A program made the translations under genes and the position numbers. Positions 1 through 64,000 of a DNA stretch of 64,000 nt are shown here, piece by piece. The notes below the pieces were generated by a model. That model searched no databases. It saw only the letters and a program-made list of their open reading frames with translations, and had not been told where the DNA came from. The DNA lies in the NCBI RefSeq assembly GCF_006345805.1, contig NW_021836129.1, forward strand, positions 124,001 to 188,000, read 5' to 3'. Origin of the DNA: Octopus sinensis. Lineage: Eukaryota. The first letter of the stretch is position 1, and every line of letters begins with the position of its first letter.

Positions 1-319
1 GTTTGAAATCCTAATAAAACTACGTTCGATTCAAACTGAGGTGTGAACGAGTAAAAGTCCTGTTGATGACACTTGACTGCACTACTCAAAAATATCTGAT
101 ACAGTAAAAAACCTTCAAGGTTGTTATTCAAGATTAAAACAGATTATCTGACACGTAGAATACCGTTCAATATAAGCAACTGACTGGCAGTTCCTAACTG
201 TTTAACGCAGTGCTGATTCTCTCCAAAAATTATGTCCATATTGACGAAAGCTTGAAGTGTAGTCACCCTATCTATGTACTACTGCTATTCAAACAGAGAA
301 TGAAAAAATACAAAATATA

Positions 320-2207
320 TTATTGGGCGTCTCTCCTCATGCGGGAATATATAATACTCGTTAGAAACTCGTGGTTAACCCCATCCAAGTCAGTATTTAG
401 GGGAAGTGAAGAGGGCTCAGTAGACTGTAAGTAGGCTTGCACTAAAAATAGAAAAAGAAGGCAAACTGTCACGAGCATGTTGTTGTATAAATGTTCGAGT
501 TTGTGAAGGGGGAGTCCAACTTGGATTGTTTCTCTGAAATGTAAGAATAAAAGCACCGAAAATGCAAGAAGTGATATTTCGAGTTTATCATGGAGAGTAG
601 TGTGGTCAGGGGGGACATGAAGGAGAGCATAGTCCAGCATATCTTCACCTGCGTGTGTACGGAGAGTATGTTGACAAACAAAATGTACAAGTCGTGGTAT
701 TTGATGTCGAAAAAAAGAAGAGAAGAAATAAGGGGGCAGTAAACGGTGCAGCCACTTGTTGTATCAAATAAATCTTATAAGTGTGAATAAGTACAACTAA
801 ATGTGATTGAAAAAGGAGTGTAAAATGTCGATAAGTGAGGAGTGGTTGTTTTGGTCGGGGGAGAAATGATATAAATGTGCTACCAGATGGGGGATAATGT
901 GGTGTGGATTAGTAGTGGTAGACTAAGATAAGGAGAGAGAAAAAAACCTGTCGACTACTAGCAAAGGCATAAACGGCAGCTGGAATGTAAATAAACAAAA
1001 CAGACTAGTGATGGCAATAGCAGTCACAATTCTGGGGACTTGAAGAATAGTGTCGTGAAGGAGTGTAAGTACAGCAAACAAAAGAAGAACAGCCCCCGCA
1101 AAATAAGTAGCATGTCTTGCCAACACACCCACCAATGGGGAAGAAAAACATTGAATATACTGATTAGCAAAAGGATAGGCCAAAGCAAGTCTTTCCTCCA
1201 ATTCATGATCCAATTCAGAGTAGTTACGAAGGGAATAGTAAGCAATAGGAGTCCAGCGGTGTCGAAATATACTGGAAGGAGCCCTACGAATCATCTAGAC
1301 TAATCAGACAGACATACCTCTGCATATTCGAAGCATACATACAACAGTTGGACAACAAACAAAAATGGGGATAGAACTAAGCCAAACAAGCACATCACCA
1401 CCAGCCGTGTTCTAATTCTGCCATATTAGGGAACGCTACGTTCTCTCCGCATATTCCCTCAGACCCCCCACTCGGTATATCTCTGCTATACTCACCCTCG
1501 TACTGTCCCCTGCACACACGACGGAAATAAGAGCTTAAACAAGTACAATTCCATCAATTTAGTAAAGCAAGGAATAGATTCGAATTCTCTTATTAGTCCT
1601 ACCATAAAATTGGTGTGTCGGACAATCATGCTGTGGCAAACTTACATTATACTTACATTCTTACGTAATTCATCCAGGCCACTGTCCTTGTCTATTAGTC
1701 CTCTCTCAATCCTCTCCCATGCAGTCACGTACAGTTCATTCTACCATCACATCCACTCACTCACTGAATTTATAGACATATCCTTCAATAATCTCCTCAT
1801 ATTCCACAAATGGGGCAGTCTCCATAATAGAATACATATTTTGACAACACAGAATATTCCCACTCCCACCACTACACACATTTCCCCTCTACTACACACT
1901 CTTAGACATGACTCCACTGGTAGGAATATGTCTGATATGTTCCCTTCTTTCATATTCCACCAATCAAAGTCCCACATTTATATACGTACATTACAACACA
2001 CACACAAAACACAATTCGTCTATATTCATTTAGTCTTTAATACATTATATTGAATAGTTCGTCCACTATTATGCACCATATTCCTTTCTTTCGGTAGTAG
2101 TCGTACACTGAGCTTACCAACCAGTCCCTTTCCGTAGTCGAGAAGGTCCCACTATTCGATGTGTTCAACAGAGGTTTCGACAAGTCATCCAGATCCACAT
2201 CGTCCAT
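320..2207 (-). CDS. ATG9: Autophagy protein 9 (multi-exon, tiny introns; at least one apparent frameshift)
   Basis: Manual splicing gives VYDYYRKKGIWCIIVDELFN, HSMIVRHTNFMVGL, LSPFLFVVQLLYVCFEYAE|MIRRAPSSIFRHRWTPIAYYSLRNYSELDHELEERLALAYPFANQYIQCFSSP and KLEISLLAF, matching the ATG9 core (RHFNELEHEL..RL..GY.PA.KY..CF.SP). ATG at 2207; GT-AG introns of about 24 nt (e.g. 1741-1764). One base appears missing near 1972. The 3' end is approximate. Confidence 0.88.
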
Positions 2208-2638
2208 TCAAACCTCAATTTTATTTATTATCACCAACCTAACAAATATATATAAATATATTCTTATAATTATATTAAAAGAGAGGGGTCCTATAACTCG
2301 TACATCTCATTAAAGTTAGGTACCTAATCGACCATGGACAGTCTGTTCTGTTACATCGACTGGCAATGTTGACTGATATTTTTTGTGGTCAATAAATAGA
2401 CGAGACTCCTACGAATTGTCCATGTCAGTTATCTACTCTCTCAGAACTAGATTTGGGCTTCAGAGAAAGAAATCCAGTACATAAATGCGTATGACAAAAC
2501 ATTACACATTTATTGACCAAACAAGGACATTCTTAGTTGATTATTTACTTTAAACTAAATTGTTTGGAAAATCATTTTGAGAAATCAGCGACAAGTTAGT
2601 CTACCCATTTTCATCTTGACAGATAAATAAGTGCAAAG

Positions 2639-3410
2639 TAGTGATGCACCGATAACCATTTTTGGATTTTGCCGATTACCGATTATTGGCCAATTTCACC
2701 GATACCGATTAATCGGCCATTATATTATACATAAAAATATATTTATATGTAATTTATTTTATTGAAAATGTAATTAAATATTTTGTTTAACATGTCGAGG
2801 GTTGTATGGAAATTTTTTGATGTCTCAGACGATAATTCGTTTTTTTGCGTATGTAAATTACGCGATATTTTAATATCAAAAGGAGGACGAACGCGAAAGA
2901 CATTTACAACATCTAATATGATAAATCATCTTAGGGTTTATCATAGTGGACAATTAGCTGAAGAACAAATTGTGTTACAGAAAAAACGAAAAATTACCAA
3001 CATTGCTATTTGACGGAACTTCAAAATTATTTAGAGCTAGATTTAATACCACGAACTGATAATATATTTACGTGGTGGAAGAACTTCACGAATATATTTC
3101 CCCGCTTAAGTAAAATGGCGTTAAATATTTAACAGCTCCTGCTTCGTCTGTAGAAAGCGAAAGTTTTCAGCACTGGAGGAAATATATATCAACCGAAAAG
3201 AAATAGACTTTTGCCAGAGAATGGAGAAATGATGATGTACCTTCAATATAATTTAAAAACATTAGACTTTAATTATTGATTCTTTTAAAAAAATTTTGTT
3301 TTTTTAACGTTTTGTTGTATACAATTGTATTTCGGAAAATAATTACATTACCGATTAATCGGCCGATATGCCGATTACCGATTATCGGCCGATTAATCGG
3401 TGCACCTCTA
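2639..3410 (+). mobile_element. Internally deleted hAT DNA transposon
   Basis: 8-bp TSD GTGCAAAG (2631-2638, 3411-3418); TIRs TAGTGATGCACCGAT / ATCGGTGCACCTCTA; subterminal CCGAT repeats; BED-finger remnant (VWKFF..C..C..TSNMINHL..H) and hAT dimerisation remnant (WW..FP.L..MA...APASSVESE..FS). Confidence 0.92.
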
Positions 3411-3425
3411 GTGCAAAGTAATATA

Positions 3426-6307
3426 CACCCCTCGACATTAAAATCCGGACAATTAATAAATCGTCATTTTTATCATCAAATTTAGAAAAAAACCTTTGAG
3501 CATAATATTTTTTTTTCTATATTTGTATATTTAAAAAAATATATTTACAAAAGTTTTATAAAACGATATTTAAAAGCATAAAACGTGTTTTCAGTGGCGT
3601 AAATTCCGGATACTTTTGCTATTATAGTTTAAAAGAGCTAATTTTTTTTAAATATTTTAGAAAAAATTAATGGATTCTTTTTGTAAAGGACAAATTATTT
3701 TTATTACCAGCAAAATTTTTCTTATAGGAGAATTTCTAATATCCTCGGAGTTCCGAAATCGACCGTTTTCGATGTTATTCGAAAATACATAACTCAGGAA
3801 CCATTTATAGAAAAAGTGGGTCTGGACGACCAACATTACTCAATACAAACAAAATCAAAATGTTAGTGGAACTTTCTGAAGCCAATAGTGAAAATCTGCT
3901 AAAGACCTCGCTCTAGAATGGAAACCATCACTCAAAAGTAATTTCCCCCGAACAATTACTCGCAATTTAAATAAGAATGTTTTATTTGGAAGAGTAGCAA
4001 AGAAAAAACCGTTATTAAGTAAAAAAACATACTCAAAAATATGAAATATCGAAAATATTCGTTGGTATATACAGTAGACTATTCATTTAACGAAAATGAA
4101 AATTGAGCATTCGTTAAATGAATTTAACGAAAAAAATTGTTTAGTTAAAAATGTGTCATGTAATCGGTAATTTTAGGTTCCTTCTTTTTAATTTTTGCCA
4201 ATATATTTCTCAAATTTGTAATTAGGTGAATATGTTCGCCAGATTCTTGCAAAAAATATTTTTCAATATTTTCCAAATATTTAAGTGCATCTGCATAACC
4301 AATGGGATTGTCATTTGTGTTATCTATTTCTTCATGCTCATTTTCTTCCTCACATTGTATTGTATCAAGATACGCGTTTTCTTCGCAGACGACAGGTGCA
4401 CAAACAGGAAACTCAATCATAATTTCACTTTTATTATCTTTAATTGTAAGGTGATTTAAATTTAATACCTTTTTCGTCAGTGGATTCTTCAAGTATTTTT
4501 TCATCTATCTTCGCCCAATTATTTAATGCCTTGTTAAAGCAATTTTTGATAGTGTCCACTGTGACTTCGTTCCAAGTCTCAATAATTAAAGGTAGACCAT
4601 TCACTAATTTGAATTTGGTAAGTTCATCTGGATATGACAATGTTCCTATATTTGTTCCCATACTCAAATTTCTAGTCATTCCTTTTTTATACAACGATTT
4701 AAATGAATGCACAATCCCTTGATCAATTGGTTGAATCTTAGATGTTGTCTTTGGAGGAAGAAAATACAATTCGATATTACTGAATTCGCCATCAAAATAG
4801 TGAACTGGCGCATTATCTAAAAGAAGCAAAATCTTTCTATTTTCCACACTCATTTTGGAATTTAACCGTTCAACCCAGTTTTTAAAAATTAAACTGGTCA
4901 TCCAAGATTTATTGCTATTTGCATATTGAATCCCAAGATTATTCATATTAATATTTTTAAAACCAGGAGGATTTTTTAATTTTCCGATTACCAACGGATG
5001 ATCTTTATCTCCTTCCATATTTGTGCATAATAACAGTGTTATTCGTTTTTTAGAAAATTTTCCTGAAGCCCTTGATTCGGAGTCAAGAACTAATGTTTTT
5101 TTTGGAGTACATTTTAAAAAAGGGCAGTTTCATCGCAGTTGTAAAAATTTTTCGATCCATATTTTTTAACATGGCTGCAAAGCGTTCATATGAATCTATA
5201 AGCAAAACGGGATCCACTAATTGTTCTTCTCCAGAAATCGTGATTGTTTTTATTTTATACTCTTCCTTAAAGCGTGAAATCCATGGGTGAGATGCTTTGA
5301 AATTTTCAATATAAAATCGTTGAGCAATTTTGAGTGCCATTTCGCGTACCATTTCATTAGTTATGGTGTGATTACAGAAACGTTTGTTCTAAATCCATGC
5401 ATATAGTGGTTCATATATCTTATCAGTACAACTTTTAAATGTAATATTCTTTTTTTGTTTGTGACGTCTTGATCCATACAATTGCATTTTCTTCAACGTT
5501 GAATTGATCACTCCAATAGGCATATTAAACCGCTGAGCCAAATTTTCTTGAGTAACAGCAGGATTATTCTTCTTGAAATCAATAACTTCCAGTTTTTGTT
5601 GGATTTGATAAGTTTTTCTTTTTTTCTTCATATTGTTCACCCTTGCACACATGGTTTACTACAAAGAAATAGCGAGGAAAAATTATTTTAAAATTTTATC
5701 AAAAATTTTAATTTTCGTTATTTAAATATTCGTTAAATATATTTAAATATTCACTAATACAAAGAAAAAAAAATTTTATTTTTGAATTTATCTAAGGAAA
5801 AACGTAAAAAAATATTTTGACTTTCGTAAAATGAATATTTTCGTTAAATTTTTTTTCGTTAAATAAATAGTCTACTGTATGATGAAGGATGGAGATCAGT
5901 AATTTTTTCATACGAGTGTACTTTTGAAGTTTATTATGCACCATAAAGACAAATAATATACCGAAAAAGGGGAAATGAATTAACAAATTCAAATTATCAC
6001 CCAACTGTTAAGTGTGGTGGCGGCAAAATTATGGTCTGGGGATGCTTTTCATATTTTGGAATGGGTTCGTTATGTTTCATCGATGAAAAAATAAACTCAG
6101 GACAATATATAAACATTCTTGCTAACAATCTGAAAAAATCAGCCATTCAAATGGGATTAAATAGCTTCATATTCCAACAAGACAATGCTCCATGTCATAT
6201 TCGAAAGCAATAAAGGAGTATTTTTCTGCAAACAAGTTTTTAATTTAATAAAATTGATAATAAAAATGACGATTTATTAACTGTACGGATTTTAATGTCG
6301 AGGGGTG
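3426..6307 (+). mobile_element. Degenerate Tc1 element interrupted by a nested pogo element
   Basis: TA TSDs; TIRs CACCCCTCGACATTAAAATCCG / CGGATTTTAATGTCGAGGGGTG; transposase fragments (GRVAKKKPLL; MVWGCFSY..FIFQQDNAPCH at 6031-6213). Confidence 0.92.
4072..5877 (-). mobile_element. pogo/Tigger-family transposon (DD30D), frameshifted
   Basis: TA TSD; about 25-bp TIRs CAGTAGACTATT(C/T)ATTTAACGAAAA; ORF pieces 5389-5652 (HTH), 5083-5352 (FKASHPWISRFK), 4440-5018 (SWMTS, LLLDNAPVH, IQPIDQGI) and acidic C-terminus 4145-4504. Confidence 0.93.
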
Positions 6308-7635
6308 TACATTAACAAATACAGTTTGAAAAATATATCAATTAAATGTCTAACCAATGAATTATTCACAATAAAATATTAGCTTTAATTATAATGATTT
6401 CAATGTCATACTTTTTATTCACTTAGTGATCGAAAACGATTGTGACTTGACAGTTTTTGAAGGATTGCTTAATTTAAATAAGATTTTTAATAAATTAATT
6501 TCAATGGAGAATCGAATATCTTCAATAATAAAAGAGTTTGTAGGAAATAAAAAAATCAAATTGAGTCAAATTCAAATTTGGAGAGAAATCCTTAAAACAA
6601 TTCTTTTCAATACAAAAGAAGAAACAACAATCCTTTACAACTATTATGATTAATTTTGTTTTTTTCCGTTTTTAAAGTAGAAATTTTTGCAGAATTTTTA
6701 ATTTCATTAACTAATAAACTGAAATTAAGAAGCCGTGAAGACAAGTAAAACGACCGAAAACAGTCCTTCTGGTCAAAAACTTTGAAATGAGAGGAATATA
6801 ATTTGAAAAAATTAGAAACAGATTAGAGGAATAAAATCGGAAAATATCACAAAAATGACGAAATTTCAGATAATTAAATCACTGAAAGAAACTTCATCAC
6901 AAAATATTCCTTCTGAATCCAATTTAATACAAAAAATAAAGCAAAGCTAATTAATTTAGAGTACAACAAACTAAATAAAACGTGTCTAAAAATCTATTAG
7001 GTTTGTCATTAAAAATCAAGATAATTAAACAATAATTAATAAAAATAGTTTATAATTATTATTGAAATAATTATCTGTATCTTTTATTTAGATTTTTCTA
7101 ATCGGTCCATAAAAAGTACATCTAATTAAATTTTGTAAGTTCATTTTTTACTAATCATAAATAAAACCATACTCCCTATGGCCAGTCTAGCTCCACCTTC
7201 CCTTTAGAATGTTTTCGTAGAGCTAACTACTCATATTATGGCATAACTACTCATAACAAGCCTTCGTAGTCTGATTATTATTTCTGTCAACTGCATATTA
7301 ATCCACATATTCCAAATACTGACATGAATAGTTGTTAATGACATGTGATGAATCGGCTTATCAGGTACGGAGAGAGAAACGTGATTTTCTCGTTCGAATA
7401 AACTGGAATAAAAAATAACGGTCGTTTTCTGAATGATTTATAAATTTCGTTAATGAAACTGTCGTAAAGTCAATCGAAGTGACGAGTACACGACTTATTC
7501 TGATAAAAAGAAAATCCCAAAACTTCCAATTATATTCAATCTATCCATTTGATGCAGATTAAGATGAATATACATTTCTACTAGCAAATTTACATACCTT
7601 AGTTCGACCAGTCACTTTGCTTGACCCCAAAGACA

Positions 7636-9270
7636 TCAGAATGGCCATATTTCTATAAAAGATAAGCTGATTAAGCTTGGACTATTACTTTCACTCTCCG
7701 AACATGGATGAAACGTCAACTTCAACATCAAATAGTTTGCCAACCATTGACAATCCTCACATGTCGATGACCTCTCAAGGCTAATCCGTCCACTGAAAAC
7801 CTGAGTTCGGAGAGTATAAGCCTTCCCTACCATTGAGGGACAAAAAACAACACAATCGCCTCCTTAGTCATGTTACTCGATCGTAGTAGTGGGCAGCCTG
7901 TGAATTCCACCTTCTCCAATTGGTTATTAAACACACAATCAATGATTAAAGTGGCTATTTGATATTCTCGAATGCTGTTAGTGTTTTTAGTGCAGTCTAC
8001 CATTGTCCTGGCTATATTCACCACACTACACTGCTGTGTTGTACCCGTCTCTAATGAACCGACAACACCCCTCCATCTGATATCCCTCCTTGTCATTTGG
8101 ATATTCTGGGTCACTCATGCTGGGTAGGAAATCACCGACAAAATAAACCTAATCAATCCAAATAGAAGTAAGAGAGATAAGTCAAACAGGATAACCAGTC
8201 AAATGATCAGGACAAATCAACAAAACTCGCTGAATAGGAGGCAGACGTGTATAAAAGAAAAGGGGCGGCTAGCAGATCATACCATCAGACTGGGGAGGAC
8301 ATGTGGGGACACTCCCGTGGCTTGATGGGGGTAGCATTATGTTAACAATGGATGCCTGGCATGACGGGTAGCACTCTCTGTGAGGTCACCATTTATTTGT
8401 ACACATATTTGTCACAAGCAATAATATTTCCGGCTTGTGAGCCTTACAGTCTGCACTCAGAGTGTTCCGGCGATCACTACAGGCGCGATATGTCTGCAAA
8501 ATGACTGCCATGTCTCCTTCCCAGCCCCCCAATACTCCAAAGACACTCTCCAGTGGCCCACTAGCTCACCATTGTTCGTAAACGTGAGCATCACACCACT
8601 AGCTTTATTTATTTTATTAAATTTAAAAATATTTTAAGGTTTTAAGGTTTTAAAATAAACATATATGATAGTTATAATATTACTATCAATTTCAACTACC
8701 AAATACAAGTTTGTGCAAATGCGGAAATGACCATCCTTGAGGACCTGAGGTGTTGGAAGACAGTCAAATATTCGGAGGAAATTCAGCCCAAGAAAATTCA
8801 ACCCAACTGTAGAATATACCAAGTGCACCCTCTTTTTGAGTGTGTCACTCAATTAGGACGAGTAGTTTATAACCAGACTGGTGATGGGCACACGGCAGGG
8901 ATATGTGGTGGTCGACACACGCAGGCAATCTACTCCCACTCAGCATCTAATGTGTACTTCGCGGATGAGGGGTTGCCTAATAGTGGGGAGATGAAATGTG
9001 GGTATCCGACATCGTGGGTGAGGACGAGTGGGGGCAAGATATACCAGTCGAGAGAGTGTTTCTCTCTATGTTTGTGTTGTGTGGTGACAGGTAGGGAAGA
9101 CCATTCAGTTGTCCTACCCATTGTGGACATATCTGTGGGGACAGTTGGTGTGCGCGGAGGAACAGATTTGACGTGTTGTACATGCAGATATTGAATATCC
9201 CTAGAAGATTGTGAGTGCACGGTCGACGGTAGTTAGTCGTTGTAAAAGGGCGAGTGAGCATACTCCACTC
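7636..9270 (-). pseudogene. Degenerate coding-like region, probable multi-pass membrane protein (faint mucolipin/TRPML-like motifs), copy 1
   Basis: Higher-GC island conserved at 36871-38262. Broken frames contain hydrophobic segments and VMLTFTNNGELVGHWRVSLE, reminiscent of TRPML1 VLITFDNKAHSGRIPISLE. Many stops and indels. Confidence 0.35.
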
Positions 9271-10559
9271 CCTACAGGCTAATGGACTGTTAGTGGATTA
9301 GACCGGCCAATATGACTATATATTTTGTTGTTTTCCCATTTACTTATTATTTAAATAGACTAACAAATAGGCATGTTCGGAATAGTGGTTAATCAACAAA
9401 ATACAAGTTTTGTAGACAACTAGGTTCAGTTCATTAACACGGAGTTAGTTTGTGTTTTAATCCAAGATTTGCATATTTGGTGACCCCCCTAATTGCCTAC
9501 CAGACTGTACTACATCAAAGACATTGAAATGGCACGTGCATTCCCTGGCTTATAAAGGAATGAGTTAGGAGTGGTAGAACTGCTGGAATAATATACAAAC
9601 ATGTTGTGGATACAACCCTTTTCTTGCTCTCTCTCCTTCTCCCACCCGACCTCCCCTATGAGGTCACTACGTGGTTCGGGGAGCCAGTCAAAGTCCTCAT
9701 TCTCACTCCTCAAGTCTTTATTATCCATGAAAGCGGGAAATTCATTTTGTTGAAAAGCACAGCCAAACTCTCATTTCATTCTTTAAGGTCACTCCGAGTG
9801 TATATTCCCAGAATTCATGTGTTGTTGCTCTTTGTGGGTTTAAGAACGGGAATAAATTGACAGAACAAGTGATAAATATCTTGACATTAATCGTTATTAT
9901 ATCCTGAAAATTGAATGTCGCCGTAATAAAAACGGGAACTTATTCTATTAAAATATTTCAATATTTTACAACATATTTGTTCAACATTTCTTCATACCCT
10001 AGAATAAACGTTTCTTATCTGCATTCTCCGTTTGTGAACAGCTTATTCTCTATTCATGATCTACTAAGCTTTCAAATGTACTCATTATTTCTACAATAAA
10101 AAGAAAAAAACGCCCAATCCTTTAATCACGTATATCTAAAGCCATTATAAGAAATTTGAAAAGCCAAATGTTACCGACCAAGTCATCAAACTTTTACTAG
10201 GTTAGAAAACTAAATAAACAAAATTCGTAGATCAGAATCAAAATTTGTGAACCCTTATCTAATACTAGCTTGGTTCATGTTGACGAACAATGTTGAATTT
10301 CATTGTAATTGACAAGATAGGCATGAACACATCTTTCTATCGAAATAAATTGAACTGATCTCTAATAATACAAAATTTTCTCACGAAGTTTTTCTTCATA
10401 TTTTTCATCTCAATAAAAGTCTTAAAAATTTCAAAATTTTCTTTAACATAAACTGCAAATCCAGCACAGATAGCATTTCATTTAAGGTGCAAAAAAAGTG
10501 GAGACAAAAGAACAAAATTACTTTGGATTTCGCACACGCGTATTCTTTAATGTTTGAAA

Positions 10560-11130
10560 TTAGTAACAATAATAGTTGAATAACTAGTATGCAGTCATCG
10601 TTTTCAGAGTGGTTTGTTAGATTGTGCTAAATTTAGTCACGACTATTTCCAAAAGGATCGGCTTAAAAATCGTCTCACTCGTTTTCTAATCAAAGTCAGG
10701 ATAAGTATTCGTCAAATCAATCAATAAAAATTGATTTAAACTTGTCTAATTTCTCGGAGATAGAAAAGTTAGTCTTTTCAGCTTTCCAAGATTTAGGGAT
10801 TATAAAATTCCAGTTTCAGGAACATTGTTTAATAATATTGTGTTAAAAATTACCCAAGAACTCCACTTGAACTCGTTTAAAGCATCGAATGAATGATTGG
10901 ACCGTTTTGAAAAAAGGTATGAAATATTAACAAAACTATTCATGGAGATGCCAGAATCGTCTGACAGGTCATTGTTTCCTTTCTTTTTTGACTAATATGA
11001 TTATTATTTCGAACTTATGAACCTACGAACGTGTTTAATTGTGACGAAACGGCATTGTATTTCGAACTTTTTATTTCGAAATCACTTGTTAGCTTCAGTT
11101 ATACATGTCGTGTGATCAAAAAAGTAAAGA
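10560..11130 (+). mobile_element. pogo/Tigger transposase remnant
   Basis: FKASNE*LDRFEKRY and NCDETALYF-like motifs in broken frames; paralogous to 40203-40490. Confidence 0.65.
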
Positions 11131-12899
11131 AAATTTCCTAGTTTTTGGAATGAGATAACCTCGATGTTATAATGGTTCCACCTTATTTAGTCGAGAAAAG
11201 ATTTAGCCAATTAAAAAATATTCTAACTATGGAGAGAAACACAAAATTATCCGAATCTTTTGAATTTGAGAATAAAAAACAATTTTACCTGAAAATGGAT
11301 TCAGGCTGATTTTTTATTTTTGATTAGGCAGAATTAAAAAATTTAACAATTGAGGTAACTGGTGTTCCTGATCAAAAAGTAGGCTGAACACAATTATGAC
11401 CATTTTGGAAGATACAGACTATACAGTCTTTTAAAGAAAATGTACAACCTAAAGAGAAAAGAAATTCAAGAATATATAAAGAAGTTTGTTTTTTGTCAAG
11501 TCAAAAGATGCATGGCTACTAAACCTCCAACAAAATTGGCGATTGTTTTTTGCTTCGTCATGACCGATATAAACGTTCAAAATAGAAAATGCACTTTATA
11601 TGAACAATTGAATGTAACTAAGTACTTTGTTATTTATGGACTGGCAAGAATTTCACAATACAAGGAGATTGTCGCAATATAGAAAATTTGCATTTCTCAT
11701 GATTAAAAAAACTAAAATCTTAATTTTAAAAAATTTTCTTAAAATTAGAAAAGCTGACAACTTGATTTTCAAAAATAAGTTTTGGGTTAGGTTAGGTGTC
11801 TGTTTAGGGGTTATTAAACTTGTGTTAACTTTTTCATATTTTCTTCCTAAAAAAAATTTTTAGGGGTTAAGGTCAATGGAAAAATATCTACCTGAAACAA
11901 TCGCATTGTGGACATAACATCACGAGAACATGTGGCTAAAAGATACTTTACTGTAAAACAACGAATAAAATATTCATTCAAAATTTAAGGTAAGGTAACT
12001 CAGATTATTCTAAATTGCAGATAAGGATTCAAAAGAACTGTGTTACCAATCTCTCATTTGCACTCAAGAAATTCGAAAGACAATACTGACAAGTTTGTAC
12101 AATAGCTGAAATTCTCTTGTATCATATGGTAAAAGTTCAAATGGACGATGGAACCACGAAGAAAATACTTATGAAAATAATTAAAAAAAATAAATAACAT
12201 AAATTGTCTTAATTGCTTGCTAATAAAAAATCCGAATAAACAGAGACGAATTTATAAATCGACGATACCATGATTATTTGATGCTTAAAACAATAAACTT
12301 AAATTTCCTTCCAAAATGTACAGATAGAACATTCAAAAAGACAGAATTTGCAAATAAAATACATTTCTGATATAAAAATAAATGTCTGTCTTAAGTAAAT
12401 TTCTGCGTCTTAATGATTTGTGAAGCATTTTGATTTTTTCTTATTTGTAAAAAATATCAATTAAAATCTTAAAATATTTTTTATTAAGAAATTTTTTTAA
12501 AAAACATAATACTTTCAAACCCTTATGTAAACGAGAATTTTTTTATATTGAAAAGATAGATTATTTGTTAGGTTGTTAAAGAATGCAATATCTGAAAATT
12601 CTCAGTTCCACTAGAACAATATGATAATTCAACAGAGATAAATTCGAATTCACCTTCCCAAAAGTTAACTTGGGTTCTCCGTAATATACAGAATGAACAG
12701 AACGTTGAGAGTGTATGTGTCAAAATATGAATTAAATTTAAAATTACTTAAAAGGTTCGAATTCAAAAGGATTATGGAACGAATCCTTCATTAAGATAAA
12801 CCAGGTCCGAACATCCATTTGATTGGTTTACCAGTAGTCAATTTAATTAATCTTCAAAAAAACAAAGGTGCCTTTCTAAACAAGGGTCTGGTTCAAACT

Positions 12900-13710
12900 A
12901 TTGATTTATAGTTCATTTAATTTAAATTTTGGTTTACTTTGCATACAAAGAACTCTTTCACATCTTCTAAAGTGTTTGTATGGCGATAATACAATAAGTT
13001 GTGCTTTTTTGCTCTATAGTTTGATAGATTTCTATTCTTTTTTTTCATTTGATTTTGATTAATTAATAAATCATTTTTTTTAAACATTTTTTTTGAAATA
13101 ATCAGTCAATTTCAAATTTTTCTTATTTCTTAAATCTTTTCCAAGTTAAATCTAAACTCATAATATTTTTGGAGTGTCTCAAAAGTTGTATTTTCACCAC
13201 ATTTTCCAACTTATCGATCATTTCTAATATCGTTGTTTTGTCCTCTGTCCCAATTCACTATAAAATTCGCGACTTTTGACTAGATCTTCATTTTCTTCAG
13301 ATATTACTTCAGCTATTATTTCTTACAGGACTTCTTCCCGGAAATTTTATCTTCAACTAATTATTCTCTATTTTCCTCCATTTTCTTTCAACAATTAATT
13401 ATTGTTGTTTCTTTAACTTCCATCCACGCTTTTTTAATAAGTACCATAATCTTTCGCTTATCTATATTTTTCAAAGATTTAGGATTAATTGTTGTATCTT
13501 CTTTCAAATTGAACATAAAATATATTAGGATGTTTGTGTAATATACAGTAAACCAAAATAAAAAACGAACACTACATTTTGTACTTTAAAACATTTTATT
13601 ATAGCCATGTCTAGAGGTTGAATCAAAAATGTTGTATTTTTAGGAAGAAATTGTCCCAAAAAGCGAAGGTTCCCAAGGCGGGGTTTTTGTTGGGGCGGGG
13701 TTCGACTGTA
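12900..13710 (-). mobile_element. Deleted pogo-family element
   Basis: Terminus TA|CAGTCGAACCCCGCC at about 13710; FLPKNTTFLIQPLDMAIIKCFK motif; paralog at 45200-46007. Left end approximate. Confidence 0.7.
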
Positions 13711-15224
13711 TAACGTTCTTAACACGTGAATAATTTATCATATTTAATTCAATAAATTAAAAATATTTAGAAAATAAAATAAATAACATTTAATATCGTC
13801 AGTCTGTTTAACTATCAAACAATGTGAATTTAACCAGTTAACATTAATGAAGGCTTCTAGTGTAACAACATACCAACTTCTTTTTCGACAACGCGGACAA
13901 TCAAAATCATCAAATTAACAATTTTAATTATCTATGGGATATTTTGAATCTAAAATAATAATATAAAAAGGAGTTTCTAATCACATCCAGCTAGGGCTTT
14001 ATATTGTAATTTTTGCGATATTTATTTAACATGCCGAATAAATGGTTTTTGGAAAGATACAGATTTACGCAAAACATATTTTACATATAAAGGATTCCAA
14101 AATAAAGATTTAAACGAGTATTCCCACTCCTGTTAATACAAATGATTTTTCATCAAATTTAACTGAAGCATATTATATTTCAGCAAATATTCCATTATAA
14201 TCAAAAGAATTAACCATAATGTTATAATGTTTAACAACTTATTTAGTCGAGAAAAGATTTAGTCTTCTAAAACATATTCTAACTATTGGAAAAAACACTC
14301 TAAATATGCCATTATGGAAATATTCGACTCAGTCTGACGAATATAAAAGCAGACTCTGAAGCTCTATCAAAGAATCTTCAGTTCCAAGGGGCATATAAAT
14401 AAAATTAATTGTCTTAATTTTTTGCCTCTTTCATTTTTTCTGGAAAAAAATAAACTATTAAACGAAATTTTATAAATTTTTTTACATTCATACATCAAAA
14501 CGAAGCTAATATGTTGATGCGTTCTTTCCAAAGTGTTGGGAAGAGAATGAAATGGGTGGTCTACCCTGGCTCAGTGCTTCATTGGTTGGGCGAAGAAAGT
14601 TCAAAAGGTGTGACGAGTAAAAAAAGTTATGTATACTAGTCTAGATTATCCTTCACTTTTGAAATTGAAATCGCTTAGAATGTACCTATACAATATTTAG
14701 AATAAACATAAGGTTCGCTTTCTCATAGAAAAGGACCGATCCTACCAGATACAGTATCAATTAAAATTTTATCTTCTGAGTAACTAAACTGTTAAATTAG
14801 AATAAATTTGTGAATGTCTGTAAAGATAGAGCTAAATGTATGATCGGAAAATTTCTGTATAATATACAGAAATAGTCAAAGATGTCACATTTGATACCAT
14901 CCATGCCACTGGGAAGCAAATTCCGTTTTAAGTTTTTATCGAATATCAATAACCGAATCCTATAACAGATATGGATCTTAAACAAATGATGTCTTATTAA
15001 ACAAACTTAGCAATATTTGATCCATGTAAACTTTAATTCTCAAGATTACAAACATCCATATTTGATGCAATGAACTACAACAGTGATTCTTTAATGAAGC
15101 ACTATAGTTGTGATTATGAACAGATAATATGATTTTGAAGCTAAAGTCATTTTTAACAAACTTGGATATCAACAATTCTGAGTTACATGTAAATATATCC
15201 TCAGTTATGGAATGAAATTGAAAC

Positions 15225-15445
15225 AATTATAATAACACGATGTCCGGGCCACCGAGAGTGGCGTCGTCGAGATACCAAAGTTTAGTGGGGAAAATATAAG
15301 CTTGATCACCTCAGGGATTCCAAAACAGAAAAGGAGTAGCAACAGATGGTCTCCCTGTTGAACTCCAGAAGCAGACGGGATAATGTCGGAATCAAAGATA
15401 AGGGAAGATGGTTGGCCGTATAATTGGAAATTAGCCCAAATAAAG
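15225..15445 (-). mobile_element. CRE-clade non-LTR reverse transcriptase fragment
   Basis: IIPSASGVQQGD..LLFCFGI..SPLN..YLDDATL in broken frames; paralog at about 47310-47485 reads QQGDPLG. Confidence 0.75.
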
Positions 15446-16121
15446 AAGGACAACGAATTTGAAATTAATTATGAAAATTGTCTTATGATTAATCCAATAT
15501 TTACAAAAAATTCGAAAATGCTTGAAAAAGGCCATCATATAAAATATCACAATTGATAGCGAAATCAGGAAAACTCCATACTATTCGAAAGGCTTTAATA
15601 TTACCAGTGCTGAATTTAATGGTTGATTGTGATTCTCAACAGATAATATGATTTTGAAGCGAAAGTTATTTTTAACAAACATGGATATCAACAATTCTGA
15701 ATTACATATTGAAAAAAATATCCTCAATTGTGGAATTAAGATGAAACGCTTTTAATGGCATTTCCTTCAACATATCTAGTTGACAAAGGATTTAGTGCAA
15801 TATTTTGACCAAAAAAATAAATTATTTGAAATTGTGAATGGAGAAGATTGGAGACTTAATCTGTTAAATAGTGAAGCTGACATAAAGAAACTAACAAATT
15901 CTCATCAGGCACAGAGCAGTCATTAAAATTTTTAAATAAAAATTCTAAATGTGATTTGCGACCCCACTGCTATCACTTTGGCTGAAGGTTCCATGCATCG
16001 AATATGCACCCGGATTGACGAGTGACACCGTCATCAGTGTTATCACTGCAAAACCGAATGTCTTAAACATACCTTATTTTTAAAATGACAAATCAGAAAA
16101 GTCATTAGAAATTATGACATA

Positions 16122-17393
16122 CAGTACCGTGCAAATGTTCCGGACCACCCAATAATTAATAATTAACTTCACCTCCTTTATTCTTTACAACATCGATCAT
16201 CCTAGTCGGAAGTGATTTATAGAGATTTTCTATATGAGCATCTTCCATTTCATAAAATTCTTTTTTTTGTAATTCTCCAGATCTTCTGGTTCTTTTTCAC
16301 GTATTCTTTGTTTAAGTATACACCAGAGGTTTTCAATAATGTTAAATCCGGTGATTGACTTGGCCCTTTTCAAGTAATTTAACTTTCTTCTGATCAAGAT
16401 ATTGAATGGTGGATCTCGATTTGTGGCATGGGGCCCCATCTTGCTGGAACATCATATTTTGAAAATTTATATTTTCTAATCCTTCTTCGAGAATTCTTTG
16501 GTATTCATTGGAATTAACATTTTTCCTACTCAAAACCAATGCTCTTTTTCCAGTTGCAGTGATAGCACCCCATACCAAGATATTCGGAGAAAACTTTACA
16601 GTTTCTGATGAATATTTTTTCTCATTTCTACATTTTTCTGGTCTTCTAACATATCTTCTAACATTTGGAAATAACATAATTCGACATTCATCTGAAAAAA
16701 TTACATTAATCTTGACTTCAAAAAATTACATTAATCTTGACTTCAAATTTCTTATTTTAAGTTTCGGTTTTTTTACCATTATTCTACCATGAAGATTATT
16801 GGACCTTAAACATCGTTTAATCGTATCTACAGAAACGGATAATGACAAATTGAGATCAGATCTAATTTGATTGGCTGTTTTAGAAGGATCCATTTTTGAT
16901 CGATAAACAATATTTCGTTCATTTCTTTTAGATAACTTCTTGGGTCTTCCAGATTTAGGTTTATCCTGAATTATGGAACATGTAGAATATCTTTTAATAG
17001 TTCTCTGAACTGTAGACTTGGAAATTCCAACACATAATGATATTTTTCTTTGAGACATTCCAAGTTTATACAGAGTGATAATTGAGGCATGGTTACCGAA
17101 ACTAACACGAGGCATTTAACGAATTTAATATATATTGAGCATTAAAATATCAGATGAAGGTGTATTTAATAATAATTAAAAAAAAATTAATGAGTGGTCC
17201 GGAACATATGCACGGGTCAAAATTTACTGACTGCTAAAAATTCAATATTGTAAAATTTTATGAAAAAAGAAAAACCAAAAAAGTTTTGTATTCATTTAAT
17301 ATTAAAATTTGTCTAAGAGAGTCAAGCCGTAACTGCCAAATATATATAGAATTAAAAAATAATTGGGTGGTCCGGAACATTTGCACGGTACTG
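16122..17393 (-). mobile_element. Tc1 element, frameshifted transposase
   Basis: TA TSD; 32-bp TIR CAGTACCGTGCAAATGTTCCGGACCACCCAAT with an extra internal copy near 17193; ORFs 16726-17115 (HTH, SGRPKKL) and 16342-16677 (VWGAI, FQQDGAPCH), then NIIENLW; about 25-bp internal tandem duplication near 16700-16745. Confidence 0.95.
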
Positions 17394-17419
17394 TATATAC
17401 CTGTTACAAATACCTAATT

Positions 17420-17860
17420 TTTTAATTTTTAATTTAAGCTGGTGATATGAAGCATCATATTTTTCCATTTTATCTGAATAAAAAGTGTCAACTAGATCTT
17501 GTAGATCTATAAAAGTTTACATAAATAGATTTTAACATTAATTAATGTTTATAGTAGATTTATAGGTTTTAGTACAATTTATTCAGATTTGAATTTGTTC
17601 ACTTTTTCATAAATCTACAAAAGAAGTATGCAACAACTTAAAATCGCTTTTCTACCTATACGAACCTTTAAAAATTTTGCACTCGGATAATGGCTCAGAA
17701 TTTGAAAATGTGTCTTTAAGAATTCTTTGTGAAGACAACGTAGTTCAGATACATACAAGACAAAACAATTCGCGCAGACAATGAATTGTAGAACCATCAC
17801 AAGAAAACTCTTCAAAATGATAGACACAAATAAAAAAGTCGCTGGAAATTATAAAAATTC
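17420..17860 (+). mobile_element. rve-type integrase core remnant (Gypsy/Ginger-like)
   Basis: Broken LDLVDL ... SDNGSEF.N ... IVE motifs; paralog at about 49400-49830; a related integrase N-terminal-like remnant lies at 11440-11680. Confidence 0.55.
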
Positions 17861-18273
17861 CAGTGTATTGTTATAACAAGGCTATATACTCATTTTCAAA
17901 ACCAGAGTCCTTTCAAAAGATATTAAAAGATAAGCGAAATAAACACTGTTATTGCATGTTATAATTATCAAATTATGTATTTTTTTTGCTATTATCAAAT
18001 TAGATAGAAAAAATTTATTACAGGAGTTGCTGCTCCAGTTTATGTCTGGACTACTATTTGAATTGCTGTTTTGAAGTGTTGCAGGTACTAAATATAAGAA
18101 ATTTAACAATTAAAAACATGGATTTTTTACAGACTGGCAAATGACGACAAAATTGATTGAATCTTATATCAAAACTCTTAAAAATAATAAATCTACAAAT
18201 TTTTTATTTAATCTTAATTTATTGATTTTTGTTTATAAACCAATATTTTAAGAATCCAAAACATATCACATAT

Positions 18274-18962
18274 TTTTTGTTTTTAAATATAACGTTTTTA
18301 AACCAATAATAAATTAATAGTTAATCAGAAACTAAGCAGATCTCACTCCAGCTCGCTGATATCCACTCTCCTTCTCTTGGAAGAAGAGTCTACTTCCAGC
18401 TGCCTCTTACTCCCCACTACCACATCTGATTCAACCATTGCATCTTCTTTAGCATTCATTGGGTCGTCTTCATTTTTGCATGCCATCTCCACATACCGGT
18501 TGGAAGCAGAAGCGTATTCTTCACCAGATACCTTCATTCCGTGCATGTGTTCGATCATCATACTCTCGAGCGTTCTTTTCAGTACAACGGATTGGATGTA
18601 TGTCCTCGTTCCTGCTTCAATAGATAGTTTCTTCATATAATTTTTGAAGCATTTCGAGACAACTCCATCCCATGTCATAACCACAGGAATTATTTTTACT
18701 TGACAGCTATACAGAAGCGAAAGCTCACTTGCCAATAGGTCATACTTGTGACACTTTTCAACCTCCACTTGCTTGAGGCGATCCTGTGAAGTAATACCCA
18801 CTTCAATTAGATTTATTTCGTTTCTGACTTTGTCGTGGACAAAGATATCTGGCTTGTTATATTCTACTTTTGTTTCGGTGAGGATTGTAGAATCAACCCT
18901 GATTTCAACTTTTCCCGTCGACAGTGTTGACTGAACAGAATGTCCCTTCAATCGTCTTGCTT
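18274..18962 (-). mobile_element. 5'-truncated RLE-type non-LTR retrotransposon (restriction-like endonuclease domain only)
   Basis: ORF 18343-18951 has NKPDIFV..LIEVGIT..EVEKCHKYD; flanked by approximate TSD ATAT(C/T)ACATAT; absent at the paralogous site near 50680. Confidence 0.9.
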
Positions 18963-19392
18963 ATATTACATATATTAAAAACATTTAATTTTAATTAAGA
19001 TAGTTTATGAAAAACTTGATCAGTCTTGATCTCCGTTTATGAAAAAGATATGTCATGATACAAAATCTAAATTATCCTGGCTGCATGGATTGTAAATTGG
19101 GTGGTTCTTTGTAAACAAAAAATTACTGTTTTTTGAAATTTCTATTTTTCAAAAAGTCTTTAGATTTTAAAAACTTTAATGAATTTCCGTAATATGAGAT
19201 TTAATTTTCAAATCCAGATAATATTACAAATAAGAAAATATTCACAACCAAAAAACGGATAATTAATTAAAAACTCCCTGAACCACAACTCATCTTTTGG
19301 AGATAAAATAACAAGTCAAGACACACCAAGTCCTTAATATTAATAAATATAATAATCGAAAGTATTAAAGAATATAATAAAAAACTGATTAT

Positions 19393-20056
19393 TTAAATAT
19401 CGACAATAAAAAAAATGTCAGTACGATTACTAGTTGTAACAATATTCATACAATGGTAAGTAACAGCCTTGATCTCCGTACCCTAAAATAAAGAATATTA
19501 TTTAAAACTTGTTCATGTTTTTTCAAATCAAACTCCTCTCCTTTTCTATAAATGAATCAAAAAACCAGAAATCTTACAATCTACATTCCAAAGACCATCC
19601 TCCATCACAATTTTGACCAAATTGAGTAATATTTATATCCTAAATATTAAAAAAAACAACCAAAAAAAACATTTGCGACAAAATATTGACCGCAGGAAAA
19701 TATAAAAATTATTTCATCCAGGAAATTGTAAAGTAAAGAATATAAATCATGTCCTACGTTAAAAATAATCACAAAAAACCTTCAACGGAAAAATCAAAAT
19801 AATTTTTAAATTCAACTTTATTTATATTTGTCATATATCCGTACATTCCGAGAGCAGCCTAAGATTTAAAAAATAAAAATGCCAATTCAAAGGCTTCCTC
19901 GATATTTGGAGACCCTAAAAATTTCATGTTTAAATTTATACAGGAATGGATTCTATATTTATTAATTTAATATTTAATACTGAATGTCAGCAGGATGGTC
20001 CAAATCTTAAAAAATTATTATTTAATTTACTAACATTCATATCCACACTCACCCAT
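19393..20056 (-). CDS. ZBTB8OS: Archease (RtcB tRNA-ligase cofactor), copy 1; 9 exons, 8 introns of about 24-31 nt
   Basis: Spliced translation MGECGYEYLDHPADIQIHSWSPNIEEAFELAALGMYGYMTN...GHDLYSLLYNFLDE...KGEEFDLKKHEQGTEIKAVTYHCM...FFIVDI* matches the archease motifs YLDHxAD, EEAFE, GTEI/VKAxTY and terminal D-I. Confidence 0.96.
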
Positions 20057-20277
20057 ATGACAATAAAATTAAATTTAAATAATCAAAATATTTTTTATAA
20101 ATATTTTTTAACTTAAATTTTGTGAGTCAATTATTTATTCGCAATAATAAGATTTTTGTGTTGATTAAATTATAATCCTTTTCGTTATAAAATTTCATTT
20201 AAAATTATTTTTCATAATACAAAAATTTTAATTTATTATTTTTAATTAATAAATTATAAATTTTATAATAAATTATT

Positions 20278-21500
20278 TTAAAATAAATCAAATTTATTTT
20301 CTTGTTGTAGCATTCTAATATCCTCCAACTCTGAATAATTCTTTTTCAATTTATTCTTCATTTCCATTATCTATAATGAATTAAATGTTTAATACAATAT
20401 TTAAATCTTTCTTTGCCTCATTCAATGATTCATACACATTAGAATGCCTTTTATTTATTATTTTATTATTAAATTCACGAAGTTCCTCTGTAATCTGTGC
20501 CACATCTTCAGCCCTAAAAAATGATAAAAATTTCCCGCCTTTTTCTTTCCTTTTCCATCAAATCAAAAGCCGAAAAATTTTTCTTAGCCACAATCTGGTC
20601 TATGGGACTGTTCTTGGCCTAAAAGTCAATTTTTATGTCTACAATCTCATTTTCCATAGAAGTAGGAATACGAGTCACATCAACTCCAAAAGGTGCATTA
20701 TTAATATTATTATTAATTTCTTAAAATTAATATATTTAAATTAAATATATTATTAAATAATAAAATAAACTTATTTTTCCAATTTGAATATCAAATATTT
20801 TTTGTTGGTTAATTATTTTGGTCTTTTCTCTCCAATCAACCAGAGCTCGACATACACTGAAGATTATAAATAAAAAACAACTTTAAACGATCCAATTTTT
20901 TCTGAGTCACAATTTTTAGATCGTCGGAAACAATTTTTGGTTTATTTTTATTCATAATTTTTGATTTTTTATCTTAAAATTCATGGAAAACTAATTTTTT
21001 TACCAATTTTTATTGGAATTTGGATATTTTTGTGGATTTCGTTTTTTAAATGTTTCAAAAAACTGTCTAAACCTGAAGAATATATTTTTTTAAAATCTGA
21101 GTCCAGTGGGTTTGATCTAAGACTCAAATTTTTTAAATTTGGTAAAAATCCTGTCTGTTTTTTGATGTAAAAAAACCGTATGAGTTGGGAATTGAAGTCA
21201 GGACGTTTCGGTCGAGAAGAAGTGTGTTGAGGTCACACTCTTTTGGCGATTGGACCAAAGGTAGTTGAGATATTTGATTGGCGCGAAGATCAATCCAAAG
21301 AGCTTTTTGGAGGGAATCAAAAAATGAATTTGGTAATATTTTTAGATTGTTTTTTGATAGATTTAAGAACTTAATTATTTTAATATAATTACTTTTATGT
21401 TTTTTATATTTAGGAGTTCTTTTGGAATTTCGTTTAGTTTGGAATTAGATAAATTAACTTTATTTTCATTACATTGTTGATATGCTTTAGATATCATCAT
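20278..21500 (-). CDS. Leucine-rich repeat protein, LRRC27-like, copy 1 (multi-exon)
   Basis: Spliced translation MMISKAY..VNLSNSKLNEIPKELLNIKNIK|FLNLSKNNLKILPNSFFDSLQKALWIDLRANQISQLP..LNTLLLDRNVLTSIPNSY|GFLPNLKNLSLRSNPL followed by a coiled-coil-like tail ending ENKFDLF*. The repeat pattern resembles LRRC27 (FFQLLPNLTWLDLRYN..LKTLLLERN). Confidence 0.82.
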
Positions 21501-21776
21501 AAGATTGGTAACTTGGTAATATTTTATTTATTTAATTAACAAATAGAATATAAATATATTAAAATATAATATTTTATTAATATAATAGATTTAAAATTTA
21601 TATTTTATATATCAAAAATTTATAATAAAAAACTAGTATTAATATACACAATGCTTTTTTCTCAATTAAACTAGTAATATAAATCTAAATATTTATAATT
21701 ATTTATAAATATATTAATAAAAATTATATTTAATAAATAAAGAATTTATTGACTAATACTCAGCACCTTGTTGTGC

Positions 21777-22328
21777 ATGTCAGGTCAACATATTTCTGAC
21801 CCAATTACCACAGAAAATAGTAATTTATGACTAAAATATAATTAATTAGTAATAACCACAAATAAACGTGGTTGGAATGACCCTCCTAAGATGTCATACA
21901 TGTATACAACCTCTGGATCAGACTCATCCAGCACATCCTCAAATTCAACATCCTCAAAGCCAAAATTCGATAAAAATGAAGATTTGGGGAAACAGTCCTA
22001 CGTAATCAACAATTCTCAAAAAATAACATCAGGCCTTGTTAAAGTTGTATAAAAAATAATTATTCCAAAGGAGGCTGTGATTGGTAAAAGAATTGACATT
22101 CTTAACGAGGCATGGGAAGGAAATTTGCTATCAGAAGAAATAAAGGACTATTTGGTTCAATTGATCACGTGCTTGCTCAAACCTGACTATTTTGGCGCCG
22201 AAAATATATGCAAGATTATGGCGGTTGACCACATTAAAGAGGTTCATTTTATTACGTAATAAATTCAGGTCAGTAGGTGGATTGCTGGATATAGAATGCT
22301 TATTTCTCAATTAAAAAATAATATATAA
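21777..22328 (+). CDS. SRA1: Steroid receptor RNA activator protein (SRAP), copy 1; 3 tiny introns
   Basis: Spliced: NKRGWNDPPKMSY ... IGKRIDILNEAWEGNLLSEEIK..IMAVDHIKE|VSRWIAGYRMLI, matching SRA1 ERGWNDPP and [20 protein letters not shown]. Confidence 0.93.
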
Positions 22329-22359
22329 GTTTTTTAATTTAATTTTTACTAACATTTTA

Positions 22360-22984
22360 TTAAAAATCTTCAATTTTTATATAACAGATATTATTTCCCG
22401 CCGTTGTAGCGATTATTAAAGCGCGGGAACCAAAAATACGGGTATAAAAATCTCTAAGTTGCATCAAATTATTTTCACCACTAAAATAGTGTTTAAAATT
22501 ATTTATATATATTATTTAAATAATATTTAATTTAAATATATAATAAAATACCTTGTTACAAATAAATGATATTGTGGTGATGTGGGATTAGATTTTTTAA
22601 AAGTCTTAACACAAGACGGTAAATAAACATCAAAAATGGAATAATCAAAAGGAGTAGTATTACGACGTAGTACATAGCCCAGTTGTGTTAAATTGGAGTA
22701 TACAGTCATGACATTACTCCCCAATAGTCCATCAACTATAAGGGACAGGTCATCGGCCTGTAGTAATTGGCCGTCTTTAAGACATGTTAGTGAGCCCTTG
22801 TTGGTTAGATATAGTATTTCCTCGAGGAATAAGTAATGTTTACTATTTTTTGAATATCCCATTGTTTTGAAGAAGTTGCCCTAATTTGAAATATATATTT
22901 TTTTACTTTTATTTTTACTAGTTCGCCTACTTTCAAGTCTTCTATCCAATTAGCATGTGCTGTTTTAGATAGTAATGACTCCAT
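22360..22984 (-). CDS. TSEN54: tRNA-splicing endonuclease subunit Sen54, miniaturised, copy 1; 2 introns
   Basis: AHANWIEDLKVGELVKIK|GNFFKTMGYSKNSKHYLFLEEILYLTNKGSL..VYSNLTQLGYVLRR..IFDVYLP..FKKSNPTSPQY matches the Sen54 N-terminal domain and conserved C-terminal block. Confidence 0.88.
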
Positions 22985-23272
22985 TAACTAAATAACCACA
23001 AGTGGATAAATTATATATATATTTATTATATTATCAAATTTTAAATTTAATTAAATATATATAATTATAATGTGACAAATAATTTTAACTTTAGTCCTTT
23101 TAACTTTTATTAAATAGATTAACTAACGAATAAGAATGACTTTATAAATTTTTATTTTATTAATTTAAGTAATTTAATAAATATTTTTAAATAATTAATT
23201 AGTATATTTAAATTTATAATAAAAGAAGACATAATTTATTGTGGTCCTCTTACTCTAGTGAGTAATATAAAC

Positions 23273-24760
23273 ATGAGCATTGAGCAGTCAGTTATACCGA
23301 TAATTTCTCCTTGTATTCCAGACGAGGAAAAGATTATCCAATCATTGCTAATATTAGATAAGTTCCAACAAGATTTTAGACATTTTGTTCAAAAAATAAA
23401 TCAAAATGTATAAATATGTAACGATTAAAGCTATAGATAGATGTTAGAAAGGACAGATTGTCATCCATAAAGTCTAGAATTTCAATTGTTGAGCAAAAAA
23501 TCAAAAAACTGGACAAATCGGGCAAGGCAATAAGGATTTATTCTCCCTTCAATTTGCCTCAGACAATAAAATTTCCAAGAAATGACCTCCAAGTGAGGCC
23601 AAATCTTAAAAATGAGACCAAACTCCACTACAAACTATCAAAAGTTTTTTATTTAAATATCTATTATAAATTTAAATAAAAATAAATTTATTTTAATTAA
23701 TTAATTAGAATTTAGATTTAATATCTCAATATAAAAATACTACAATTGTTCCAGCCTCTTTTGATTTACTAAAAGACAAAGAAAAGACACCATTTAATGA
23801 GGGAATTGGTCGGCCTCCAAACAATTTGAAAAGCACTGGAAATTTTCTTATATATAATACAAATATAAATGCGTAATTTATTTTTATATTTATTATTAAT
23901 TTTTTATTTTGATAAATAGATTTAAAAACTATTCTTTTGTTGATCCTCTCAATGTTGTTTCAAAAATTACAAAACCACATTTAAAAAGACATGAGCCAGC
24001 CAAGGCACCGGAGACCGTGACTTTGGGCCATCAATTCGATCCTTTCCAGCGTTTAAATTTTGACTACAATCCTATTTTGGGTGATGTACCTCAAATCAAG
24101 GTCCCCGAAAGTCTTCCCGTGCTTTCTGGTTAAACTCAATTTGTTATTTCAGGGATTGTAAGTGATTTGAATTATCTCCCTAAAAAAGAAACGGGGATTG
24201 CTCCGTCGATTATTTTGACTGAAATCACCGTGGATTTACCGGATCTTGATTCTGAATTCACCGAGGATCCCGTAGTCTCCACATCACCAAAGGTCGAGAC
24301 TTCGCATCCCGAATCCAACATTTTTCCAAAATCTGAAATTGTAGAGGAAAACACGACTTTGTCATCTAAAAATGAAATCGAGGAAAATTTTGTAGTCGAA
24401 GATGACAAAAAACCTGTCGAGGTCACTCCGAAGCCTTCGGGAGAACCGAAACTGAAGGCTCTGCTTGACTCAATTCTTGACGCGGGAGGGATAAATCAGT
24501 TCAAATTTCGAAAAAGAAAAGAAAATGAAACAAAAACTGAGATTGAACCAAAAAAGGAAGAGGAAAAACTTGATATATTGTCACAACTCAAAAAAGTGTT
24601 AAAAAGAAGAGGCGAGTCTCTAAAAGGGAAGGGAGAGGACTATGTAGAGCCTCCAAAGTCGAAGAAGTATGAGGAGTCACCACTAATTAAGAGTATATCT
24701 AAAGTCATAAAGAGTGAATCAATGGAGGAGGATGAAAATGAGGCTGGCTGGTCGGATTAA
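23273..24760 (+). CDS. WASHC1: WASH complex subunit 1 (Arp2/3 activator), copy 1; 4 introns
   Basis: WAHD motifs (IPIISP..EEKIIQ, KIKKLDKSGKAIRIYSP, EGIGRPPNNL..FLIYNTN, YSFVDPL, YNPILGDVPQIKVPESLPVLSG, GIAPS) and VCA (LKALLDSILDAGGI, DILSQLKKVLKRRG, acidic tail EDENEAGWSD*). Confidence 0.95.
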
Positions 24761-25443
24761 ACTTATTTTCATTACTAATGTTATTATATAAGTCATATTT
24801 ATTGTGGAATTTGGTTTTAAATATTTCTATTTTCTGAGTGTTTATAAAAAATTAATATTTGATATTTTCTGGATTTTTTATATTTTATGAGCATAAATTG
24901 TGTTAGTAGCTATTATAATGAAACTAGGGGACTTATGGCACAAGCTTTCCCAAATAAGAGCCTTCAAATTCGTTTTTGTGTTAATATAATCTTTAAAATA
25001 CTTTAACAAATTCCCTATACGCATTCTAAATCAATATTTTTCGGTAGATTAAAAATTTTGAATGGGTTAACTAGCTAAAAGTGTGCATATTTTGAGCTAA
25101 AAATAATTTTTTATTTCTTGCCAAAACAATAGCGAGATTTTTACTTATCAACTTTATTTTTAGCTAAGAGGTAGAATATGATAGTCAGCTGTATTATCTT
25201 GATAAAAAATTGACATTGTTGTTAAAAAATACTTAATTTCCCATGGTTTGAGCTCTTAGTGCGTTTTCAGACATCTTAATATTTTGTTAAAACAACAAAT
25301 AAGGTTATTCAGTAACAAAAATGTAAATAAAAATCAAACAAATTCTTTTTTCCTTTGAATTGATTTTGAAGATTAATCTCTGCAAAGTTCCTTTTTGAAA
25401 TTTACTTGCTTTATAATACCGTTATAAATTTCAAAAAATTATA

Positions 25444-27057
25444 TACCATTTACAACTCTATTTTGCATGTACGAAATTTAATTTGCGGTCAAAAAACTCA
25501 TTTCTGCAAGTAAGAAATGATTTTTTCGGTTAAGAAAGTCAATTTTGCAATCAAGAAAATTAATTTGCGGTCATGAAAATCGGTTTTGCAAGTGGGAATA
25601 TTACTTTAGCAAGTATGAAATTCAATTTTGCAAATTCATTTTGTTAACTTTGACGCAACATTAATGCGTTTAAACAATATATATGAAGTATTTTTACGTT
25701 TAAAATTAAATTAAAAATGGCATAAAATCGAGAAGCCTCCGAAAATTCACAAGAAAATGGTACAGAAGACATTTGCATAAACAAACAAGGAAGAGGACAT
25801 TACAGAAAATATTCAATGGAAAAACGAAAATTGATCATAGACACACACGATAGAGATAAAGATTGGCGCTCTTTATGCAGGTCTTTGGGAGTGAAAGAAA
25901 GGTCCGCATATTATTGGATTAAAAATAAAAAATTTGAATTACTTCCTAAAGGAGGAAAGATTTGGAGTAAAAAAACTGAAGAAATTATATCTGCTCTATT
26001 AAGTTGGATTGAATTTGATTGCCAGATATCACTGGTCGAATGTACTGAAAAAATTCAAGCTCAATTCAATGTTACTGTTTGTTTAAATAAAGTAAAAAAT
26101 TGGCTTGATGGACAATTAATTTCATTGAAATCAATTCGGCCAATCACAATCAACATGAATAAAGAGGAAAATAAAATTAAAAGAATGGAGTATTTAACAC
26201 GTCTTTTGAATGCGAGATCTAAAGGAAGAACTATAATTTGGATAGATGAGTCAAATTTTAATTTATTTTGTCGTCGTGAAGAAGGACGTTCAAAAATTGG
26301 ATGTCGGTCTATTGTTCTTGCACCCAGTAGCAGAGGACCAAATTTACATTGTATAGCTGCAATGTCATCGTCACAAATATATAATTTTAAGTGCAGAAGA
26401 GGCTCATATACAGGGGAGTCCTGTAAAACATGGTTTAAACAACTTATTAATGAATGTGATGCATCAGGAGTTACACATCCAACATTCGTAATTGATAATG
26501 CTCCTATTCACAGTAAACCTGAGTTTGTAATAAATCCAGGAGAAAATAGTGAATTATTAAGACTAGCGCCATATTCTTATTTAATCAACACAATAGAATT
26601 TGCTTGGAGTTCATTCAAAGCTGAAGTAAAGAAAAGAATTCGTGAAAATATGGATATAATTATAAATTATAAAAAAAACTGCAGAGGGACTGTCAATAAC
26701 CGAATTCTAAATGAGAATCTTGGAAAAGATTGCAATTGAGGCAAAAGAAGTATTAACTCCACAAAAGTTAATGGAATTCTCGAATCATGTGGAGAGATAT
26801 TACCCCTCAATTATTCGATGTGAAGATTTAACTGGCAATTCTTTTTTGTAATAAAAATTTCTTGCAAAATAGAATTTCTCACTTGCAAAATTGGTTTTCC
26901 CAGTCGCAAAATTCATTTACTATTTGCAAAAATGATTTTCCTAACCTCAAACCGGATTTTCCTAACCTCAAACCGAAATTGACATTCTTGACTGCAAATT
27001 TAACTTCCAAATTGCAGAAATGATGTTCTCAGCTGCAAAATTGACTTATAAATGGTA
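25444..27057 (+). mobile_element. IS630/Tc1-superfamily DDxE transposon with subterminal tandem repeats
   Basis: TA TSD; TIRs TACCATTTACAACTCTATTTTGCA / TGCAAAATTGACTTATAAATGGTA; degenerate ~21-bp subterminal repeats; ORF 25816-26739 with WIDESNF, IDNAPIH, LAPYSYLINTIE; C-terminal frameshift; absent from unit 2. Confidence 0.92.
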
Positions 27058-28531
27058 TAGTTATATCAATTTTTCTGTCCTGCAACTATCCAGAGATTTC
27101 TGGTTTCAAATTTGTCATTTCTCGGACTTTTTATTTTGATTTTCCAACCATTTCTAAAATAAATAGCATATAATTAGGTTTTATAGCAGCTAGACTACTA
27201 TTTCTGTCCCGTCTTTAAAAATTTTTAGAAGCGTCCGGGAAGCGGAAAAATTAAAGGCAAAGAGATGAACCCCAGTAGATCGCACCTATACATGGTTTCT
27301 TACGTTCAGCTGTGTCGTTTTCATATAATTTAGCAAGAGCTCAATGCAAGTCAATGTGACAAAAGTTTCATTTGTTATCAACAGGGTTGTTTGATTTAAA
27401 TCATTTCATTTTAGGGGTTCATTTCGATAAACATATTATTCCTGGAAAGACTGGCAGTCGAGCCAGTATTTCGAATGAGGCAGCATTATTTGTTATTCCG
27501 TCTAATATTGATATCTCTCAAAATCCGTCAAAAGTTGAAATTGGCGTAATCAACGAATTGTCCCTGAGGATGAGGGACCGATCATTAATCAATTTTGTTA
27601 CTACGATGACGTTATCGAACAAAAATTTGATAAACATGCTACTCGCTAGATACATATATCCAAGAATACTACTTCTGGAGTTGTAGCACATCTAGAATTT
27701 GTTCAGTTTATCCAAATGTTTCTTTCTGGCTATCGTTTACATTCTCATCCTCAAATTGGTCGTCCATTTCTCGATCGAGTGTACCACCAACTACATGAGG
27801 ACTGTCGACAAAAACTTATTTCATACAAATCCTCTTTAAATAACAAAAATAAGATTTTTTACTGTATGTAAGTCCAAGTTCCGTCTTAAAAAACTTGGAA
27901 ACGACCCCGTCTCGTTTATTGCTTTTTTGAACTTTGGACTGCTTCAGGTGGTCTTGGGAAGTGACTTTCACTTTGATGATAATATTTTTTTTATTTTGTC
28001 ATACACGAATAAGCTTGTTACATCGAATTCTCGTAATTCAACATTTTTTGTCGATAGGATTTACAAGGGTGAGTACAAAGGCAATTTTAAATTCAGACAA
28101 TGAAAAATGTTTATCACAATCCACTACTTTCTGGGCGGAACTTTAACAACAAAAAACACTTTCCGCTTTACATAACTGGAAGATTAGGTATATATTGTCC
28201 TATTTCTAAAAGTGGGTGTAAAACTATCTGACATTGACGTTACACTCTTGCCTTCACTATACACAGACTAGTCAGCTTGGAATAAATTCGCACTTCCAGT
28301 CAAATACGTTCTGCCATACTTTACTCCCCTAATATACTTTGTGTCAATTCTAATAAAATGCATGCCGAATAATCTCTTCTTGTCACAAATGATCAAAAAA
28401 TCGAAATTTACAAAATTAGTCTAACTGAATAAATTATTGACTATTTATTTGTATAGAAAACATTAGTGTAGTGAAACTATATAAGGAACAATCAAAGAAA
28501 CAAAGGACCCCAAAATTGATACACTGTTAAT

Positions 28532-28815
28532 AAAAGTGCAGCTTTGGAGCTCTTGTAAAAGACCCTTCGCTGTGTGGGAGAATGTTATTAAGAAGACTTG
28601 GGAAGTTTACTTCGACATAGACCCAAAAGAGTGTCATGATGCAATAGGAATGTTTAGATCCGGGCAGATTGATTCACAAACCGGCATAGACGACTACCCC
28701 CAATAGATTGTCACTGGCCTTTATACACATCAGACAGTAATACACGTTTTTAGTACGACCCGTTGACTATCCGATTGATCCAATCAGCAATGAAATTGTT
28801 GGTGAGATATTATGA
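28532..28815 (+). other. Endogenous viral element: rhabdovirus-like glycoprotein G fragment, copy 1
   Basis: KVQLWSSCKRPFAVWENVIKKTWEVYFDIDPKECHDAIGMFRSG..DY(fs)PIDCHWPLYTSDSNTRF(fs)VRPVDYPIDPISNEIVGEIL*; cysteine spacing and motifs parallel the fusion-domain region of VSV/rabies G. Confidence 0.72.
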
Positions 28816-30244
28816 TTAATTTTGATTTTTCCGTTTATAAAGTCGAAATTTTGAAATAATTTTTAATTTCATTGATCAATAAACTGAAATTAAGAAGCCG
28901 TGAAGACAAGTAAAACGACCGAAAACAGTCCTTCTGGTCAAAAACTGTGAAATGGGAGGAAGTGTATATAATTTTGAGAAAAAGATTAGAAACAGATTAG
29001 AGGAATAAAATCGGAAAATATCACAAAAATGACGAAATTTCAGATAATTAAATCACTAAAAGAAACTTCATCACGAAATATTCCTTCTGAATCCAATTTA
29101 ATACAAAAAATAAAGCAAAGCTAATTAATAGAGCAGTACAACAAACTAAATAAACCGCATCTAATAATCTATTAGGTTTGTCATTAAAAATTTAGAAAAT
29201 TAAACAAAAATTAATGAAAAAAAGTTTATAATATTATTGAAATAATTATCTGTATCTTTTATTTAGATTTTTCTAATCGGTCCATAAAAAGTACATCTAA
29301 TTAAATTTTGTAAATTTTTAAGTTCATTTTAACTACTCCTATTATGACATAACTACTCATAACAGGCTCTTGTGGTCTGATTATTATTTCTGTCAATTGC
29401 TTATTAATCCACAAATTTTCTTCAAAATACTGACATGAATAACTGTTAATGACATGTGATGAATCGGTTTATCAGGTACGGAGAGAGAAACGTTATCTCC
29501 TCGTTTGAATAAACTGGAATAAAAAGAAACAGTCGTTTTCTGAATGATTTATAAATTTCGTTAATAATACTTTGTCGTAAAGTCAATCGAAGTAACTATT
29601 AGCAATACATGGAACACATAATTAGTTACGCCTACGCAGCGTAGGGAAAAACGATCAGCTACATCAATTGGGGAAAATTTTCGAAAATTCAATCAAGAAA
29701 CTGTCTAAGAAACAGGGTGACGACATAAAGAATGACACAGCTGCTACGCCCATACAAAAAATTTGCGTGAACAAGGGAAGAACGTCAGCGGAAAATGAGG
29801 ACCCTCCTTTAGACAGTGGTCTTGGTTGAATAATAATAATAAAAGATACAGGCTCGTAAAATTTGGAATGAATTTTTATTTTAAAAATAAAAAAAATTTT
29901 CAAAGAATGAGCTATAATTGAGTTTTTTTCTGTGAAGATGAACTGGGATTAAAGGTTAAGTGCGTTGAGTGCAACTTAATAAATAAAATAGACTGAACAT
30001 AATTATAACCACTTTGGGGAAGACCGCATTTTTCAAGATTAAAAAATCTCTAATATAAATTGAATATCTAAGAACAATCGATTTAAAGCTAATAATATCG
30101 AAAAGGAGGACGAAACAGTTAGATTGAATTTATAATTTCTCCATTACCTAAAATTGATTGATACTTTTTAATATAAAATAAAAAAAAATTTTTATTAAAA
30201 ATTAACGATAAATTTTATCTAAAAATATATTAGGATAACCTAAA

Positions 30245-30618
30245 ATGAAACAATTCATTGGAGACAATCCTATTCCCTCTTCGCGTACCCAGAAGATCTT
30301 TGGAGTGGTTTTCGACTCCTTAATGACGTTCTCAAGTCACGTGGAGGAGGCCCTAGCTAAAGGTCTTCGGAAGTGGAACGTCTTGAAAGCTCTGTTAAAG
30401 AAGAGTCCAGAGGAATTTCGGTCGGTTATAAAGAAATGCACTCCGATTGAGTTCCTCTGCAGAAGGAAGAGAAGGCGTTTCCGGGTTACGGTTGGGTCAT
30501 CATAAGATCATGTAAGGAGAGTACGGCTGTTGTTGGAGGCAGAGATCCCCTAATTAGTTAGTTCTGACCTATCTTTCTCGGTGATCTTGGAGTTAATAAA
30601 TAAATAAATAATAATAAA
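30245..30618 (+). mobile_element. Deleted LINE fragment (RT C-terminal region) with (AATA)n/(AAT)n tail
   Basis: KIFGVVFDSLMTFSSHVEEALAKG resembles the LGVxFDxxLTFxxHI motif after the RT core; near-identical copy at 60792-61165. Confidence 0.65.
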
Positions 30619-30624
30619 ATGAAA

Positions 30625-32636
30625 CAAATTCCGATAATGTTAATTAAGAAAAGTAAACTAATAATTAGACGACTCTCAAATTTTTGCTTCCCGAGTTCCC
30701 CATAACTCCACTTTGATCTTCCCCGCCATGATCCTCAATCTCCGCCTGGGGCGTACAGTCTCTGGGCCTCTTAAGGGACTTGCTGATCTTCATAGAGAAA
30801 TTATATTCCCGCCAGTCCCTATTTACGGAATTTGCAGAGTCCAGAATTTCACTGAAGCCATGTTTGTACTCGACAAACATGCTCTCCAAAGTGGCCTTCA
30901 GCGTTACAGTCTGGATGTAAGACCGAACACGTTCTTCAATCCCAAGGAGCTTCATGTACTTGCGGTAGATTGTTGAAACGATTCCATCCCACGTAATGAC
31001 AATTGGCACAATCTTCACCTTAGTCTTGTGAATCAGTTGTAATTCACTAGCTAAAATGTCGTATTTGTGCAGTTTTTCTACTTCCACACTCTTTAGGTTA
31101 TCTATTGAAGTCACACCCACTTCAATAAGCCATATTAGGTTTTCTCTTTTGTCGTAGAAAAAATGTCGGGTTTGTTATATTGAATTTTCAACTCTGTTGG
31201 AATTGTTGTATCAACTCGTATTTCTGCCAAGGTGTTGCACATAATACTCTGGACAGAGTGATTTTTCAGTCTTCTGGATTTTTTGAATCCAAATCTACGG
31301 CACAAGTGCATGTGGATGCATCTCACAATTTCATTGTGTCTTCTCGTATAATCCGAATTAAGCATCCTGTTGCATCTAGTTGCCATGTGATCAGCCGTCT
31401 TATTGGAAGATTTACAGTGTGGACATTTTGAATTAGGGTCTCTGAAAAAAATATTCCTGTCTTGAAGAAATGAAAACATAGCTTCAGATTTAGGAGATAT
31501 ATTCCCTTTCTAAAGCCATGTTGAAGACGATTGAATATCAAAATTGTTATCATAAAGGGATTCAAATAGCTTCGAGTGAAGTGTTTTCTTCTTGATATTG
31601 GACAGTAAGGAATCAATCTGCAATCTATTCAGTGATTTGGTTATCTCTTCTTGGGTGTTCGTTCCATATTTACAATGCAGGAATTCTGTGATCGTGGCCA
31701 TATGGGATTTTCTTTTCTGCTCGGCCCACAGAATTGCTGCCTTTCTTGGGGAGATTAACTTTCGCCTCTCCAGATTTTCACGAAAGTCAAACAGCATTTT
31801 TTCCGACCTGAAGGTAATCGAGGCAAGCCCTCTTTCAAGTTTGTCCCTCGGCAAATATAGCCTCTCCTTACAGGCTGGTTTCATATGAATATTTAGATCC
31901 ATTAACAGCTTCCTGACAAATTTGTCAATTTCATCAAGATAAAGCATGTTCATTAATTGCCTTAAACAAATTCACCGAATTTAGTTTCGTCTTCGACAAT
32001 CTTTTGATACGTTGCTGAACCTCAATCCGTAAATTTTTCAAAACTTCTTCTTTAACAACCTGACTAAACTTATTTTCCAATAAACCCAAATAACGGTAAC
32101 TATCCAGTCCATCCAGCAGTTTGGCATCATTTCTCAATAAACAACTATTTGTTGCCGACTTCTCACAATTCTTTTCCAAACCCGAAGCTTTAAAAAATAA
32201 ATCCACGTCTTTCATCATACACCCGAGTGTGACCTCATCTTTGGCGAGGAGTTTCAAATCATCAATGAACAAAAAATGGTTCGTAGAAAAAAACACTGAA
32301 TTTTCTTGATCGGTATTGACTGATAAATTTGGGTATTTAGCTGATAATAATCTGCTCAACGGATCCAAAGTCAAAATAAACAACTGAGGAGACAGGGAAT
32401 CTTCTTGGAGTATTCCACGTTCTATGTTAACAATTCCCAGATGCTGCTTTCCTAATTTGAGGGAGACCTTCCAATTTGGAATTATTGACATTACAAAGGG
32501 GAGGTCCAGTGAGTGAATTTCCGGAGGAATAAGGACGGCCATGAACATTTAAATCCACTCTTCCATTACAATTTTCACTATTATTTTGAGTAGATGCGTC
32601 CATAGATATGGTTATTCTATTTTGTAAACCAACCAT
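30625..32636 (-). mobile_element. RLE-type non-LTR retrotransposon (RT + CCHC + restriction-like endonuclease), degenerate, copy 1
   Basis: RGILQEDSLSP, HFLFIDDLKL, YRYLG, ERLYLPR, CPHC..TADHMATRC, YTRRHNE, NKPDI, EVEKLHKYD; several frameshifts and a ~40-bp deletion near 31935 relative to copy 2. Confidence 0.93.
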
Positions 32637-34698
32637 CCGTACACCACAAGAAATTTATATAGAAATGAAACAACAATATTCAAACGTATACGCTAATTTC
32701 ATAAATTGCGTGTGGTTGGTTTTGTTCATACAAATTGGGAAAAAATGAATTTTACATTAAAAATCGTATTTTTAATGATAATTCCAATACACAATTTTAC
32801 GCGCAATAGGCTTTAAGGTTGGTCTATTGATTGGGACAAAAAAATATACATTATTGGTCTATGATAATATAAAATTTTCCCCAAAAAGTGGTTTATTTCA
32901 TAAAATCATTGTATTTTACAGGAATGGCGAAAATATTTTTCCAAAAGCAAGGTTTTTCCCAAAAAAGGGTTCCCCGCAACTCGATTTTTTTAAATTCAAG
33001 GTCTCACTGTATTTAAAACCAATATTTAGACAGATGTTATTCACGTGTTTTTGTTTTTGTTAAAAATGCTGCTTAAAAATTTAGTACTAACTATTATAGA
33101 GTACAATACATTGTTTCTTATTTAAAAAGCAATACGATTGATGGAAGTTTAACTGAAATGAACAAGTCAAGATTTCTAAATACAAAAAAAATTTTTTACT
33201 AGAAGACTCTAGATTAGAACCAAATATGGAACAAAAAATTGTAATTGCTAAAAATTATATCTAAACCATTAAATCTGAATTTTGGAATTTACATTTGAAA
33301 ACGCATTATGAAGTAAACAAATCGAAAGAATAGTCTGAAAAATATTTTTTAGTATAAAGAGATTAATTATCTGAAAAGTTTATGCTGACTGTGTTCAATG
33401 TCAGTAATTAAAAGTGCATTCTCCTTTGATAAGCATTAATGAAACAGCTCCAAAAAAAGGATACTAGATGGATATGATAGATTTGAGTCCCTGGTATGAA
33501 ACGTGGTATCAAATATATTTTTTACATAATCGATATTTATTTAAAAATTTTGCTTTGTCTGAGCTATTAATTTAAGGAAACCATTTTTAATTTCTTCTAT
33601 TTTAAAAGCTTAATTTTATAGTTTTTGACCTCCTTAAAAATTACAATTAGGAAACAGTAAAGACTTTGAAAATGAGAAGGAAAAGTGATTTAAACAATAG
33701 GTTTTTAATCTAGGTCAATTTTCACAAAATATAGTTTACTTGGTTCGCCACATCTAAAATGTCCTAATCGAAAGGTTAACTTTGGTTTTATTATGTTAGT
33801 TGTATTGATAAGTTATCGACTGATTTGAAAAAATGTAAAAATGTTCATTATTTTGATATTTATTAAAATATTGATTGTTATTTTCTTTTTGAATGCAGCT
33901 TGTTGGTAAGATATAGTATTTCCTCAGAAAATATGGAATGCATATAGTAGCCCCGATTTTATAATTAATTCATTGTTGATTGATCTCAAATTTATAAACA
34001 AGGTTAAATATTCTGAATTAAGTTATGATAGAAGATCCGAATAAAAAGATATTTGATTTATATTATCTAACTTTCTGTCAGAAAATCTATAAATTTCATC
34101 CAAAAAGAGCTCTGAATAGATGAAAGTGTGCCCATTATTAGTATGTTGGACGTCCTCACTAATGTGAAACAGCTGAAACTACGTTCCTAGCTGAGTCTAA
34201 ACAGACCTAAAATATTAAATGTTATTTATTTTTTAAATTTTCTTAATTTATCAAATTAAATACAAAAAATATTTACACGTTAAGCACGTTATATTCTTTT
34301 CTTGTGTTGTGCATTTCTGTTGTTAATTATTATTTTTTTATTCCTTTCTATCAATGATTTTTTTTATAATATTATCGTTTTTATATATTTGAAGATTAAT
34401 TAAATTGACCGTTTGTAAAATATCCTGAATAAGGTTTATTTTGCAAGTATATTTGTATTCATTTCATCAATTAATTAATCTCCATTCCTATCGATTTTTT
34501 AATTAAATTTATTTTCTTTTACACTATATTGATCATTTTAGTATTTTATTGTTTATTTTTATAGTTGTAGTTTCCATTTTCATTAAAAGAATGCTTACGA
34601 GTTTTTTTAATAGTGTTGATTCTAATTTTTCTGGTGAAAATCTTTCCAATTTTTAACACAGAGATCTTATTTTTCCACCTGAATCCAATTCTTATTAC

Positions 34699-35469
34699 TA
34701 GGGCAACCAAAAATTGCACTTTTTAATAAAAAAATTGCAAAAATGAATTTTAAAAATTGTAAAAAATTGCAAAAATAATTTTTTTTAATTGTAAACATTA
34801 CATTATGCAAAAAATTAACGAAATTATTTATTGTAATAGGAAATCAAATATTCCTGAACATTTTCAGGTTTAAAGTTCCTCTCTTTACTAAGAATTTTCG
34901 TCAAAAGAGATATTGCCCTTTCGATAGATGCTGAACTTGCGCTACATTTTCTGAGATGTGAATAAACTTCTGGCGATAGATTCTTATTTGAGAATTCAAG
35001 AATACTTAGTATTCCTGATTTCTCAAGCTTTTTGATATATAGGATTTTATGTCGCATGGATCTGATGTAAAGTCTAGGGTGTTTAGATCACCATAAGCTG
35101 TTGCAATGGAGTAATCAAGCAATTCAGTATTTGAAATCATTTCAATTAATTCGGCGATTAACAGAATTAATCCCCTTTGCATAAAATGAAATTTTCTGTG
35201 ACACTGTCCTTTTACCCATTACAACAAACAACTAAAACACGTTTTAATAATCTTTTACTTATAATTATATTATTTTTTAATAAAAAAATTTTTTTTTTAA
35301 TTTAAAAAAATTGCAAAAAATTGTAAAATGACTACAAAAAATTGCAAAAAATTGCAAATTTAAATCGAATAAAAATATAATTAAAATTAATGTCTATTCA
35401 TTACTTTATTATTTATCGAATTTTAATTAAATTATATTTAATTGCAAAAAATTGCAATTGGTTGCCCTA
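34699..35469 (-). mobile_element. Deleted hAT element abutting the terminus of a second hAT element (35470-35534)
   Basis: TIRs TAGGGCAACCA / TGGTTGCCCTA; AAAATTGCA subterminal repeats; ASSASIERAIS dimerisation remnant; a second TGGTTGCCCTA end at 35524-35534 with GGTCATATTT repeats; the flanking 8-mers do not match each other. Confidence 0.85.
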
Positions 35470-35576
35470 GTCATAAAGTCATATTTTTTACGGTCATATT
35501 TAACTTTTTTAAGGTCATATTTCTGGTTGCCCTACTCATAACAGATCTTCGTGGTCTGATTATTATTTCTGTCAAA

Positions 35577-36488
35577 AGGGAAAACAGGTAAAATGGGGAA
35601 TAAGTTATACACGAATTAATAGAGAGCCTGGAGGTCAGCTCAAAGTCGCCGCACTGCGTATCGAGTGGCAGTTTCCGCGGAGCACTGCGACCGAGATTCG
35701 CTGGAAGAGCCAGCTCGTCTCCCTCCGGTCGTTGGTCATCTTGGCGATTCTCCTGGCAATGTCGGCAAGAAGGCGAGTCGCAGACCTGCCGACAATTCCA
35801 GATGTTTCGAAGGCGAGGGGGACAAACTCGTAAGAGTCCGAAATATTTCCATACTTCGACCTCTTAGCCTCCTCAGCCTGAGCACTGGCGGAACCCGGGT
35901 TAGTGATGGACTTGAGTAACACCGACGCGGAGAACGAGTCAACACAAGTTGCGTCCCAAATCAGGGACTTGCCTTCCCTGAAAGGGAAGGTAGTCATCCC
36001 GTCAGGACGCTTTCCATCACTCCGGCAGAGACCGACTGGCTCTAGAGTGGAGGGGAAACCTGCCGACTCTAGAGCCCTTTTCACGACGTCATTGAGGTGA
36101 GTGTGGCGAGGAATTCTACCAGCACTCTTCTTGCACGAGAGGGCATGCAAACCGTTCGGAGAGATCGTGGACCCGCACCGGCATGGGTGGGGCTGACAGA
36201 TGTCCAGGCCCAAGCGTAAGCAGACACCAATCCGTAAGGATTCGTCGTCCAAGAGATGTCCCGTACTAGGGGTAGGGAGTGCATTGAGCCAGTCTCCCGT
36301 ATGCGGCTGGCAAGCGCAGTTGAGAGATGCCAGTTGGACTTGGTCCAACTTTGACCGGAGTTTGCACAGAGTGTCTGAGCAAAATCATAGCCTACGACCA
36401 TCAGACTGGGGAGGACATGTGGGGACACTCCCATATATATGACTGCCGTGTCTCCTCCCCTCCAATCAACCTCCCAATACTCCAATCA
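35577..36488 (-). mobile_element. 5'-truncated CRE-clade non-LTR retrotransposon with captured neighbouring sequence at its 5' end
   Basis: ORF 35635-36348: GDWLNALP, CRCG..HALSC, RHTHLND, DGKRPDG, WDATC, AEEAKRSKY, LFQRISVAVLRGN; TSD ATTTCTGTCAAA (35565-35576, 36489-36500); empty at paralogous sites near 7285 and 29390. Confidence 0.93.
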
Positions 36489-36870
36489 ATTTCTGTCAAA
36501 TGCATATATAATCCACAGATTTTCTTCAAAATACTGACATGAATAACTGTTAATGACATGTGATGAATCGGCTTATCAGGTACGGAGAGAGAAACGTGAT
36601 CACTTCTTTCGAATAAACTGGAATAAAAAGAAACGGTCGTTTTCTGAATGATTTATAAATTTCGTTAATAAAACTTTGTCGTAAAGTCAATCGGATTAAC
36701 AAGTACACAACTTATCTTTACACAAAGAAAATCCCAAAACTTCAAATTATATTTAATCTATCCATTTGATGCAGATTAAGAGGAATATATATTTCTACTA
36801 GCAAATTTACAAACCCAGACACATAAATATTCAAAGTTCGACCAGTCACTCTGCCTGACCCCCAAAGACA

Positions 36871-38262
36871 TCAGAATGGCCATATTTTTATGAAAAATAA
36901 GCTGATTAAGTTTAGACTGTTACTTTCACTCTCCGGACATGAAGGAAACGTCAACTTCAACATCGAATAGTTGGACAACCATTGATAATCCTCACATGTC
37001 GATGACCTCTCCAGGCTAATCCGTTCACTGAAAACATGAACTTGCAAAGAATAAGCGTTCACTACCCTTGAGGAACAAAAAACAACACAATCGCCTCCTT
37101 AGTCATGTTATTCGATCGTAGTAGTGGGCAGCCTGTGAGTCAACCCATTTCTCCAATTGGTTATTAAACACACAATCAATGATATGAGTGGCTATTTGAT
37201 ATTCTCGAATGCTCTCAGTGTTTGTAGTGCAGTCTACCACTGTCCTGGCTATATTCACCACACTACACTGCTGTGTTGTACCCGTCTCTAATGAACCGAC
37301 AACACCCCTCCATCTGATCTCTCTCCTTGTCATTTGGATCAGTTCTGGGTCACTCATTCTGGGTAGGAGATCACCGACAAAATAAACCTAACCAATCCAA
37401 ATAGAAGTGAGAGAGATAAGTCAAAAATAGGATAACCAGTCGAATGGTCAAGACAAATCAACAAAACTCACTGAATAGGAGGCAGAGGTGTATAAAAGAA
37501 AAAGGACGGCTAGCAGATCATAGCCTACGACCATCAGACTGGGGAGAACATGTGGGGACACTCCCATATATATGACTGCCGTGTCTCCTCCCCTCTAATC
37601 AACCCCCCAATACTCCAAAGACACTCTCCAGTGGCCAACTCGCTCACCATTGTTTATAACGTGACCATCACACCACGAGATTTATTTATTTTATTAAATT
37701 CAAAAATATTCTCAAAAATTAACGATCAATAATCAATATTTATTTTACTCCTGTTCAGTTTCCGACCAAGTTCGCTGGATTGGCTTTATAATATTAATAA
37801 TATTAATCAGCACAATCTTCTCTACCAATTGACATCCGACAGCCTATCTCTCACATTCAGTCTGACTGGTGTGCCTCACCTGGCGACGTCTGTTGGCCGC
37901 CCAGAAATTGGTCATTGCCTTGGAAGGACATGACCATCCTTGAGGACCTGGGGTGTGGAAGACAGTCAAATATTCGGAGAATGTAAATAGAACATTCAAA
38001 AGACAGAATGTTTTTGTTGTGTGGTGACAGGTAGGGAAGACCATTCAGTTGTCCTACCCATTGTGGACATATCTGTGGGGGGCAGTTGTTGTGCGCGAAG
38101 GAACAGATTTGACGTGTTGTACATGCAGATATTGAATATCCCCAAAATGGTCATCAGGAAGAGGTTGAAGGAGAGGATTGTGAATGCACGGTCGGCATAG
38201 TGGAATGGTCTACGGTGGTTAGTCCTGGTGGGCCTGGGAGAGCGAGTGAGCATATACTCCAC
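36871..38262 (-). pseudogene. Degenerate membrane-protein-like region, copy 2
   Basis: Paralog of 7636-9270; hydrophobic segments FTILSFNLFLMTILGIFNI and VVGYDLLAVLFLLYTS; stops and indels. Confidence 0.35.
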
Positions 38263-38818
38263 TTCTCACAGGCTAATGGACTGTCAGTGGATTAGGTCGG
38301 CCAATATGACTATATATTTTGTTGTTTTCCCATTTACTTATTATTGTAAATAGACTAACAAATAGGCATGTTCGGAATAGTTGTTAATCAACAAAATACG
38401 AGTTTTATAGACAACTATGCTCAGTTTATTAACACCCAGTTAGTTTGTGTTTTAATTCAAGATTTGCACATTTGGTGAAAGTCTCGTTCTCGATCAGCAA
38501 CAAGTCAATGTTAGACTGAGCCATAAAAACACTGACCTGCGACACTACTTTGGTGGCTCTACAAACAGTGCTGTGCGCTCAATGGCAGTCAAATCATTCA
38601 AACACAGCTCAATTTGGTTAAGCGTGAAAAAGTCTGTCGAGTCAGTAGATGGGATGAGTGGTCGGTCGGAATAGGACAGGCCTACCGAATTACCATTGTC
38701 TTCTCGATGGGGGTAATGGCTAGCAATGTGGTGGAGAATTGCCTATATCGTCCATTCGAACCAAGGAAGTGCGATTGCGGGTCACATTGGCCCGATACAG
38801 CCTTTCCTCGGCACATGG

Positions 38819-39019
38819 ATCCTCAATTGATAGTTTTAATAGAATAAGCAGGGGAATATACCCAGGAGGGACAACTTCTCGAGATTGGGGAGTCTTCGGA
38901 GGTGACGAATTTGAGTGAAATCAGATATTGAATTATTACAGAGGAATATTTTCCTGAGGTTGCGATATGTGGCCAACAGGGCTATACTGCTTATTCTATT
39001 AAAACTATCAATTGAGGAT
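38819..39019. repeat. Perfect 33-bp inverted repeat with 135-bp spacer
   Basis: ATCCTCAATTGATAGTTTTAATAGAATAAGCAG at 38819-38851 and its exact reverse complement at 38987-39019. Confidence 0.95.
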
Positions 39020-39416
39020 TATTAGGCGTGCCTGAGGGATATCACTCGTAAGTCAGGCCTGAGTTGTGTGGGCACTTGCTCGAGTCCTAATATCTTAAAA
39101 TGTATTCGAGATCCATTCTATTATATAATCTTAGAGTTCTATTTCATGAATTATGAGTTCTCAGGTAGAGAAATTGTACACTAAGACTAGCTTTACGGAC
39201 ATATTGTATACTTTTATCTTTAAAAAGTAGAGATTTGTTTACCTAAAAAGTGTTTTTTTTCTTAGTATGCCCTCTGTATTTCATAATAGAGTGCCAAGTT
39301 TCTTTGTATGCTTCCATTTTTCCTTGTGTTGTTTTTTGCATCGCCTACTATTTTATATTCTATTTTTAGCGTTAATTTTTAGAAATTTTTTTCCTATTGT
39401 GTTGGCCAATTTATCC

Positions 39417-39915
39417 TCAATACCTTCTAATTGGTGGTCTGTTGTCGTGATTTATTATTCGTGGCATCTCGTAGCGATTCCTCCAGATATGTGATGAACA
39501 AAACCGGGAATATGGCGTTTTCTTAGAGGGTGTCTTTGTTTGTTCCAAATACTCCGGATTTCTGTTTTCCCAGCTAAATAAATCTTTCTCGGGCAGTGGT
39601 GTTAATATTTGTATCATCTTGACCCAAAATTGCTTTACTAGATTCTATTAAGTCAATCCATGTTATCATCGCTACATCAATTTCATTAAATTTGAGTTTT
39701 GGAATTCTCGTTATGTTTAATTTTTTGATATCAGTCCTATTCAAAAGGTCCGATTTTGATTTAAGTTCGTTTATTGTTCTCGGAGAAATTTTCTTTTTTA
39801 ATCGTGAAGATAAAATCCTGGAAATTTGAGGTGCAGAAACAAATGGATTGTCAGAAATATAACGTAGTATAGAAATTTTTTCGTTGATAGAAAATCTAAA
39901 ACAACGACGCATCAT
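39417..39915 (-). mobile_element. pogo/CENP-B-like transposase N-terminal remnant
   Basis: RFSINEKISIL..(HTH)..PKLKFNEIDVAMITWI resembles the pogo/Tigger DNA-binding region. Confidence 0.6.
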
Positions 39916-40494
39916 AAAAATACAATTTAACGTGTAATGAAAATTTTAAAATGTTAATTTAAAAAATTATTTTTCATAATACTTGAGGAGCGGATTCGAG
40001 AATCATATTTCCACAGTCAATGACTCCGTGGTTTGGAGAGCCAGTCAAAGTCATTATTACCCACGAAAGCGGGAAATCCATTTTGTCGAAAAAACACAGC
40101 CAAACTCTCATTTCATTCTTTAAAGTCACTCTGAGTGTATATTTCCAGAATTCATGTGATGTTGCTCTTTGTCGGTTTGAGAATAAATTGACCAAAATCT
40201 TCTCTGACAGGTCATTGTTGCGTTCTTTTTTTGACCAGTATGATTATTATTTCGAACTTATGGACCTACGAACGTGATTAATTGTGACGAAACGGGATCG
40301 TATTTCAAACTTCTTACATAAAAATTAATATTTAGCTTTAGTTATACATGTCGTTGGTTAAAGAAAGTAAAGGAAAAAATGACTGTTTTATTTTGTTGCA
40401 ATACCGTGAGTAAAAAAATGTTTCTTTTATTTGGGAAATATAAATCTCCGAAATGTCTGAAAAACTTTAATCCAGAAGTTAATGAAGTTATTTA

Positions 40495-41881
40495 TAGGGT
40501 TTTCGGATCAATATAATAATTTTTCGAATCAATATAATAATTTTTCGAATCAATATAATAATTTTTAAATTCAAAGAAATTCAAAGAAAAAAAGATCAAA
40601 AAGAGTAAATTATCGTTATTCTTGAATCACTTCAGAATTTGAGCATCTATTCAAATACGTTAACATCTTTCTGTAGAAGGATCCGCAATGTTCACTTGTT
40701 ATTTCTTTGAATTTAGATGTAATTAGGCATCTAAGATCTTTTTCATTCTTGGCATTACCACGGACTACTAAGTTTTTCCATACTGAAAAACATTTTCAAT
40801 AGGATTTAAAAATGGACAGTATGGTGGCAAAAATTTCCTGATTATAGTTGATACTTCAGTATCATTTTCCAGTCCACGGTAGTGATGAATCCTCGCATTA
40901 TCCATAATAAAAATAGGATTAGTAATATCTTTCGATAAACATAATGCTTTTATTTCTAGTAAAACGGTTTTGAAATCTTCTCCGTTAACTGCCTTATCAT
41001 GAATTTTATGGAATAACATCCCATATTTATTCATTGCAGCTACCACCGATATGTTTCGACTGCGGGATGCCGAAACTGATAAATATGCCGAATGTCCAGC
41101 TTTACTTCTTCCTCGAGAAGGTCTTGTAACGACCTTAAAGCCAACTTCATCCAAAAATATTAAAGCTTTATCATTATGCAAAGCTTCCAGATTTCTAAAA
41201 TCTGTTGCATATTGTCTTCTGCTTTCTATAGTTGAAACTGAGTTTCTTCTTTCTGGTATTAATGTAATTCTTTTAAGAGTATAATGAAAAGAATTTAAAG
41301 CCTTGGCCACGGTGCTCAGTGATAATTTTAAATTAAATTTGAAAAATATCCATTCGCTCAAATCCTTCAAAGATTTGGTGCAATCTTCATCAACATATTC
41401 AACTAATTCTTGTTTCATTTCGTCTGTTAGCTTAGATCTTCTATCTCCACCACGTTTAGATGGAATAACTTCCCCCGTTTTAAAGAACTTTTTCAAAATA
41501 CTGTTAACGGTTTGGTATTTCTTGTTGAACAGTTGAGCAATATCTTTGGTTGAATATTCATCCAAAGATTTGTTTATTATACTTTCTCTCACATCATTAG
41601 ATACTATTTGTCGGCGAACCATCACTGGTTCGATTGAATATTCAGAAGCATTTTGATTATGTGAATCCATTACAGTAAATTCAGGTCAATAAAATTTAAA
41701 TTTTAAAAAATTATTATATTGATTCGAAAAATTATTATATTGATTCGAAAAATTATTATATTGATTCGAAAAATTATTATATTGATTCGAAAAATTATTA
41801 TATTGGTTCGAAAAATTATTATATGATTCGAAAAGTTATTATATTGGTTCGAAAAATTATTATATTGATCCGAAAACCCTA
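40495..41881 (-). mobile_element. IS630/Tc1-superfamily DD34E transposon nested in a pogo remnant
   Basis: TA TSD; TIR TAGGGTTTTCGGATCAATATAATAATTTTTCGAA; ORF 40768-41670 with FLDEVGF, IMDNARIHH, LPPYCPFLNPIE; C-terminal frameshift. Confidence 0.94.
41705..41871. repeat. 21-bp subterminal tandem array (about 8 copies) of the DD34E element
   Basis: Unit GAAAAATTATTATATTGATTC; about 3 inverted copies at 40505-40566. Confidence 0.92.
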
Positions 41882-43337
41882 TAAAAATCTTTAGGAAATT
41901 CATGGATAATGTCAGTATATTTAAATAATGGTTGCACAAAATTAATCAAAGATTAATTAATAAAAAGAAAAAAATCATTTAAATAACGCCAGTTATCACA
42001 AATGTTGTGAATATTCAAATATAATTGTGTATAATCTATAATCAATCCATTTATTGTTAATATAGCCGAGAAGCATATCTTGCAAAAAAAATTAATTTTT
42101 AAAAATGACGAAATATATGAATTCGGACTTGAAAATTATGAAATCTCCAATTTTTGGAAAATACATATATAGGAAAATTTCCAATTCTTTAGAATGAGAT
42201 AACCTCGATGTTATAATGTTTTCCACCTTATTTAGTCGAGAAAGGATTTAGCCAATTAAAACATATTCGAACTATGGAGAGAAACACAAAATTATTTGAA
42301 TCTTTTGAATTTGAGAATAAAAAACAATTTTACCTGAAAAATGGATTCAGGCTGAGATTTTTTATTTCTGATCAGGCAAAATTAAAAATTTTAATAATTA
42401 AGGTAACTGGTGTTCCTGATCAAAAAGTAGGCTGAACACAATTATGGCCATTTTTGAAGATACTGATTACACAGTCTTCTAAAGAAAGAAATGTACAACC
42501 TAACGAGAAAAGAAATTCAAGACTTTATAAAGAAATATGTTTTTTTTTGTCAAGTCAAATTATGTATGGCTACTAAACCTCCAACAAAATTAGCGATTGT
42601 TTTTTGCTTCGTCATGACCCAGATCAAACGTGCAAAATAGAAAATGCACTTTATATAAGCAATTGAATGTAAATAAGTACTTTGTTATTTATGGACTGAC
42701 AAGAATTTCATAATACACGGAGAATGTCGCAATATAGAAAATTTGCATTTCTCATGATTAAAAAACTAAAATCTTGATTTTAAAAAATTTTCTTAAAATT
42801 TATAAAAGGTAACAACTTGATTAAAAAAATAAGTTTAGGGTTAGGGTAGGTGCCAGTTTACGGGTTATGTTTATTTTGATCAATGGAAGTATACTTGAAA
42901 CAATCGCATTGTGGACATAAAATCATGAGAACATGTGGCTGAAAGATACTTTACTGTTAAACAACGAATAAAATATTCATTTGAAATTTGAGATAAGGTA
43001 AACTCAAATGATTCTAAATTGTAGGATTCAAAAAGGCTATGTTACCAATACTTGACTTGCACTCAAGAAATTAGAAAGACAATACTGACAAGTTTGTACA
43101 ATAACTGAAATTCTCTTGTATCATAGGGTAAAAGTTCGAATGAACGATGATACCACCAAGAAAATACTTATGAAAAGAATTAAAAAAATAAATAACATAA
43201 ATTGTCTTGATTGCTTGCTAATAAAAAATTCGAATAAACAGAGAAGAATTTATAAATCACGATACCATGATTATTTGATGTTTAAAACAATAATTGTGTA
43301 GCTAAACTTAAATTTCCTTCCAAAATATACGATAGAA

Positions 43338-44560
43338 TAGTGGTTCCCAACCTTAAGGTGCTCGCGGAACCCTTTTGAGCTAAGTTATTTTTTGCGGAAC
43401 CCCTTCAATTCAATTATTATAATTTAACTTAAAACATAATAGTAATAACCAAAAACAATTTTAATGTGAACATTGAGGTAATTTTTTATCATAGCATAGT
43501 TGTGTATCGTCCAAAATCATCAAATGATCTTTGATGTCCTGAAGAACTGTATTGTCCAATGATGATTTTGATTCTTCGAGATACTCTTGTAAAACGGCAA
43601 AGCATGCAATATTATTATCTACAGATGATCGCCAAAATTCGAGTTTCCGTTTTAAGGCCATTACTTTTTCATTCAAAATAAAAACTGTCTGATATTTTCC
43701 TTGTAGTGATAATGTAAATTTATTCAGTTTTTAATAAATTGAAACCAAATATGCAAGTCTCTGTAACGAAATATTGTTTTCCAAATTTTTGTAAATTGAA
43801 AAATTTCGTTTCTTGAGAAACACAATAAGCTCGTTTCGTAAATCAAACAAACGTTGCAGTACCCTTCCACGTGACAACCATCTTACTTCTGTATGGAAAA
43901 GTAATGATGTATGATTGGATCCCATTTCATCACACAATATTTTAAATAAACAAGATTGGAGAGGTCTTTTTTTAACATAATTAATAATTTGGATAGCATC
44001 TTCCAAAACTTCACTCAATGAAAAGGAAATATTCTTCGACACCAGAGCATAAATTCATAACAAAAAATTATGTAACGTGTTCGGAAAATTTCGATTTTCA
44101 TAAATATTATGATTATCAAGTCATATTAAAGTATAAAAAGGCAAATATTAAAAAATTTTAATAGAAATTGACTTGAAAGGAATAAATCGAAATAAAATAT
44201 AAAAATGATGAAATTTAAAACTGTATAATGACAAAATTAAAGTTCATGCGAATTATTCCTTCATAATCAAATTGAAATAAACCAATATAGAAAAACATAA
44301 AAACGACAACAAACTAAATCAACTACGTGTATCAGCGTGCTCTAAATTATAAGGCTTGCTATTAAAAATATTTTAATTAAACAATTTTTAATAAATATAA
44401 ATTTTATTTATATTAATAAGACATCCCATGATGAACTATACACCGACAAATTAGAGTTGCGAATGAGGTTTCGTTTTAGCGTAGCAACGGCTCGGCGTTT
44501 ACGGCGAAATCGATATAAAAAATTCCACGGAACCCCCGGACCCCAGGTTGGGAACCACTG
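43338..44560 (-). mobile_element. hAT (Buster/Charlie-type) element, internally deleted
   Basis: TSD CGATAGAA; TIRs (T/C)AGTGGTTCCCAACCT; LLFHTEVRWLSRGRVLQRLFDLR; empty site near 12325. Confidence 0.95.
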
Positions 44561-46007
44561 CGATAGAACATTCAAAAAGACAGAATTTGCAAATAAAATA
44601 CATTTCTGCTATAAAATAAATGTCTGTTTTAAGTAAATTTCTGCGTCTTGATTTGTGAAGCATTTTGATTTTTTCTTATTTGTAAAAAATATCAATTAAA
44701 ATCTTAAAATATTTTTTTATTAAGAAATTTTTTAAAGAACATAATACTTTCAAACCATTATATAGGCGAGAATTTTTAATATTGAGAAGATAGATTATAT
44801 GTTAGGTTGTTAAAGAATGCAATATCTGAAAATTCTCAATATGATAATTCAACAAAGATAAATTCGAATTCACCTTCCCAAAAGTTAACTTGGGTTCTCC
44901 GTAATATACAGAATGAACAGAACGTTAAGAGTGTATGTGTCAAAATATGAATTAAACATTGGAGCCATAGTATTTATTTTAAAATTACTTAAAAGGTTCG
45001 AATTCAAAAGGATTATGGAACGAATCCATTATTGAGATTAACCAGGTCCAAACATCCATTTGATTGGTCTACCAGTAGTCAATTTAATTAATCTTCAAAA
45101 AAACAAAAACCAAAAATATTATAAAAATAAACATTGATGGCAAGAATGATCGAATAAAAATTAAAAACAGAAATGCACCCATCCATGGGAGCTGCCCTTC
45201 AAAACAAGAGTCTAGTTCAAAAAATTGAATTATAGTTCATTTAATTTAAATTTTTGTTCATTTTGCGAACAAAGAACTCTTTCACATCTTCTAAAGTGTT
45301 TGTATGGCGATAATACAATAAGTTGTGCTTATTTGCTCTATAGTTTGATAGATTTCTATTCTTTTTTTCATCTGATTTTGATTAATTAGTAAATCATTCT
45401 TTTTAAAACATTTTTTGAAATAATCAGTCAATTTCAAATTTTTCTTATTCTTTAAATCTTTTCCAAGTTAAATCTAAACTCACAATATTTTTAAAGTGTC
45501 TCAAAAGGTGTATTTTTCGACACATTTTCCAACTTATCCATCATTTCATACGTTTCTAATATCGTTGTTTTGTCTTCGGTCCCAATTCCATTATAAAATT
45601 CGCGTCTTTTGACTAGATCTTCATTTTCTTCAGATATTACTTCAGTTATTATTTCTTCCAGGACTTCTTTCCCGGAATTTTTATCTTCAACTAATTCTTC
45701 TCTACTTTCCTCAATTTTTCTTCCAACAATTAATTATTGTTGTTTCTTTAAGTTCCATCCACCCTTTTCTGATAAGTACCATAATCTTTCGCTTATCTAT
45801 ATTTTTCAAAGATTTAGGATTAATTGTTGTATCTTCTTTCAAATTGAACATAAAATATATTAGGAAGTTTGTGTAATATACTTTAAAACATTTTATTATA
45901 CCCATGTCTAGAGGTTGAATCAAAGATGTTGTGTTTTCTGAAGAAATCGTCACAAAAAGCGAAGGTGCCCCAAGGCGGGGTTTTTGTTGGGGCGGGGTTC
46001 GACTTTA

Positions 46008-46190
46008 GTTAGTTATGTTACCCCGGCTTCACTAACACGTAGGAAGCCGGCTGCAATCAGGTAGCGAGACGCGAAGATCGGGCGCTCCCAGAGATCCCGA
46101 ATCCCAATAGGCGGAGACAAGTGAGGCAATCCAGGACAGGGGAGAAGGTCTTCGGGGGTGAAGGAACGGTATGTTTCGAAAAGGTCTTCA
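46008..46190 (-). mobile_element. 183-bp 3' end of a LINE
   Basis: 13-bp TSD GGGTTCGACTTTA; (TAAC)n-like tail; LLPCPG..IRDLWERP C-terminal motif; empty site near 13700. Confidence 0.8.
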
Positions 46191-46318
46191 GGGTTCGACT
46201 TTATAACGTTCTTAACACGTGAATAATTTATCATATTTAATTCAATAAATTAAAAATATTTAGAAAATAAAATAAATAACATTTAATATCGTCAGTCTGT
46301 TTAACTATCAAACAATGT

Positions 46319-46588
46319 CGAGAAAATTCAAGAAAAATCCATAAACCTACTGAAGGACCATACCGACAGGAAAATTGTCCATCGAACACTGGAGTCTCTT
46401 GTAGAGGCAAGTGGGAGGGATCGTGGAGATGGACCACAAGCATTTCACCGTACATACAGAAAGTGTGTGGGGTCACGGTCTGAACATCGTGAAAAGATGG
46501 CTCGACTGTTGAGAAGTGTCGGAATCACCTGAACACGTTAGTTAATGGTTAAGACGGTGATTCTGTTTTTGGCTTAAATAATAATAAT
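46319..46588 (+). mobile_element. Short 3' fragment of a LINE
   Basis: TSD AATGT; (TAA)n tail; empty site near 13822. Confidence 0.7.
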
Positions 46589-47916
46589 AATGTGAATTTA
46601 ACCGGTTAACATTAATGACGACTTCTGGTGTAACGACATACCAACTTTTTTTTTCGACGACGGGGACAATCGGTCTATTTTGCCTCAGTGCTTCATTGGC
46701 TGGGCGAAGAAAGTTTAAAAGGTGTGACGAGTAAAAAAAGTTATGTACCATTAGTCTAGATTAGCGTTACTTTTGCAATTGAAATCGCTTAGAATGTACC
46801 TATACAATATTTAAAATAAATATAAGGCTCGCTTTCTCATAGAAAAAAAACCGATCCTGCAGGATACAGTATCAATTAAAATTTTATCTTCTGAGTAACT
46901 AAACTGTTAAATTTGAATAAATTGGTGGATGTCTGTACAGATAGAGCTAAATATATGATCGGAAAATTTCTGTATAATATTCAGAAATAGTCAAAGATGT
47001 CACATTTGATACCATCCATGCCACTGGGAAGCAAATTCCGTTTTAAGTTTTTATGTGGTATCAATATCCGAATCCTATAACAGATATGGATCTTGAACAA
47101 ATGATGTCTTATTAAACAGAGTTAGCAATATTCGATCCATGTAAACTTTAATTCTCTAGATTACAAACATCCATATTTGATACAATAAACTACAACAGTG
47201 ATTCTTAACGGGAGCACAATGGTTGTGATTCTGAACAGATAATATGATTTTAAAGCCAAAGTCATTTTTAGCAAACATGGATATCAATAATTCTTGATTA
47301 CATGTAAATATATACCAAAGATTTAGTGGGGAAGATATAAGCTTGGTCACTTTAGGGATTCCAAGACAGAAAAGGAGTAGCCCAGAGGGTCTCCCTGTTG
47401 AACTCCTGAAGCAGACGGGATAATGTCGGAATCATAGATAAGGGAGGACGGTTGGCCGTATGATTAGGAAGTTAGCCCAAATAAAGAAGGACAACGAATT
47501 TGAAATTAATTATAAAAATTGTCTTATGATGAATCAAATATTCACAAAAAATTCGAAAATGCTTGAAAAAGGCCATCATACAAAATACCACAATTGATAG
47601 CAAAATCAGGAAAACTCCATACTATTCGAAAGTCTCTAATATTACCAGTCCTGAATTTAATGGTTGATTGTGATTCTCAACAGATAATATGATTTTGAAG
47701 CGAAAGTTATTTTTAACAAACATGGATATCACCATTCTGAATTACACATTGAAAAAAATATCCTCAATTGTGGAATGAAGATGAAACGCTTGTAATGGCA
47801 TTTTCTTGTAATGACGTTGTCATTAATGTTTTCAATGCGGAACCGGATGTCTTAAATATACTCTTTTTATAAAAATGACATAATTATAAAAGTCATTAGA
47901 AATTGTGACATATATA

Positions 47917-49377
47917 CACCCCTCGTCACCGAAAACCGGACAAGCCATTTTTTATGATTTTATTAATTAAATACGAAAAATCAAAAACTTAACCTTAATA
48001 TTTTTACTTAATAATAATAATTGTGTATTAATTATTAATTATGCTATTATAGAACTAATATTTAACGCAGAATTTTAATTTAGCTAAGACATGTAAAACC
48101 GGACAAAATTTTTATGGATCTAAAAGTCGTTGAAAAGAAGCTAAAAATGTATAGTCAAAGAAGAAGTCACCTTTCAGATTTCCTGAAAGGACAAATTATT
48201 GCATTTTATAATCATAATATGACTTATCGAATGATTTCTACAAGTATAGGAGTCCCAAAATCAACTGTATCAGATGTGATTCAGAAATTCAAAAAACTGG
48301 ATCAATTAGCAGACATCCGGGAACTGAAAGAAAGAAAATATTGAAAGAGGAAGAAATTTTGATTTTAGTAAAACTATCAAATAATACCTCTTATAAAAGT
48401 GCCAAACTCTTAGCATCGAAATTAAAACTATGTTCAAAAAAAATTTCAGCAAGAATAGTATCTCGAATTTTAAATAAGAAAGGATTATATGGCCGAGCTG
48501 CTAAAAGGAAACCTCTTTTATCCACAAAAAATATAATTTTAAGACGTGAAATTACGAAATCATTTTTAAGCATTTCCGACGAGACATGGAAGTCGGCAAT
48601 TTTTACCGATGAATGGTCTTTTGATATTTTTAATATCAATAAGCATCAAATAGTGTATAGAAAAAATGGTTCTGCGTACAAAAAATGCAATATTGTCCCA
48701 ACTGTAAAATTCGGTGGTGGAAAAGTAATGGTTTGGAGCAGTTTCCGTATAATCGAGTCGGTAATCTTGTTTTTATTGATGGAATCTTAAATAGCGCAAA
48801 ATATATTAATATTTTATTCAATAATATATTCGAATGTATCAAAAAATTCAGAATAGACTCATTAATCTTACAACCAGATAATGCACCTTGCCATAAATCT
48901 AAAATAATACAAGATTATATTAAAGAAAAAAACATTATTTTACTTCAATGGTCGGCTCAATCACCGGATCTAAACCCGATAGAACATCTATGGGCAGAAA
49001 TGAAGAGAGAATCATCAAAAAATGTAGTCAAAAACAAAAATGAACTAAAGGACAAATTAACAGAAATATGGAATAATATATCACCAGAATTATTGAAAAA
49101 ACTAGTAATGTCTATGAAAAATAGATGTTATAAAATTTTCAGTGCAAATGGTGGACATATTAACTACTAAATGACTTGTTTTTATTTTTATCCGGTTTTA
49201 CATGTCTTAAGTAAATTGAAATTCTGCTTTAAATATTAGTTCTATAATAGCATAATTAATAATTATTATACAATTATTATTATTAAGTAAAAATATTAAG
49301 CTTAAGTTTTTGATTTTTCATATTTAATTAATAAAATCATCAAAAATAGCCTGTCCGGTTTTCAGTGACGAGGGGTG
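47917..49377 (+). mobile_element. Tc1 DD34E element with long (~190 bp) IR/DR-type TIRs
   Basis: TA TSD; TIRs begin CACCCCTCGTCAC(C/T)GAAAACCGGACA with inner AAAACCGGA repeat; frameshifted transposase (IFTDE, DNAPCH, QSPDLNPIEHLW, ANGGHINY). Confidence 0.95.
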
Positions 49378-50944
49378 TACCTGTTACAAATACCTAATTT
49401 TTTTTAATTTTTAATGTAAGTTGGTGATATGAAGCATCATATTTTTCCGTCTTCTCCAAATAAAAAGTGTCAACTAAATCTTGTAGATCTATAAAAGTTT
49501 ACATAAATAGATTTTAGCATTAATTAATGTTTATAGTAGATTTATAGGTTTTAAACAATTTATTCAGATTTGAATTTTTTAACTTTTTAACTTAAAATCA
49601 TTTTTCAAAAAAGTATGCAAAAACTTTATACCTATGCGGACCTGTCAAAATTTTTTCAATCGGATAATGGCTCAGAATTAACAAATGTGTCTCTAAGAAA
49701 TCTTTGTAAAGAGTTCAACGTAGTTCAGATACATGAAAGACTAAACAATCCGCGTACACAATGAATTGTAGAACCATCACAAGAAAACTCTTCAAAATGA
49801 TAGACACAAATAAAAAAGTCGCTGGAAATTTTGGAAATTAAACAATATTAAAACTTACTTTTCATACAAAAATCATCATATTAAATAAAAAAATTAATCG
49901 TTCAACAATTTTTCATAAAAATTAAACTCCATATTTTCTGATACTGTTCGTAAAACTTTCCAACACAAATCAGAATAATAAAATAAAACAATTCTTTGAG
50001 AATGTTGATTTTATGAAATATCTCATTCCATTATACCTAAAAAAAGATTTTTATATATGACGACTGTCAATGTAACTTATCTTTGTTATAATGCTAATTT
50101 ATTCAATCATTAGGTAATTAAACTATCAACAGTATTAAACTATCAAGAGTATGCGATTACAAATATAAATCAAATATCATGTTATTCGGATTTTCTATCA
50201 TAACTTAATTCGGAATATTAAAACTTGTTTATAAATTTGAGATCAATCAACAATGAAGTAATTATTAATTCGGGCTTGTTTTCATTTCAATTCGTTATCA
50301 GGAAATAAATTTTCTAAATATGTTTTCAAATTCTCTGTTGTCATTCTAAAATAATCAAATACAATGATTAAAGAATACTCTGCCATTTTGACTTGTTCTT
50401 GCTGGTGAAACCTTAAAAAGATGGAAAAAATTTATTACAGAAAAGGAGTTGCTACTTCAGTTTATGTCTGGCCGACTATTTAAATTGTTTACAAGTTATC
50501 CAGGTACTAAATATAAGAAATTTAACAATTAAAAACACGGATTTTTCACAGACTGGCAAATGACGACAAAATTGATTAAATCACCAACACTCTTAAAAAT
50601 AACTGATCTAAAAATTTTTTAGTTAATCTTTATTTGTTGATTTTTGTTTATAGACCAATATTTTAAGTATCCAAAACATATCACATATATTAAAAATATT
50701 TAATTTTAATTAAGATAGTTTATGAAAAAAATATGTCATGGCACAAAATCTAAATTATCCTGGCTGCATGGATTGTAAATTGGGCGGTTCTCTGTAAGCA
50801 AAAAATTACTGTTTTTTGAAATTTCCATTTTTTTAAAACGTCTTTAGATTTTTAAAAACTTTAATGAATTTCTAAAATGTGGGATTTAATTTTCAAATAT
50901 GTGGGATTTAAATGTTCTCAACGTTGATTATAAACAACATAAAT

Positions 50945-51055
50945 AGCCCCGAGTGGATGAGGATTTTTTCGTCGACCGCGAAACTCATTGAAAAGAAGAC
51001 AAATGACTTCCAAGAAACCAGCTGGCTGTACCAGAGGGTATCTTGCGCACACTGG
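50945..51055 (+). mobile_element. CRE-clade C-terminal fragment
   Basis: TAKLIEKKTNDFQETSWLYQRVS parallels IAKMTNDRRETSWLFQRIS of the 35635 element; absent near 19210 in unit 1. Confidence 0.65.
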
Positions 51056-51349
51056 TGAATCCTGATTTTCAAATTATCAGTTACGATAATTAATCATAAA
51101 TAGTCTATCGTCCTTGCAATAGTATAATCATATAAATAGGTAAATCTATCATTTATATTCCACTCATAAATCCAGAAATTATTAAAAATAAGAAAAATAT
51201 TCACAACCAAAAACGGCTAATTAATTAAAAACTGCCTGCACCACAACTCATGTTTTGGAATTAAAATAACAAGTCAAGACACACCCAGCCCTTATTATTA
51301 GTAAATAATAATCGAAATTATTTAAAAATATATTAAAAAACTGATTTAT

Positions 51350-52009
51350 TTAAATATCGACAATAAAAAATATGTCAGTACGATTACTAGTTGTAACAAT
51401 ATTCATACAATGATAAGTAACAGCCTTGATCTCCGTACCCTAAAATAAAGAATATTATTTAAAACTTGTTCATGTTTTTTCAAATCAAACTCCTCTCCTT
51501 TTCTATAAATGAATCAAAAAACCACAAATCTTACAATCTACATTCCAAAGACCATCCTCCATCACAATTTTGACCAAATTGAGTAATATTTATATCCTAA
51601 ATATTAAAAAAATAACCAAAAAATACATTTGCGACAAAATATTGACCACAAGAGAATATAAAAATTATTTCATCCAGGAAATTGTAAAGTAAAGAATATA
51701 AATCGTGTCCTACGTTAAAAATAATCACAAAAAACCTTCAACGGTAAAATCAAAATAATTTTTAAATTCAACTTTATTTATATTTGTCATATATCCGTAC
51801 ATTCCGAGGGCAGCCTAAGATTAAAAAAATAAAAATGCCAATTCAAAGGCTTCTTCGATATTTGGAGACCCTAAAAATTTCATGTTTAAATTATACAGGA
51901 ATGGATTCTAATTTATTAATTTAATATTTAATACTGAAATCAGCAGGATGGTCCAAATCTTAAAAAATTATTATTTAATTTACTAACATTCATATCCACA
52001 CTCCCCCAT
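51350..52009 (-). CDS. ZBTB8OS: Archease, copy 2 (apparent 1-nt deletion in exon 2)
   Basis: Collinear with 19393-20056; exon 2 reads GCT GAT TTC A|GT instead of GCT GAC ATT CA|GT, so it is either a pseudogene or a consensus error. Confidence 0.85.
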
Positions 52010-52088
52010 ATGACAATAAAATTAAATTTAAACAATTAAAATATTTTTTATAAATATTTTTTAAATTAAATTTTGTGAGTTAGTTATT

Positions 52089-52670
52089 GCGGCGTGTGGA
52101 CTGACGAGTTTGGATATCACTCCCTCTCCTGTCGAAACGGAATTGGACGTTCCTCACGGCATTCCGAACTGAACCAGATCATCTGTCGATCTCTTCGAAC
52201 TGCTGGATTCCACACACAATTGGAACCTGCAGGGATTTTCGTAGAGGACGGCAGAAGACCCGATGGGATGACCACATTTCCATTCCAGAGGGAAAGTGTC
52301 TGGTTTGGGACGTCACGTGTGTGAACTCCTTTTCCAATCAGAACATCAAATTATGCATCGAGAATCCTGGAGCCCCGTCTGAACGGGCAGAAAAGAGAAA
52401 AGCTGAGAAATACGCTGGAATTGGGAATGGGAGAGTGTTTGCCCTCTGGCTGTTGAGACGTCAGGAATACAGGGGCCTTCTATCGGACCCTACTCCAGCG
52501 CATTGCCTCATTAATCGGAAGGGTTACCGGCGACCGTGTGAGCACCGGTATTTAATCGAAAGAATATCTATAGCAATAGTCAGAGGCAATACTCTGGCTA
52601 TCTGCCAATGACTATTTCTCTTTTGGTTTACATAAATAAAATTTAAATAATTAAAAAAAAAAAAAAAAAA
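52089..52670 (+). mobile_element. 5'-truncated CRE-clade retrotransposon with poly(A) tail
   Basis: HSLSCRNGIGRSSRHSELN, DGRRPDG, AEKRKAEKY, ERISIAIVRGN; poly(A) at 52653-52670; TSD AGTTATT; empty site near 20130. Confidence 0.93.
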
Positions 52671-52833
52671 AGTTATTTATTCGCAATAATAAGATTTTTG
52701 TCTCTATTGGCTTAATTATAAAAATTATAATCGTTTTGAACTATAAACTTTCATGTAAAATTATTTTTCATAATAAAAAAATTTTAATTTCGTTATTTTA
52801 ATTAATAAATAATAAAATTTATAATAAATTATT

Positions 52834-54048
52834 TTAAAATAAATCAAATTTATTTTCTTGTTGTAGCACTCTAATATCCTCCAACTCTGAATAATTCTTT
52901 TTCAATTTATTCTTCATTTCCATTATCTATAATGAATTAAATAAATGTTTAATACAATATTTAAATCTTTCTTTGCCTCATTCAATGATTCATACACGTT
53001 AGAATGCCTTTTATTTATTATTTTGTTATTAAATTCACGAAGTTCCTCTGTAATCTGTACCACATCTTCAGCCCTAAAAAATGATAAAAATTTCCCGCCT
53101 TTTTCTTTCCTTTTCCATCAAATCAAAAGCCGAAAAATTTTTCTTAGCCACAATCTGGTCTAAGGGACTGTTCTTGGCCTAAAAGTCAATTTTTATGTCT
53201 ACAATCTCATTTTCCATAGAAGTAGGAATACGAGTCACATCAACTCCAAAAGGTGCATTATTAATATTATTATTAATTTCTTAAAATTAATATATTTAAA
53301 TTAAATATATTAATAAATAATAAAACTTATTTTTCCAATTTGAATATCAAATATTTTTTGTTGGTTAATTATTTTGGTCTTTTCTCTCCAATCAACCAGA
53401 GCTCGACATACACTGAATATTATAAATAAAAAAACTTTAAACGATCCAATTTTTTCTGAGTCACAATTTTTAGATCGTCGGAAACAATTTTTGGTTTATT
53501 TTTATTCATAATTTTTGATTTTTATCTTAAAATTCATAGAAAACTAATTTTTTACCAATTTTTATTGGAATTTGGGTATTTTGGTGGATTTCGTTTTTTA
53601 AATGTTTCAAAAAACTGTCTAAACCTGAAGAATATATTTTTTAAAATCTGAGTCCAGTGGGTTGATCTAAGACTCAAATTTTTTAAATTTGGTAAAAATC
53701 CTGTCTGTTTTTTGATGTAAAAAAACCGTATGAGTTGGGAATTGAAGTCAGGACGTTTCGGTCGAGAAGAAGTGTGTTGAGGTCACACTCTTTTGGCGAT
53801 TGGACCAAAGGTAGTTGAGATATTTGATTGGCGCGAAGATCAATCCAAAGAGCTTTTGGAGGGAATCAAAAAATGAATTTGGTAATATTTTTAGATTGTT
53901 TTTTGATAGATTTAAGAACTTAATTATTTTAATATAATTACTTTTATGTTTTTTATATTTAGGAGTTCTTTTGGAATTTCGTTTAGTTTGGAATTAGATA
54001 AATTAACTTTTTTTCATTACATTGTTGATATGCTTTAGATATCATCAT
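52834..54048 (-). pseudogene. LRRC27-like, copy 2, with about four single-base exonic deletions
   Basis: Collinear with 20278-21500; single-base losses near 54010, 53855, 53662 and 53521, all in or beside homopolymer runs. Confidence 0.7.
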
Positions 54049-54316
54049 AAGATTGGTAACTTGGTAATATTTTATTTATTTAATTAACAAATAGAATATA
54101 AATATATTAAATTATAATATTTTATTATATAATAGAATTAAAATTAATATTTTATATATCAAAAATGTATAATACAAAACTAGTATTAATATACACAATA
54201 CTTTTTTCTCAATTAAACTAGTAATATAAATCTAAATATTTATAATTATTTATAAATATATTATTATATTTAATAAATAAAGAATTTATTGACTAATACT
54301 CAGCACCTTGTTGTGC

Positions 54317-54867
54317 ATGTCAGGTCAACATATTTCTGACCCAATTACCACAGAAAATAGTAATTTATAATAAAATATAATTAATTAGTAATAACCACAA
54401 ATAAACGTGGTTGGAATGACCCTCCTAAGATGTCATACATGTATACAACCTCTGGATCAGACTCATCCAGCACATCCTCAAATTCAACATCCTCAAAGCC
54501 AAAATTCGATAAAAATGAAGATTTGGGGAAACAGTCCTACGTAATCAACAATTCTCAAAAAATAACATCAGGCCTTGTTAAAGTTGTATAAAAAATAATT
54601 ATTCCAAAGGAGGCTGTGATTGGTAAAAGAATTGACATTCTTAACGAGGCATGGGAAGGAAATTTGCTATCAGAAGAAATAAAGGACTATTTGGTTCAAT
54701 TGATCACGTGCTTGCTCAAACCTGACTATTTTGGCGCCGAAAATATATGCAAGATTATGGCGGTTGACCACATTAAAGAGGTTCATTTTATTACGTAATA
54801 AATTCAGGTCAGTAGGTGGATTGCTGGATATAGAATGCTTATTTCTCAATTAAAAAATAATATATAA
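54317..54867 (+). CDS. SRA1: SRA1/SRAP, copy 2
   Basis: Exons essentially identical to 21777-22328. Confidence 0.93.
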
Positions 54868-54898
54868 GTTTTTTAATTTAATTTTTACTAACATTTTA

Positions 54899-55518
54899 TT
54901 AAAAATCTTCAATTTTTATATAACAGATATTATTTCCCGCCGTTGTAGCGATTATTAAAGCGCGGGAACCAAAAATACGGGTATAAAAATCTCTAAGTTG
55001 CATCAAATTATTTTCACCACTAAAATAGTGTTAAAATTATATATATAAATAATATTTAAATTAATTAAAATATATAATAAAATACCTTGTTACAAATAAA
55101 TGATATTGTGGTGATGTGGGATTAGATTTTTTAAAAGTCTTAACAAAAGACGGTAAATAAACATCAAAAATGGAATAATCAAAAGGAGTAGTATTACGAC
55201 GTAGTACATAGCCCAGTTGTGTTAAATTGGAGTATACAGTCATGACATTACTCCCCAATAGTCCATCAACTATAAGGGACAGGTCATCGGCCTGTAGTAT
55301 TTGGCCGTCTTTAAGACATGTTAGTGAGCCCTTGTTGGTTAGATATAGTATTTCCTCGGGGAATAAGTAATGTTTACTATTTTTTGAATATCCCATTGTT
55401 TTGAAGAAGTTGCCCTAATTTGAAATATATATTTTTTTACTTTTATTTTTACTAGTTCGCCTACTTTCAAGTCTTCTATCCAATTAGCATGTGCTGTTTT
55501 ACATAGTAATGACTCCAT
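54899..55518 (-). CDS. TSEN54: TSEN54, copy 2
   Basis: Collinear with copy 1; retains the canonical L.PEE.LYL motif (YLFPEEILYL). Confidence 0.88.
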
Positions 55519-55805
55519 TAATTAAATAACCACAAGTGGATAAATTATATATATATTTATTATATTATCAAATTTTAAATTTAATTAAATATATATAATT
55601 ATAATGTGACAAATAATTTTAACTTTAGTCCTTTTAACTTTTATTAAATAGATTAACTAACGAATAAGAATGACTTTATAAATTTTTATTTATTAATTTA
55701 AGTAATTTAATAAATATTTTTAAATAATTAATTAGTATATTTAAATTTATAATAAAAGAAGACATAATTTATTGTGGTCCTCTTACTCTAGTGAGTAATA
55801 TAAAC

Positions 55806-57293
55806 ATGAGCATTGAGCAGTCAGTTATACCGATAATTTCTCCTTGTATTCCAGACGAGGAAAAGATTATCCAATCATTGCTAATATTAGATAAGTTCCA
55901 ACAAGATTTTAGACATTTTGTTCAAAAAATAAATCAAAATGTATAAATATGTAACGATTAAAGCTATAGATAGATGTTAGAAAGGACAGATTGTCATCCA
56001 TAAAGTCTAGAATTTCAATTGTTGAGCAAAAAATCAAAAAACTGGACAAATCGGGCAAGGCAATAAGGATTTATTCTCCCTTCAATTTGCCTCAGACAAT
56101 AAAATTTCCAAGAAATGACCTCCAAGTGAGGCCAAATCTTAAAAATGAGACCAAACTCCACTACAAACTATCAAAAGTTTTTTATTTAAATATCTATTAT
56201 AAATTTAAATAAAAATAAATTTATTTTAATTAATTAATTAGAATTTAGATTTAATATCTCAATATAAAAATACTACAATTGTTCCAGCCTCTTTTGATTT
56301 ACTAAAAGACAAAGAAAAGACACCATTTAATGAGGGAATTGGTCGGCCTCCAAACAATTTGAAAAGCACTGGAAATTTTCTTATATATAATACAAATATA
56401 AATGCGTAATTTATTTTTATATTTATTATTAATTTTTTATTTTGATAAATAGATTTAAAAACTATTCTTTTGTTGATCCTCTCAACGTTGTTTCAAAAAT
56501 TACAAAACCACATGAAAAAAGACATGAGCCAGCCAAGGCACCGGAGACTGTGACTTTGGGCCATCAATTCGATCCTTTCCAGCGTTTAAATTTTGACTAC
56601 AATCCTATTTTGGGTGATGTACCTCAAATCAAGGTCCCCGAAAGTCTTCCCGTGCTTTCTGGTTAAACTCAATTTGTTATTTCAGGGATTGTAAGTGATT
56701 TGAATTATCTCCCTAAAAAAGAAACGGGGATTGCTCCGTCGATTATTTTGACCGAAATCACCGTGGATTTACCGGATCTTGATTACGAATTCACCGAGGA
56801 TCCCGTAGGCTCCACACTACCAAAGGTCGAGACTTCGCATCCCGAATCCAACATTTTTCCAAAAACTGAAATTGCAGAGGAAAACATGACTTTGTCATCA
56901 AAAAATGAAATCGAGGAAAATTTTGTAGTCGAAGATGACAAAAAATCTGTCGAGGTCACTCCGAAGCCTTCGGGGGAACCGAAACTGAAGGCTCTGCTTG
57001 ACTCAATTCTGGACGCGGGAGGGATAAATCAGTTCAAATTCCGAAAAAGAAAAGAAAATGAAACAAAAACTGAGATTGAACCAAAAAAGGAAGAGGAAAA
57101 AATTGATATATTGTCACAACTCAAAAAAGTGTTAAAAAGAAGAGGAGAGTCTCTAAAAGGGAAGGGAGAGGACTATGTAGAGCCTCCAAAGTCGAAGAAG
57201 TATGAGGAGTCACCACTAATCAAGAGTATGTCTAAAGTCATAAAGAGTGAATCAATGGAGGAGGATGAAAATGAGGCTGGCTGGTCGGATTAA
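55806..57293 (+). CDS. WASHC1: WASH1, copy 2
   Basis: Same exon structure as copy 1; intact; about ten amino-acid differences. Confidence 0.95.
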
Positions 57294-58740
57294 ACTCATT
57301 TTCATTACTAATATTATTATATAAGTCACATTTATTGGGTTTCAAGTATTTCTATTTTCTAGGTTTTCAAAAAAAATAATATTTGATAATATTTTGAGCT
57401 AAAAATGGCTTTTTATTTTTTTCTTGCCAAAACAATAGCGAGATTTTTACGTATCAACTTTATTTTTAGCTAAGAGGTAGAATATGATAGTCAGCTGTAT
57501 TATCTTAAAAAATTGACATTGTTGTTAAAAAATACTTAATTGTCCATGGTTTGAGCTCTTAGTGCGTTTTCAGACATCCTTAATATTAATTTTAAAACAT
57601 ATTATTCCTGGAAAGACTGGCAGTCGAGCCAGATGCCGTGATTGTAGGAAGGAGGCACAAGGTTTCGTATTTCAAATGAGGCAGCATTATTTGTTATTCC
57701 TTCTAATATTGATATCCCTTAAAATCCGTCAAAAATTGAAATTGGCGTAATCAGCGAATTGCCCCTGAGGATGAGGGACCGATCATTAATCAATTTTGTT
57801 ACTACGATGACGTTATCGAACAAAAATTTGATAGATATGAAACTCGCTGGATACGTATATCCACCCATATTTCTTCTGGAGGTGTAGCACATCTAGAATT
57901 TGTTCAATTTATCAAAATGTTTCTTTTGGGTATCGTTTACATTCTCATCATCAAATTGGTCGTCCATTGCTCGATCGAGTGTACCACCAACTACATGAGG
58001 ACTGTCGACAAAAACTTATTTCATAAAAATCCTCTTTAAATAACAAAAATAAGATTTTTTACTGTATATAAGTCAAAGTTCCGTCTTGAAAAACTTGGAA
58101 ACGACCCCGTCTCGTTTATTGCTTTTTTGAACTTTGGACTGCTTCAGGTGGTCTTGGGAAGTGACTTTCACTTTGATGATAATATTTTTTTTATTTTGTC
58201 ATACACGAATAGGCTTGTTACACCGAATTCTCGTAATTCAACATTTTTTGTCGATAGGATTTACAAGGGTGAGTACAAAGGCAATTTCAAATTCAGACAA
58301 TAATAAATGAAAAATGTTTATCACAATCCACTACTTTCTGGGCGGAACTTTAACAACAAAAAACACTTTCCGCTTTACATAACTGGAAGATTAGGTATAT
58401 ATTGTCCTATTCCTCAAAGTGGGTGTAAAACTATGTGACATTGACGTTACACTCTTGCCTTCACTATACACAGACTAGTCAGCTTGGAATAAATTCACAC
58501 TTCCAGTCAAATACGTTCTGTTATACTTTACTCCCCTAATATATACTTTGTGTCAATTCTAATAAAATGCATGCCGAATAATCTCTTCTTGTCACAAATG
58601 ATCAAAAAATCGAAATTTACAAAATTAGTCTAACTGAATAAATTATTGACTATTTATTTGTGTAGAAAACATTAGTCTACTGAAACTATATAAAGAAAAA
58701 TCAAAGAAACAAAGGACCCCAAAATTGATACACTGTTAAT

Positions 58741-59620
58741 AAAAGTGCAGCTTTGGAGCTCTTGTAAAAGACCCTTCGCTGTGTGGGAAAATGTGACTTG
58801 GGAAGTGTACTTCGACATAGACCCAAAAGAGTGTCATGATGCAATAGGAATGTTCAGATCCGGGCAGATTGATTCACAAACCGGCATAGACGACTACACC
58901 CAATAGATTGTCACTGGCCTTTATACACATCAGACAGTAATACACGTTTTTTAGTACGACCCGTTGACTACCCGATTGATCAGAGTTCTTCAGAAACAAT
59001 TTTCAAATTTTTCACTCTCAAAGTTGATTTGTAAAATATAGAAGCCCCCGTTCCAGCTATCGAACCCGACTTCCATTTGATATCAAGGGAGTAATAGCCA
59101 TTCAGATAATAATCATCATGTTGTTTCTTTTGTTTCATTCACAATTAAAAGGTCCACGGGATTAGATATGAACTCATGAATAGTCAATCTTTGGCCCTTC
59201 AAAGAAAAGGGGCCACAGATTGTGAATATCGAATCCTTTTTCCCAACATATAGTGATTATTTTTTCAATCATAGAGGTAAGCTCAACATCGATGGTTGGT
59301 GGTTGCCTATCATCAGTCAAAACGCTAAATATTCTCCAGTAGATCCATTAAAAATACGATGCATAAGAGGCACTCAGCCTCTATCCGCACTTAACAGAAA
59401 TTTTGCCACATACGAGTACATAGAAGGAACACATTTTGATATGCGATCATATGGACATATCTGCTCAAAAGTGCAGCTTTGGAGCTCTTGTAAAAGACCC
59501 TTCGCTGTGTGGAAAAATGTTATTAAGAAGACTTGGGAAGTGTACTTCGACATAGACCCGAAAGAGTGTCATGATTGATCCAATCCAATCAGCAATGAAA
59601 TTGTTGGTGAGATATTATGA
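58741..59620 (+). other. Endogenous viral element: rhabdovirus-like glycoprotein G, copy 2 with inserted N-terminal segment
   Basis: ORF 59222-59578: WLPIISQNAKYSPVDPLKIRC...GHICSKVQLWSSCKRPF...KECHD; upstream hydrophobic GVIAIQIIIIMLFLLF (signal-peptide-like, other frame); 58741-58981 repeats the copy-1 fragment. Confidence 0.75.
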
Positions 59621-62600
59621 TTAATTTTGTTTTTTCCGTTTATAAAGTCGAAATTTTGAAATAATTTTTAATTTCATTGACTAATAAACTGAAATTAAGA
59701 AGCCGTGAAGACAAGTAAAACGACCGAAAACAGTCCTTCTGGTAAAAACTTTGAAATGAGAGGAAGTATATATAATTTTGAGAAAAAGATTAGAAACAGA
59801 TTAGAGGAATAAAATCGGAAAATATCACAAAAATGACGAAATTTCAGATAATTAAATCACTAAAAGAAACTTCATCACGAAATATTCCTTCTGAATCCAA
59901 TTTAATACACAAAATAAAGCAAAGCTAATTAATAGAACAGTACAACAAACTAAATAAACCGCATCTAATAATCTATTAGGTTTGTCATTAAAAATTTAGA
60001 AAATTAAACAATAATTAATGAAAAAAAGTTTATAATATTATTGAAATAATTATCTGTATCTTTATTTAGATTTTTCTAATCGGTCTATAAAAAGTACATC
60101 TAATTAAATTTTGTAAATTTTTAAGATCTAGCGCCAAACCGTTTATTAGCAATACATGGAACACATAATTAGTTACGCCTACGCAGCGTGGGGAAAAACG
60201 ATCAGCTACATCAATTGGGGAAAATTTTCGAAAATTCAATCAAGAAACTGTCTAAGAAACGGGGTGACGACATAAAGAATGACACAGCTGCTACGCCCAT
60301 ACAAAAAATTTGCGTGAACAAGGGAAGAACGTCAGCGGAAAATGAGGACCCTCCTTTAGACAGTGGTCTTGGTTGGATAATAATAATAAAAGATACAGGC
60401 TCGTAAAATTTGGAATGAATTTCTATTTTAAAAATAAAAAAAATTTTCAAAGAATGAGCTATAATTGAGTTTTTTTCTGTGAAGATGAACTGGGATTAAA
60501 GGTTAAGTGCGTTGAGTGCAACTTAATAAATAAAATAGACTGAACATAATTATAACCACTTTGGGGAAGACCGCATTTTTCAAGATTAAAAAATCTCTAA
60601 TATAAATTGAATATCTAAGAACAATCGATTTAAAGCTAATAATATCGAAAAGGAGGACGAAACAGTTAAATTGAATTTATAATTTCTCCATTACCTAAAA
60701 TTGATTGATACTTTTTAATATAAAATAAAAAAAATTTTTTATTAAAAATTAACGATAAATTTTATCTAAAAATATATTAGGATAACCTAAAATGAAACAA
60801 TTCATTGGAGACAATCCTATTCCCTCTTCGCGTACCCAGAAGATCTTTGGCGTGGTTTTCGACTCCTTAATGACGTTCTCAAGTCACGTGGAGGAGGCCC
60901 TAGCTAAAGGTCTTCGGAAGTGGAACGTCTTGAAAGCTCTGTTAAAGAAGAGTCCAGAGGAATTTCGGTCGGTTATAAAGAAATGCACTCCGATTGAGTT
61001 CCTCTGCAGAAGGAAGAGAAGGCGTTTCCGGGTTACGGTTGGGTCATCATAAGATCGTGTAAGGAGAGTACGGCTGTTGTTGGAGGCAGAGATCACCTAA
61101 TTAGTTAGTTCTAACCTATCTTTCTCGGTGATCTTGGAGTTAATAAATAAATAAATAATAATAAAATGAAACAAATTCCGATAATGTTAATTAAGAAAAG
61201 TAAACTAATAATTAGACGACTCTCAAATTTTTGCTTCCCGAGTTCCCCATAACTCCACTTTGATCTTCCTCGCCATAATCCTCAATCTCCGCCTGGGGCG
61301 TGCAGTCTCTGGGCCTCTTAAGGGACTTGCTGATCTTCATAGAGAAATTATATTTCCGCCAGTCCCTATTTACGGAATTTGCAGAGTCCAGAATTTCACT
61401 GAAGCCATGTTTGTACTCGACAAACATGCTCTCCAGAGTGGCTCTCAGCGTTACAGTCTGGATGTAAGACCGAACACGTTCTTTAATCCCAAGGAGCTCC
61501 ATGTACTTGCGGTAGATTGTTGAAACGATTCCATCCCACGTAATGACAATTGGCACAATCTTCACCTTAGTCTTGTGAATCAGTTGTAATTCACTAGCTA
61601 AAATGTCGTATTTGTGCAGTTTTTCTACTTCCACACTCTTTAGGTTATCTATTGAAGTCACACCCACTTCAATAAGCCATATTAGGTTTTCTCTTTTGTC
61701 GTAGAAAAAAATGTCGGGTTTGTTATATTGAATTTTCAACTCTGTTGGAATTGTTGTATCAACTCGTATTTCTGCCAAGGTGTTGCACATAATACTCTGG
61801 ACAGAGTGATTTTTCAGTCTTCTGGATTTTTTGAATCCAAATCTACGGCACAAGTGCATGTGGATGCATCTCACAATTTCATTGTGTCTTCTCGTATAAT
61901 CCGAATTAAGCATCCTGTTGCATCTAGTTGCCATGTGATCAACCGTCTTATTGGAAGATTTACAGTGTGGACATTTTGAATTAGGGTCTCTGAAAAAAAT
62001 ATTCCTGTCTTGGAGAAATGAAAACATAGCTTCAGATTTAGGAGATATATTCCCTTTCTTAAGCCATGTTGAAGACGATTGAATATCAAAATTGTTATCA
62101 TCAAGGGATTCAAATAGCTTCGAGTGAAGTGTTTTCTTCTTGATATTGGACAGTAAGGAATCAATCTGCAATCTATTCAGTGATTTGGTTATCTCTTCTT
62201 AGAAGTTCGTTCCATATTTACAATGCAGGAATTCTGTGATCGTGGCCATATGAGACTTTCTTTTCTGCTCGGCCCACAGAATTGCTGTCTTTCTTGGGGA
62301 GATTAACTTTCGCCTCTCCAGATTTTCACGAAAGTCAAACATCATTTTTTCCGACCTAAGGTAATCGAGGCAAGCCCTCTTCCAAGTTTGTCCCTCGGCA
62401 AATATAGCCTCTCCTTACAGGCTGGTTTCATATGAATATTTAGATCCATTAACAGCTTCCTGACAAATTTGTCAATTTCATCAAAAACGGACGGTTCCAA
62501 ATCCAGAAGGCCGATATAATAATTGTACAAAGATAAGGCATGTTCATTAATTGCCTTAAACAAATTCACCGAATTTAGTTTCGTCTTCGACAATCTTTTG

Positions 62601-64000
62601 ATACGTTGCTGAACCTCAATCCGTAAATTTTTCAAAACTTCTTCTTTAACAACCTGACTAAACTTATTTTCCAATACACCCAAATAACGGTAACTATCCA
62701 GTCCATCCAGCAGTTTGGCATCATTTCTCAATAAACAACTATTTGTTGCCGACTTCTCACAATTCTTTTCCAAACCTGAAGCTTTAAAAAATAAATCCAC
62801 GTCTTTCATCATACACCCGAGTGTGACCTCATCTTTGGCGAGGAGTTTCAAATCATCAATGAACAAAAAATGGTTCGTAGAAAAAAACACTGAATTTTCT
62901 TGATCGGTATTGACTGATAAATTTGGGTATTTAGCTGATAATAATCTGCTCAACGGATCCAAAGTCAAAATAAACAACTGAGGAGACAGGGAATCTCCTT
63001 GGAGTATTCCACGTTCTATGTTAACAATTCCCAGATGCTGCTTTCCTAATTTGAGGGAGACCTTCCAATTTGGAATTATTGACATTACAAAGGGGAGGTC
63101 CAGTGAGTGAATTTCCGGAGGAATAAGGACGGCCATGAACATTTAAATCCACTCTTCCATTACAATTTTCACTATTATTTTGAGTAGATGCGTCCATAGA
63201 TATGGTTATTCCATTTTGTAAACCAACCATCCGTACACCACAAGAAATTTATATATAAATGAAACAACAATATTCAAACGTATACGCTAATTTCATAAAT
63301 TGCGTGTGGTTGGTTTTGTTCATACAAATTGGGAAAAAATGAATTTTACATTAAAAATCGTATTTTAATGATAATTCCAATACACAATTTTACGCGCAAT
63401 AGGCTTTAAGGTTGGTCTATTGATTGGGACAAAAAAATACATTATTGGTCTATGATAATATAAAATTTCCCCAAAAAGTGGTTTATTTCATAAAATCATT
63501 GTATTTACAGGAATGGCGAAAATATTTTTCCAAAAGCAAGGTTTTTCCCAAAAAAGGGTTCCCCGCAACTCGATTTTTTTAAATTCAAGGTCTCACTGTA
63601 TTTAAAACCAATATTTAGACAGATGTTATTCACGTGTTTTTGTTTTTGTTAAAAATGCTGCTTAAAAATTTAGTACTAACTATTATTGAGTACAATACAT
63701 TGTTTCTTATTTAAAAAGCAATACGATTGATGGAAGTTTAACTGAAATGAACAAGTCAAGATTTCTAAATACAAAAAAAATTTTTTACTAGAAGACTCTA
63801 GATTAGAACCAAATATGGAACAAAAATTGTAATTGCTAAAAATTATATCTAAACCATTAAATCTGAATTTTGGAATTTACATTTGAAAACGCATTATGAA
63901 GTAAACAAATTGAAAGAATAGTCTGAAAAATATTTTTTAGTATAAAGAGATTAATTATCTGAAAAGTTTATGCTGACTGTGTTCAATGTCAGTAATTAAA
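59613..64000. repeat. Tandem segmental duplication unit 3 (runs off the window)
   Basis: Near-identical to 28808-33412 apart from a replaced segment near 60125. Confidence 0.9.
61172..63230 (-). mobile_element. RLE-type non-LTR retrotransposon, copy 2
   Basis: ORFs 62342-63142 (RGILQGDSLSP, FIDD, GRGL) and 61212-62171 (CCHC, RHNE, KPD..LIEVG..KLHKY); frameshifts between them; RT N-terminal part missing. Confidence 0.94.

Follow-up and report, generated by a model that had tools for sequence, protein, structure and literature searches.

The locus at positions 58741–59612 raises the question of what a rhabdovirus-like sequence represents in an assembly named for Octopus sinensis, how it was captured, and whose genome it entered. 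The window, i.e. the whole stretch of 64,000 nucleotides analysed here, lies on a 379-kb contig; the assembly comprises 2.7 Gb and contains chromosome-scale contigs. The first-pass annotation, made from the letters alone, described a glycoprotein (G) gene of a negative-strand virus in an animal genome with tiny introns. Taken as a whole, our reading is probably correct: a broken fragment of a rhabdovirus G, flush with an antisense LINE and segmentally duplicated, in DNA of a likely dicyemid; relatives of flatworm betaplatrhaviruses likely infected the germ line of this animal. What the first reading had missed is that the locus does not stand alone: G and L fossils are numerous and derive from several viruses.

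The viral sequence is split into three plus-strand pieces. The piece at 59306–59575 consists of 90 stop-free codons, which begin with the mature ectodomain, reach into the fusion domain and include no signal peptide. The piece at 58741–58980 covers the middle of the fusion domain and its 3′ part, as judged from homology to the paralogue L045 and comparison with paralogous copies. Its first ~100 nt are a duplicate of 59467–59575, and it carries a frameshift near 58895 and a small in-frame deletion near 58795. The last G-derived codons are located at 59583–59612 and follow directly on the end at 58980 in the paralogous copy. A minus-strand fragment of a young LINE occupies 58981–59305. The resulting order is scrambled: middle, 3′, LINE, 5′, middle, end. 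The 5′ viral sequence starts at ~59306, and host sequence begins at ~59613; the sequence downstream of this point recurs without viral DNA at window position 6642.

Together, the three pieces amount to ~150 residues of G ectodomain, out of ~500 in a complete protein, and the homology ends at about residue 191 of L045. Signal peptide, central domain and anchor are all missing. The locus is a fragment of G, not a working G, and a membrane-anchored protein cannot come from it. Viral sequence joined to host DNA, absence of introns and degradation are the hallmarks of an ordinary, dead non-retroviral endogenous viral element (EVE), which is what this element is. The earlier statements that the fossil has no introns and is non-functional as a protein agree with this picture, and the peptides quoted in support of them were found where they had been placed.

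The gene model itself did not hold. It had joined 59060–59578 with 28532–28815, but the latter interval is a paralogue of 58741–58980 plus 59583–59620. The paralogous G fragment (28532–28807, plus strand) lacks the insert of LINE and 5′ G; that is, a segment of ~600 nt at 58981–59582 is extra in the first copy and absent from the second. This paralogue has frameshifts near 28700 and 28750. The corresponding open frames span 59180–59575 (132 aa, stop-free) and 28485–28703, the latter ending in a frameshift. The hydrophobic, signal-like stretch that had been read as the N-terminus of G is antisense LINE, and it gave no match to G proteins with hhalign. An origin of 58981–59305 from a viral M gene was also considered and dropped, since the sequence belongs to the LINE repeat family.

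Rhabdovirus G is a class III fusion protein. Evidence that the window pieces derive from it comes mainly through the paralogues. The piece 59306–59575 aligned with residues 44–131 of L045 without gaps (33% identity over 88 aa; E 7e-19; 66 bits), and the best score among 500 shuffles, of which 492 were scored, was 25 bits. The paralogous fragment 28532–28807 is 44% identical to L045 residues 98–154. Taken together, the window pieces, this fragment among them, tile residues 44–185 gap-free and in register at 33%, 44% and 42%. The same 5′ piece also matched the G pieces L050, L052 and L114, and a protein search within the genome recovered L045 (390-aa frame, 34%) and L046. The paralogues L045, L046 and L052 passed the Pfam rhabdovirus glycoprotein family PF00974 with 33.7, 45.6 and 36.4 bits, respectively (cut-off 22), and the first two also passed PF24833. 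This Pfam check had been proposed in the first-pass annotation; it succeeded for the paralogues and gave no relevant match for the window's own pieces (0 among 10 and 4 proteins). A copy on C12604 with a longer frame reached 15.8 bits (E 0.025), i.e. it remained below the cut-off.

Comparisons at the level of structure gave a similar division. A phmmer search of PDB with the window pieces returned no matches, and a search of the ESM Atlas with them no usable match; a profile built from six fossil rows retrieved 13 PDB sequences, all of them rhabdovirus G (best E 1.4e-9). Against nine external G proteins, the window piece obtained an hhalign probability of 2.5% (E 0.018), though its cysteines were in register. 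This is the fair test, as the 99% result obtained with alignment A1 is circular, A1 containing the query. The predicted model of L045 (pLDDT 76; the paralogue was folded, not the window piece, and the input alignment included the nine external G proteins) matched VSV G with E 7e-18 and a TM-score of about 0.3. Its best matches were G of VSV, Chandipura virus and lyssavirus, followed by herpesvirus gB. Fusion-domain motifs and fold resemble those of the three G proteins (PDB 5i2m, 4d6w, 7u9g), as seen on the paralogue, whose identity to them is under 20%; the window, in contrast, retains only its ~150 scrambled residues. None of 1068 candidates passed a word-indexed homologue search with L045, and the 26 and 85 pattern matches in viral and metagenome collections yielded no confirmed one. 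The homology to G is demonstrated via the paralogue; direct evidence from the window pieces is weak, and through L045 the assignment is strong.

The fossil is carried on a block at 52673–64000 whose partner at 20131–33412 is 92–98% identical, both being parts of a duplication of ~30 kb. Seven blocks contain the middle G piece with common host flanks (two each on C12600 and C12604, and one each on C6410, C570 and C2378), some of which are probably haplotypes; the insert of LINE and 5′ G is present in two of the seven. A clean pre-integration site was not found: C7555 lacks the fossil with breakpoints away from the fossil edges, and four other stretches were uninformative. An older tier of duplication, which precedes the younger one, relates window positions 6642–20135 and 36489–52088 (about 80–95% identical).

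An assembly chimera or contamination with live virus would be another account of such a locus. The assembly is indeed mixed and redundant, and the best read set may come from the assembly's own sample: X1, X2 and X4 represent one sample (X4 is a second run), and X1 may be the assembly's own. Against this stand the seven blocks, which combine common host flanks with independent mutations, and the short-read contigs, which contain both junctions. An X1 contig spanning 59269–59496 bridges LINE and G, the joint 58978–59583 is also present in X1, and the plain junction without the LINE insert occurs on a separate X1 contig. Moreover, rhabdoviruses replicate without a DNA stage. We regard an artefact as hardly credible. 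The contigs of X4 and X3 left the fossil uncovered, which is no proof of its absence.

A domesticated viral protein, with the G fragment expressed as a fusogen or a receptor decoy, is very improbable. The 270 stop-free nucleotides at 59306–59575, the coverage of the locus by one X2 contig and the 390-aa frame with a hydrophobic N-terminal stretch kept by L045 are what such a role would build on. The scrambled order and the missing signal peptide, central domain and anchor speak against it, as does the frameshift common to five of the six copies that cover its site. The two 5′ G pieces differ by seven non-synonymous and two synonymous codons out of 87, as under neutral drift, though these numbers are small. 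For the middle piece, 11 and 12 differences were counted in six non-independent comparisons, too few to be read.

Any function of the locus would lie at the RNA level, for example as a putative source of small RNAs, which we give about one chance in four. Genes with Piwi domains were identified on four small contigs. One X2 contig contains a spliced gene, described below, and another runs from G 5′ through G 3′ into the LINE; together they give a weak hint of transcription. X2 is not on record as RNA, and the G contig contains an internal jump at a shared word of 30 letters, which the assembler could have crossed.

The LINE piece is the key to the question of capture. A genome search with the segment 58981–59582 produced 70 matches (40 of 47 candidates scored), nearly all of them within its first 325 nt. 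The loci matched are LINEs, complete or incomplete, whose ORF1 is rich in cysteine and whose ORF2 contains endonuclease and reverse transcriptase (RVT_1) domains. By tblastn, 58981–59305 encodes ORF1 residues 349–391 and ORF2 residues 16–91 on the opposite strand, i.e. the 3′ end of ORF1 and the start of the ORF2 endonuclease, and is 96–98% identical to L027, L029 and L032. It bears a 70-nt deletion at ~59163, between short direct repeats, which is absent in the C2378 copy. The assignment to a LINE rules out another candidate, namely an LTR element with G as its envelope gene.

The LINE is 5′-truncated exactly at the G piece, and this flush junction (59305/59306), which is observed directly, is common to the C2378 copy. 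At the other side, the LINE breaks off within the start of ORF2 at 58981, with no 3′ end, tail or target-site duplication; the 3′ end was either lost or never present. Read on the minus strand, the locus runs in viral genomic sense and then in LINE sense. Since both senses coincide, the polarity is that expected of target-primed reverse transcription followed by a switch onto viral genomic RNA, and template switching at 59305/59306 is plausible, with an even chance of being correct. In this scenario, a negative-strand virus would have replicated in dicyemid germ cells, and a LINE reverse transcriptase, having started on its own RNA, would have switched to the genomic (minus) strand, the step to which the even chance applies. 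Local duplication and deletion would then have scrambled the pieces into their present order before the whole block was duplicated.

Alternatively, the LINE may have been inserted later into a longer integrated copy of G, the rest of which was removed by rearrangement; the fossil and its host would be the same. The two routes are about equally likely, the later insertion being perhaps a shade less so. An identical flush junction arises from 5′-truncated LINE insertions, the piece is still as similar as noted above to intact copies, and matches to non-LTR proteins cover 19% of the fossil loci. Nor are viral ends clearly enriched at non-LTR elements: among 46 ends at 17 loci (positions approximate), three lie within 50 nt of one, and random points do so in 3.6% of cases at the same loci and in 1.5% at control loci. 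Against a later insertion, G is broken at roughly its first mature residue, neither of the two copies with the LINE shows upstream G on its far side, and the polarity agrees with a copy made from genomic-strand RNA, which was available, as shown by the C9340 insert described below. The first-pass annotation had suggested copying by non-LTR reverse transcriptases. A link to non-LTR elements is supported by the flush junction; a LINE 3′ end and a target-site duplication are absent, and the expected enrichment of ends did not clearly appear.

Of the three viral ends near non-LTR elements, two represent one duplicated event, and all three are in the same sense as the element, unlike the window. 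The survey of loci gave no support to antisense polarity as a general rule at fossil ends. At L109:3295–3568, L050:1467–1658 and L111:5998–6767, a viral piece is closely followed by the 3′ part of a same-sense CRE-like non-LTR element; these places are candidate chimeras with viral plus-strand RNA. Direct fusions of viral sequence to a retroelement are also known as virus–retrotransposon hybrids in Aedes cells (PMC6797480). Those involve LTR elements, positive-strand viruses and episomal DNA, whereas here a non-LTR element and a negative-strand virus are combined in a fixed chromosomal copy.

A search of the assembly for further viral genes, which had been recommended earlier, revealed more copies of G and L; N was identified only on chromosome C9, with no match on the small contigs. 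At least 33 matches to the L family PF00946 were obtained (43 candidates scored), 29 of them on 15 small contigs and four on chromosome C23. The 15 include the contig of the window, where L sequence occurs about 60 kb off; a physical linkage of the window G with an L gene does not exist. Additional G pieces occur on C9340, C8699, C8694, C12600, C9480, C4577 and C4523. The most complete arrangement is found on the minus strand of C9340 (L050:1511–8184), where an unassigned segment, an ORF of 427 aa, one of 260 aa, G and L follow one another in order, G being frameshifted and L broken. For the 427-aa ORF, possibly an accessory gene, neither Pfam families nor Atlas clusters gave a match. This insert spans four TG+A7 gene-junction tracts, so that genome-length viral RNA must have been a template in the host. 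On C8699, an open G frame of 390 codons (L047:4686–5855) begins with a hydrophobic stretch and ends before any anchor; there is no non-LTR match within 1.9 kb of it.

The top matches of the L pieces are trematode rhabdoviruses (44–47% identity over ~350 aa). The best 10 of the 120 listed matches comprise seven named betaplatrhaviruses and three unnamed records. The L pieces on the parasite side, as the small contigs will be called, belong to at least three lineages, which are about 50% alike. In a careful maximum-likelihood tree of L, four fossil rows form a clade (support 100/99) that is sister to Beihai dimarhabdovirus 1 plus P0140 (99/95), and support of 100/97 separates the betaplatrhavirus side from lyssaviruses and the dimarhabdo group. 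This tree omits three parasite rows that were short, long-branched or non-overlapping, three chromosome rows and 17 of 43 references. In a quick tree, all seven parasite rows fell on the betaplatrhavirus side (SH-aLRT 96), and three C23 rows fell opposite on long branches. In both trees, the L pieces group with the seven named betaplatrhaviruses and lie closest to Beihai dimarhabdovirus 1. The references were the top matches to one fossil only, and neither an outgroup nor rows of alpha- or gammaplatrhaviruses were among them.

The fossils on octopus chromosomes, namely a degraded L on C23 (L125:3802–5636) and an N on C9 (L077), belong to a different, dimarhabdo-like lineage. The window G would belong to the same radiation as the L clade on account of its likeness to L046, a G piece with a linked L gene. 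The nearest G representatives are 22–26% identical, and no match to a G clade was obtained.

The genus Betaplatrhavirus (Beihai dimarhabdovirus 1, psilorhabdoviruses, sphaeridiorhabdoviruses and Himastelon rhabdovirus; PMC12451637) provides the best L matches and shares the side of the tree with the fossils. The fossils themselves, however, are set apart in a long-branched clade that comprises three or more lineages. Known hosts of the genus are trematodes, cestodes and worm-infested animals (PMC12451637). The source of Beihai dimarhabdovirus 1 was pools of fish gills that contained monogenean reads, and flatworm rhabdoviruses are described as exogenous and confined to Neodermata (10.1101/2021.12.15.472606). 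The evidence on the host of the fossils points to a dicyemid, and they are filed as relatives of the genus, not as members.

This evidence concerns the small contigs, which constitute a separate compartment of the assembly. CpG observed/expected ratios around 17 loci on small contigs range from 0.83 to 1.04; the values for comparison are 0.45 (C23), 0.22 (C9) and 0.69 (C15, around an Hsp70 gene). Hsp70 genes occur in two sets within the assembly, and rDNA in two types. An HSC70 gene on a small contig has two introns of 26 nt, as read by eye. A host WASH gene with tiny introns (23270–24760, plus strand; PF11945), of which a second copy lies at ~55800–57293, marks the window as part of the same compartment. 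A spliced X2 contig skips a GT..AG stretch of 47 nt in this gene and has 24 gap letters in the second copy, which gives introns of 47 and about 24 nt for the WASH gene. The early claim of a tiny-intron animal is borne out by these genes. The median intron length in Dicyema is 27 nt (PMC6543705), and the genome of D. japonicum is reported to have 36.7% GC, 49% repeats and many copies of LINE ORF2 (PMC6736024).

The second type of rDNA includes a short 18S rRNA gene of 1569 nt on C8223. It matches R2 and F3, primers used for dicyemid 18S (PMC6778094), at 23 of 23 and 21 of 22 positions, respectively, as did none of 200 shuffles. R2 matched in four of 155 loci, which included the chromosomal 18S ends; all four are rDNA of small contigs. 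The chromosomal 18S copies are 76% identical there. Contigs with this rDNA, including C8223, carry a repeat found in the window. Two rDNA copies on small contigs differ from each other by about 5%. One small contig encodes a BiP protein with 100% identity to P0018, a record filed under octopus, and with 54–66% identity to the other 119 listed matches; P0018 is probably parasite sequence annotated under the name of the octopus. A myxozoan was the first candidate for the host and was dropped after the BiP comparison and the matches to dicyemid 18S primers.

The small contigs combine features of Dicyemida, namely dicyemid primer sites in the 18S, introns of close to 27 nt, and a cephalopod as host. 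The window contigs very probably belong to a dicyemid co-sequenced with the octopus, and the infected lineage would not be the main organism of the assembly. This assignment is based on primer sites, intron size and context, in a comparison that contained no dicyemid reference gene or 18S. It is improbable that the contigs come from the octopus itself, or from a flatworm or another passenger. One assembly holds all of the sequences, the matching BiP record is octopus-labelled, the nearest viruses are flatworm viruses, and the link to the 18S contig was made for some fossil-bearing contigs, not for every one; were the host a flatworm, an affinity to betaplatrhaviruses would be nothing unusual. 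These points are outweighed by the second, short rDNA with dicyemid primer sites on small contigs sharing window repeats, by introns of 24–47 nt, by CpG that is not depleted, unlike at the C9 and C23 loci, and by the chromosome C23 fossil, which stems from a different rhabdovirus group.

The kind of EVE is already known; what is likely new is the host phylum. Rhabdovirus EVEs of insects and ticks are likewise intronless, broken pieces among retroelements that were duplicated by the host (PMC2987831, PMC10974309, PMC11907880). They differ from the present case in host, the cited reports dealing with arthropods and vertebrates, and in the partner LINE, which here is flush and antisense. Among titles and opening lines of abstracts in mostly non-subscription literature, no report of a dicyemid virus or EVE was found. 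In the accessible portion of a virome preprint covering 31 phyla, Dicyemida appear only in its tree, and the supplements may list dicyemid viral reads (10.1101/2023.11.03.565523). Exogenous members of the fossil clade may already be included among the cephalopod rhabdoviruses of Rey-Campos (2023).

A broader proposal joins three elements: a radiation of dicyemid rhabdoviruses sister to Beihai dimarhabdovirus 1, capture by LINE template switching, and an origin of the rhabdoviruses in cephalopod transcriptomes largely from dicyemids, which are kidney parasites, and not from the cephalopods. Jointly, these have somewhat less than an even chance of being true; if they are, these would be the first viruses tied to the phylum of dicyemids. 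With germ-line fossils of three or more L lineages, a supposedly flatworm-specific group of rhabdoviruses would reach into a second parasitic spiralian phylum, which is relevant to the suggestion that rhabdoviruses are carried between hosts by parasites (10.1101/2021.12.15.472606). The fossils also serve as a warning that this assembly's unplaced contigs, along with the proteins labelled on their basis, would be parasite sequence.

Several minor observations concern the same compartment. A substantial parasite genome in contigs of up to 1.3 Mb seems to be present among the unplaced contigs, for example C7755, C8223, C8597, C8702 and C8703. Exons of ATG9, PRMT5, SRA1 and SEN54 were located in the window at 923–1294, 9564–9857, 22053–22256 and 22530–22880, surrounded by non-LTR elements of the R2-like and CRE-like kinds and by Tc1/pogo/DDE transposons. 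Immediately to the left of the window (L058:463–3341), apparent frameshifts interrupt a tiny-intron gene for dynein heavy chain; it is possibly a pseudogene, or the frameshifts are long-read errors. Finally, window positions 58795–59529 form a permuted unit, G 3′–LINE–G 5′, of 735 nt that is closed by an X2 contig. A DNA circle would account for this closure, circles of 600–800 nt being abundant in Dicyema (PMC6543705), but a tandem duplication or a jump by the assembler would do so equally well.
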